Shown here: piece by piece, positions 1 to 64,000 of the stretch
Position numbering within the stretch: the first letter of the stretch is position 1
Layout: every line of letters begins with the position of its first letter
Assembly: GCA_038087875.1 (NCBI GenBank)
Contig: CM075987.1
Span: forward strand, 20,400,001 to 20,464,000
Direction: 5' to 3'
From: Malacoraja senta
Lineage: Eukaryota
Length of the DNA stretch: 64,000 bases
The notes under the pieces: model-generated
Seen by the model: only the letters and a program-made list of their open reading frames with translations
What the model was told of the DNA's origin: nothing
The model's database searches: none
Made by a program: the position numbers and the translations under genes

Positions 1-1191
1 TCCCGGTTCTGTATGCTTTCCCAGGATTTTGTCCATATCACTTGTTCTGATCAACATTTCTCTCTTTCTCTGTTTAAAATGATGAAAGGATTAAGGTAAA
101 TATGGAGAATCTCTTTGTCTCTGAGAATTAAATACGGGGAAACAATCATAACATTCGTAGATTAAACCACTCAGAAGCGAAATCTGAAAGCACCTTTCAT
201 GGAAAGAGTAGAATGCTTTCTTCAAAAAGAAAGTGTGGCCCCTGTAGCTTCCAAGAAGGAGATCTAGAATTAGAGGAACTGGAAGGCATACGGCTATTCC
301 AAAAGCACCATGGATAAACAAAGTTTCCCGTCCTCTCCATCCCACCAGCCAAACCCCAAGTGCCCCACCTAAGACACAAGACCCAGTTGCTCCCAAATGT
401 AACCAGACATATCCCAATTTGAATACCTCACGCCGTGAAGTTTCACCCAACTCCTTGTTGACTAACAAATACCAAAGAGCCGATAACGTCCCACGGGTTA
501 AAGCTGCCCTGTTATTATAGCTGCTAGTTCTCCTGTGGTTAGAAAATTGATATCAACATAATAAAGCCACAGGCTTTTAATCTCTGGAGAAATACAAGGG
601 TGTTCTAAACCAGATTACATTCTAGAGTGCTAACTCGCATCACCAGGCTAATATTGATGAATAAATATTTACTAGACAAGTTGAAAGAAATGGGAGCAAA
701 TTATTCAGTCTCTCAAGACTTTTCCTGCATTGAATTAGATCATAGCTGATCTGTGCCTCAATTTCATTTACTTGCTTTGCTTTTATACTCCCTTGATGCT
801 CATATCTGAAAAAAAAATTAGCGACTGTAAATTGTATAAAAACCTTAATTTCACTGTATGGATATAGAGATTTGATGGAAGGTCAAGATCATGAAGGATT
901 TTGATCAAATTGTAGATTAAACTCATTGCCTAAGAACGTAGAGGGAGCACATTCAATCGGGAGTCTCCAAAGGAAAGTAAATAAATGGCTGTGGTTCCAA
1001 ATTTGCCCTCGACTGTTTTACAAAGCTGTGAAAATAATGGGAACATTTAAATAATTCAGTATCTTGTTTAAAAGGGCTGGCAAATGAGCTGTTGGGGTTT
1101 CCTCTGGGTGCACAAAGTTTCCTCCACATTCCAAAGAAGTGTAAAGAGATGACTCTGAGCACTCCAGAAAACATCCTGGGATTAGCTTTCT

Positions 1192-1569
1192 TTTTTTTTC
1201 TTCTTTTTTTAAAAATATTTTTATTTTATTAGAAGTAAGTACAATTGTGTACAATCATATTTTCACAATACATTTTATGTACAGCTTCCTATTTTTTTAA
1301 TTTTTATAATAAAGAAGAAAAAGAAGTTAGATAATGAAAAATAGAAAAATGTGAGATATATAGTGTGTGGAAAAGAAAAATAGAGAGTGAAAGAAGAAAG
1401 TTAAAGAATAGAAAATAGGAAAAAGAGAATAAAAGAAGAAAACGGAAGAAAAGGAAAAAAGAAGTAAGGAGATCTTATTTATAATCTTGACCATCCCTCG
1501 CCCAGTCACGAGTTAGCTTCTACAATTGTGTTGCACCATATGATTCCAAAAAGCCGACAAATGGAGACC
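1192..1569 (-). mobile_element. 5'-truncated L1-type LINE 3' end
   Basis: 14-bp TSD GGGATTAGCTTTCT at 1178-1191 and 1570-1583; poly-T tail on the + strand. Minus strand begins with an ORF2-end-like SPFVGFLESY; target site resembles the L1 TT/AAAA consensus. Confidence 0.75.
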
Positions 1570-1594
1570 GGGGATTAGCTTTCTAACAGTGAAA

Positions 1595-2080
1595 AATACA
1601 GCACAGGGAAAGGCCTTTTGGCCCACAATGCATGTGCTCAACATGATACCAAGATGAACCAATCTCATCTGCCTGCACATGATCCACATCCCTCAATTCC
1701 CTGCACATCCATCTGCCTATTTCAAAGCCTCATAAATGCCATCATTGTATGTGCCTCCACCACCACCCCAGCAGTGTATTCCAGGCACACACCACCCACC
1801 GTGTAAAACAACTTGCACTAACATCTCCTTTAAACTTTTTCCCTACTCGCCTTAAAGCCATGCCTCATAGTCTATAACATTTCTACCCTAGGTTAAAGGT
1901 TCTGATGTCTACCTATTTATGCCTCTCATAATTTTATATACTTCTAGCAGGTCTCAAACGTTCTGGAGGAAACAATCCAAGTTTTTCCAACCTCTCCTTG
2001 TAGCTAATTCAGGCAGCATTCTGGTAAACCCCATTCTGCACCCTCTCCAAAACCTCTGCATGCTTCATGTAATCACCAGA
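1595..2080 (-). mobile_element. CR1-like LINE 3' fragment (degraded)
   Basis: Reverse complement of the CR1 ORF2 end and 3' UTR (ggcctttggcccacaatg...ccctctcca). Similar copies at about 33490-33731 and 54680-55217. Confidence 0.65.
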
Positions 2081-2541
2081 TCTAGATATTGCAGCAAACT
2101 AGATCCTCTTCAATCAACGACACGGTGCGTTGTTTGAAGAGCCAATGGTTGTGTAGGTAGGAGCCACACTTGTCCCTGACTCTGACGGTGCCATTATTGA
2201 GCCACCCTGTACTGTCAGATAACACGTCTGGCCTCTCAGTGAATATAAAATATCCCCTGGCCTGTCTCCTGAATAAACGCAGAGGAGTTCTCTTGGCCAT
2301 CCTTAATCTCACTGCAAACATTACTTACACAGTTTCTCTTGTCTGTGGGTTTATGCCAATTGGAAATTGGCTGCTGTGTATCAAACATTACAACAACGAC
2401 AATGCTGCAGAATAACCTCCATTGGTTGCTAGAAGCTTTCAGACATCTTGAGGTTGTGAAAGGCATTGAATGAGTCCATGTTTTGTCTTTTCATTTAATA
2501 TTTGCATTGATTGGTTGCAATATGACTTTCTCCTTCTCCAG

Positions 2542-2592
2542 GGCTTACTGAATGAACCAGACTTCAGTGCTGTGCTAACTCAGGTGCACGAG
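2542..2592 (+). CDS. PIP5KL1: PIP5KL1 internal coding exon (GLLNEPDFSAVLTQVHE); upstream exons lie outside the window
   Basis: Acceptor ttctccttctccag (AG 2540-2541), donor GTAGGT at 2593. 51 nt, phase 0/0. Resembles the human PIP5KL1 segment DFSEVLTQVHE as recalled. Confidence 0.9.
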
Positions 2593-2679
2593 GTAGGTTC
2601 CTGCACTTTGCTTTCTTTAACAGTAGGCAAATGTAATACTGTACTCTGTTCATTCAGAACTATTGGGAGAATAGAATTT

Positions 2680-2957
2680 AGGGCGGCACAGTGGTGTAGC
2701 GATGGAGCCTGACAGCACCAGAGACCCGGGTTCAAGGCTATCTTTTCGGAGTTTGCATGTTTTTCCTGTGACCGTGTGGGTTTTCTCCGGATGCTCCGAT
2801 TTGCTCCCACATTCCATAGATGTATGGGTTTGAAGGTAAAGTGGCTTCTGTTAAATGTAGATTGTCCCTAGTGTGTACGGTAGTTCTAGTGTATGGGTTG
2901 ATCACTGGTCAGTGCGGACTCGGTGGGCCGAAGGGCCTGTTTCCACACTGTATCTTT
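2680..2957 (+). mobile_element. tRNA-derived SINE
   Basis: A-box-like tggtgtagcgatgg and B-box-like gggttcaaggc; conserved body (gtgggttttctccggatgctccg); CR1-type tail gggccgaagggcctgtttccac. Confidence 0.75.
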
Positions 2958-3291
2958 AAAAGTCTTTTTAAAAGCTAGAAATGTCTTTCATATCAAAAAT
3001 TCAACTCTCACTGCTCCTCCCCATCGCTCCTGAGACATAACTGCTTTCCATTTTACTGCCTTTGTCTGGAGAGCTCACTGCAGTTTATGAAAATAATACC
3101 AATGTCTAGTTTGCTGGTTTCAGTATTAAATTAGCCAAGACATCTTGCCGTGTAATGGTGTTTTATTAGAGCTGTTTATTTGTGCAGTAGGCGAGCCATC
3201 AGTCTGCATTTGCATTCTGCAAGATTTGTGAAATGTTTGTCTGTGATGAGTATTAACAGGCGGCACATTTTCCTTCTGTTGTCTGCGCCAG

Positions 3292-3446
3292 GGCTTTGAG
3301 ATGAAGACATTTGCGGGACCTGTATTTGCACAGTTCCGAAGAATGCTGGGAATGAGTGAGAATGACTACCAGCAGTCTCTCAGCTCCGAGGGATTCTACC
3401 TACAATTCATCAGCAACTCCAAGAGCAAAGCTAACTTCTTCTTAAC
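3292..3446 (+). CDS. PIP5KL1: PIP5KL1 coding exon (GFEMKTFAGPVFAQFRRMLGMSENDYQQSLSSEGFYLQFISNSKSKANFFL)
   Basis: Acceptor tctgcgccag, donor GTGAGT at 3447. 155 nt, phase 0/2, open frame. PIPK N-lobe with SKSKAxFFL loop. Confidence 0.95.
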
Positions 3447-3914
3447 GTGAGTGAGATCATCATCGGCAGGGAACCGGTCAATAAGTGTTGAAGCAACTCT
3501 GCCGCGATGGCTCCATCTGCAGCAAAAGACAGTGATTACTCCTGGGGTAGATGGGTATACTGTTGGCCCAGGAGTGGCAAGCATCTATACCATCCTTACC
3601 CACAACCCCCTCTCCATCTATTCTTCACTTTCATCCTCCCCGTCCTTGCCACCCTCTCATCTCTATTCCATCTCCATTCCTAACTCCCTGTCTGACCCCC
3701 CCCCCCAACCCATTCCATCCCCCCATTCTTCTTCTCTATCACCATCTCTCTTCCCTTTCAATAATCTCCCTCGTGGCATGCCATGAGCTTATCCTTTCTC
3801 CCCCATCTCCACTCCTGACCCCCTTTATTCCCTTGGCATACCTTGGTATGAAAGTGATGATGATTGAAAGGCTAGGGTGGGGGGAACCACTTAATCCATT
3901 TTTATTTGACACAG

Positions 3915-4039
3915 GAATGACAAGAGGATTTTCTTGAAAACACAGGAAAAGAGAGAGATACAGTTTCTTCTGTCAAACCTCCGGTCCTACATGCAGCACA
4001 TGGAGAGGTACCCACACTCCCTGCTTGTAAAGTTTCTCG
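3915..4039 (+). CDS. PIP5KL1: PIP5KL1 coding exon (T-NDKRIFLKTQEKREIQFLLSNLRSYMQHMERYPHSLLVKFL-G)
   Basis: Acceptor tttgacacag, donor GTAAGT at 4040. 125 nt, phase 2/1. Contains the FLKT lysine and PHSLL motif; overlaps ORF 3934..4245. Confidence 0.95.
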
Positions 4040-5427
4040 GTAAGTGGCAGGAGGAAGATTTCAGGGCTAAACATTTTAATAAAAGTCCTCCTACAGGGGC
4101 TGTCGAGGGGGTGTGTTTGACTGAAAGATACAGACTGGGAGATCCAACCTGCAACTCCAGCCTATATTACGTGATCTCAGTTAGGATGGACCCTGTCGGA
4201 TTGGAAGAGTCTACCTGCTCTCCAATTCTGAGTGTTGCGCACTAAACCACAATTTTATGAATGTAGCAAAGATAGAGGCTTCGTAAACCAACTAATCCAA
4301 GGTGGTGTTTCAGCCCCAAGTAAGCTGCCCACCTCAACCATTTACAATTTTCCCAAACAGCATCTCTACGTCCTCCTCTCTCTCGAGTATTGACGTCTCC
4401 TTAAATCAATCTAGGCTATTCATTCAGGACATGATGGCACTGACAACTCCAACATTCATAGCCAACAAGATGACTCCTTCTTACTCAGTCGCAAACCGGG
4501 CATTGAAAGTAGCTGTTAGATGGAGACTTCCAAGATTTGAATCCAGAGATGTGTGTAATCGAAGCTTGCTGTATTTCCAGGAGGTGTCATTCAGAGGGGT
4601 GGGAGCATCAGGGCCTGGTGGGTTGGGGGGTGGGAGCAACATCTGAATATTGTCGTTCCAATGTGCCTTTTGCCCTTGTCCTTCTTGGAGTTGGAGATTA
4701 TCGGGGACTGTTGGATCTTATTAGTCTTGGTTGCAGCCCACCTAGGAGAAGTTAAAATCTATAAATAAGGCCACAAGTATCTTAAACAGTGTTTCAAGAA
4801 TCACATCTATGTGGGACCTTAATTAATACCTATGCTAGAACACAATGTCAGATTTAAAAAATGTATATAATTAGGCATACCTCTGACTTCTCCGTATCAT
4901 CCAACATTAATATATTTATTTATTCTCCATGCCACCATTCACTTGAACTCCGTTAAATACTTTTTCCTGTGTAGATTTGCACTAGGTCCTATTCTGACTT
5001 GCAGCAATCCCTCACTTGGTTGCATCCATCTATTTCCCTAAAGTCTGGTCCAGGCCCACAACAAACCGCAGTTGTACGATGCGTAAGGGAAACTGGTACC
5101 AATCATTTCATGCCGAGGACATTAGACTTAGACTTAGATTCCTTTATTGTCATTCAGACCTTTCGGTCTGAACGAAATTTCGTTGCCTGCAGTCATACAT
5201 ATAATAAATAACAAAACACACAATAAACACAAATTAACATCCACCACAGTGAGTTCACCAGGCACCTCCTCACTGTGATGGAGGCAAAAGTCTTAAAGTC
5301 TCTGTCTCTTCCCTCTTTGTTCTCCCTCTGCATCACTGCAGGAGTCCCTCAGGGTTGCGGTCTGATTTGAACCACCTTCAGCTTCTTCATCAATGACTTG
5401 CTTCAGTCATTGCCTCAGATGTGGGGG

Positions 5428-6298
5428 ATAGACACCAAAAGCTGGAGTAACTCAGTGGGACAGGCAGCATCTCTGGAGAGAAGGGATCGTGACCCTTCTT
5501 GAGACTCGTCAGGGAAAAGAGAAACGAGAGATATAGACGGTGATGTAGAGAGATATAGAAGAATGAATGAAAGATATGCAAAAAAGTAATGATGATAAAG
5601 GAAACTGGCCATTGTTAGCTGTTTGTTGGGTGTAAACGAGAAGCTGATGTGACTTGGCTGGGGGACGGATAGAGAGGGAATGCCGGGGGTACTTGAAATT
5701 AGATAAATCAATATTCATACCACTGGGCTGTAAGCTGCCCAAGCAAAATATGAGATGCTCCAATTTGCGCTTAGCCTCACTATGACTATTGAGGAGACCT
5801 AGGACAGAAAGGTTTGTGTGGGAATGCGAAGGAGAATTAAAGTGTTTAGCAACCGGGAGATCAGGTAGATCCAGGTGGACTGAGCGAAGGTGTTAAGTGA
5901 AACGATCGCCCAGTCTACGTTTGGTTTCGCCGATGTCCGAGTCCACATCTTGAACAACCGATACAGTAAATGAGGTTGGAGGAGGTGCAAGTGAACCTCT
6001 GCCTAACCTGAAAGGACTGTCGGGGTCCCTGGACAGAGTCTAGGGAGGAGGTATAGGGACAGGTGTTGCATCTTCTGTGGTTGCAGGGGAAGGTAACTGG
6101 GGATGGGGTGGTCTGGGTGAGAAGGGATGAGTTAACCAGGGAGTTGCAGAGGGAACGGTCTCTGCGGAAGGCAGAAAGGTTTGGAGATGAGAAGATGTGA
6201 CTAGTGGTGGGATCCCGTTGGAGGTAGCGAAAATGTCAGAGGAGTCTGCGATCGCTGATTGGGTGAAAGGTAAGGACTAGGGGAACTCTGTCTCTGTT
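5428..6298 (-). mobile_element. Penelope-like element fragment (GIY-YIG endonuclease region plus 3' terminal repeat), decayed
   Basis: Reverse strand translates NRDRVPLVLTFHP... and a GETKRRLGDRF segment, homologous to ORF 63071..63637 but with disruptions. Confidence 0.85.
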
Positions 6299-7022
6299 AA
6301 CATAAATGGCTATAAGTGCAGATCTGTGGCTGGGCACAATGCAGCAAGTGACATAGCCCCTGATTCCCGAAAGTCTTGTGCTATCAAAAAGTCCAAAGTG
6401 GTTTGTAAGTAAACTTTTTTACATGAGTGGCTTGGATCTGGAAGATATAAATGTAAGCTGTTGTATGTTTTGGAGATGCATTTTATCTTTTATTATTACA
6501 TACCTAGAGACACAGCAACAGCTGAGGGAGGGAGTTATTTTTGCAATTGGCCCATGAGGGTTTAACTCCTGTTGCTTGAACCCTGGGTGAGCGACACATC
6601 TATTTACTTGTTCTTGAATAATGTCACGGGGCGCCCATTGTATTCTTAACAACTAACCAATACCCCAGGGAGATCGTAGTGTTGTTGCACCTTCTGTCTC
6701 AAGGGAGTATTCCAAATGGTAAACTATGAGGATGTTACTGTTACCATTTATGATGCTATTTGAAGCTCTTATCAGATTACTGCCTGGTAATCAGTCTCTG
6801 GTAGCCATTGTCCTGCATATATTGAACAACAACAGACTCCACAATGAACCATTGTTGCCAAACAGGGCTGTAATGTGCTCCTGTGAATTGCAAACATTGC
6901 TGAGCTGGTGTCACAGTCAGTAACATTCAGCTGTTTCAGATCTCGCTCTCCTTAAAAGATGTGTATGCTCAACAGGTCCCCAGCAACCCATTAGGCACCT
7001 GACTGACATGATCCTTCTTCCA

Positions 7023-7185
7023 AAGATAGACACAAAAAGCTGGAGTAACTCAGCGGGACAGGCAGCATTTCTGTCCCGAAACGTCACCCATTCCTTCTCT
7101 CCAGAGATGCTGCCTGTCCTGCTAAGTTACTCCAGCTTTTTGTGTCTATCTTCGGTTTAAACCAGCATCTGCAGTTGCTTCCTAC
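7023..7185. mobile_element. Fold-back (inverted) Penelope terminal-repeat mini-element
   Basis: 17-bp TSD ACATGATCCTTCTTCCA at 7006-7022 and 7186-7202; about 50-bp inverted arms (aagatagacacaaaaagctggagtaac... / ...gttactccagctttttgtgtctatctt). Confidence 0.8.
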
Positions 7186-8911
7186 ACATGATCCTTCTTC
7201 CATATCCATCGCCACTGCTCTGCACTTGGGACCACTGATTGGCTGCAAGCCTCATTGATTTATTTTTCAAAAATAAACTTTATTCAAAATAAGCAATAAC
7301 TATGCAAGAACTCTTCATGTATTATCAATGCCTAAACATTCAATAGTGTCTTACTCAGTAGTGTTTCCACCTATTTTTAAACAAAACACCCGTGCCATTT
7401 TATGGCCCCATGGGGCGATATCCCTTTCCTTGTCTGACGGGTGTCCTCACTGGCCTCTGCCCCGGATTCATTTTCAATACTAATCTTTATTCAGAATATA
7501 AATATCTACCAAACAAAAATGATGCAACAAAAACTCTTCATACATTTCAAGTGTCTTTACTTTCATTAGTGTCACACTCAGTAGTGTTCGCACCTAATGT
7601 CCATTGGCGGGACTCTGCCCCTGATGCCCCATTCCAAAAATGCTGGAGGGCAGATGTGGAGGGCAGTGGTGCCATATTGTGGCTTTTTGTGGCCACCTAA
7701 TGTCACTCTACAGGATGGTAGAGTGTGACACTCTTTACTTCCAAGTGCCCACCGTTGTCAGCTGCAAAGAGCAGATACCACTCAGAGGGAGGTGGCGGTA
7801 TCTTTGTTCTGAGGCCAGTTTTCGTGCATAGATTTAAAATGTTGTTTGGCGTATCCAATCTCTCCTGGTGTTCTTTACAAGCCATAGTTCTAATTGGATG
7901 TACCATCTATCTGCCCCTCCTGATGGTTTTTGAATGTTGTCATGATACTAACTCTCACTGTACGAGCCTGAATCGCTCAATCGTTTGTGTTCAAAGTATT
8001 TCCTTTGCTCTCTTGCGTGTAATCATATTTCAGCGTTTTTTTGTAGCATTCGTCATTTAAGGATCTGGTTTTAATTCATTGTGAATCCTGAAATTGCACT
8101 TCTCTTTGTCATCTTCCAATTTAATTTTATAAACCTGAAAATGCTGAGAGCAGCTTGTGTCAAAATTCAACCACCTTTCATTTTACTTGGCCTCCAAAAT
8201 TAATTTCATTGCTAACCACAAAGAAATTGTAGACAACAATGCATAGTCCCAGATAAGGAGACACCGAGAGCTGGAGTAACTCAGCAGGTTAGGCAGCATC
8301 TCAGGAGAACATGGATAGGAGACATTTTGGGTCGGAAGCCCCGAATATTGGCAATCTAACTCAACAAGCTGGCAGAAGGGACCAAATGACACAATCCCAA
8401 GTCCCCGATTGTAAATATTAATACATTGCTGGGGGCCACTGCAAATGCTAACACTTTCCCTGGAGACCCCTCTAACACTCATGGAGATCCTTTGTAAATT
8501 CTGCCTCTCTCCCTAAGGAACCCTATAAATATGTGTGCATTCCTGGGAGATGCCTATACTTACAGTATGTTCCCCAGGGACTCCCAGTAATACCAACACT
8601 CACCTGGGGACAAACTGGGAACATGGAAAGGTCTGTGAGACCTCCATGCAAATATAGACATCATCCTTGGAAGCCCCTTCATTACACCACAACCAAATAG
8701 AGAATTGTGCTTTAGGTACCACAATGTAGCTTCTATTTATAACAAAAAAACAAAAATAATGCACACATTTGGAAAAAAAAGTAATATAATTTTGGTTCAC
8801 TTAATTCAGCTTTTTATATATTTTATTATGTTTTGAGTCTGTGGTCCTTGTTCTGATTAATTATTTGAAGCTGTCTGCTCATGGTCACATATTCCCCTTC
8901 TTTACTTGCAG

Positions 8912-8946
8912 GTGTGCACAGTATAAAGATACCACATGAGGGGAAG
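8912..8946 (+). CDS. PIP5KL1: PIP5KL1 short coding exon (G-VHSIKIPHEGK)
   Basis: Acceptor cttctttacttgcag, donor GTGAGC at 8947. 35 nt, phase 1/0, bridging its neighbours exactly. Resembles human GVHSLRV...GK. Confidence 0.9.
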
Positions 8947-9380
8947 GTGAGCCAGTGCTTGCATTCGCTACAGTGTACAATTGGAAAGGGCTTAACCCAA
9001 ACTATTGCTACCCTCAGGTACTTGCCTCAACAGTGATAGGTGGCTACAGGTGAGGGGGAAGGATGACTGGAAGATAGGTGGACTAAGTGACAAAGACTAG
9101 GGGTGATAAGGAGACAAAAGGGTGGCGGTGAAAAGAACTATTGGGGAAGTAGTGTAGTCTTCACATGTAAGGGAGGATGCAGTTCTGGATTTAATTTTAG
9201 CGATGGAATCTGCTGTAGGTGGAAGGATATTATCAGTGAGAGAACATTTGGATGGTGGTTAACACAAGCCTGCTAGGTTTACCATAATGTATGGGAAGGA
9301 ATGCTGGTTTAAACCGAAGATCAACACAAAAAGCTGGAGCAACTCAGTGGGACAGGCAGCATCTCTGGAGAGAAGGAATG

Positions 9381-9414
9381 GGTGACGTTTCGGGTCGAGA
9401 CCCTTCTTCAGACC
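9381..9414 (-). ncRNA. Minimal type-I hammerhead-ribozyme-like motif in a Penelope-derived repeat
   Basis: Minus strand reads GGU-CUGAAGA-A-GGGU(CUCG)ACCC-GAAAC-GUC-ACC: CUGANGA and GAAA core, stem II hairpin, GUC site, GGU/ACC stem I. Confidence 0.6.
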
Positions 9415-10536
9415 ATAATAATGAAAGAGGACAGATATGCACCATCAGTAAAGGTTCTCGCATTGGAAAAAGCTGATTTTAGTAAATGTGATGTGAGGTT
9501 TTTCAAAAATTGACTTAAAAGCTGGCACATGATATTAAATAACTGAGTAATGTATTGCCACAAAAATACACATGACTCCCAAGTCTGGAGTCCCGTAAAA
9601 GACCAGGGCAAACTAAAACTAGCAGGAGGTTAATGATGCAGGAAGCATCTCTGGAATGCCAGAGATTGCGAAGAAACCTGATAAAAGTATATACAATTAT
9701 GAGGGCCATAGATACAAATATATAAAACCAGAAGTTCTGTGGGGCACAACACAGACATTGTGATTAAAGAGTTGGGATGGGAATTGGTTGGGATGAACAT
9801 GCTGAGGGAAAATTCTAAAGAGATTTTGCATTTTTGAAAATGGATACATCAGTAGGCCTGGCTGAAATGGTTCTATTTTTTTGATGGTACACAAAACCAC
9901 TAAAATGATGAAAATTTGATTTTCAATTGTTATTTAATTTTTTGTTTATTAAATGTATTCGTTTATTAAATTAGACGTTGATTGGTCATCAAATCAAAAC
10001 AGAAGAGGGGGGGGAATTATGAAAACATTGCTGCGAAATGTAACTTAATTTTTAATTCATGAACGTGTCTGCCACTATTTGTCTACAAAAAAAACATTGT
10101 TGGCAAGGAGGAGAAGCAGGAGAAAGTCTGGCCAATATTTTCCTATCATTCTTCCTGAGACACTGCAACTATTATATTAAATAGGTGATCAACCTCAAAT
10201 ATGAACTCTGTTTCTCTCCACTGATACCTCCTGACCTACTGAGAAGTTTCATAATTTTCTAGTTTTATTTCAGATTTCCAGCATCTGCTGCATTTATTTT
10301 TGGACTTGTATAAGTGAATGGGTTAAAGTTAATGTCGCCCAGTCAACCTTAAGGTTGCATTGGGTAAATGATTTTTAAAAAATTAGAGCTATCAATATTT
10401 ATTAGAAGGCATGAAAAGATGATGTTTCACTGACGCATACATTTTTCAAGGGAGCAACAATGAGCTTTGATGAAAGTACCCATTTGGCAAAGTCAAAATG
10501 AATTTTAAATGACATCATTTACAAAACAGACAAATT

Positions 10537-11705
10537 AGAGTCAGTGGATGTTATTTACCTAGATTTTCAGAAAGCCTTTGATAAGGTGCCACACGTGAGG
10601 CTGCTAAGGAAGATGAGAGCCCATGGTATCAAAGGGCAAATACTAGCATGGATAGCAGGTTGGCTGGATGGCAGAAGGCAAAGAGAGTGGCAAAAAAGGG
10701 GTATTTTTCTGGTTGGCTGCCCGTGATTAGCGCCGTTCCGCAGGGGTCGGTGCTGGGGCCATTACTCTTCACGTCATATATTAATGATTTGGATGAGGGG
10801 ATTGAAGGCTTTGTGGTCAAGTTTGCAGATGATACGAAAATAAGTGGAGGGGCAGGTAGCATAGAGAAAGCAGGGACTCTTCAGATGGACTTCAGGTTGG
10901 GAGAGTGGCCAGAGAAGTGGCAGATGGAATATAGTGTAGCAAAGTGAGGAATAAAAACGCAGACTATTTTCTAAATGGGAAGAGAATCCAGAAATCCTGC
11001 TGGTGCAGGATTCCCAAAAAGTTAAATTGCAAGTTGAATCGATAGTAAGGAAGACAATCGCAATGCTAGCATTTATTTCAAGAGAGCTAGAATACAAAAA
11101 CAGGGGTGTAATGCTGAGGCTCTATAAGGTACTGGTCAGGCCGCATTTGGAGTATTGTGAGCAATTTTGGGCACCATATCTGAGGAAGGAAGTGCTGGCT
11201 CTGGAGAGGGTCCAGGGGAAGGTTTACAAGAATGATCCCAGGAATGAGTGGGTTGACATATGATGAGCGTTTGACGGCACTGGGCCTGTACTCACTGGAG
11301 TTTAGAGGGATGAGGGGGAACCTCATTGAGACTTACCGAATAGTGAAAGGCTTGGATAGAGTGGATGTGGAGAGGATATTTCCATGTGAGAGAGTCTAGG
11401 ACTAGAGGTCATAGCCTCAGAATTAAAGACTTTCCTTTAGGAAAGAAAAGAGGAGGAATTTCTTTAGTCAGAGGGTGGTGTATCTGTGGAATTCTTTGCA
11501 ACAGAAGGCTGAGGAGGCCAAGTCAATGGATATTCTTACGGCAGAGATAGATAGATTCTTGATTAGTACGGTTGTCCAGGGTTATGGGGAGAAGGTAGGA
11601 GAATGAGGTTAGGAGGGAGAGATAGATCAGCCATGATTGAATGGCGGAGCAAACTTGATGGGTCAAATGGCCTCATTCTGCTCCTATCCCTTATGACCTG
11701 ATGAC
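10537..11705 (+). mobile_element. CR1 LINE fragment (RT domain to 3' UTR), frameshifted
   Basis: ORFs 10544, 10648 and 11003 give VDVIYLDFQKAFDKVPH, VPQGSVLGPLLF, KFADDTK and LVRPHLEYC; CR1 3' tail attctgctcctat. Confidence 0.9.
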
Positions 11706-11894
11706 ACTAAGTTGCGAAAAGAAGGATGATTGGCGTTTATGTAATGCAACTCATGACCATAGTTGGACACAGTCACCACTGTGACATAGAAATGCTTTGG
11801 TCACTTTGCCATAAATTAGCACTGTCCAGCTTTGGCATGTCTCTAAGTCACTTTGCAATAATGTAGCATTCTCCAGCTTTGTCTCTAATGACTT

Positions 11895-12450
11895 TTACAA
11901 ACGTTTACAGATGCACCATAGAGAACACCATAGTTTAGTTTGAGAACAGTTCTGCCCAAGGCCGCAAGAAAGCGCAGAGACTTGTGGATGTAGTCCAGTC
12001 CATCACACAGACCAGACATCCCACCATTGACCACATCTTTGCACTGCCTCAGAAAAGCAGCCAACATAATCAAAGACTTGTCCCACCCCGGTCATTCCTC
12101 CATTCCCTGCTCCTGTCTGGCAGAAGGTACAGAAGCTTGAAAGAGCACTCCATCAGACTCAGGAGCAGCTTCTTTCCCTTCGTTATCAGGCTTCTGAATG
12201 GTCATTCCATAAGCTAGGGTACTTCCAATTCTCCTCTACACCATTGTGGCCATTGTATTTTGTCTATGGAAATGATGCACTGCGATGCTGAGAAATATAT
12301 TGTGCACTCTGCATCTTCCTCTTTGCTCTATCTACGGTACTTGAGTTTGACCAGATTGTATTTATGGATAGTATATCCCATCTGTTTGGATAGCATACAA
12401 AGCAAGGTTTTCACTGTACCTCGCTTCACATGAGAATAATAAATCTAAAC
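11895..12450 (+). mobile_element. Rex/Babar-like LINE 3' fragment
   Basis: Translates as VDVVQSITQT...LLLSGRRYRSLK...RLRSSFFPFVIRLLN, then a 3' UTR ending aataataaatctaaac. Related copies at about 24880-25170 (-), 25320-25760, 34390-34750, 35390-35680 (-) and 61320-61780. Confidence 0.7.
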
Positions 12451-12545
12451 CTCCTGAAGTTGGGATGGGAGCAGGGGAAGAGGCTTTTGTTGCCATTGGC
12501 CCCCAATACTGTAACTTTTTATAACAACATTTCTATTTTTAACAG

Positions 12546-12601
12546 AAGTACTTCATCGTAATGCAGAGTGTGTTTTACCCCGATGAGCGAATACAAGCCC
12601 G
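12546..12601 (+). CDS. PIP5KL1: PIP5KL1 coding exon (KYFIVMQSVFYPDERIQA-R)
   Basis: Acceptor tttttaacag, donor GTATGT at 12602. 56 nt, phase 0/2. YFIVMQSVFYP motif. Confidence 0.95.
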
Positions 12602-12973
12602 GTATGTAGTCACTTTAAGTGTTAATTTACACATAAAATAAGTGAACCTCCACTGACAATTTTTGTTAGGTCTTCAGTCTACATTTTTGTATTGTGTTGG
12701 ACTAATTACTGCTTTTGCCGGTCTGCACATGACCAAGGTAACACCATTCATCTTACAGCCATTCAGACTGTTTCCACGATTCCTCAGGGAAGAGTGAGAG
12801 GAATTGAACGCAACTTTTAGGTGGAATAAAGCTTTGAATGCATTAAGAAGGCATTTGCATTCTTAATGTCCTGAACCACTACATTTCCTCTCACCAACCT
12901 TCTAAACCACTTAGCCCTTGAGTGTGACAGCAATTACTGTTAAACTGTTAACCAACGTTACTGTTTTTCCCAG

Positions 12974-13086
12974 GTATGACGTCAAGGGTTGCCAGGTTAG
13001 TCGCTGGACAGAACCTGTCCCCGAGGGTAGCAACATCATTGTGGTTCTGAAAGACATGAACTTCGAAGGGAGCACGATTGGCCTGG
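12974..13086 (+). CDS. PIP5KL1: PIP5KL1 coding exon ([39 protein letters not shown])
   Basis: Acceptor tttttcccag, donor GTAAAG at 13087. 113 nt, phase 2/1. DxKG and LKDxNF PIP-kinase motifs. Confidence 0.95.
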
Positions 13087-14448
13087 GTAAAGATCAATTT
13101 TCAGTGCTTGTATATTCATCTTCCTGTGCCAATTCAACCTTCTCTTTGTAAATCTCCATAAAGTGACTGCTGTAGCTGTTAACTTTGATACTAATGTTAT
13201 GATCTCATTGGGCAAATGGGAATTGCTGCTGAATTCCAGGCCACCCCTACTGTAACCTGAACTTCCACAATTAATTTCCTTTGTAAATTGTTAAATCTAC
13301 AACTTGAGTTCAAAAGATAAAAACTAGTGATCTGTGAGAATTAATAATGTTCAGTACTAGTTATTAATTCAAGATTCAAGAGTTTATTGTCATGTGTCCC
13401 TGATAGGACAATGAAATTCTTGCTTTGCTTCAGCACAACAGAACATAGTAGGCATTGGTAACCCAAGGTAAACTGATGATGCTGTTTGCTAACTGATCAA
13501 CTAATGCACTTCACGGTTTAAGGAAGTACTTGATGTAGGAGTGATGGTGTTTATGCAGTGAATGCTGAGTCCTCATGTAAAGAGGGAAGAGGGGGCACAT
13601 GAGCAACCTCTCACATGTTCTAACTACTGGGTGTGACACCCAACCTGGAACAGTTTATAATTTACAGTTAGATCTGAAGCTGGGTGGATCATATGCCAAA
13701 CCAACCCCTTCTCCACCGTTCCTTGGGAAGTTATTCCCCTGGGCGGGAAGAACCAAATTCCCATCAGTTTGGAGGAAAGATGATTTTTCCATTATCTTTT
13801 TGACAACTGATAGCATTCAAGAGCAGCTGCGATAATCTCCATCTGAATAGATCATTTAATGTACCTAATCAACCCAAGGTATTCCCTGTGTACATTGTAA
13901 AGGAGTTGTGCAAAAAATGAATGACCAGAAGCTTGGTCGAGGAGAGAAGCTCTACTGTTTATGTTAAAGGTGCAGAGAGGGAGATGACTGATGCAGGGTT
14001 TTAGTGTGGGAACTCCAGAGGATGGAGCCCAGCAACTAAACTGAATGGAGCCAGTGGTGCAGAAAATCACATTAGGGGATTCAGGAGGTTGGAGGGAGGA
14101 GGTGAGAGTTCGGGAAGGATTAGGACCATGAAAAGCTTATGAGAATTTTACGGCTCAAGGAATGCAATGGGGCATTGCAATTCCTGCCTAAGAACCAAAG
14201 ACAGACACAAAATGCTGGAGTAACTCAGCGGGACAGGCAGCATCTCTGGAGAGAAGAAATGGATGACATTTCAGGTCGAGATCTGCCTGTCCCGGTGAGT
14301 TACTCCATAACTTTGTGTCTATCTTCAGTTTAAACCAGCATCTGCAGTTCCTTCTCACACTGCCTATGTGCCAGTTGTGATCACCCTAACTGTACTGTCC
14401 TTTTGATCTTTCTACGTTGCTTTGGATTCCTGAAACGTTTTGTTCCAG

Positions 14449-14611
14449 ATCAGCAACGGTCCTGGCTTGTGCGGCAAGTGAACATTGATACGGAGTATCT
14501 CCGGGCACTGAACGTCCTGGACTACAGCCTCCTGGTGGCCCACCAGCCCCTGCACCTTGACGAGCGGCAGCAGAGCTGGTCCTTTGCAAACGTCATTCTC
14601 CGGACCAAGAA
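14449..14611 (+). CDS. PIP5KL1: PIP5KL1 coding exon (D-QQRSWLVRQVNIDTEYLRALNVLDYSLLVAHQPLHLDERQQSWSFANVILRTK-K)
   Basis: Acceptor ttttgttccag, donor GTAAGT at 14612. 163 nt, phase 1/2. DYSLL motif. Confidence 0.95.
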
Positions 14612-14639
14612 GTAAGTAGCTTTAGAGACACAGGCCATC

Positions 14640-14970
14640 CGGATGTGGAGAGGATGCCTCCAGTAGTGCCAGAGTCTTGGACCAGAGGGCACAGCCTCAC
14701 AATAAAAGGACCTACCTTTAGAATGGAGATGAAGAGGAATTTATTTAGCCAGAGGATGGTGAATCTATGGAATTCATTGCCATAATGGAAGCCAAGTCAT
14801 TGGGTATTTTTAAATTGGAGATTGACAGATTCTTGATCAGTAAGGGTGTCAAAGAGTACAGGGAGAAGGCAGTAAAATGGGGTTGAGAGGGAAAAATAGA
14901 TCAACAATGATCAACTGGTGGAGCAGACTCAATAGGCCGGATAGCCTAATCTGCTCCTGTGTCTTATGAA
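14640..14970 (+). mobile_element. CR1 LINE 3' fragment
   Basis: gatgtggagaggatg...agagggcacagcctc...ctgctcctgtgtcttatg; same family as the 3' part of 10537-11705. Confidence 0.8.
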
Positions 14971-15549
14971 CCTCCATCTCATCATGAACCTGTGTGTAAA
15001 TCTTGGATGAACAAGGTCTAGCACACGCGTCAAGGGGCCAAATGGCTGCCTCCTGTGTTGCACAATTTCATGGGTACGATTGATGCTGGACTTCTATTCT
15101 TCAGGTGACAGGTCAATAGCATTATCATGGTTCAAGTCCCACTTCAGGCACTTAAGCCATAATCCAGACCAATACCGCCATGATTGAAGCAGTGCTTCTA
15201 AGATGTTTTCTTTCAGAGGAGACCTTAAACCAGGATCATATCAGCCTAATTGGGTAGAATTAAAGATCCTTCAGTCATTGTGATGAAGAAAACTATAATT
15301 TTGTCCCAGTGTCCTGGGAAGGACAATATTGATCTCTGAAATAACATAACGAAACAGCTTGAGCATCCCCATGATGTGCTGGTTCGTAGGTTATTTTCCA
15401 TCTGTAAATTCTCCCTGGTATGTAGGGTAGACAAAAGTGCTGGAGAAACTGAGCGGGTGAGGCAGCATCTATGGAGCGATGGAAATAGGCAACGTTTCGG
15501 GCCGAAACCCTTCTTCAGACTGGTATGTAGGGAGTGGATGCGAAAGTAA

Positions 15550-16024
15550 AGGGCCTGTCCCACTTGGCCATCATTTGCACCTCATTTACGCGTCATATGT
15601 AAAATAGGTCGACGCGCCATCGCACGCAAATCATGTGTCATCACGCCGTCTGGTGCCCATAACGTCATTAGAATACCCTGCGCCGTGCGGCGATGCATGG
15701 TTACGCACGGTGACGTAACCATGCGTCACCACGCGATGCATGTGAGACGCCAGGATGACAGCGTGCGACGCCAATGCGTCAGCGTGCGTACCCAATGCGT
15801 CATCGTGCGTACACGATACATCACGCAGGTGGTGCGCGAGGATTTCGTGCAGCACAAAATCCTGGAGTGCCGCGCGATACCGCACGCAACTCCACACTCC
15901 TCCACGCCTCTCCATGCGCCCGTCCCGCGGCACCCACACACTACCCGTGCGTCACAACGCGACGACCACATTTTTGGAGGTCGCGTAAAGGGCGCGCAAA
16001 TGACGGCCAAGTGGGACAGGCCCT
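15550..16024. mobile_element. Non-autonomous DNA transposon (MITE), PIF/Harbinger-like
   Basis: Terminal inverted repeats AGGGCCTGTCCCACTTGGCC / GGCCAAGTGGGACAGGCCCT flanked by TAA and TTA; very CpG-rich interior; interrupts a SINE tail. Confidence 0.8.
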
Positions 16025-16492
16025 TTAGATAACACAGAAGTGGTGTGAATGGGTGATCAACAGTTGGTGTGGACGGTGGGACGTAGAGTCTGTTTCCATA
16101 CTGTATCTTGTAATCAATCAAAATACAAAGTCAGGAACTCAGCGGGTTAGGCAGGATCTGCGGAGGGAATGGACAGACAATGTTTCAGGTCAGGACCCGT
16201 CTTCAAACTTTGTCTGTTCATTCTCTTCACAGATGCTGCCTGACTAGCCGAGTTCCTCCAGTACTTTGTGTTTTGCTCATGATCTCTGCATCTATTGAGT
16301 CTTCATTAAAGCAGCTTATCTGACCACTGCTCCGTGACTGCGTGTGGAGCCTCAATGTTACAGAATTGGCCAGGTTTCCCTGTGTTATTAAAGTGGGTGT
16401 GTTTGAAAGAAATAATTAATTGACTGTGTAGCACTTTGGGATGCATTCAGGTGAAGATAAGCCTTAGATAACTCCATTCCCCTCTCCCACAG

Positions 16493-16916
16493 ATCGATGA
16501 TCAGTGGAGGCAGCCCTAGTCACTCCACCGGGACCCCAGTTCCAGGGTTAGTGGAGGAAGAATCGACTGTGCCGGTGTCTGAGGTTGTAAGTGGCACAGA
16601 CGAGTGCCACGTCAAGGAGGTCCCCAAGGCAACGTTGTCCTCAGTAGACAGCAGTGGGTCGGACATGGAACTGACCGAAGTGTCCGTGCAGAATCGGCGA
16701 CTGCTGCCCAGATCCAAGAACTCCTTGCACATCATCGACGGGGCCCAGAGCCGCTACTTTGTGGGAATCATCGACGTCTTCACCGTGTACGGGTTCCGCA
16801 AGAAGCTGGAGTACCTGTGGAAATCCATCAGATATCGAGGCCAGTCCTTCTCCACAGTCCATCCTGACAAATATGCCAAGCGACTGTGCCAGTGGGTGGA
16901 TGACCACACAGTTTAG
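16493..16916 (+). CDS. PIP5KL1: PIP5KL1 last coding exon (...QNRRLLP...[28 protein letters not shown]...[22 protein letters not shown])
   Basis: Acceptor cctctcccacag (AG 16491-16492), phase 2, stop TAG 16914-16916; ORF 16497..16916. C-terminus resembles human RRLCQWVEAHTE. Confidence 0.95.
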
Positions 16917-18185
16917 GAGCTCGGGTAGCTTGAGGGAGGGTGGGGGAACACTGGGGGGGAAGAGGGCTAGAGTTCAGAGTGAGTCTGAGCGGTGAGGCTA
17001 ACTTCTGCCACTGGGCATAGTCTATGACCCGACAGGTCACAGGGTGGGAGGTTGTCCTCTCGAGGCTTCACCAACAGGTGGTGAAGCATCAATGTCAGTC
17101 ACTGGGGGAAACTGGCCTGTTTCTGTGCTGTAAAATGCTTGGTGTAAAGACGTCAACATTGCACTTGCTAGAGCCACTTTCAAATCAAAATACGAGAACA
17201 AATTCACTGGTCACCGCATGGAAAAGCTGTCCAGACTTGCATGATGCTCTAGACTGCCTTAAATGGAAGGGGAAAGGAAGCTACTACCATTGAGCCTTAA
17301 GTATAGTATGTGCACACAATTCCTCTTCTTTAACATGGGTGAAGCTTGATTTAAAAAAATACTGCATGCAGCAAATCAAAGTTCCTGAACACATAGCTGG
17401 TCTTATCGGCTCTCTCCACACAATCTAATCTTCAAATGTCAATGCCTTCCCTGACTAAAACTGCTGCTCGAGCCAACAACGGGTGGTGCCCACTCAATGA
17501 AGGCAGGGACAGGGGAATTCTACATCAGGGTAAACAGTGGGCAGGAACAGAAGCACTCCATATCAGGGTAAAAGCACCTGCTAACACCAAACCCAGTACC
17601 AGGTCAGCAGAGTGAGGGAATGGCATCTCGACCAAGATCCAACTCCGTGCTGCCAGCTGATTGTAAACTACAATAACAGAATGGCTCCGGCAACTAATTT
17701 GCAGAAGAACATATTTCTGTATTTCCTCATGACATAACAGCAGCCCATCATGTTCTATTAAGATATTTGGACAGTACATGGATAGGAAAGTTCAGCAAGG
17801 TATGTGGGCAAATGCGACTAGTTTAGATGTGGCATCTTGGTCGGCATGGGCAAGTTGGGCAGAAAGGCTTGTTTCCATGCTGTATCACTCTATGACTCAA
17901 TCTTTGCAGTCTCATAAAGCAATCTTTGACCCACACTAATTTCCTTTTAACCTATTTTCCCTACATTCCCATCAACTCCCCCAGATTGGATCACGCACCG
18001 AAACACTTGGGCAATTTGCAGCAGCCAATTAACCTACCGACCCATGCCTCTTTAAGATGTGGGTGAAAACCAGAAAACCCGGAGGAAATCCATGCAGTCA
18101 CAGGGAGAAGGTACAATCTCTGCAGTAAGGCTGCAGCTTCACTAGTTGCACCACGGTGCTGCCCTAAATGGTAACAATTGGTGAA

Positions 18186-18191
18186 AATAAA
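18186..18191 (+). terminator. Possible polyadenylation signal for the PIP5KL1 3' UTR
   Basis: First AATAAA I found after the stop codon, followed by T/GT-rich sequence. Others occur at 18977 and near 19418, so usage is unknown. Confidence 0.25.
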
Positions 18192-18834
18192 TTTTTGAGA
18201 GTTCCTATTTACAGCAAGTTGGAATGTCTTGTTTTCAAAGGGTGAGGATTGCAGATACAAAGATTATTTGGATTAAAGATTAAAGGAATTGGGCATTTTA
18301 TTGGAAAGGTACTATTTTGGGGAAAGTCAATAGCAGTAAGATTATTTGGACAGTTCTCAAACACATGGTATGGGTATGATGTCCACATGGAGACCTGTGC
18401 TGTGTCGTCCTGAAAATACTTTAACTCCTGCATGAGTGAGTCAGTGACCCGTGGACAGATTTAAGACAATTGGCAAAATAGATTTACATGTACACTTGAG
18501 ACGGAAATACTTTGCGACACTCTTTCGCTCTAATTATTCTCAGTTTTGCATGGCTCAGTGAGGAGATTGGATTATGGTGTCAGAGTGCTGGCGTTGGTTT
18601 GTGAGGAAGATGACTCAGCAGCCTTAAAGTGTAGCCAGACTGATCACTGAAATGGGAAATACTGGAAATGTACAAAATCCACCAGCAGATTAAAAAGCCT
18701 GGTCAATGATCTCGTTGAACATCCTTTGTTGACAACCACTACTCGAAAGATTGATAGCCTGCCATGTGGCTCACCTGCGCCCCCATTGAATCACGGACAT
18801 GTAACTGAATGAGGTGATTCAACACACCCTTGAG

Positions 18835-19150
18835 GTACTGTATCCTGCAGAACTAGCACATAACCAGGACCTCCAACAAAACAGCACACTGCACCCAAAT
18901 AGAACCACACAGAAACATATTGGAACCACCATTAGAACCACGGCACCCGAGGGAACCATCTCATATTCTACACCCTAATAAAACCACTTATTTGCTGCAT
19001 CCGCATAGAAGCAACTCATATCTTGAACTCCAATAGAGTTATCAAATATACTGTACCCTAATGGAACTGCTTCATATGCTGTGACTCTCTAGAACCACCT
19101 CATGTATCATAGGCATATATGTAGCATAGAAACACCTCACATATTGCATT
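18835..19150. repeat. Degenerate ~27-28 bp minisatellite
   Basis: Recurring unit resembling catatnctgcaccc(t/a)atagaaccacct, with cores near 18953, 18980, 19007, 19035, 19063 and 19091. Confidence 0.55.
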
Positions 19151-22100
19151 CGACAGGCACAAATAATCAACATTATAACTCCCATAAACCTAAAGACAAT
19201 AGCAAACCCCATTTGATTCATATGACTTGTAATATACATTCATACCATGTTAGGACACTTAGTAATCCTGGAACCACGATTTGGAAATGATATTTTTCCT
19301 TATTTGATGCCACTCTGGACTCTGAACCGGAGGGTTAAGGGTTAAGGGTCTAGGGTTCAATAATGGCAGTGTAAAATGTGGAATCTCGGGCATCGTAAAT
19401 AATTCACTTGCACTGTGCAATAAAATGATTTTTCCATTCCGTTAATTTTTCGTACACGGTGGTCAGAATGAATCAAATCTGAAAACCTTGGGTTTAAACC
19501 AGTATGTTTCAAAACCTTAACACACCCGAAAACGCTTTGTACCTGACAGAATATTCCAGAAGTTTACTGATTGATGCTGCACACAAAGCGCAGCACCAAA
19601 TGTTGCAGAGCAAGATTCCACAACAGCAATATGATAGGAAGCAGATAATGGCCGGCACGCCAGTGAGAACAAACCACTGTTCTTGAAAATAGTAGCAAGA
19701 GATTCACCTGACAGCATGTTCTACCCTATACTCTCAGTGGACAGTGCAAGTGAGGGAAAGCCTCAGACTGGGGAGAAGTGGATGTTACAAGGCTGTCCAT
19801 TCAAGGCATTATTACCACATTAACCCCCGAATTCTCTACAATTGTCCAGTTATCTCTTGTAGGAAGTTTGGATCCAACTGTTTAATCTATTGGTGGACAG
19901 AAACAGCTTTATCAGTGAACTCCTCATGGGCCTGAAATGCATCATCTTCGAGTCGGGAACACAGAATCTGCCCTGACCAGTTCACCCAATGTCAGAACTC
20001 TTGTCCCTTGTTACCTGGGGACCCTCTGTTCCATAGTGTACAAGGGAAATATTATGAATCTGGGAAATCTGAAATAAAAAACACAAAGTGCTGGAGTTAC
20101 TCATCAGATAGATCCAGCACCATTCCCCCACCCCAGATCATCCCATCGCCATGGACATCAGGTTTATTAGTCTCAGTGTGAGCAGCAAGGTACTGACTGT
20201 GAACTTGGCGCCAGATTTGACCACGTGGGGTCATTGAACGGCGATATTAAGTCTATGTTCCTCTTCCTACAGAGGCTGCCTGACATTCTGAGTTTGTTTT
20301 TCACTCCCACCTTCTGCTCTCTGTAAATGTCCCCTCATCCATTACACTGCCTCTGGTATCAGACGGGTGCTGGAATGAGAGAGCAAGTTAAAGCAGGCGG
20401 GATGAGCAAGCTCCACTCCTTTGGTTAGAGTAGATCATATAGAAATGACTTGAGTCAAGCTGACTTTGATAGACTCTGCCTCAGTGTGGATGAGTGCAGT
20501 CTTTATAGAAAGCAGTCTGTTAGAAACTGATAAAAGCTGGAGAAAGGGAAAGGAATATTTTAAGCAGAAGCAGAATAGAAATGATTTGCTGATCCTGCAC
20601 GAAATGCTGAGAAGAATTGCTTTATATTCCAGCGGAAGAACTGGCCTTGGGGGTTTGCACCAGGTACTTCAGCAATGGCGAATCCTGGTTATCGGTTACC
20701 CATTACACACTCACACAGTTAGGGTCTGTTCCTTCTGCTTTCTGTTGTAGGTTTTCACTTGTTCTTTCTGTAGCTGGGACCTGATTCTGATATGTCAATG
20801 GTGCCACCTTTTGGTACATCAATATTTTACTTTATTAAAAATCCTGAGGATGTACAGGCAGTTCTCAGGTAACGAACAGGTTCTGATTTTACAGAAGTAC
20901 ATACATACTTTGTTCATAAGTCAGAAAACACACAATATTCACTAGATAAGGTAACCTTATCTCTACAGCGCTGTAATAAATGGCATCAAAAGCACACAAG
21001 ACATTAAGGAAGAACAATTACTAACATTTTTGAGAGAGGAAACTAAATCTGAACGTGTGTAGGTGCACTGGAGTTTGGAATTTAATATGGGAGCTTGCTG
21101 ATGTGTAGGAATGTCCATAAATCAATGTCCTAAACCAGGAAGGGCATGTACGTAAGTAGAGAACAGGGACTGCAGTTTTGAACTTTGCACAAACATGGTA
21201 GTTACGAGCTGGGTAGCAGCAGAGTTCACGTGGACATGGTGAAACTCACTATCAGTAGCACCTGAGACATAATATGGATAGGTATGATGCATTCTGCTGA
21301 GAAATGGCAATATAATAGAAGAATTAATTAGTCCCTTACTCATTCTTGAAAATGGCAGAGCACATTAACTAGGCATTTGGGAAATGGGGATATAGAATTA
21401 AAAAATAAAATTCATGCTAATACTTCACAAATTTCTGATTGCTTTCACTTGAGGTTTTGCACAATCGTTGTCACCAAACTTTAAGAAGGCGGAGAGGAAA
21501 TAGAAAAGGTTTAGCAGGATGAGAGGTGGATAGGATGTATGTGGAGATTTTGGAGAAACCACGATTCTTCTCCTGAGCGCAGGTAAGTTTATGGGGTAAA
21601 CGCGACATGACTTCGAGGCTTTGAGGGATTTTAGTAGAGCAAGCAAGAACATTGTGTTTCCTCTTTGGTGGCTGAGAATTAGACATTGTTTTACAAAGTA
21701 AATGGTACTCGACGGGAGGGAATGTGAGCTAGTATTTCTTCACTCAAACAGCAAGTTGCAGCTGGTAGAGTTGCTGGATCTCTAGCTCAAGTCCTGCACC
21801 TGGAGACCTTGGGAAGAGGAGGAAGACGCTGATGACAAGGCAGACGAGAGAGAGTTCGCTGGCATCATCTCCGAGTGGCATGGAGAGAGGCTGCTGCCAT
21901 GCTGCACTGGCACAGTTACCCAAAGTGTCACGCAATGATAACAGTGATATCATCAAACATATCTAGTTCTTAGAATCAACAACTTTATCAGCGTTGCAGC
22001 TCTGTAACACTTGTTCCAATTAAAGCTCACCAGAACTCCAGTGGCATTTAGAACCTCAGAATGTTATTGCCACTGTCGGAGCAAGAAGGGATCTCGGACA

Positions 22101-23370
22101 TTGGACAGAGATATGGATAGGAAATATTTAGAGGGCCATAGGCCAAATGCAGGCAAATAGGATGAGCCCAATATGCCAACTTGGTTGGTATGGGGCAAGT
22201 GGGCAGAAGGGCCTGTTTCTGTGCCGCACAGCTCTATGGCTCTTCAGACACGGATATTTCTCCCAGCCAACCAGCATGGCGAAAGTGTGACCAGGTGACC
22301 TGACATACAAAGCAATTCCTGTCACCTGATATTTCTCCAGAAATATGTGGAGAGCAGACACTATATGAGTTCACCCTCATGTCCTGTTTTGCAGGTGCAC
22401 ATGCATTGCTTATTAACATGAATGAAGGGACCTATTACCTAAACTTTGCACAGGCTTGCTGCAAAAACCGTGCACACGTTTGAAAAGAGCACTTTTCCCA
22501 GACAGATTAAAAAAATTCCCTTTGGTCCTCTCCATTGACGTTTTGCTTTAAATAAGGAGGTCTTTGTGCAGCATCTTAACTAGAGTGCTGCTGATTAGCA
22601 AGATGATCGCAGCAGTTGTGAGTAACATTCCAGCAGGTTGATGGGTTTTATTTATTCATTGATAGGCTGTCAGCATTTGTTGTTGTTCGCCCCACCAATG
22701 ACCCCGAGTCAACAGCATTGAAGGGTCTGCAGTCACAGCCAGGTCTAGATAACAGGTTCCCCTTCCTAAGGGACATCAGTGAACCAACCGGGTACTTGAC
22801 ATAATCTTATAATGTCATAGTTCCTATTGCTGAGACTAGGTTATTTAAATTCCAGATTTGCTCAAATTTAAGTTTCTCAGTGGCCGGAGCAGGATTTGAA
22901 CTTGTGTCACTGGGTCTGTAATCCAAAACTCAGGCAGCTGGTGCAATAATTTAACATTACAATTATGCTTTTCAACAGCAGCACTCGGCTCCCTAGAGAG
23001 CTAACATGTCAAGTCAATCAGGTTCTGTCTCCAATGAGAAATCTTCGCAAGGCTCCAACAGAGGCTCTAGTTTAATGGGCCAGTAAAGGAGCTCAGCGTT
23101 TAATAATCAGTAGTGGAAGCATTTTGATTCACACAGTAACCAGCAGATTGATCTCATCAGTGCATGCTGCTCCTTCCCTGCACAGTGCACCACTCAACAC
23201 TGACTCAACACAGTGCACCACTCAACACTGGCCCAAGACTTACCATTCAATTCTCCTGTAAATCAGAAAAGGTTCATTGCAAATGATTCTCCCTCTCCGA
23301 CATCACTGCTTCTACCACAAGTCTCTGCCTCAGATGGGGCCAAAGGTGAGTGCAGAACAAGTAAGTAGGA

Positions 23371-23582
23371 AGGTACACAAAAATGCTGGAGAAACTCAGC
23401 GGGTGCAGCAGCATCTATGGAGCGAAGGAAATAGGCAACGTTTCGGGCCGAAACCCTTCTTCAGACTGATGGGGGGTGGGGAGAAGAAAGGAATAAGGCG
23501 GAGGAGGAGCCCGAGGGTTGAGGGATGGGAGGAGACAGCCCGAGGGCTGAGGAAGGGGAGGAGACAGCGAGGAGCAAGCAGG
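23371..23582 (-). mobile_element. Penelope 3' terminal-repeat fragment with hammerhead-like motif (23434-23467)
   Basis: Closely similar to the reverse complement of about 63640-63847; contains CTGAAGAAGGGTTTCGGCCCGAAACGTT. Confidence 0.8.
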
Positions 23583-24193
23583 AAATTGTGAAGAAGGAAA
23601 TAATCTTCTGTAATTATCACCAGGACAAGATGGCAACGATGATATGTGGCCCCAAACCGCACACTAAAGAGGGCCACAACCAAGATTCAAAACAAGAAGT
23701 ATCATTATTAACCAATTAAATGAACATTTTCGATTATCCCCTCAAAAATCGGTGCTATTTGAAAAAAAAAATAGTGCACTCACAATACTCCTTTTCAAGA
23801 ACAGACAAATCCAAGCACATGTATAAAACAAACATTTATCTTGAAAGTAAATACCCTCATGTCATGTCTCACTGCCTGACGCGCATGTTTACAAGTCCTG
23901 GCCCCAGTTGGCAGGGTCAGGGGTTGATGCAGCTCCCATCACATGACATGGGTGACTAGAGAGGTCAAGAATCAAGATATGTACCAACCGGCAATGGGAC
24001 AGTGAAATTCTTACTTGCTGCAACTTAACAGGCTTGTTAACGCAATAACACACGCAAATATATAATAATCAATAATAACCATAATACTAGATAACCATAA
24101 TAATGCAAAACCAAAGTCTGTTGGACAACCAAAGACACAAAGGTCCGTGTAGCAGATCATAGTTGCTGAGGTAGTAGTTACCGTTGTACAGTA

Positions 24194-24703
24194 ATAATAA
24201 TAATAATAATACATTTTATTTGTGGGCGCCTATACAAAAGTCTCAAGGACACCTTACAGAGTTTAACAAAGAAACAAATAATCGGGGTAAAATAAGTTAT
24301 AAAGACATCACCAATACACAAATGAAAGACAGAATTCAATCCAAAGACACAAAAAAGAAAATCAGAAACACAATGTGAGGAGAGAGCAGCGGCAGCTAAA
24401 CCGCGCCAGCGTCCACTCTCCCCTCCGACCGCCATCTTGGACACAGACTAACATAGACACAACACACAAAAATCATCCCCCCACAATGGTTACCACTGTG
24501 GGGGAAGGCACAATGTCCAGTCCCCAACCCCAGTTCACCCAAAGTCAGGCCTATTGAGGCCTCCGCTATTGCCTCTACGGAGGCCCGATATTCCTGGCCG
24601 TTCTCACCGGGTGATATTGCCCCGGCGTCGGGAGAGTCCTCTCAGCGGCTGGGCCACCTGGAACGGCCGCATTCCTCACCGGAGGCCGCAGCTACCGAAG
24701 CCG
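24194..24703 (-). mobile_element. Short retroposed element with AATAAA plus (TAT)n tail
   Basis: Possible TSD ACAGTA at 24188-24193 and 24704-24709. Minus strand ends aaataaaatgtattattattattatt; the 5' half is CpG-rich. Confidence 0.6.
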
Positions 24704-25769
24704 ACAGTAGTTTAGTTTATGGTTGTCACATGTACCTAGATACAGTGAAATGCTTATGTTTTCATGCTATCCAGTCAAGAAAAAGACTACATGAATACCA
24801 TCAAGCCATCCACAGTGCTGAGTAAAGGATGAAGGGTACAACAGTATACAAGAGTATAAGAGTATTCAAGAGTAGAGTCTTATGGCTGCTGGAAAGAAGC
24901 AGGACCTGGTGAACCACAGTTTTCAGACTCTGGTGCCTTCTTCCCAATGGTAGTAGTGAGATGAGAGCCTGGCCAGATTGGTGTGGGTCTTTGATGATGT
25001 TGGCTGCCATTTTGAGGCAGCACCTCCTGTAGATACCTTCGATGATGGAGAGGTCAGTAACTGTGATGGACTGGGCAGTGTCAACCACACTGCAGCTCCT
25101 TTGTCCGTGGGCGTTCGAGATGCCGATGCAACCAGTCGACATGCACTCTATCGTGCACCTGTAGAGAGTCGATGGAGTCCGATGGATGACTAGTCTGGGG
25201 TGGCTGGTTGCGCAGCACAAGTGGCCTTCCTGCCTGAGAGGCTGTAAAGCCAGCTGAACTCTTCCTGGCAACTTCAGCTTAAATGAAGGAGATAAATGCT
25301 TAACATTTTGTGCATGCAGAGAGTGGTGGACACAATCCTCCCCACCATTGAAAGCATGTACGTGAGGCACTGCCACAAGGCGGCGCCATCTATCATCAAG
25401 GATCCCCACCATCCAGGCCATGCCCTCTTTTCACTGCTACCATCGGGCAGAAGGTGCAGACGTCTGAAATCACGCACCACCAGGTTCAGGAACGGCTATT
25501 TTCCTACAACCATCAGATTCTAGAACTCATCTGTTTAACCCTAATCCTACCTTGACAATGGAACACTATGGACCACCTTTTGCATTATCATGGACTTGTT
25601 CATTTTTTTCCAATAGTGTTTTGCATTAATGTCTTGGTTTTTTTTGTAGTCTTTCACCTTTTAGGAATATTGTGTAAAATTTATACATAACTTGTTTCTG
25701 AGTATTTGAGTCTATGTGTCGGTGAAGCTGCTGCAAGCATGATTTTCAATGGACCTGTCCCTCATCATC

Positions 25770-26002
25770 GAAGGTAGACACAAAATGCTGGAGTAACTCA
25801 GCGGGACAGGCAGCATCTCTGGAGAGAAGGAATGGGTGACATTTTGGGTCTTGACCCTTCTTTAGACCCTGAAGAAGGGTCTCAACCCGAAACATCACCC
25901 ATTCCTTCTCTCCAGAGATGCTGCCAGTCCTACTGAGTTACTCCAGCATTTTGTGTCTACCTTCGATTTAAACCAGCATCTGCCGTTCTTTCTTACACAT
26001 TT
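25770..26002. mobile_element. Fold-back Penelope terminal-repeat mini-element with two head-to-head degenerate hammerhead-like motifs
   Basis: About 100-bp inverted arms spanning 25767-25967; 14-bp TSD TGT(C/A)CCTCATCATC at 25756-25769 and 26003-26016. Confidence 0.8.
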
Positions 26003-28707
26003 TGTACCTCATCATCCTTTTGCAAATGATAATAAACTCAACATGACTTGACGAGTTTGAGAGAATGATGGGAAGCAGCTCGAGCTACATCATCCATAGC
26101 CCACTACCCTGACCTTTAACTCAAGCCCCAGCCCAACCCAGTCAGAGCAGCCTCACCGCCAGACTCAGCTCTCAGCCTCTGACAGTGCACCCAGGTTTTG
26201 CAAAGGAGCCGGAGGTAGATATTTTTTAGCCAGCAAGTTGGGATCTGGAACGTAATGGTTTCAAATTCAATTGGATATTTGCCTAATATCCGGAAAAAAA
26301 TTACGAGGACAATGGTGAGAGGGCAATCAAATGGAAATAATTGGAAAACTCATTCAAAGAAATAGCATGGGCCAGGGACTCATTTGTTGGCTCTGATTGC
26401 TTCAACTACAGCACTTAAATCTAGAGTACAGAATGTTCCCGTTGAAAGTATTAAAGATCTTTTTTTCAAAATCATAACATATAATTTAACATTGTAAATC
26501 GCATTCAATCCGAGGTACTGTAGAGGCCTTCTGCTCCAACTAGTCCCATTATGTTCCATATGAGACTCTTCTCACCTGTCTTCATTTAATTCCACCAATA
26601 AATCCTTATGCTGATTCATCCCTCTTGCATTTATTCATCCTCCCCGTGTGCATCATCAGTATTTGGCTTTAACCACTGCACATGGTCGCAAGTTCAAAAC
26701 GGTAACCGCTCTCCGGATGGAGATGTTTTCTTGAATCACTGTTGCATTTACCACAGACTCTCGGATATTTACTGACCTTAGTTTTAGGTGTTCCCTGAGT
26801 GGAAACATTTCTATACCACCATTATAAGGGACTTGTGCCCAATAAATGCCGTGCCGTATACTCTCTCGTGGTCAAGAAATAAATGATACAGACACCGAAT
26901 AGACATCAATCCCCCTCAGAATAGTGAGACACAGGCCCTTCTTCTTTCATGTCCATCTTCCATGTTTCAAATGTTGACATCGCTGTCATTGTCCATCCTG
27001 AAAAGGACGCAAGCTTCCGGCGACAATCAGTGGGAGCCATCACTTGTTGCAATAGATGATAGTGGTAGCGGAATTAGCTCGGGATACTTCCAGTTTCCAG
27101 CCCCGCGATGTGGACGCTTCTGCTATGGCCAGACACAGGCTGGGCCCACACATAACATGGTTATAAGACAGTTCCTACAAACTGACTAGTCAGCAAACAT
27201 TACTCTAGGTGCTTAAAAAGTGTGACTTGAACCATTCAAGAACACAAGAATGTAAGAAACAGCAGGAGTGGGCCATTCGGCCCTTCAAGCCTGCTCTCCA
27301 TTCATTGTGCAAGGCTGATCCATCTCTAGCTTTTCCAATAACTTGTGATGGCGTTTTTTCCTGTGCTGCCTGCCCAACTCCTCACCCGCCGGGGCAGTCC
27401 CTCTCCATCTGCCCCTTGGTTTAGAACACTTCCTTTTATGTGATATCCTCAGTGGTGAATGTGCCCCTGGAGGTCTGGCCTCTGCTGCAGCTCCAGAACA
27501 GGAGCAGCTGTCTCAGCCGGAGACACTTGCTGCACCTGGTGCACCAGGACCTGCTCGAATATTGGATGGATCTGTGAGCTCTTCCGTGAAACAGGATAAG
27601 GTCATAAGTGAATTAGGCCATTCGGCCCATCAAGTCTACTCTGCCGAAGGTAGACAAAAATGCTGGAGAAACGCAGCGGGGCAGCATCTATGGAGCGAAA
27701 GACTAGGTGATGTTTCGGGTCAAGACCCTTCTTCAGACATTCAATCATGGCTAATCTATCTCTCCCTCTTAACTCCATTCTCCTACCTTCTCCCCATAAC
27801 CCCTGACACCCGTACTAATCAAGCTGAGCTGCCCAGCCACACTTCACCCTCACTAATAACCTATAAACTAAAATACTGACAGAATATACCAGCCCACTTT
27901 TGACTTGCACCGAATTGAACCCAAATGCTGAGATACTCCTGTGGACCCCACTCACCATCACCCCTCCCTCATTCACCAGCACCTGCATACTGATGACCAC
28001 AGCACTCAAAGGAACATTATATAGAACAGTACAGCTCAGGAATAGGCCTGTCAGCCCACAATGTCTGTGCCGAACATGATGCCAAGTTAAACTAATCTCT
28101 TCTGCCTGAACGTGATCCACATCCCTCCATTCCATGCAGAAGTGACAGGCGGCTGGCGAGTCCCTTATAGAGAGACCTCCACTGAGGACCACTCCCGCCG
28201 TCAGGTGGTAACACTGTGGGAGGGGCAGTACCGAGCGAGTGCCGCACTGTGGGAAGGGTGATACTGAGGGAGTGCTGCACTGTCAGAGAAGGAGTACTGA
28301 GGAAGCGTGCCCCTGTCAATCTGCAGAATGACCAGCATCTGTGACCAGTTAGAACCAGCTTCAGGAAGACAGATTCAACGTAGGAAGCGCAAGGCCATGT
28401 TCTTTGTAATCCCTCAAAAGGTCCACAGTCAGGGGTGACTTCCTGAATTGTCGTTGATCTGGTTCACTGGGCCCATGGGCTGGTGGATCGGCAAGCTTCA
28501 GCAGTGGCTGGGACAGTGGTTTCCGTGTTCCCTCTTGCTGGCAACAGGAACCTGGTCACCAGGTGTAAGGAGGCCTTAGGTTTACTGCACGTGGCACAGG
28601 GGTGACCGCTACCCTCTCCTGAGCCAGGACATTGCCTGAGCCATCTGCCATTTCATCCAGAGATTCACGATGGAGGGTGTCTGATGCACAAGTTCCCAGA
28701 CACCCAG

Positions 28708-28897
28708 GAGAGAGCACTGGATGACATGGGGGAGAGAGTACTGCATAACACCCAGGGGGGAGCTGCAGGTGACACTGGGTGGTGAGAGCACTGGGGGACA
28801 CTGGGTGGGGAGAGCACTGGGTGACACTGGGTGGCACCAGGGGAGGGCACTGGGTGACACTTGGGGGAGAGCATTGGGTGACACTCCGAGGAGAGCA
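28708..28897. repeat. G-rich minisatellite (unit resembling gggagagcactgggtgacact)
   Basis: About 7-8 imperfect tandem copies; these produce the repetitive ORFs 28556, 28609 and 28721. Confidence 0.75.
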
Positions 28898-29114
28898 TGC
28901 CCAGCATGCTGTTCCTAGGGATGCACACAGTGACAGACATGGCTTCCTCCTGTAAGATCATCAGCTCGGTGAACGATGCACTGTGCTCTGCCCAAAACCC
29001 ATTGGTCTTCTGGTGCAATGAGATATCCATAAGGGAATGCTGGCACCTGACACATTCCAGGCTCCTGGAATATGTGCTGAGAGAAACACCAAAGCTTGGT
29101 GCAGCCAAAGCAAA

Positions 29115-29584
29115 AGGTTAATTCCCGGGATGGTGGGACTGTCATATGCTGAGAGAATGGAACGGCTGGGCTTGTACACTCTGGAGTTTAGAAGGATGAG
29201 AGGGTATCTCATTGAAACATATAAGATTGTTAAGGGTTTGGACACACTAGAGGCAGGAACCGTGTTCCCGATGTTGGGGGAGTCCAGAACCAGGGGCCAC
29301 AGTTTAAGAATAAGGAGTAAGCCATTTGGAACGGAGACGAGGAAACACTTTTTCTCACAGAGAGTGGTGAGTCTGTGCAATTCTCTGGCTCAGAGGGCGG
29401 TGGAGGCAGGTTCTCTGGATGCTTTCAAGAGAGAGCTAGATAAGGCTCTTAAAAATAGCGGAGTCAGGGGATATGGGGAGAAGGCAGGAACGGGTTACTG
29501 ATTGGGGATGATCAGCCATGATCACATTGAATGGCGGTGCTGGCTCGAAGGGCCGAATGGCCTCCTCTTGCACCTATTGTCTAT
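29115..29584 (+). mobile_element. CR1 LINE 3' fragment (young)
   Basis: ORF 29037 translates RLIPGMVGLSYAERMERLGLYTLEFRRMRG...ESRTRGHSLRI; tail ends cacctattgtctat. Confidence 0.9.
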
Positions 29585-31169
29585 AAAAGCTTTTGGGGGC
29601 AGGACTTCAGTCTAAGGTCCTGCCACGAATAGACATCGAGGGGCTGGCCCTGTGTAATATCCCTGCAGATACTCAGAGGGTGCATTGTTCAAATAGACCA
29701 CTGAGCATTGTTGCACTGTACACAAAATGAATTAACTAGAGATACTGTGAATGTAAAGAAAACCATCCAATATTTTATTTTTCCTGTATCCATTTTATAT
29801 GAATAAAGATTAATTTTGAAATTTAAAATATGCCCAACATGCCTAGAATGAATTGTAAAAGCTCCATAGAAAGCTATGACGAAGTCTAAAGAATGCGTCT
29901 GAAGAAGGGTCTCGACCCAAAACGTCAAATCAATGTTCTCTAGCGATGCTGAGTCACTCCATCACTTTGTGTCCTTTTGTGTATTCACCAGCATCTGCAG
30001 TTCCATGTTTCGAATCTCACTGTACCTTAATTGGTACATGTGACAATAAACTGACCTTGAAACCTTGAAAGCTACGTCTTGCCCACCATAAAACAGACAA
30101 TAGAGACACAAGAAACTGCAGATACTGGAATCTTGAGCAAAACACAATGTGCTGGAGTCTCAGTCTGAAGAAAGGTCCCAACCCGAAACGTCATGTGCTC
30201 ATTCCCTCCACAGATGCTGCCTGGCCCACTGAGTTCCTCCAGCACTTTGCGTTTTGCCTAAAATCTTTGATTTCACAACCACGGTTTCCGCTTCTTAACG
30301 GCCCCTGCAATACTCTGGGCATTTCTGAAACTTGCCAGAGGCTCTGTTTGAATTTATGTTATTATATAACCCCAGGCTTCATCAAATTTGTCAAAAATAT
30401 TTCAGCTTTGTTATGATTAAGTAGTTAATATTCTACATATGAGAATATTTTTCAACTGTTTGTGTAATGTGGAAGAGTATCCAGTTGGCAACAGACCAAA
30501 GTAATTAAAAAGCTTGTGCAGCCCAGGCAAGAATCACTTGAAATTGGTTTTAAGATGCCCCAAGATGCAAGATTTTGAATACCTTTTTGAAAGAAAAGCA
30601 CTGTTTTACTTTATTAATCTGTTATTACATCTGCTGTTAACAATACACCCTGGGCTGCAGCCATTTTCTAAATAAGAGGTTCAAGCTTTTGTAGACACAC
30701 TGATCAGTCATATTTCACGTTATTTCATACACTGTATACAAGGAGATCATTCAGCCCATTGAATCTATGCCGGCTCTTGGTGCATCCTCATTAGTCCCAT
30801 TTGCCTACTTATTTCCCAGATCTAGTCATTCACACACACAGCTTAACACCTTCCCAATTCTCCCACAGTTTTGCTCTCCCACACCCTTCTACCAGGAAAA
30901 AAAAACAGGGGCAGACTCCCCCGTTTCTGACCGTGGGTTCCACGAGCTTCCGCATCTAACACATCAATATCTGACTTTTCAACCAGCTTCAAACTGATCC
31001 CCCTCCCCCCACATCCCATCTACACAGGTTTGCCCCTCTCTGTCCCACGATATTTCACACTCCATCTTCCTTTCTTATCAGATTCCACCATTTGCACCCT
31101 TTCTGTCCTCCATTTATGGCCTCCAGCCTTGGTTACTATTTCCACCCTCCCCCCCCCCCCCCCGCCCCC

Positions 31170-31369
31170 NNNNNNNNNNNNNNNNNNNNNNNNNNNNNNN
31201 NNNNNNNNNNNNNNNNNNNNNNNNNNNNNNNNNNNNNNNNNNNNNNNNNNNNNNNNNNNNNNNNNNNNNNNNNNNNNNNNNNNNNNNNNNNNNNNNNNNN
31301 NNNNNNNNNNNNNNNNNNNNNNNNNNNNNNNNNNNNNNNNNNNNNNNNNNNNNNNNNNNNNNNNNNNNN
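31170..31369. other. Assembly gap (200 N)
   Basis: Run of n, with a poly-C tract on the left (about 31145-31169) and a poly-G tract nearby on the right (31622-31639). Confidence 1.
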
Positions 31370-31399
31370 TGGGTACACAGTTAATGTGCAAGGTTACAT

Positions 31400-32350
31400 T
31401 GCAGACATCCCAGATATCTGTGCCTGTGCGGTGCCGCTTGCAAGGTCGAGGGTGTTAGAAGGGGAAGTAAGAGAGGGTGGCTGGGTGCTGCGGACAGACT
31501 GCACTGGACACGTTGCCTGTCACAGAAACGGGGATTTCGATTAAAACTCCTAGCCGAATAGAAGCCGGTGAATCGGCGTGAGGTCTGCGACAGTGTGAGC
31601 CGCCCCGTGTGGCGTGTGAACGGGGGGGGGGGGGGGGGGAGTGTGGGTGCAGGCAGAGTGTGTAGAATTAGGCCATTCGGCCCATCAAGTCCACTCCGCC
31701 ATTCAATCATGGCTGATCTATCTCCCCCTCCTAACCCCATTCTCCTGCCTTCTCCCCGTAACCTCTGACACCTGCACTAATCAAGGGCACGACGGGGTGT
31801 AATATATTCCATATGCTCCATATGTCGATTAAACTGAACCCCATCTCCCCTTTCGGGATAGACCAGAGCACGACCTTACTGAGAGACGACCACCTTTCTG
31901 AATGCTGGGATATTTGGGGGATTAAGTGTCCTTGCAACTTTGGAAGGGGCAGTTTTGGAAACCCAATCCCCCCTACTCGAGACGGGACCCTACACACATC
32001 ATTGCAAATTTTTAAAGATGGGTTAAAAAAAAAAATTCAGCTGCATTCTCCTGCAATTTTTCCTTCCTTTCTGCTTTTTGCAAAACCTCGGTTGCTGTTT
32101 CTCTCCCCCGCCCACACGCCCGGCGTGTGCAGTGTAATCTGATCTCCAGGAGAGGTGTCCTGAACCGGGGGCTGGCGCTTCTGAAGAGCGTCTGTAAACT
32201 CTTAAAGGGGCCACCGCGCTGGCTGCAACACAAACTAAGCCACACCTGAAATTCATGTGTCAGTCCTGCCATCCCACTGCAAAGGAGCGAGGACTTGGTC
32301 CTGAACCTCTCCCTCCACGTTAGAGGCGAGGAGTTCACCTCCCACGTTCT
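31400..32350. promoter_or_regulatory. CpG-enriched region, probable SH3GLB2 promoter-proximal/first-intron CpG island
   Basis: Visibly more CG dinucleotides than the flanks (e.g. gaatcggcgtgaggtctgcgacagtgtgagccgccccgtgtggcgtg, cccccgcccacacgcccggcgtg). Sits next to the gap where exon 1 is expected. Confidence 0.5.
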
Positions 32351-32378
32351 CTCCACCCAGGCCTATGTAAACATTAGT

Positions 32379-33176
32379 CAATAGACAATAGGTGCAGGAG
32401 TAGGCCGTTTGGCCCTTCGAGCCAGCAACGCCAGTCAATGTGATCATGGCTGATGATCCCCAATCAGTACCCCATTCCTGCCTTCTCCCCATATCACCTG
32501 ACTCTGCTATTTTTAAGAGTCCTATCTAGCTCTCTCTTGAAAGCATCCAGAGAACCTGCCTCTACCGCCCTCTGAGGCTGAGAATTCCACTGACTCACCA
32601 CTCTCTGTGTGAAAAAGTGTTTCCTCGTCTCCGTTCTAATGGCTTACTCCTTATTCTTAAACTGTGGCCCCTGGTTCTGGACTCCCCCAACATCGGGAAC
32701 ATGTTTCCTGCCTCTAGCGTGTCCAAACTCTTATATGTTTCAATGAGATTCCCTCTCATCCTTCTAAACTCCAGAGTGTACAAGCCCAGCTGCTCCATTC
32801 TCTCAGCATATGACAGTCCCGCAATCCCGGGAATTAACCTTGTAAACCTACGCTGCACTCCCTCAATAGCAAGAATGTCCTTCCTCAAATTTGGAGACCA
32901 AAACTGCACACAATACTCCAGGTGTGGTCTCACTAGGGCTCTGTACAACTGCAGAAGGACCTCTTTGCTCCTATATTCGATTCCTCTTGTTATAAAGGCC
33001 AACATGCCATTCGCTTTCTTCACTGCCTGCTGTACCTGCATGCTTACTTTCATAGACTGATGTACAAGGACCCCCAGATCTCGTTGTACTTCCCCTTTTC
33101 CCCACTTGACGCCATTTAGATAGTAATCTGCCTTCCTGTTTTTGCTACCAAAGTGGATAATCTCACATTTATCCGC
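32379..33176 (-). mobile_element. CR1 LINE 3' fragment (young)
   Basis: ORF 32595..33053 translates KANGMLAFITRGIEYRSKEVLLQLYRALVRPHLEYCVQFWSP; (ctattgt)n tail at the 3' end. Confidence 0.9.
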
Positions 33177-33731
33177 TTGTCAATCCAGGCCGTTGGCTTT
33201 AAATAATAACGATGGACCACTGTAATTGGCATTTAATTTTAGAAACGGACTTGCATTTCAATAGCACCTTTGCTATCTCCAAAGTAACGTGGTAACTGCG
33301 ACAACACAAGAGATTGCAGATGCTGTGATCTGGAACAAAAAGAAACAAACTGTTGGAGGAATTCAGCTGGTCGGGGCAGCATCTGTGGAGGCAGAAGGAT
33401 GGACGATGTTTCCGGTTGAGACCCTGCATCGGGATTGATCTGAAATGTCATCCTCCATAGATGCTGCCCAGTCTGTTGAATTAGGGTATGGAGCGCCATA
33501 GGAACAGGCCTTTTGGCCCACAATGAATGTGCTGAACATGATTCCAAGACCAACTCTTATCTGCCTGCATAATTCATTTCCCTCCATTCCCTGCATATCA
33601 ATGTGCCTATCCAAAAGCATTTTAAACGCAATTGTATCTGCCTCCACCACCACAACCCCCAAAGGCAGTACTTACCACTATCAAGTTAAAAAAAACTTGC
33701 CCTGCACATTTCCTTTAAACTTTGCCCCTCT

Positions 33732-34145
33732 CGCTGGCCTTTGTATTCAAAGACTAAATCACAAGCAGGTTCTCAGCACTGAACGGCCTCTGCAGATCTC
33801 TCCACCACCCTCTACCCTAACTGTCCAAACTGTTCCTCCAACAGTTTTTGTTTTTGCCCTGTACAACTAGTTTTTGCCCTGTACAACTAGTTTCAATGAT
33901 CGTGGTTAAAGGATGGATCAGCCAGTAGCCTCTGTTCTTCTGACCACTTGAATACAGCATTGCTGATTCACATGACTCTGTCAGACTGAATCTTGTCGTT
34001 GGGCGGTGTGAGCTGAGGTTGGGCATGTGGCCAGGTGCTTGTTCAAGAAGGTGGGCCTTGAGTAAAGGGTGGTGGAGAGATCTGCAGAGGCCGTTCAGTG
34101 CTGAGAACCTGCTTGTGATTTAGTCTTTGAATACAAAGGCCAGCG
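33732..34145. repeat. Perfect 80-bp inverted repeat with a 254-bp spacer
   Basis: 33732-33811 is the exact reverse complement of 34066-34145 (checked base by base). The spacer holds a 20-bp tandem duplication (33851-33890). Confidence 0.95.
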
Positions 34146-37100
34146 CAGAGGAAGAGAGATTGTTCGAGAAGCAATAATGTTGGAATTAAGTTACTTAGTC
34201 AGTGAGGGGCCGGATCATGAGTAGAGTTTAAAAGTTAGGACAGGAAGTGTAATATCAAGGCCTGACATAACAGGTGTCGTTTGGTGACTCCCAGGCCTGG
34301 TGTGAATGGACTTGAGTTTGGGATGACTCTACAATACCAGGGATTGGAATATAAAGGCTGGCTGAGCCTCTAAAAGAATATTCCCCAAGAAAGACTTGTC
34401 CTACCGGGTCATTCCTCCTCCCCACTCCCATCGGACAGAAAATACAGAAGCTTGAAAGTCTGTACAGCCAGACTCAGGAACAGCTTCTTCCACTCTGTTA
34501 ACAAGCTTCTGAATGGTCTAATGTAAGCCAGAGTCCTGTCTGATTTACTTCTACCCGATTGGGGACATTGGACTTTGTCTATGGAACTGGTGCGTTACAA
34601 TGCTGAGAACTACACTCTTTATATCTTCCCCTTTGCTCTACCTCATGTACTTGAGTTTGACGATTGTTTTTGGGTATAACATTATCTGATTGGATAGCAT
34701 GCAAAACACTGCCTTTCACCATACTTCGTTACGTGTGACAATAATCCTAAATCTAGTTGTGTCTATAGGTTAAAAATGCACTGAATAGGGTTTCTATAGC
34801 AGAACAGCTGAGCTGGGGTGGAGTCTTGCATTATGGCAGAGATAGATTCTCAAGCTGTGGTCAAGTGTGACTTTGCGCTTGCCACGGGTCTGCTTCAACC
34901 CTGGGCTGTGTCCGGGGAGAGGGATGGAGCTGCCTGATGGAGGGACTCGTGTAGGTGGTGGAGTTTAAGCTGGCTGACAACAGTGTTCAGGTGCAAACCA
35001 ACCCTGTGCTTTCTGACCATGTTGCCAATGGAACATCATGTCGAGTAGGAAAAGAGAAGGGGTTGGGGATAAGTCTTCCTGGAAGCTCAGAGGCAACGGG
35101 GCACTGCCAGGACACAGAGGAGATGTGTCACTCGCTCTTTGAGTGAGTAGCTGTGGCATCCTTTGCATCCACCTGAGACAGCAGATGGGACTTGCCGGTT
35201 AATCACTCCTCTGGGGGTCGTGCAATGCTCCAGCTGCAATGTCAGCTCTGACTCTCTGTCTGGTATTCAGTGGGACCAGACTTCTTGATGATTCCCACCC
35301 ACTGCATGGGGAAAATGACCATTGTCACGTAGCTTTACCTGAGCACCAAAACAAGACACGGAGCTACGCACTGTCAAGAATCATGAATGTTTAAATGTCT
35401 TATGTACTGACAATGAAACAATGACATTTTTACTTGTAACAGCAGAACAAGCCTGCAAACACAATGCATAAAGATAAATATATAATAATAAATTCAATAG
35501 ATTAATAACCAAACTGCTAGTACAAAAACCGAAGTCCTTGGTGCAACCCAAGTTCATAGTGTGCAGTATTCAAGAGCCTGATGGTTGTTAGTAAACAGTT
35601 GTTCTTGAACCTGGAGGTCACGTTTTTCAGGTTCCTGCACCATCCTGATGGTAGGAGTGAAATGAGAGGGTGGCTTGGGTGTTGAGGGAGTACCTGGATT
35701 GACCATGCAGTATCTACTCTCTGTAATCACCTTAATTCAATAATGCTCTTCAAGCGTAACTGGAGTATTCGACTACAGATCACCTTGGTGATGTATGTGC
35801 CGAGCTGTTTTGGTGCATTGTGGGAAACCAGGGAGCAGTATAGGCTGGGGACATCCTACGTACCAATCCAGAGCTTTGAAGCAATATTGAAGCAGTATTT
35901 GGCAGAAAACCTCTGGCACACTGTATCTGCTATACGGTTGTGTTGCCGAGTGTGGACCCAGGAGACACCTCGAGCCTCTGTTGGCTTCTCTCACGAGAGG
36001 CACTTGTTTTTATTTTCTGTTTGTTGAGGTGTGAATTGCTCAGGAGCTAGTGGTAGGAGAAGGGTGAGGTTGTGGAGCAAAGAGAGATTGGAGTAGGGGC
36101 GCTTGTGTGAGCTAGGCAGCGGTGTCTGGTCCGGTGAAGGGAGGGTGGGTTGTTGGGAGGGTGAAGTTAAGGAGGAAGGTAAGAGGTGAGGTCTGTGGGA
36201 TTAAAGTAGGGGAGCATAGGGGAGAGGGTAAACACAAAATGCTAGAGTAACTCAGCGGGTGAGGCCGCATCTCAGGAGGGAATGAATGGGCGACGTTTCG
36301 CAGGAGAGAAGGAATGGACGACGTTTCAAGTCGAGATCCTTCCTCAGGAGAGAAGGAATAGGCAACATTTCGGGTCGAGACCCTTCCTCAGGGTCTCTCA
36401 GGGGAGAGGGAATGGGTTAAGGAGTGTGGCTGTAGTTTGAGGATGGGGTTGGGGGGATTGTTGGAGAGGGGGAAGTGCTCTGTTAGAGAGAATGGGAAGG
36501 GGGTAACAGAGGACAAGGGTCTGGGGAAGAATCTTGAGCAATTTCTTGTTTCCATTCTTAGCCTGCTTCCTGTTGACACATTGGAGATTTCTCTGCCCAC
36601 ACAAACTCTGGGTCTCGCAATGTCCTCCAGTGTCATCCCAGCTCTCTGCCTGTCTGCTCACAGTGGGTCTTCTGTAACCCCAGTTCTGTCCACATTCTCC
36701 AGTTTGTTGCACTTTGCCCTGTCCTGCATTGTTTCGGGTCTTCCCGACACTGTCCTGCTGATTCCTCAGGGATGGAGTGAGTATTTGGCACCTGTAACCC
36801 CACTGCTGGCCTTTGCCCTGCACTAATTCACCTGCTTGCCTGAACTGTTGCTGCTCACAAAACTGCCTGTATCATCAGCATGCCCAGTGAATTTAGACTT
36901 TAGAGATACAGCGTGGAAATAGGCCCTTTGGCCCACCAAGTCCGTGCCGACTAGCGATCACTGTGTACAATTTTTACCGGAGCCAATTAATCTATATAAA
37001 ACCTGTACGTCTTTGTGGGAGGAAACCCATGCGGTCACAGGGAGAACGTACAAACTCCTTACATACAGCACCCATTGTCAGGATTGAACCCGGGTCTCTG

Positions 37101-39048
37101 GCGCTGTAAGGCAGCAGCTTTACCTTGGTGCCTACCAGAGCTCGGGGCTTCTTTCTGTTTGAATTATTCCCGCTGTAGTGTTTGGATTAGCTGCAGGAAA
37201 ATGGTGCTTCCAGGATCGTCCATTTCTGCTCCGTGCAGCCAGGGAATTGGGCAAGGCCCTTTTAGTTTTAAATCATTCAGTGGACTTCGCTGGCCATTAT
37301 CTTTGTCCTCTTGCTGTGCAATGTAATAGCTCAGAGAATGAAAACTGAAGTTGACATTTTTTAAAATGCACGCTCTTTGTCAGGGAATCTGTTTTGTAAT
37401 TATTTAGAATAAGTGACTGATGCAGAGATTGATCGATTGCCTCAGGGCTGAGCCAACAATTTTTTTCCTGCTTCTTGCGCCTGAACTTGTAAAATGGTGA
37501 CAACCACGGGGAATTGGGCAAGAGTCTTTTAGTTTCCAAATTGTTCAGTGAGGCATAATGTTGTCAGGAGGATCATCCAGTGCATGTTGTGCTGCTTGGT
37601 TAAACTTCTCACCCAGGTTGTTCATGTCTCTCGAAGCTTCTTCACATAAAATGGTTTATTTATTGTCACGTATACAGAGATATCGTGAAATGCTTGTACT
37701 GCAGGCTCTGCAGTCAAATCGTGCTATACACAATAGATCCTCCTTTGGAACTGCACGCAGAGAGTCACTAGATGCAACCTGCAACTTCCAGGTCTCTGAA
37801 ACGTCTGATCTTGGCCCAAGGAGAGATGCAATTTCTTGAATTCTCAGTTTAAGCTGGATCTGTCCTGACCTAGGGTGGTGTCTGTACGGAGTTTGTACGT
37901 TCACCCTGCAGCCGCGTGGGTTTTCTCCAGGTACACCGGTTTCCTCCCACATTCCAAAGATGTGTAAGTTTGTAGGTTAATTGGGCCTCTGCAAATTGCC
38001 CCTAATTGGATGTGAAAAATGGGATAACATGGACCTAGTGTACAGGTTGATGGTTGGTCGGCGTGGACTCTAGGCCTGTTTCCGCATTGAATCTCTATAC
38101 ATATCCTCACATCACTAGATGGATAAAGTAGGGGTAGGTCTAGCTCAGCACAGTGCCATCGGCTCCTTCCACTGTTGCACAGTGCAGCATTTAAAGAGAG
38201 AATTAAATGACTAGTTGAAAGATTTGCAGGGGAAAGAGTAAAGGAACAGTCTTTAATCAAGTGTCTGGATGAGATCAACGGGGAGAATCCTTCTCCTGAT
38301 TTTCTCTGAGAGAAGAATTGGTCCGAATGGTGTTGTAAAAACCAGAACTGTATTACTTTGTGCAGTTCAACTGTCAATAAACTGAAATTTGTAGACCTTG
38401 GGCTGAGTGTGGAAATGTCTTGTGCTAAACTGAAGGCAGGAAAATCTAGTGTCCTGTATTATCATTGATATATATATATATATAACCAAATGATGTAAGG
38501 AGAGTTTGTACTCTGTGGCTGTTACCTAGTTACTTTACAGAGGTCCCTAAAAGATTATTTTCTCTCTTCCAAAATTTGGATTGCACATAGATATTTTGAC
38601 ACAGAATTGGGTTGTTAGCCCATGATGCTTTTCTTCCACATCTACATAGATTTAAGAACAATTAAGTCTCAAATGGACTACTAATTCTAACTTTATTCCT
38701 AACGGAGATGAACGCTCAGAAATCCCGCCCACTCCAACATGAGTTGTCACACTTCAGTGCTTTCCTTGTACGTTGACTACTTTTTGGATGGGTTGAGAGA
38801 TGTGAGATGTGAAATGTCTTGTTGATCAATTTGATGTCCATCTGTCTCTTCCCCCAGAGTATGTATTTTTGGGCTGAGTGTATTTAAGATGGAATGTTTT
38901 TGACACTCATCATGAGCTGAAGTGAATTGCCTTGCATTTTGTCAGTGCGTAAAATGTTCCACGTCCACTGCATCCGATGAAAGCTGCTTAAAACAAATCA
39001 TTCTGCTAATCTTGTTTTGCACTGAACAATATTCTTTGCACAGGGTAG

Positions 39049-39144
39049 ATGAGGATGAGTCATCGTATTGATCGAGTTGCCGGTAACCCTGGTAACGTGC
39101 TTTTCAAAGATGGCGGCCTGGTTAATGGAACATTAATGAGAGAG
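39049..39144 (+). CDS. Candidate alternative first coding exon of SH3GLB2 (MRMSHRIDRVAGNPGNVLFKDGGLVNGTLMRE)
   Basis: 32 open codons from ATG 39049 (in-frame TAG immediately upstream) to a consensus donor GAG|GTGAGT at 39145. Phase 0 matches exon 2. Acceptor ttctttgcacag ends at 39043. Confidence 0.45.
39056..39117 (+). promoter_or_regulatory. Dense transcription-factor motif cluster: AP-1, two overlapping RFX X-boxes, YY1
   Basis: TGAGTCA 39056-39062; GTTGCCGGTAAC 39076-39087; GTAACCCTGGTAAC 39083-39096; AAGATGGCGGC 39107-39117. Apparently non-repeat sequence with several retained CpGs. Confidence 0.55.
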
Positions 39145-41263
39145 GTGAGTGCGGATGGTAAGCACTGGCCTCCTCACTACCAACAAGCAAGGCTTGTTTT
39201 CTGAACCCACTTTATTCCTGCTGGGGATGTTTAATTTTTTTCTACGAAGTATGCCTTTAGTTATTGTAGTTACTGCTTTAAATCTTATAGTTACCACTTA
39301 AAAACTTTGATAGTTGAGGTTCAATGGACAACACTGAATAGGGATGTTAACTGGGAAAGTTGTTACTGCACTTTTGTAGCTGATGTCGTCCCCCGTCCCC
39401 CCCCAGTGTATGGAAAAGTTGGGAAAGATCCAAAGAAATGGGGAGATATTGGGAGGAGGCTTATGCTGAACATTAATCAAGAGCACTAGGACAACTGGCC
39501 TGTTGTTCACTAGAATCAACCTGCTTTTGTGCATCATCGTAGCGGGACAGCACAGAAACAGGCCCTTTGGCCCACTGAGTCCATGCAGAACTGTTAACCA
39601 CTCATTTTGCATTAATCCCAGATTCTCACGAATTCTCCGCAGATTCTACCAATCACCTAGTGATCAATTAACCTACCAGCCCACACATCTTTGGGATGTG
39701 GGAGGAAACCGGAGCCCTCTGGGGAAAACCCATGCAGTACAGGGAGAACGTGCAAACGTGCCTGATTACAGCTGGGCAGAAACTGTCCCTGAATCTGGTG
39801 GTATGCGTTTTCAAACCTGTACCTCTTGCCTGATGGGAGAGGAGAGAAGAGGGAGTGTCTGGGGTGAGACTCGTTTGGTTATGCTGGTGGATCAAGTATG
39901 AGATTAAAGGTATTAAGTTTTAGTTTTGCGTGAACATTGCAAGTAAGCATCGTGCCTCTAGCCCAGACCCTTTTGCTATTGCCTAACGGGCTATTGGAGG
40001 GTGCACAAGCCTCCAATCCTCCCACCTTTCCCCCCATTCAGGGCTTGTTTGGTGTGAGACATGAGCACAAAATGCAGATTGATGCAATGATGAGGGAGCA
40101 CTGCACCATCTCAGATGCTGGTTTGTGGATGTGAGTTAAACTGAGATTCCATATTCTCTGTTGGATGGCCACAGAAATTCCAATGGCAGTTTTCCAATGC
40201 CTTCAACATTTAACCAAACCTAAAGAACCATTCTCAAATGTGCATCACTGAGTGACCCGCATTTAAGGACATCCTGAGGTTCTGGAAGCCACTGGATGTG
40301 CTGTTTTTCTCTTTGACTCTCTTCAGTCAGTTTGTTTAGTTAATTTGAAATTTGCGGAAAAGCAATTGTTAAAATGGAACTTTTTTGCAGCCCTTGCCAA
40401 AGATCAATATGTTCCCTGTGTGTATGTCCATTTTAGCAAATTAGTTCAATCAAACATCAGCAGTTGACTCCAGGGCATAAAGTCCAGAGATTGATTTCCA
40501 CTGATGTGATACTGGGTCTTTTTCAGTCGAATACTCAAAACTGCCTGTTCCGCATTCTCTAGATCCTGGTGCTTGCTGAGTTTAATGCTGATATTTTCAA
40601 TATAGAGAGAAAGGTAGGGTACATAAGTCTAAAGGAACCTTTCTATGTGGTATGACACATAGTTCTACCAGATGCTGGCATTTATTGACAGCAGTAACTC
40701 TTAACTGAAGAATATTGTTTGCGCTTTACCTCTGTTTATTTCTGTATGCAAGCACCAACTCAAGAGGCTGCAGATACTGTAGGCTAGAGATGGGAATGAA
40801 ATAGAACTTAATGTCTCCACTTGCTGACTTATGTGTACCATTAATGTCCAAAACTTCAACGTTTTTTATACCAATTAAAAAAAAAAACTTTTCAATTACT
40901 GAAATGAGTCATCGATAAATTTCATTTGAATGTGGGGAATGAAATGTTGCTGCGGTGAGATTATTTATGACTTTGCAGGGAGGTGTTGAATTTGTCGGTG
41001 CGGAGCTGTGTGATCTGGATTTCCCATGGTGTTTGAGTTAAGGGATTACACTGTCACAGTCACCACGTTGGCCCCACAGGAACTGAGGTTGAGCCTAGCC
41101 CTGTACATCAGGAGACGTGGTTGGGATTAATCTGGTGTTGAGTGAGAGGTTCTAGTATATCACCACCTACCCAGATCTTTGGCTCTGGGGCTCCCACAGG
41201 ATCTGGTTCAAATATCAGCCAAGGCTGTATATCTGGATTTGCGTTGCATGCAAACCCTTTAAT

Positions 41264-41560
41264 AGTTTACTTTAGTTTAGAGATACAGCGCAGAAACAGG
41301 CCCCTCGGCTCACCGAGACCCCACCGACCAATGGTCCATGCACATTAACAGTATCCTACACACACACACACACACTAGGGACAATTTGCAATAATACCAA
41401 GCCAATTGAGCTACAAACCTGTACGTGTTTGGATTGTGGGAGGAAACCAGAGCACCCGGAGAAAAGTCAAGCAGGTCATGGGGAGAGCGTACAAACTCCG
41501 TACAGACAGCACCAAATCCGGGACTCTGATGTTGTAAGGCAGCAACTCTACTGCTGTGCC
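41264..41560 (-). mobile_element. tRNA-derived SINE
   Basis: Reverse complement of the family at 2680 and 55220, with a (ctaaa)n tail and internal (CA)n. Other copies at about 36893-37130 (-), 37865-38098 (+) and 46230-46560 (-). Confidence 0.75.
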
Positions 41561-43842
41561 CAACCTTGCTGTAGCATTCAAAATCCTGAAAGAAATGCAT
41601 TTCACTCATGTCTGGTGGAGATCAGGCAGGTGGGGGAAGAGTACACACTTCCATGGAGACCAGCCAGATCCCCTGAGGCATTGTTACTTCTTGAGGTATA
41701 CAGCACAGAACTAGGCCCTTTGGCCACCAAGTCTATTCTGCACTTTAACCACATATCATGCAGAATTCTTGGCAATACTTTAGTGCGGTTAATGTGCTCT
41801 GCAAATACTGTACGTTGAAGTCCTTTCCCTTTCTCGCTTATGAATAATAACATGAATAAGAATAAGCCCGTTCTGAATCCATACGACAGAGTCATCGTGA
41901 ATCCTGTACATCTTAATCTTCTGGATCAATCTTATCAAAAGCCTTACTATGGCTTAAATTGTTTCAAGAGGATTCAGCATTAATTGATCTGGTTTTGATT
42001 CTGTCATGTTTGCATTACAATTTTCTGAGCCTTCTGCTGTGAAGAGATCGATTGTAGCCAATCTCCCATACTATGAATCTGAACTTACAAGGTTTCTGAT
42101 TACTGAAATGGTTTCCATCCTGGAGTTAAAATATCAGTGTGATTGGAGTTGTCTTGCTTGAGTGCTAGCATCAGGCTCCTGAGAAATCCTTAACAGCTGC
42201 TTAACTCGAGTGCTTGTGGGGTGAGTGTACAGCATTTTCTCCAGTGTGGTGAGTGTGACAGTGTAGTCTGCTCTCCCTCATTACCCGTGTGGCTCCTTCA
42301 GCCACTCCCCTCCCTTGGGGACAATGGTTTACTGTTTTAACCATAGCTCTGCCTTGTCTGTATCTCTGACCCCTGTAGCCCTGAGGATGTTGATAGAGAT
42401 TCGAGTCACGCATCTACCAGGTTCTCCCCAAGTCCGTTAGCATATCAAAAGGATGTTTATAACAAACTGCTAGTTCCTTTCTGGTTATTCTCTGTGCTCA
42501 AATGACAATAATTTTAGAATAATTTTGACAAATTATTTTGAGATTTGAGCTGGCAACCTATTGGTCGCTGGTCCAGCACCCTCCATGGTTTTTTTTCCCT
42601 GCCCTATCCCTGTAACCCCTACTGAAAGATTCCTGGACTCTGTCAATGTTGGCCACATGTGCATCCTGAGTGGTCATCACTGCTCTGTTGGCAACTATGC
42701 CTTCAGCTGTCCCAGCACCCCAGTCTCTGCAATTCACTGTATCTCTGAACACATGACAATAAGAACACAATTGAACCATTAAACCTCATCACTTCTTTCT
42801 CCCTCCGATAAGATAATTCTTGGTACGTTCCTCTTTGTCATCCCTTCAGTCATCCAATTTAGTATCTCCTTGGCATGGTTTTGATTGATTCTGTTTCTAT
42901 ACAAGTGTGAACTGTTGTTAAGAGCTAAGCTGAAACTTGCTTTTTCACCCAGGTTTTTGCTTGCACCTCCCACAGAGTATCTGTTTTGTTGCTCTTGCCT
43001 GTCCTATTACTCTACCTCAAAGCACCTGGAATACTTCCACATTAAAAGTCACTACATAAATGGACATTTTGTTATTGGGATGATTTTAAACTTTTTACTT
43101 TTCAAAGATATTTCTCTAGTGTAATGTCTTTCAAATCTGGCACGAATGTGTTGAACAATCCACTCGCTGGAATTGAAAATGTTTTTTAATCAACTTAAAG
43201 ATGACCATGGGGCTAATTTGTTGTACAGGAATTTAAAAAATGACATTATGAAAAATGTGCTGCGTTTATGGATATGCCACTTCACAGCATTTTATAATGA
43301 ACCATGTGGAATTTCTTGCACAAACAGCCCAAGTGATATTTAATATCAATATTCCTTCCACTTCTGCTGTGACTGTTTGTAACATTTGCTTCACTCAAAT
43401 GATGTGTTTGGGGTGGGAGATTGCAACCTTCACGTGGTCCGCCCTGTTTCGACAAATGCAGTCAACCTGGCGTGCACAATCAAGTAAGATCAAATAGAAC
43501 AAGTTGTCCTACAACTTTAGGTTGTGCACGCCATACGCAAGAAGAAGAAGAAATGATGTGTTTGCGAGTTTCAAATTTTTCAGAGCACACCTTATGCTCA
43601 ATGAATAGTCTTTTGATTGACCCGTTTTTCATGTAGGTTAGAAGTTGTTTGTCCTTTTCATTTGTATTATTCCTTAACATGAGCTTCCTCCGGGTGCTCC
43701 GATTTCCTCCAACATCGTGCAGATAAGTATATTAGTGGGTTAATAGGCCGCTGTAAATTGCCTCTAGTGTGTGAATGGCGGTAGAATCTTGGGTAGATGA
43801 TGGCATCGTGGGGGAGAATAAAATGGGATTAATGTAAACTGT

Positions 43843-43997
43843 TTAAGAAGGAACTGCAGATGCTGGAAAATCGAAGGTAGACAAAAGTGCTGGAGAAACT
43901 CAGCGGGTGCGGCAGCATCCATGGAGCTGTCTATCTATCTATCTATCATAGATGCTGCCGCACCCGCTGAGTTTCTCCAGCACTTTTGTCTACTTTC
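43843..43997. mobile_element. Fold-back Penelope terminal-repeat mini-element with an (ATCT)n loop
   Basis: 11-bp TSD ATGTAAACTGT at 43832-43842 and 43998-44008; inverted arms gtagacaaaagtgctggagaaactcagcgggtgcggcagcatc and its complement. Confidence 0.8.
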
Positions 43998-44332
43998 ATG
44001 TAAACTGTGCTCGATGTTCGCATTGGACACAGTGGGCTGGGAACCTAGTTCATATGTTGTATGGCTCCAGGCAGGTACTATCACAACGTTTAAAAAACAT
44101 CTGAACAGGTACAAGGATAGGATAGGTTTAGATGGATATGGGCCAAATGCCTTGGGGCATGTTGATCGGCATGGACAAGGAGGGCCAAAGGACCTGTTTC
44201 CACGTTCAGCTTAAATTACCTTTACACTTTTGTCTTTTTGAATTAACAGAGAGAAGCAATCTTAGAAGCCTAATGCACAAGAGGAGACTATTTAGCCCGC
44301 GGGTGAGACAGCATCTATGGAGAGAAGGAATG

Positions 44333-44366
44333 GGCGACGTTTCGGGTCGAGACCCTTCTTCAGACC
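44333..44366 (-). ncRNA. Minimal hammerhead-ribozyme-like motif within a fold-back Penelope repeat (about 44299-44480)
   Basis: Minus strand reads GGU-CUGAAGA-A-GGGU(CUCG)ACCC-GAAAC-GUC-GCC with an intact core. Confidence 0.55.
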
Positions 44367-47229
44367 GGCCCGAAATGTCGCCCATTCCTTCTCTCCATAG
44401 ATGCTGCCTCACCTGCAGAATTACTCCAGCATTTTGTGCCTACCTTTGATTTTACCAGCATCTGCAGTTCTTTCTTACACAGGCTATTAACCCATTGTGT
44501 GTGTGTTTTGGGTCATTTGAACAGAATTTCCCCTCGGCTTTAGTGGTCTGGGGAGAATCATTCCAATTCCTTTTAATTCCTCCAGATCAGTAAAATCCCA
44601 CATCTTGTGCCATCTGTTCAATCTCTCCAGGTCTTTCATTAGTAACAGCTTTCATTTAAAGGGCTCCTTGTAATGATGCAAAATGTCTCACGAGTCTTCT
44701 ACTGACTTGCTTAGAAAAGTAATAGGGTTACTTTGTGGAAAATAGCAGAAATAAAAATAATTCTTAAGTATCCTTTCTGCTCTCCAGCCCTCTGTTTGGC
44801 TCCATTGTTGCCTGTTTAAATGCCAACATTCTGGTTGTGTGTGTTTAATTATTCTGCAGTGTAGGACTTGCAAAGTTATTGGTTTATACTTCTTTTTTTT
44901 TAAAGCAATGGCATTGGAGCAACCTCAATAAAAAATACTCTTTAAAAATGTATAGAAGAGCTCTTTGCAGCAAAGGGTGTGAAAATGTGTCATGTGCTGG
45001 CACTCTCCTGTCTAGTTGATCTAGTTGATCAGATGACATTCCAGCTTGTGTATTATTAAGAACTCTGTCCTCAGTCGGGTTATAATCTCTGAAGGCAGCC
45101 AGTGTTTGTTACACAGAAGCCTTATTTGCAAAAAGATGCTCTGAAGCTTTTCTGACGATTGATGTTCAAGTTGTGCAGTATTAGCCTGAATTATGATGTC
45201 CATTGCCAACTCACACAGACTGGTCTGGAGTTCCCAACATTACTGTCGCCAGGATCAAAATCTGATGGAGACAAATCTAATGAACATTTACTTTCATGGA
45301 ACATTAGAATAATAGTGCACAGGAACACAATGTCTGTTTCAAACATGTTAACATGAAAAACAATGTTATCTCTGCCTTAACGTTATCCATATCTCTCAAT
45401 TCCCTACATATCCATGTGCCTATATAAAACCTCTTGAAAACCACTGCTTTTGTTTTAACAATTTAAATTTTTTTCATTTTATAAAAATTGAAATTTGAAT
45501 CAATTTTGATGGGGCATGTAGGTCGGCGTTGGGCCGAAGGGCCTGTTTCCACACTTTATGACTCTATAAATGCTACTTTGACTGTCCAGGGTCATCCAAA
45601 TCAGGGAAGCATTTCCAATATGGTTATGAAGGCAAAGCACTATGAGCCTGGGCCCATCAGGTGTCAATAGCTTGTTCGGTGAGGAGAGGTATTCAGACCT
45701 ATTTTAAGTTTAGTTTAGAGATACAGTGCGGAAACGGGTCCTTTGGCCCAATGAGTCCGCACCGACCAGTGATCCCCCGCACGCAAGTTGTCAAATGATT
45801 GGCCCCCAGTATTTGCTTGATCAGGTTGACTTGGTATTGAAGGTAGAGACTGATCACTTTTGTTATTGTCCCTGCAGAAACATTGGGGAATATTAATCAA
45901 TGGCCGTGTTACTGGGCTCATAATCCTGTGGTCTGTGTTTAAGATCTGGAGACATGTTCAAATCTCACCAAGGCAATTGCAGACTCCATGGTTCATTAAA
46001 CTGCAAAAAAAACAGTGTAAAAAAAAAAGGAAGGTAAACAAAAATGCTGGAGAAACTCAGCGGGTGCAGCAGCATCTATGGAGCGAAGGAAATAGGCAAC
46101 GTTTCGGGCCGAAACACTTCTTCAAGTTGGGCTTGGGTAATTAATGATGCTTGATCCCAAAATTGATAACACTCCTGTTGGTGAATCCAATCACATCAGC
46201 AGATCAGATCTAGCAGAGTTGATGCAGTCTTGGAAAGATGCAGCATGGAAACAGGCCCTTCAGCCCCATGAGATCATGACACCATCAACCACCCATTTAT
46301 ACAGGTTCTACATTAATTCCATTAAAAAACAATTCCCCACATTCCCATCAACTCATCCAAGATTCCACCCACACACTAGGGCAATTTACAGCCGTCAATT
46401 AATCTACTGACCCACACGTCTTTGGGATATGGGGCGAAACTGGAGCACCCGGGGGAAACGTGTGTGGTCACAGGGAGAACATGCAAACTCCACACAGATA
46501 GCATCTGAGGTCAGGATAGAATCCAGGTCTCAGGAGCCGAGAAGGAGTTTATCTACCCTCTGTTTCGGAGTTAATGTGATTTATGTGTTCATTGATTAGC
46601 TGTTATCAAGTGGGGTGAAAGCGCTGGGTGACCTTGGCAGTAACTCTAGATCCTGTGACATCTGGATGTATTTGGGATACTTTGGCAAGGGAACCAGGAC
46701 CTGGCAGAAGAGACATCCACACTATCAAGACTTTGTTCATCGCGTGTTGTGAGGCACCACATGGTTTGGTTCCGAACAGATCCGGCAACTTAAACACGAG
46801 TGCTGTGGATCATCAGCAGCAGACCGGGCTGGAATGTGTGCAGCCATTCTTGACCAAAGCTGCTCGGTGGGCGATTTATTTCCACGGCCCCACATGGGCC
46901 TTGCTGTCAGGGAGACCTGACAGGATGGTCGGATGATCAAATCACTCTGTGCTAACAAGGAATCGTTGAGCATTCAATATATGGCAAAGACTATAGGGAC
47001 ATCGACATTTGGCAGCGGTCTGAGTGTTTGGACTCCAGAGATAGTCAACTATCTAGCCACACTGTTCTAGTACAATTACTGCCGCCTTATCGGCAGTGGA
47101 AGATTGCCAGTACATCCTGTCCACAAAGAGACAAATCCTGCCCTCTCAGTGGGCCCATAAACGTCAAGCAATGCTTACTTGCTTATAACCAGCTCACTGA
47201 TGCTCAATTTGCATTGCACCAGGACCAGA

Positions 47230-47520
47230 CACTCCAAGACTTAATGACATCCTTTGTCTAAATATGCATGAAGCTGCTTTCCAGTGGTGAGGTGGAAGTT
47301 CTGCCACTAACATTGAAGCAGCGTTTGACAAGGTGTGGATCTGAAGGTCTCGACAGAGTGGCTGGGAGTAGGGGGCAAGCCTGGCACTGGCAGCCTGGCA
47401 CAGAGGAGGATGATTGTGGCTGCTTGGAGGCCAATCATCTCATCACCTGCATGGTTTCCTCAGCACACTGTCCTGGGAGCAACTAGATCCAGTAGCTTCA
47501 TGAATGAACTTCCTCCCGCT
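47230..47520 (+). mobile_element. Highly decayed LINE reverse-transcriptase remnant
   Basis: acattgaagcagcgtttgacaaggtgtgg (IEAAFDKVW) and cctcagcacactgtcctggga (PQHTVLG), with frameshifts. Confidence 0.5.
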
Positions 47521-49299
47521 CCAGAATCTTGGAATTCCCTAGAGAACTCCATCACTTGGACAGCTTTCAATGTTGACTTACCAATAATGGCCATATATCA
47601 TGTTCATTGTTTTAAACCCAGTATTAGTGCTAGGAGCTGTGGTGTAGTTTGTCAGGACTCCTCCTCTAGTGATGTGCTGTGTTGGTTGACGGAATGATGT
47701 AGTTAACACGCATCAGCCAAATAAAGAAACATTATTAGTCCTATAATTTCCAACATGTTTACGAATCATTTTTTATCACATGTATGTAAAGATAATGCCA
47801 GACGCCTGTTTTCTTTTCCCACCCGATATCTGTACCATGTCTCCGTACTTCTTGTTCCGACGCTCCTTAAAACTAATTTATTGATCTGGCTCTTATTGCC
47901 TGTTCTCAAAGCAATTCTATAGCTTGGTATAAGATATTATTTCTGTAGTCGTTCCTTGAAGTCCTTTAAACAATGTTAAGGGCATGATATAATGAAAGTT
48001 ATTGCTGTAGAGGCTTTCCTGCCAGAGTGATACTGGCAACAACAGGGTCGCGGAAAGAAGGCACCGAATACAGTCTGTGGTGTTGAAAGGAAATGGTTGG
48101 CATTATTTGGCTGGTCTGTGCACACCAGGAAGCTGAATGTTTCCTGGACCCTGCAAGGATGGTCAGTTTGAGGACTTTAAAAATTGAATTCCATAATCTG
48201 CCTTTTAAGAACAAGATTATTTAATTTAGCCAATCTCTGTCCACTCAGTACCATACTGTGAGTGATATTAACCCAAGAACTATTCCTTCCACCCTTCTTG
48301 CGGATCACACTGTGTGTGCCTTTTGAAAGTTGCCAGGTGTGACGAGGCTTCAATAGATTGCGAATGGGACCATTGTTGTGTTGCATTAATTGCATTAAAT
48401 TATATCTAGGAGACACCAGAAGCTTCAGAACATGTGCCAAATATTTATTGAAGACTAACAACACCTGCCACCTGTGCCTTTTATTAAATGTACAAGTACA
48501 CAACACATACACAACTCATTTACACATCTTGCAGACAGATGTAGCCCAGGTTTGGTATAAAACTGTAATCCATGTACAACACCGGTGAGGAATCGTCTTG
48601 GGGAGGGAAGGTTGCGTTACTGGGTAAACTGACGACACTTTACAGCAATCGAGCTTTCTTAAACCACTGTCTCACAACAAAGCGTCTTTGGAGAAACAAA
48701 ACTGCAGATGCTGGTTTGTGGGGGGAAAAAAGGCACAGCGCTGGAGTAACTAAGCGGGTCAGGTAGTATCTCTGGAGAACATGGGCAATTCAGGTGGGCA
48801 CCCTTCAAGGTGTTTGGGTTGTGGGAGGGAATGAGACCACCCGAGGAAAAGTGCAAACCCCACGCAGACAGCACCTGAGGGCAGGATCACCGGCCCAACA
48901 AAGTACTATGTGGCTGATTGATGGAGTGGGTGATTGGTGCAGGTGGTGAGAGGGCTATCTGTTTTGCCTCTCACATTGTTGAACTGTAACAGTCTGTTTT
49001 ATTGCAAAGATACAGCAATAAGTTATCATGAATTCAATATGAGTCGCTTGTAATCATTCATCAGTGATCTTCAGACTAATGTGATTCTCCCAGTTCCTTC
49101 CGATTGCTTTAATGCGCTGTTGCTCAGTGAGTGAAATGAACTATCCCGATTTTTGAATTGTGAAAGAATGGTTTCTTTTTTCCAATTACTAGCAGCGTGT
49201 TATTTGAGGTTTTTAGTGGGCCAGCACATGGATATTCTATCATGCTGTTTCTTCTGTGTTTTCCCTTCCATTTCCCCCCACACCTCCCCCCCTGCCCAG

Positions 49300-49441
49300 T
49301 TCACTGAGGAGAAGCTGGGTCAAGCAGAGAAAACTGAGCTGGATGCACACTTTGAGAATCTCCTGAGTCGCGCCGACAGCACCAAGAACTGGACAGAGAA
49401 GATCCTCCGGCAGACTGAGGTCTTGTTGCAGCCCAATCCAA
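49300..49441 (+). CDS. SH3GLB2: Endophilin-B2 coding exon 2 (FTEEKLGQAEKTELDAHFENLLSRADSTKNWTEKILRQTEVLLQPNP-S), N-BAR domain
   Basis: Long pyrimidine tract ending cctgcccag, donor GTAAGA at 49442. 142 nt, phase 0/1. HFENLL..ADSTKNWTEKILRQTEVLLQPNP matches endophilin B2 better than B1, as recalled. Confidence 0.93.
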
Positions 49442-49832
49442 GTAAGAATGGTCAATGTGTGTGTTCCGTCTGCAACTTTACTGTTGCCTGAAGGCCAACA
49501 CTTCCGAAATAATTAGAATCTTGTTGGAATAGAACATCAATTTAAAATTGGAGAATTCAACGTTCATTGGGATGTGTGACTTGGTTGTAAAAGGCATAAC
49601 GTCGATCAGGTTTGTTTTATTCTGTTCATTGTAACTCATCTCACTCTTCAATGGGACTTCCTTCAATACAAAACGCCCACACCCTTCTACTGCCCCAGTG
49701 CCACAATTTTCCAAAGATAGGGTGTGAGAGGAAGTGAAGCCATATAATTGCCCACAGGCAGCAGAGGTGAGTCTCCACCTTGCTCCATCTTGCAGCACCG
49801 AAAAAGTTGTGCTAGACCTGGGACTAGGCTCA

Positions 49833-50027
49833 TGGGCCTGTCCCACTTAGGCGACTCTTTAGGCGACTGCCAGGGACTAGTTTTAATGGAATTCACCTAC
49901 GACACCTGGCGACAACCTACGACAGCAAAAATTGTCGCCACTGTCGCCGAAAATGTTTCAACGTGTTGAAAGTTTTGCGGCAGTCGCCTGTAGCCCCCCC
50001 AAAAATCGCCTAAGTAGGACAGGCCCA
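49833..50027. mobile_element. Second Harbinger-like MITE, related to 15550-16024
   Basis: TIRs TGGGCCTGTCCCACTTAGGCGA / TCGCCTAAGTAGGACAGGCCCA flanked by TCA and TTA; internal GCGAC/GTCGC repeats. Confidence 0.75.
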
Positions 50028-52447
50028 TTACTGTCTGTCTTCTCAGCAGGTGGTGGTGCTTATCACCGGAGTAACAGGGTCGAGAGGTGGAAAATCCCAT
50101 TGCATCTTTTTGTGAAGTTAGTGTTGTGGAAGATGGCTCTGTTACTACGGCAACATGGCTGCTTGTTGGATATTGCTCGTGAGCCATCAGCTGTACGAAT
50201 GGGTAGAATGACTTAATAATGTGCTTATCACAAAGCAGCCTGCAATGGCGCAACAAAGAGATTGTCCCAAAGCTGTCCACTATTAGCATCTCACAGACCA
50301 TCTATTATATTAAAAATATATAACTCGGTCACTCAACAGTAATAAAAATAATTAAGATACCATATTAAATGCCTTTTTGTTGTGGACAAATGTTTGCACA
50401 TAAAGGTATGTGTCATGTGACTGCAGTGTGTGGCTGGATATTTTGTCAACTTTAAATAGACATTTGTGGAGCTTGCCAGACAGAAATGATCAGCAGCTGA
50501 CATCTAAGTCTTCCACATCCATGTGTTTCCCACCAACTAAACCTGATCTGTCTGGTGAACTCCAGAGTTCTGACTTTGACTTTCCCTCAAGGACATCATA
50601 GATTCTGCTGCTGAGGCTCTGCTAACTCTCCCTCTCTCTGCAACCCCCTCCAGCCCCACCATCCACCGCAAACTCTGCGTTGCTCCAGTTCTGGCTCTTG
50701 CTCTGTGTATCCCAATCTCCTTTCATTGCCCAAGTCCTAAACGTTCCCTGAACATTTCCACCATATTATTATCTCTCTGTCGCTTTCTCAACTGAAACAT
50801 GTCCCTTGGACTGAGGAACTGGTCTCACCCTGATATTGCCTTGTGTGGGTTGGTTTCAAATTGCATTTTGTTCCGTGCCTTGGGTGTGTTTTGCCATTAC
50901 AATTGTGAGAAGCTGTATGGGTGACACTCATTGTGTGGTAAGCCTGGCGTTGAATGAATTGTACTTGTTACTGTTTTGCAATTTCTCATCAATATTCAGA
51001 TCCTGCATGTATCAAGTTCCAAACACACAGCAGCCCCTTGAAAGTTGTTTGACCCTTTAAAATGGGGAAGATTCAGGGAGGTGTTTATAATCATAAAGTA
51101 AATAAGGAAAAACTGCTTCTAGCGATATATTGGTTGCAACCAACGAACACAGATTCAAAGTGATTTTCCAAAGAGACAGAAGGGAGATATGAAGTGTTTA
51201 TGTACACAGTGACATGGTTTTACTTCTGAACAGGATCTGTGTGTTGTTGGCCATGCTGACGTTAATTGTCTATCCCTGCTTGTTCCAAAATTGTGGAGGC
51301 AGCTGAGAGTTAGCTACATTAGTGGAGCTAGAGTTATATATAAACAGACTGTATTATATTTCCTTCCCTGAAAGATGTTGGAGAACTAGATGGGTTTTAC
51401 AACCATCCAGTTTTCAGGTTTACAATTACAGAGACGAGCACTTAGAATTTAAGATTTGTTTAATTTCTTATATTAAACTCCCTTGCATGGTGGGCTGTGA
51501 AATCCCACGTTGGATGGTCTGGAACTGAGTTTGGGTCCTTTTACCCACTAGCACTGGAGATAGTCTACAGGAGAGTCGCCAGGATTAATTCCAGGGATGA
51601 GGAGGTTGTCCTACCGAGAGGGGCTCAACAGTTTGAGTCTGTATTCCCTGGAGTCGGGAAGAATGAGGAATGATCTTATTCAAACGCATAAGATCATAAG
51701 GGGGTTTGACAAAGTAGATGCTGAGGTGCTCTTACTGGTGGGATAGTCATGGACAAAGGCACGTAGCTGCAAAATGAGGGACCAGTCATTTAAAGCTGTG
51801 CATTTTGTAAAAATCTTGTCCCTATGGATGTTGAATCTCTGGAATTCTCGGTCCCTGTGGGTGGTGGAAGGCAAATCTTGAGATAGATTCAAGGTGGAGA
51901 AAGATAAATATGTGAAGATCACGAATTGATGGTCGCGAGGAACTGGCGGGCTTCAAGAGGTGTTGAAGCCGGCATAGATCAGCCATGGTCATATTGGCTG
52001 ATCTGTGCAGACCTCAACTCCTCTTCTGTGGGGCTGAGTGGCCTAAACCTGCTTATGTGTTCTTGTGAAAGTTTGAAAGCTTAAACGCAACAGTCCCGTA
52101 CCTCAATCTAGAATGTCCTATCTGACAGATTGACGGAAGCTGTTTCATCGTTTAAAAGGGAATTGGATGGATAGTTGATAGGAATAATTTGCAGGGCATG
52201 GAAAGGGGCTGGGGGACTCTGCCTTTCTGGGTAGCTATTTCAAAGAACTGGGCCTTCTGTGTTGTGTCGTTCTCTAGTGTGGAGAGGAGGTTTCTAACTC
52301 CACGTTGAGGAGAGATATCTTCACAGGCTAGGATGCCATGAATAGTGTCATTTGATTCAGGGAAAAGGGAGACATGTGTGGTATATTGTTTTTAAAGCAT
52401 TTGGCTGGTTAGCAAGCAGTCACTAATCAACTCTCTACTCCCTGCAG

Positions 52448-52576
52448 GTGCGCGAATTGAAGAATTTCTTTATGAAAAGCTCGATCGCAAGATTCCCTCG
52501 CGGATCACCAATGGGGAGCTGTTGGGCCAGTACATGGTCGACGCGGCAAGTGAATTTGGTCCTGGGACCCTTTATG
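52448..52576 (+). CDS. SH3GLB2: Endophilin-B2 coding exon 3 (S-ARIEEFLYEKLDRKIPSRITNGELLGQYMVDAASEFGPGTLY-G)
   Basis: Acceptor ctactccctgcag, donor GTGAGC at 52577. 129 nt, phase 1/1, continuing exon 2 in frame. Exon 4 not seen in the window. Confidence 0.93.
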
Positions 52577-55219
52577 GTGAGCTCTTAAAGAATAACAACC
52601 ACTACAGACAAGGAAAGCCTTGGACCGTTTGATGTTTATGACAGTATAAAGAAATAATTTGCATTTCTATCATGTTTTTCACAGTTTCAGGGTGTCTAGA
52701 AGCCCTGTAGAACTAGTGAAATATTTTTTAATGTGCAGACACTGATGTAATGTGGCAGCAGCCAATTTGCTCACAGCAAGATGCCACGAATGACAAAATT
52801 ATCCGGCTTTAAGCTGTTATCTGAGGAAGGACTGAGACCTGAAAATCAGGAAAACCTCCAACTTTCAGATTTTTTGCACTCTCTCTGAGGAGTGGCTGTG
52901 ACCAAGACCTGAGAGTGGGCTGCCTACCGCAGGGAGGCACTCTCTCCCTAATGCTCTGGGTGAAATGTGTGTTCACCTCTAACAAGGGGCTTCTAACTCA
53001 TGTTTATCAGTCTGTGAGTCATGTCGAATATTATCAACTGAATATAGGGTCCATATGCTCCTCTTTAGGAAATGGTTGAATGTATATCACGAAGAGGTGA
53101 TTGTTTAGATTAGACATGTCCTCACTTGATTATGGATCACTGGTCACGTTTTATCATAAAGATCTAGGAGAGCTCCACTTGCTTGGGGTTTTTATGCTCT
53201 TTGTTACCCCTTGTTCCACGCACCTTTCACCCATCCTTTCGGACAAGTGAGGGAGTGGTGTGGACACCATCACTGGACCTGGACATTACACCAACACTAG
53301 GATTAACCTTTGCTCGATGTAAAGGCTTTGGCACATTGGTGATGGCTGCTGGCCAATGGCATCAAACTTCGAATCAAAGTACATCCGTACTTGATGCAAT
53401 GATGCACATTCATCCTGTTTCAATTTTACGCTCCAAAATCACAAGATGTTCTCCTGTACTCTTGGCGGCTAACAGATGGTTCAGGTTTCACACCAATGGT
53501 TCACTCCCAGCAGGATTCAATTCAATCTTGAGCGCAAACCTGGCTCCGTACGGTAATCTGGTCAGGGAAAGCCTGCGTTGTGCTGTTGGTGGTCTGGTGC
53601 AGCCCTTCACATTCTGTTGTGCATCGGCATGGAAGAGGCCTGCTTTTAAGAATATATATTTGGTCCTTCTACCTCTGCGCAGACCTTGTGGTGGGCGCTG
53701 TTCCTCACAGCTTGATTAAGTGTGCTTTTGTAGTATCCACAAGTCTGGACCATTTTGTGCTTTGGGCATTATTGGCATGGCCTTCAGCTGCTGCTGAGCT
53801 AACCGCGTCAGTGGATGAAATTCTCTAGCATTCCTGGAGGCCGAGTCCTCGATGTCACAGACTCCAATGTCACATGTTGCGAGTTCACCCATCAGATCCC
53901 ACACAAATTTGTCAGGCAAAATGGATATTCAAAGTTGTGGAACCAGGTCAAGCCACGAGCTAATTGAGTGCTGGAGTAGATGAGAGGGTTGAATGGTTAA
54001 CTCCCATTATCCTACATCATTGGCTGGCTGCCCCTCCCCATCTTCACCCTGACCCACGGGTGCCTTGTCTAACTCTCTGTTAAAACTACAAGCCCTTGCT
54101 ACAGTGCTATGAATGTAATGGTCATTTGTAATGGTCACCAGTTTTCAGAAATATGCATGAAGAGAGACTTTTTATGTTTCAGAAATGGTTTGGAGGAATC
54201 CCACACAATTCACCTGCTGCTACAGTGCATAGAATGTAGATCGGCACTGGTGAATTCTTTCTCAGTATCTGCACAAGCCAAGCCACTGTTCAATTTCTGG
54301 CACCTCTCCATTGTTTACATTTGTATTTTCCTTCTAACTAATTAGTTTACATTCCCATTATTCAATTTGAGTAATGTCATTAGAATATTATAATCCTTTG
54401 ACTCATTTAAACTCAGTGAATTGTGACTCTGTCACGATATGCTGAGGAAATGTGCTCAGCAACATCTGCTCACTCTCAAGTAATGGAGGAGTTCCTGTAA
54501 TAGAACATGGAACATAGAACGTTTAAGAAAGAACTGCAGATGCTTGAAAAATCGACGGTAGACACAAATGCTGGAGGAACTCAGTGGGTGAGGCAGCATC
54601 TATGGAGAGAAGGAATAGTTTACTTCTCTCCATAGATGCTGCCTCACCTGCTGAGTTCCTCCAGTTTTTGTCTACTATAGAGCATAGAACATACAGCACA
54701 GTATCGGACCTGTACTGTCTCACTATGTTTGTGCCGAACACTATGCCTAGTTAACTGATCTCATCTGCCTGAGCATGATCCATATTGCTCTATTCCTCAC
54801 ACTTTCATGTGCCTGTCTAAAAATGTCTTAAATGCCACTATTGTATTTGCCTCCGCCACCACCCTTGGTAGTGCATTCCAGGCATTCGCCAGTGCCGATC
54901 TGTAAAAAAAAATAAAAAAATACCCGCGCATCCCCATTAAACTTTCCATCTCTCACCTTCTAGCTATGTCCACAAATGTTGGACATTTCCACCCTGGGGA
55001 AAACGGTTCTGACTCCGACCCTATCTGTGCCTCTCATAATATTATATACATCGATCCAGTCTTCCCTCAATCCCCCGACGTTGCAGAGGAAATAATCCAA
55101 GTTTATCCAATCTCTCCCTGTAGCTAGAAACCCTCCAATCCAGGCAGCATTCTGGCAAACCTCCTGTGCACCCTCTCCAAAGTTTCCGCATCATTCCTGT
55201 AATGGGGTGACCAGAACAT

Positions 55220-56225
55220 GACGGCATGGTGGCGCAGTGGTAGAGTTGCTGCCTTACGGCTCTTCCAGCGCTGGAGATCCGGGTTCGATCCCAACTACTG
55301 GTGCTGTCTGTACAGAGTTTGTACGTTTTCCCCGTGACCGCGTGGGTTTTCTCTGAGATCTTCAGTTTTCTCTGAGATCTTCACTCCAAAGACGTACAGG
55401 TTCAGGCACGGAAATCGCTATCAAAACAGGTGGGGGTGGGGGCACAATTTCTTGGCGGCCGCACGGACGCATGCGCTCACACACAAGCGAGGCTTCGGCC
55501 GTGGGCCCTGTGGACGGTAACATTGGAAGCTGACCTAGTTGGTGACCCACTCCGAACTCCAGCAACAGCAGCTTCGTCTGCCCCGAATCGTGGGGCTTCA
55601 ATCAGCCCGTTCGCGGGGCCTTTCATCGCCCAGCGGGCCTTCAACATCGGGAGCCTCGATCGCCTCGACACAGCAATTTGACCGAGGGGCGGTGGAAGAT
55701 ACCAAGGCCGATTTTAAGCTGCGCTGGGCTGGGCGATGAAAAGCCCCATGAACGGGCCAATTCAAGCCATGCTCCATGATCTTTGTTCCACCAGGACGTC
55801 TCCCTCCTCCAATCATCGCGCTGAATCATCATGGTCCCCCCTCCATTGCCTGCTGACCGATGTCTCCCTCGTCTAATCGCCGCCCTTGATCATCAGTCCC
55901 ACCCCCACTGTCTCGCGGAAAGCGGAGATTTTTAATAGCTTTTTTTCCACCAAGTTTTAAAATCCGGATTACAAAACATGGGGGGATCATCCCCCACCTC
56001 TCAAATCATGGGGGGGGGGGGGGGGCGTGTGTGTCCCCTGTCCACCCCTCCCCCCCCGGATTTCTGCCCATGTACAGGTTTGTAGGTTATTTGGCTTGGT
56101 ATAAGTGTAATTTGTCCCGAGTGTGTGGAGGATAGTGTTAATGTGCTGGGATCACTGGTTGGTGCGGACTCGGTGGACCGAAGGGCCTGTTTCCGCACTG
56201 AATCTCTAAACTAAACTAACTAAAC
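55220..56225 (+). mobile_element. tRNA-derived SINE split by a hAT insertion
   Basis: A-box ggtggcgcagtggtag and B-box gggttcgatccc. The body breaks at 55402 and resumes at 56073, ending in (ctaaa)n. Confidence 0.8.
55403..56072. mobile_element. Non-autonomous hAT-superfamily DNA transposon
   Basis: 8-bp TSD TACAGGTT (55395-55402 and 56073-56080); CA...TG termini; imperfect TIR CAGGCACGGAAATC vs CATGGGCAGAAATC (10/14 matches); CpG-rich. Confidence 0.75.
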
Positions 56226-57607
56226 TGCATGCAATGCTCCAAATGCTTCCTAATCAAAGTCCTATTGAGCTACATCATGACTTTCTGACTCTTATATTCA
56301 ATGCCTCTAGCAATGAAAGCAATCTATGAACTAACAACATTAAGGCAACAGACCATCCTGGGTCTCGTTTGCTGCCACAGAATCTCCTGTCTGTCTCCGT
56401 AACTATTGAGTCTCCTATCTCTATCATCCGCCTGACCTCTCCCTACCCTGCCATGCCTCAAATCCAGTTCTGGTATCTTGACCCTGGCTGACCCTGACGC
56501 ATATCCCCCACAACACTATCCAAAAGGGAATATCTGTTTTGCAGGGAATAGCCACAGGGGATTGCAGGGAAATGGCCACAGTTGCTGTGATAAAGGGTTT
56601 CGGTGAACGTAGGTATTAATGTATCAGATCATCTCTACATATTCCTCTCTGACCCCACAGTGGTGTACAGTACAACAGGATTTAATTGCCCTCTGGTATC
56701 ATTATTTAAACAGCCATTGACTGAAAGGACCAGCAGGTTATTTGCCTATAGGGTGCATTTCAATCAGCCCAAGATGAAGAAAGGCAACAATATAGAGGGA
56801 TTATTGAGGAAATTCAGAACCCATTAGCCACCTCCATCACCAGCAAAGTTGACACGGCTATTTCTTTCTCTACAAAGATGTGACCTTTTGAGAATAAACG
56901 AGCGTTTGATTTAATGTCTCGCTCAATGGGCAGCGGTTCTGATGTTGCGTTCTCTGGGCCTGTCAATCTGGCTTATGTGCTCGTGTTCTGGAGAAAGGCT
57001 TGAGCCTGCGCTTTCTGATCAAAGAGGCAAGAGCTCATTGAGCTATTTCTGTCACATCTGCGGCAGTGGGACTGAGTATCAATGAGCACCCCCCCAGTGC
57101 CATGGTTGAAAAGCTGTTCATATTGAAAGGTGGTGACTTGCTGGATAGGGTGGATATAAGAACTGATTATATAAAACCACAAAGCTGCCTCCTGCAAACT
57201 AAACTGTCTTCACTGCTGGCAGCTCAGTGGGGAGTTGTAATTTGTTCCTGACTGCAGCTGCTGCGGGAAAGGGTTGGCGTGAACGTGGGCATTGATGGCA
57301 TGTTGGCTGGCACTGTGTGCTGGGGAAGGCAGGAGTAAAGTAGTGAAGGGGAAGTGGGAAAACTGTACGCCCAAGAAATGGATTCCAAGAGGCAGGCTGG
57401 GTCGGATAGACCTGAGAAACCAGGGCACAGAACCTGGGGTTGTGGGAATTCGAATTGAGTTGTGGGAACACTGGGCCAGGGTTGTTGAGGGATAGATGAT
57501 TACATGGCTTGATGCCGGTGGTGAGGGGGATGGGATGGTAGATTTTTTGTGTTCAGGGTCCCTCCAGTGACATATGTCAAACTGGAAGATTATCAGGGAA
57601 ACATTCA

Positions 57608-58050
57608 GTCATAAGTGATAGAGCAGAATTGGGCCATTCAGCCCATCGAGTCTACTCCACCATTTAATCATGGCTGATCTCTCTTCCTCCGAACCCCATT
57701 CTCCTGCCTTCTCCCCATAACCCCAGACACCTGCACTAATCAAGAATCTATCTATCTCTGCCTTAAAAAATATCCACTGACTTGGCCTCCACAGCCTTCT
57801 GTGGCAAAGAATTCCACGAATTCACCACCCTCTGACTAAAGAAAATCCTCCTCATATCCTTCCTAAAGGAACGTCCTTTAATTCTGAGGCTATGACCTCC
57901 AGTCATAGACTCTCCCACTAGTGCAAACACCCTCTCCACATCCACTCTATCCAAGCCTTTCACTATTCTGTACGTTTCAATGAGGTCCCCCCTCATTCTT
58001 CTAAACTCCAACGAGTACAGGCCCAGTCCGTCAAATGCTCATCATATGTT
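57608..58050 (-). mobile_element. CR1 LINE 3' fragment
   Basis: ORF 57763..58011 translates EFRRMRGDLIETYRIVKGLDRVDVER...GHSLRIKG. Confidence 0.85.
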
Positions 58051-59173
58051 TGGTGACTGAGTCCACGGCAGGTCGATTGGATTCTTAATTATCCTGTTCA
58101 AACCACAGCAAAAACAAAAAATCTGAGGCAATTGAACAAAATGTTTCCACTCGATATGTGCAGCTTTGACTTGCAATTCTACATTTCTTTCAAGTAATAC
58201 ATTCTGTATCATTTTGGTTCAGCCTTTTTCCTCAATATAAGCTCAAAGGTCATGGAAAGAACACTGATTTTCTGCATTTTGATCACTTTCAGTTGCGTTC
58301 TCCATGAATTATGAAAGATCATCCATGGTCTCTTCAGTCAACTTTAATGACATTGTTGTAACTTTCAATGGAAAAGATTAATGGAAAATACTTATTGTAA
58401 AACAAAGCGCTTTCCCTCACCACTACTCCAATCCAGTGGTCAAGAAATATCAATTTATCTTGATAGCTGTTATTCTGAAGGAGGGTCTCGACCTGTCACC
58501 TGTCCATTCACTCCATAGATGCTGCCTGACCCACTGTGTTCCTCCAGCACTTTGTTTTAGTTCAAGATTCCAGCATCCGCAGTCTTCTTTCTCCATAGAG
58601 TAGACACATGTAAACCTTCCAAGGAAGCATAGGCAGCCATGATGTCTTTATTTGGCTGTATTAATATTGCTGATCACTTTAATTTTAAGGCTTACAAAAA
58701 CAGAGGTGCAATGAGTTTATAAAGAAAGGTTAATTGATTGATAACGTATTATTTTGAGGAAATAATACATGGCTCTGGTGGAATTTCCAGATGGCATTTA
58801 ATCGGAAACCTCATAAGGTGGTAAGTAAAAAATTAAAGCCAGTGACAGTAAAGTCATAAATGATTTCAACTTGAGCAGAGTGAATATAATTGAAACGTAC
58901 AGTTACAAATATAATAGATGTAATAAATTGTGGCATAAAGCAGGAAATAAATAGCTTTGTAGTGTTGGAATACATTTCCTGTAGAGTATTTGAAGCATTA
59001 AAAGCTGTAGAGAGGAATAGAGCAGTGAAAGGAAATGTATCCTTGTATGTTGATAAGATTTCCAACAGAGGCAGAGAGACAGCGTTACCAATCCACAGAG
59101 TATCACCGCGGTGAGATTGAAGGTCATGTTGTTTAATAAATGAGGCAAGTGGCATTCTGGGTTTTATAATGAT

Positions 59174-59460
59174 CAGTGGCTTTCAATCTTTTTTTATCCG
59201 CGCCCAAAAATTTGGACTTGCGGCCCATATTTTAAGGTAGCGTGATAAATGAACTGATAATACTGTCAAAATGATTTGAGTTTTCAAAATATTTTATTTT
59301 GGCTTTGTAGCTTATTAGTCACAAAATTAAAACATGAAATAATATAAAATTTAATAATTGAAAAAATAAAAACAAGAAATAGATATTATGGGCCCTCACG
59401 ACCCCATTTCAGTCCTTCACAGTTCAATTTTGGGCAGCAGCTGGAAGTTGGGAACCACCT
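59174..59460. mobile_element. Degenerate hAT-Charlie-like MITE
   Basis: Ends cagtggctttcaatct / agttgggaaccacct; similar 8-mers ataatgat and atatagat flank it. Confidence 0.45.
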
Positions 59461-60795
59461 ATATAGATGCTTGAGTTTTATAGTACTTAACCATGGAGTG
59501 TTTCAAAAATCATTTCACTTGATGACTTACTTTTGAAGTGTAATATCTTTAATTTAGGGAACTGTGAAAATATCAAATCATAAATGATCATATCATTGCC
59601 CCGTGTCAAAACATGATAATAGACAATAGACAATAGGTGCAGGAGTAGGCCATTCGGCCCTTCAAGCCAGCACCAGCCAGAATAGTTACTATTCTAAGGG
59701 TTGAGGTAAGAAGTATTGACAAAAAACAATGGTGGAAAGGTTCAGCAGGTCAGACAGCATATATAGAAAGAGGAGTAGTTAACATTTTGGGTCAGGATGT
59801 GCTGTATCTGCTGTGCTTTGCTTTAAGTCAGGAGCCTATATGTGGGGTCCTTTAGTAAAAGAACAGGAAAGCACTGGTGAATTTCTGGAGGTGGATCACA
59901 ATTGGGCGATTGTGATCCAAGGCTCTCCCATTTTATCGGGGCGAGGGCAAGGGGGTGATATTGGAGCATGGAAATGGTAGCAAGAAGGTGATAAAACAGA
60001 TATCAGGAATGCAAACTTTAGTTATGAGACAGGATGAAAATATATGGAGATTATTCTTTGGAGCAGCGAAAGGAAAGTACCAGAGGTTTACAAAATGATA
60101 CGTAGAACAGTTCAGCACCGGAACAGGCCCTTCGGCCCACAACTTCCTTGCTGAACCTAATGCTAACCTGAAACTAATCTCTTCTGCCTGCACATGGTCC
60201 GTGTCCATCATTTCTCTGCGTATTCATGTGCCTCCGTTAAAGGGAAGTGAATAAATATTAGGATTCAGAAAAAAAGACTTCCTTGGTAGGGATTCCGTGG
60301 TGAAAAAACCCAACCTTTGTTCAGATGTGACCGACTGAGTGGTCTATAATCTGATAGTGGACCGTATAAGTGTGTCGTTGCTGGAATAAATCTGCCCACC
60401 TCACTACTAGATGTAGCTCAAGCCAAGATGACAGGTGAATATCCAAGCAAGCAGGAAATTATTTCTGAGGGTAATCTTGTGTTTAGTTTGGTGATTGTTA
60501 TGTTGGATTCTATGTAGAAAAGAAAGGAAAGGATTCATATCAGGGACTTCTAGTCGAAAACATGGCAGCAACCCCTTTATATTGGTGTACTAAATCAATG
60601 GTGTTGTATTCAGTGGTGTTCTATTCATTGGGTGTTTGTGGGTCTGTTTCGCGTGAGTGTTTGTAATTGATACTTTGCTCGTAAAAATGATCTGATTCTG
60701 GAATTGGCCGAAAGGATAGAAAGATCTTTGCTATAAATCGGATCGGCCATTTAATGGACAAACTCGAATGGTTTTAAGTCTTCCCTTTCTCACAG

Positions 60796-60804
60796 GCCTA
60801 CCTG
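60796..60804 (+). CDS. Candidate 9-nt SH3GLB2 microexon (adds G-L-P after exon 3)
   Basis: tcttccctttctcacag|GCCTACCTG|gtaggt. Frame-preserving and stop-free in phase 1; RBFOX motif TGCATG at 60895-60900. Confidence 0.45.
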
Positions 60805-62946
60805 GTAGGTAACTCGAGCCTGTATAATATCTGTAATATGTATTTATAATATATATTTATAATATGAAGATTAATTAATGTACCTTTTGAGGATTGCATG
60901 AAACCTAAATGTTGTGGCTTACCTTGGAAATGGTTGCCTTCTGTAAAGAAAGTTCCATTGTTAGCTACACAGTCTGAGTGCCAGTGTGTGCAGCAACACC
61001 ATATAATCACACAGGCACTGCATTGGCATCAAGCCTGGGGTATTGCTGCTTGTGAATAGATACATTCTGGAGAAATCGGAGAACGGAGCCCTCTGAATAT
61101 TAGCAGGTATGGTGAAAATGGCAAGTGATGAACGTGCTAGATACAAGCTGAAATCAGCAGACTTGCCCCTGTAAATGGAGCATGTGGAGGTCCTGGGTGA
61201 GGGGTGGTCATGGAACAGAGGAGCCTGGCCATGAGTTGGGAGGAGGCAGCGGTGTTGCTGCAGGCAGTAGATGGGAACTCGTGAAATGTTGAGTCTGATA
61301 CCGTGAACCACCACCAAAGACACAGCGATTTGTGGATGCAGCCCAGACCGTCACACAAACCAACGTCCCTTCCATTGACTCCATTTATACCTCGCGCTGC
61401 CTCGGCAAGGCCAGCAGCATAATCAAGGGCAGGTCGCACCAGGGCCACTCCCTCCTCTCCCCTCTCCCATCGGGCAAAAGGTACAGAAGTGTGAAACCGT
61501 ACACGTTCAGGGACAGTTTCTTCTCAGCTGTTATCAGACAACTGAATCATCCTACAACAACCAGAGAGCAGTCCTGAACTATCTATTGGTGATTCTCAGA
61601 CTATCTTTGATCAGACTTTGCTGACTTTACCTTGCACTAAATGTTATTCCCTTTATCATGTATCTGTACACTCTGGACAGCTTGATTGTAATCATGTATA
61701 CTCTTTCCACTGACTGAATAGCACGCAACAAAAGATTTTCACTGTACCTCAGTACACGTGACAATAAACTAAATTAAACAAAGTGTCGCATCGGGCATCA
61801 GCTTAACAAGTTTGCTCAGAGATGATTCCAAGGTTCAAGCAAGGAATTGGCTCCACACTTGGTAACGATGGCATGGATGCATCATCGAGATCAGGCCATA
61901 TGCATGGAAGGCATGGTGTATCAGGTGACTCGATGGGCCGAATGGCCTAATTCTGCTCCTACATTTTCTACCAGACTCCACTTATTTGGGGTTTATTAAG
62001 AATATCCTGTTGATGTTCAGCTGAGTGAAGGACCTTGCAGCAAAACCAAAGGAACCTGCAGAGTCAATAAAATATTGAGGTGTACTGCTGTGTGTGTCCA
62101 TTTATCTCCAGTCTCCTGTACGCAGCTCAAGGCAACTCAAGCACATTAACCTGTAAATAATGAATAGGCATGGAGGTTTTAGGCTGCAGCCTGAGACATG
62201 ACTTGCACAGTCAAAATTCTCCTCAACAGCTTTATGTAAAAATAACTACAGCGATCTTCGTGCACAAGCAGTGACCCTGGGGCTGGTGATTAGAAAACCA
62301 GGCCCTTTAACATTCAAATCAGAGCTTTCTCACAGTTTTCATCAAATCTGGTATTTTGGCATAGTGGGGGGACTAATTCATTTTGATATAACAAAAAGTG
62401 GATATAACAAAAAGCAATTGGATATAACAGGTGGATATAACAAAAAGCAATAAATCCTTGTTACAGCTCAACTTTAGAAAAAATAGTAGGCTCATTTGTG
62501 TTGTGTGTGCAAGTTAATATTGATCTTCCCAAATCAAACAATTTGTTGCAGCGGATAGAAACTTTCCAAATGACAGCGGTTTTCTTGAAAGCAACTCATT
62601 TTGTTTGCCTGTCCAAATTTGGCTCCAAACAATTAAAAATATTTTTGTCTAAATGTGTTCTGCTGAAAGGTCATCTGCCCGAAACATTGATGATATTTCT
62701 CTCTCCACCGATGCTACCCAACTCCTGAACCTTTCCAGCAGTTTGTTTTAGTTCACGATTCCACAGTGGTGTGTGCAAGCGTGTGTGTGAAAATCATAGT
62801 CTCATATCAGGCAGAAACAGGCTACGCAGTCCATCACACCCGAGTCAGGCTAATTAATCTCTCCTTCCCTGCTTCCAAGTATCCAATTGTCTTCCTTTCG
62901 GCAATCCATATCCAATCACAGCTCAAACCATCAAACTAATTCTCCA

Positions 62947-63879
62947 GGCTCGCACCAGGGTCTCTGCCATACCCCGCAACACTGCTCTCTCTCCCCATCC
63001 CCCCACTCACAACAAAGGCAGAGTCCCCCTAGTCCTCACCTTTCACCCCACCAGCCGTCACATACAACAAGTGATCCTCCGTCAGTTTCGCCACCTCCAA
63101 CGTGACCCCACCACTCGCCACATCTTCCCATCTCCCCCTATGTCTGCCTTCCGCAAAGACCGCTCCCTCCGTAACTCCCTTGTCAATTCTTCCCTTCCCT
63201 CCCATACCACCCCCTCCCCTGGTACTTTCCCTTGCAACCGCAAGAGATGCAACACTTGTCCCTTCACTTCCCCCCTCCACTCCATTCCAGGACCCAAGCA
63301 GTCGTTCCAGGTGCGACAGAGGTTCACCTGCATCTCCTCCAACCTCATCTATTGCATTCGCTGCTCTAGATGCCAGCTGATCTACATCGGTGAGACCAAG
63401 CGGAGGCTTGGCGATCGTTTCGCCGAACACCTCCGGTCGGTCCGCAATAACCAACCTGAACTCCCGGTGGCTCAGCACTTCAACTCCCCCTCCCATTCCG
63501 TATCTGACCTCTCTGTCCTGGGTCTCCTCCATGGCCACAGCGAGCAACACCGTAAATTGGAGGAAATGCACCTCATATTCCGCTTGGGCAGTCTACACCC
63601 TGGTGGCCTGAACGTTGAATTCTCCCAATTCTGCTAGCCCTGGCTGTCCCCTCCCCTTCATCAGCCATCTGGTTGTCTCCTCCCCTCCCCCAACCCTCGG
63701 GCTCCTCCTCCTCCTTTTCCTTTTTTCCTTTCTTCTCCCCACCCCCTATCAGTCTGAAGAAGGGTTTCGGCCCGAAACGTTACCTATTTCCTTCGCTCCA
63801 TAGATGCTGCTGCACCCGCTGAGTTTCTCCAGCATTTTTGTGTACCTTCGATTTTCCAGCATCTGCAGTTCCTTCTTTA
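62947..63879 (+). mobile_element. 5'-truncated Penelope-like retroelement with an intact GIY-YIG endonuclease C-terminus and 3' terminal repeat
   Basis: 14-bp TSD AAACTAATTCTCCA (62933-62946 and 63880-63893). Uninterrupted frame 62948-63637 (RVPLVLTFHP...CNRKRCNTC...NLIYCIRC..C.LIYIGETKRRLGDRFAEH). Hammerhead-like motif at 63751-63784. Confidence 0.92.
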
Positions 63880-64000
63880 AAACTAATTCTCCATCTGCCT
63901 TGGTGTTTTTTTTAATCAATTATCATAAATCTGTCATCTGGTTACTTAACATCTTCACAATGTAAAAGAACATTATTCCTGTGTACTTTTCCAAATGCCC

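Follow-up and report, generated by a model that had tools for sequence, protein, structure and literature searches.

The host gene in the window (the whole 64-kb stretch of DNA analysed here) is endophilin-B2 (SH3GLB2, N-BAR) of a batoid-like fish, with eight exon matches on one contig, and the closest relatives of its protein are those of skates (205/225 residues). Many chondrichthyan endophilin-B2 records match the protein encoded by exon 2 at 100% identity. Exon 2 starts at 49300 in phase 0, and the best 120 exon-2 homologues, bird variants included, all diverge at exactly this boundary before FTEEK, as an earlier sequence-only reading of the locus had supposed when it stated that exon 2 needs phase 0. 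Upstream, a PIP5K-like gene ends near 16913, which places the 5' end of endophilin-B2 between ~17 and 49.3 kb. Within this interval lies a short exon-like unit, whose features are collected in Table 1.

The sequence-only reading had also assumed a canonical exon 1 and placed the unit in the intron that follows it. Motif scans of the 64-kb window and the 100 kb upstream gave no match to canonical exon 1, and neither did two degenerate patterns run over the whole assembly (a scan that included a positive control, and whose first pattern allows a TCN serine codon only at the mismatch limit). Since the exon is absent from the window and the rest of the assembly, 'intron 1' is a setting that we infer; it is the most likely one for the unit, and canonical exon 1 is probably hidden in the assembly gap. 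A CpG-rich patch at 15550-16030 was considered as a promoter and rejected, being flanked by inverted repeats and transposon-like.

Table 1 Features of the endophilin-B2 locus, in positions of the window.
Feature	Position	Strand	Remark
Assembly gap, 200 N	31170..31369	.	Sole unassembled place between the end of the upstream gene and exon 2
Acceptor-like site (gaacaatattctttgcacag)	39024..39043	+	Possible branch point ctaat at 39006-10, 34 nt upstream
Exon-like unit, 101 nt	39044..39144	+	Phase-0 reading GGT AGA TGA
32-codon ATG frame, MRMSHRIDRVAGNPGNVLFKDGGLVNGTLMRE	39049..39144	+	Ends in phase 0
Block kept in one relative	39055..39180	+	Extends 36 nt beyond the donor
AP-1-type heptamer, TGAGTCA	39056..39062	+	11 in window vs 13.45 expected
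X-box match, no spacer, GTTGCCGGTAAC	39076..39087	+	Sole one in window vs 0.15 expected
X-box match, 2-nt spacer, GTAACCCTGGTAAC	39083..39096	+	2 in window vs 0.15 expected
Exact YY1-type 11-mer, AAGATGGCGGC	39107..39117	+	Single exact site in window
Short upstream frame, MAAWLMEH	39110..39136	+	ATG inside the YY1 motif; stop TAA at 39134-36
Last in-frame ATG of the unit (ATG AGA GAG = MRE)	39136..39144	+	In phase with exon 2
Consensus 5' splice site, GAG/GTGAGT	39145..39150	+	7.97 bits
Endophilin-B2 exon 2 (FTEEKLGQAEK...LLQPNP)	49300..49441	+	Donor CAA/GTAAGA
Endophilin-B2 exon 3 (ARIEEFLYEKLDRK...)	52448..52576	+	Approximate boundaries

Splice signals and reading frame of the unit

All letters and coordinates given in the sequence-only reading are correct, with ttctttgcacag ending at 39043, and the open frame that it described can be read directly in the sequence: 32 codons from ATG 39049 to 39144, ending in phase 0 and directly preceded by an in-frame TAG (39046-48). 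The consensus donor at 39145 ranks in the top 10 of 9143 GT sites; by score it is a competent 5' splice site, and its phase fits exon 2. The acceptor had been described as good, a description that did not hold up: on an approximate splice matrix (also used for the donors) it scores -0.56 bits, which is equalled or beaten by 1270/10256 AG sites (12%) in 164 kb, and the acceptor of exon 2 scores 4.28.

Similar combinations are frequent in the surrounding DNA. The donor word AGGTRAGT occurs five times in the window, as expected by chance (4.24), and acceptor/donor pairs of equal or better score number 14 on the plus strand vs 12 on the minus strand, used as a control. ATG-open phase-0 frames were found at three of the nine equally strong donors, the present one being the only one with a frame of at least 30 codons (1/9; 3/17 with a 1-bit relaxation), and for eight of the nine, chance places an acceptor of equal quality 50-250 nt upstream. 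The exon-like anatomy of acceptor, ATG and frame is no better than chance. Near the donor, the TAA stop of the short MAAWLMEH frame overlaps the following ATG as TAATG; to judge by the letters, this upstream frame might conceivably be translated.

Motif cluster and local composition

The AP-1 site, two X-boxes and YY1 site listed in the sequence-only reading are all present, and they differ in weight. The AP-1-type heptamer occurs at chance level in the window and is therefore uninformative. The two X-box matches overlap, and both fit GTNRCC(0-3N)RGYAAC, the RFX X-box consensus given in the available text of PMC5752003. Genome-wide, the 2-spacer consensus is not enriched (4395 sites vs 4536 for a reversed control), so that this match weighs little. 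The 11-mer, a motif bound by YY1 according to an excerpt of PMC4669652, occurs 2762 times genome-wide vs 160 for the reversed control; when 59 sites were sampled, 44 proved repeat-borne and 15 lay in unique sequence, the latter still several times the control. With 44/59 sites in repeats, the genome-wide motif excess says little about promoters, and the 17-fold excess was dropped as a promoter pointer. Six of the 15 sampled sites in unique sequence are GC-rich and CpG-rich.

All elements are on the gene strand, with the YY1 site 10 nt past the X-boxes and the donor 28 nt past the YY1 site (38 nt from its start). In 149 kb, ~4e-4 cases are expected of a strong donor preceded by a YY1 site within 60 nt; per genome, ~10 pairings of YY1 site and strong donor are expected by chance. 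The composite of an X-box, 0-30 nt and AAGATGGCG occurs three times genome-wide vs none for its control. The choice of this cluster was post hoc: it came from a reading that looked for noteworthy features of any kind.

Locally, CpG o/e stands at 1.11, and among 16358 110-nt windows 2.6% reach this value (genome median 0.33). Over 501 nt the unit does not lie in a CpG island (GC 0.40, o/e 0.51), and there is none between 17 and 49 kb. Searching Rfam across the whole window returned no match at the gathering score and one chance-level match near the unit.

Copy number and relation to repeats

Across the 1.94-Gb assembly the 101-nt unit matches itself alone, being single copy; no membership of a repeat family was found within the window, and it was a singleton among 60 YY1 sites. 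Repeat-borne YY1 sites lie at element ends and in ~85 bp tandem monomers with CCAAT-like, X-box and YY1 words (L021, L023). They carry the same 11-mer as the unit, and two families carry the same pairing of X-box and YY1 site, whereas the unit is single copy and alignable with them over the motif alone (scores of 22-31, where 22 is the 11-mer by itself). A YY1 site borne by a transposable element was rejected as an origin, the flanks not being common to other genome copies. At two loci in repeat-derived sequence (L076, L078) a donor lies 39 nt from the YY1 motif, much as in the unit, to which they show slight likeness beyond motif and donor.

Protein records and conservation in one relative

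The proposed new N-terminus appears in 0/54 chondrichthyan endophilin-B2 records (17 named species), none of which is non-canonical. Read through the donor, the frame runs to 51 residues, which gave no match among longer proteins and one among proteins of near length, P0121. This protein is unspliced: it starts at codon 3, is open from there and reads through the donor. Nine sampled words of a 121-nt stretch occurred, all or about half of them, in six sequencing runs of unspecified kind from three organisms, to which we attach no evidential weight; none of the runs listed for this stretch is recorded as RNA. Comparing hydrophobic moments did not separate the new peptide from helix 0, and this criterion was set aside; a full-text literature search on isoforms found, in the portions of articles available, no treatment of alternative first exons of SH3GLB2 or endophilin B2.

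In P0121, 39/42 codons are identical within the conserved block vs 11/18 in the next alignable piece (39251-39304; Fisher p = 0.0054), from which a 70-nt indel separates it; the comparison covers one relative of unspecified distance, amino-acid-visible changes only and 60 codons. No change is visible in the AP-1 site, the X-boxes, the YY1 core, the MRE codons or the Val-Ser codons of the donor, and the YY1 11-mer appears altered at its tenth base, to judge from G23V. The 30 exon codons hold two changes and the 12 intron codons that follow hold one (Fisher p = 1.0, at very low power), and both visible exon changes alter amino acids; in this one relative, and at that power, the frame shows no fewer amino-acid changes than the non-coding sequence beside it. 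The level of conservation is unchanged past the donor, so the edge of the exon does not delimit the conserved unit. As read from these codons, the pattern does not look like coding constraint. A minus-strand frame in the flank (39301-39510) gave only four weak, unrelated matches among 1.84 billion representatives, and so provided no calibration of neutral divergence.

Alternative first exons of endophilin-B2 in birds

Non-canonical N-termini joined directly to FTEEK were found in 16 of the best 120 exon-2 homologues, and all named ones are from birds (P0001, P0045, P0046, P0067, P0068, P0073, P0093, P0109 and others). These predicted proteins begin MTTSFLQ, MTTSSLQ or MASSSLQ, MSKLQEEELDLK or MRESSSPEPMQ directly before FTEEK. 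As in the form proposed here, the exon-1 peptide (helix 0) gives way in them to a short N-terminus, which meets exon 2 at the same phase-0 boundary. Unlike the unit, they are represented among the protein records of several species (one form on 58 contigs), and in sequence they resemble neither the 32-residue frame nor MRE; a scan of the window for a bird-like exon (M..S.LQ followed by GT) gave no match.

A candidate promoter and first exon

The explanation that we tentatively favour is an alternative start site with a first exon ending at 39144, set in a small, conserved, single-copy module of promoter type (39055-39180). Single copy, CpG o/e, conservation in P0121 and the bird precedent were counted for it, together with the rare co-occurrence of motif and donor; along with the lack of relation to repeats, the same four points speak in favour of the unit having some function. 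Counted against it were the lack of a CpG island, the repeat-borne YY1 excess, the unenriched 2-spacer X-box consensus, the YY1 change in P0121, the base of the conservation result in one relative and 60 codons, the 0/54 records and the post-hoc choice of motifs.

We infer a start site, splicing and translation as follows. The first transcribed base would lie within the unit, between a few and some tens of bases before the YY1 site. As ATG 39049 precedes the AP-1, X-box and YY1 sites alike, a start driven by them would omit that ATG. The resulting short first exon would be spliced from 39144 to exon 2 at 49300, and the transcript would contain an eight-codon upstream frame beginning in the YY1 motif, then ATG 39136 (MRE). 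Any protein product would be an endophilin-B2 that lacks the helix 0 encoded by exon 1 and gains 3 new residues instead of 32.

In TATA-less core promoters of YY1 type, the motif lies just downstream of the start site. The unit is like them in having the exact 11-mer on the strand of the gene, followed by a consensus donor, and unlike them in lying outside a CpG island, its own start site being putative. It shares with RFX X-box promoters two overlapping consensus matches, although neither is of the near-palindromic GTTGCCATGGCAAC type found elsewhere in the genome. An extended version of the favoured explanation, which we regard as improbable, is that rays and skates keep an X-box/YY1 promoter outside a CpG island in intron 1, and that re-initiation at TAATG makes an MRE-FTEEK... 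protein without helix 0, possibly pairing with full-length B1 or B2 and tuning membrane insertion in ciliated or germ cells.

Other explanations of the unit

Somewhat unlikely, and still to be taken seriously, is chance: a functionless piece of intron in which donor, frame and factor words coincide, its conservation reflecting local rate variation between two close species. The near-equal numbers of exon-like pairs on the two strands (14 and 12), the frames at three of nine strong donors, the expected counts of AP-1 and AGGTRAGT words, the X-box consensus unenriched genome-wide and the ~10 YY1/strong-donor pairings expected per genome all accord with it, as do the lack of a CpG island, of an annotated isoform and of a matching protein. 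It accounts poorly for an exact YY1 site, two X-boxes and a top-0.1% donor within 75 nt (~4e-4 or less expected in the interval), for a CpG o/e of 1.11 against a genome median of 0.33, and for the 39/42 identical codons of the block vs 11/18 in the flank.

More doubtful is an intronic enhancer or factor platform (of RFX, YY1 and AP-1 type) serving endophilin-B2 or a neighbour, with no exon and with donor and frame incidental. Such an element would explain why conservation continues 36 nt beyond the donor (1 change in 12 codons vs 2 in 30), and it agrees with a motif cluster that is real, with the retained CpG and with the lack of a CpG island and an annotated isoform; it leaves unexplained a consensus donor on the same strand, whose distance from an oriented YY1 motif is typical of first exons.

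The first coding exon originally proposed by the sequence-only reading, in which a start upstream of 39049 would let ATG 39049 open an N-terminus of 32 residues that substitutes for helix 0, is very improbable. The frame is open from that ATG to the donor in the phase that exon 2 needs, it is open from codon 3 in P0121, and in birds other first coding exons are joined at this boundary. Against this, every promoter-type motif lies downstream of the ATG, P0121 begins at codon 3 rather than 1 and runs through the donor, and its two exon changes both alter amino acids, at a rate equal to that of the adjoining intron; in addition, the occurrence of at least 30 open codons before a strong donor does not exceed chance (1/9; 3/17 relaxed), and the N-terminus is found in 0/54 chondrichthyan records and in no longer protein. 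Least probable of all is a poison exon (an NMD-coupled cassette exon) between canonical exon 1 and exon 2, for which GGT AGA TGA does read from 39044 as had been claimed, so that inclusion behind a phase-0 exon 1 would end translation prematurely at the third codon, and for which the strong donor and the reach of P0121 conservation into the flanking intron, usual for regulated cassette exons, would speak, whereas the acceptor is weak (-0.56 bits, with 12% of AG sites as good), 8/9 strong donors have a comparable one 50-250 nt upstream by chance, and canonical exon 1 is unplaced.

Implications for endophilin-B2

To judge from its letters, the unit resembles a small additional promoter with a splice signal behind it; it is so far a candidate, and the exon-like features that first attracted notice are ordinary. 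Helix 0 of endophilins is described, in the accessible part of PMC11799418, as the first part to contact the membrane. If the favoured explanation is true, an isoform lacking this helix would make a natural BAR-only partner of full-length endophilin B, and the unit would offer a simple test case. A conserved second promoter in a cartilaginous fish would then suggest that endophilin-B2 lacking helix 0 arose more than once.

An exon-like unit upstream of endophilin-B2 exon 2

Upstream of exon 2 of endophilin-B2 (SH3GLB2), an exon-like stretch of 101 nt (39044-39144, the unit) had been interpreted, in a sequence-only reading, as an alternative first coding exon whose 32-residue N-terminus replaces helix 0, or as a poison exon. 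The unit is a real and correctly described sequence feature, all letters and coordinates proving right on re-reading. There is nothing out of the ordinary in its exon-like parts; what is mildly unusual is its regulatory look, together with conservation in one relative. An 8-codon frame opened by the ATG within the YY1 motif (39110) stops at TAA 39134-36. This stop shares a base with the final ATG that the unit has in frame (39136; ATG AGA GAG, MRE), and this ATG has the same phase as exon 2. Some 160 nt 5' of the unit, at 38882-38894, a second AAGATGG core is overlapped by a TATA-like tatttaa, with several short ATG frames between these and the unit.

Features of the unit, its host gene and the neighbouring gene
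Feature	Position	Strand	Basis or remark
PIP5K-type gene exons	3910-4242, 12915-13148, 14334-14612, 16461-16913	+ (same strand as endophilin-B2)	Pfam
Acceptor-like stretch ...ttctttgcacag	end 39043	+	sequence read
In-frame TAG, then ATG	39046-48, 39049	+	sequence read
32-codon frame MRMSHRIDRVAGNPGNVLFKDGGLVNGTLMRE	39049-39144	+	ends at GAG|GTGAGT
TGAGTCA (AP-1)	39056-62	+	sequence read
X-box match, 0 spacer	39076-87	+	motif scan
X-box match, 2-nt spacer	39083-96	+	motif scan
YY1 11-mer AAGATGGCGGC	39107-17	+	motif scan
Endophilin-B2 exon 2	49300-49441	+	homology to endophilin-B2
Endophilin-B2 exon 3	about 52448-52576	+	homology to endophilin-B2

The host gene and its first exon

The window is C11:20400001-20464000 of the 1.94 Gb assembly, and the other endophilin-B2 exons lie downstream on the same contig. 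The label "elasmobranch" holds because the closest annotated proteins are from skates (Leucoraja, 205/225 aligned residues identical), followed by other rays and then sharks. All 120 best exon-2 homologues diverge or stop exactly ahead of FTEEK, which places a phase-0 boundary at the start of exon 2 and bears out the phase that exon 2 was said to need.

The canonical exon-1 peptide (MDF[NS]VKKLAS.AGVFF.RA.Q) was found neither in the window nor in the 100 kb upstream, and two degenerate patterns had no match over the whole assembly; the search method works, since a comparable exon-2 pattern, used as a positive control, recovered its one target. The PIP5K-type exon at 16461-16913 reaches the domain end and C-terminus of solved PI5P4K/PIP5K kinases, and 3910-16913 (+) holds the 3' part of this PIP5K-domain gene. 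Because that gene ends at ~16913, the endophilin-B2 5' end falls between ~17 and 49.3 kb, an interval of the window with no CpG island and a single assembly gap (31170-31369). On the simplest reading, this gap would harbour both canonical exon 1 and the CpG island belonging to it, and the unit would lie in intron 1. The unit is indeed upstream of exon 2; its placement in SH3GLB2 intron 1 is one we infer, since the assembly lacks canonical exon 1. On the left the gap is flanked by a poly-C run, and inverted repeats (29326-29584 and 32381-32639, 92% complementary) stand on either side of it. A CpG-rich patch at 15550-16030 (GC 0.58, o/e 1.35) was rejected as a gene promoter: with the inverted ends gggcctgtcccacttggcc ... 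ggccaagtgggacaggccc at its borders, it resembles a small terminal-inverted-repeat transposon.

In annotation, alternative first coding exons without helix 0 are a kind already known for endophilin-B2, because other N-termini are joined straight to FTEEK in 16 of the 120 best exon-2 homologues. All the named ones are birds, with MTTSFLQ and variants (M[TA][TS]S[FS]LQ, several species), MSKLQEEELDLK (goose) and MRESSSPEPMQ (duck); the bird records carrying such N-termini are P0001, P0039-P0046, P0067, P0068, P0073, P0089, P0092, P0093, P0108 and P0109. Of the chondrichthyan proteins, 22/22 among the 120 best matches have the canonical exon-1 peptide, as do 32/32 further cluster members (17 named species and one further record), and no other N-terminus was found among these 22 + 32 records. 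A full-text literature search on SH3GLB2/endophilin B2 isoforms found no paper on an alternative first coding exon. [quoted passage not shown]

Exon-like anatomy and motif cluster against chance

The exon-like anatomy of the unit is no more than chance would give. Scored over 164 kb with an approximate splice matrix, the donor reaches 7.97 bits, among the top 10 of 9143 GT sites, and the consensus donor described at 39145 is upheld. The acceptor that had been called good scores -0.56 bits, equalled or beaten by 1270/10256 AG sites, against 4.28 bits for the exon 2 acceptor on the same matrix, and does not merit the description. On the + strand upstream of exon 2 there are 14 acceptor/donor pairs 50-250 nt apart that are at least as good, and the - strand control has 12. 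An ATG-open phase-0 frame occurs at 3/9 equally strong + strand donors, and one of at least 30 codons at 1/9, the unit's own (3/17 with a 1-bit relaxation). AGGTRAGT has 5 matches in the window versus 4.24 expected. The AP-1 site is present as reported, but TGAGTCA is at chance frequency (11 in the window versus 13.45 expected).

The motif cluster is partly above chance. The unit is single copy in the assembly and in no repeat family within the window. Both of the overlapping X-boxes described are there, each form expected 0.15 times per window, but the 2-spacer consensus is no commoner genome-wide than its reversed control (4395 versus 4536). Within the window there is just one further 2-spacer match, GTTGCCGTAGTAAC in endophilin-B2 intron 2 (50141-50154, -). 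The canonical YY1 site, confirmed as an exact 11-mer, counts 2762 genome-wide versus 160 for the control; with one of the 9 strong donors at most 60 nt downstream of it, such a site has an expectation of ~4e-4 in the 149 kb covered, and ~10 YY1-strong donor pairings are expected by chance genome-wide. Genome-wide there are 3 composites of X-box, 0-30 nt and AAGATGGCG versus none for the control, and the two besides the unit's are tandem GC-rich monomers of ~85 bp. The unit holds 6 CpG in 110 nt (o/e 1.11, reached by 2.6% of 16358 windows; regional median 0.33), and the context of its YY1 site has GC 0.40 and CpG o/e 0.51. A chance assemblage is a possible account of the unit, only slightly less likely in our view than the alternative start proposed below.

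YY1 sites elsewhere were sampled as 59 of the first 60 listed (contig C1, loci L024-L083). Flanks common to another sampled site mark 44/59 as repeat-borne, leaving only 15 singletons; one linked group comprises 24 of the repeat-borne sites, and in several repeat copies the 11-mer falls exactly on the border of the stretch in common. Six of the 15 singletons are in GC-rich, CpG-rich sequence, 3 of them with long frames from the motif's ATG, as expected of real promoters. Alignment of the unit with the YY1-bearing repeat families is confined to the motif. At loci L021 (C6:65323566-65326603) and L023 (C1655:49365-52402), each of the tandem GC-rich ~85-bp monomers carries a CCAAT-like gattgg, X-box matches and AAGATGGCGGCG; these may be promoter arrays of a mobile element or multi-copy gene. 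Loci L027 and L029 (C1, near 5.69 Mb and 8.58 Mb), which have flanks in common, carry the YY1 11-mer and, ~20 nt on, an X-box that is a near-perfect palindrome (GTTGCCATGGCAAC or GTTGCCATGACAAC). This YY1/X-box pairing, the second that recurs, has the order opposite to the unit's.

Conservation in one relative

The same frame occurs in a relative as P0121, a protein record of 61 residues from a 1328-nt Logan contig, which begins at codon 3 and continues across the donor without splicing. The block 39055-39180 looks constrained in this one pair of sequences, because 39/42 codons are identical versus 11/18 in 39251-39304, the next alignable piece beyond a 70-nt indel (Fisher p = 0.0054). Positions 39181-39250 (70 nt, directly downstream of the block) are missing from the P0121 frame, by insertion here or deletion there. 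The changes in the block are L18H, G23V and one among 12 intron codons; G23V implies an altered tenth base of the YY1 11-mer, and the AP-1 site, X-boxes, YY1 core, MRE codons and Val-Ser donor codons are without visible change. Within this pair, a coding exon explains the pattern less well than either a regulatory element or an exon whose flanks are conserved, since constraint runs past the donor and is no stronger within the frame (2/30 codons changed versus 1/12 just past the donor, p = 1.0). A regulatory element of this sort could be an intronic enhancer to which the donor is incidental, an explanation we consider unlikely.

A candidate transcription start

Oriented YY1 sites are usually found a short distance downstream of a transcription start site. 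All promoter-type words of the unit are downstream of ATG 39049, so if the module drives transcription, this rule would put the start within the unit and leave the 32-residue N-terminus unencoded; the isoform carrying it, whose frame P0121 shares, appears improbable. Read from 39044, directly after the poorly scoring acceptor, the unit does give GGT AGA TGA, as had been stated, and a poison cassette exon is a very improbable identity for it.

We tentatively propose, as the likeliest of these readings though at less than even odds, that the unit may instead be an alternative transcription start and first exon ending at 39144. If the module drives transcription, transcripts would start at ~39060-39105, within the unit, and splicing would join 39144 to 49300 (endophilin-B2 exon 2), giving at best MRE-FTEEK..., an endophilin-B2 without helix 0. 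If real, the unit would be an alternative promoter and first exon, a kind already known.
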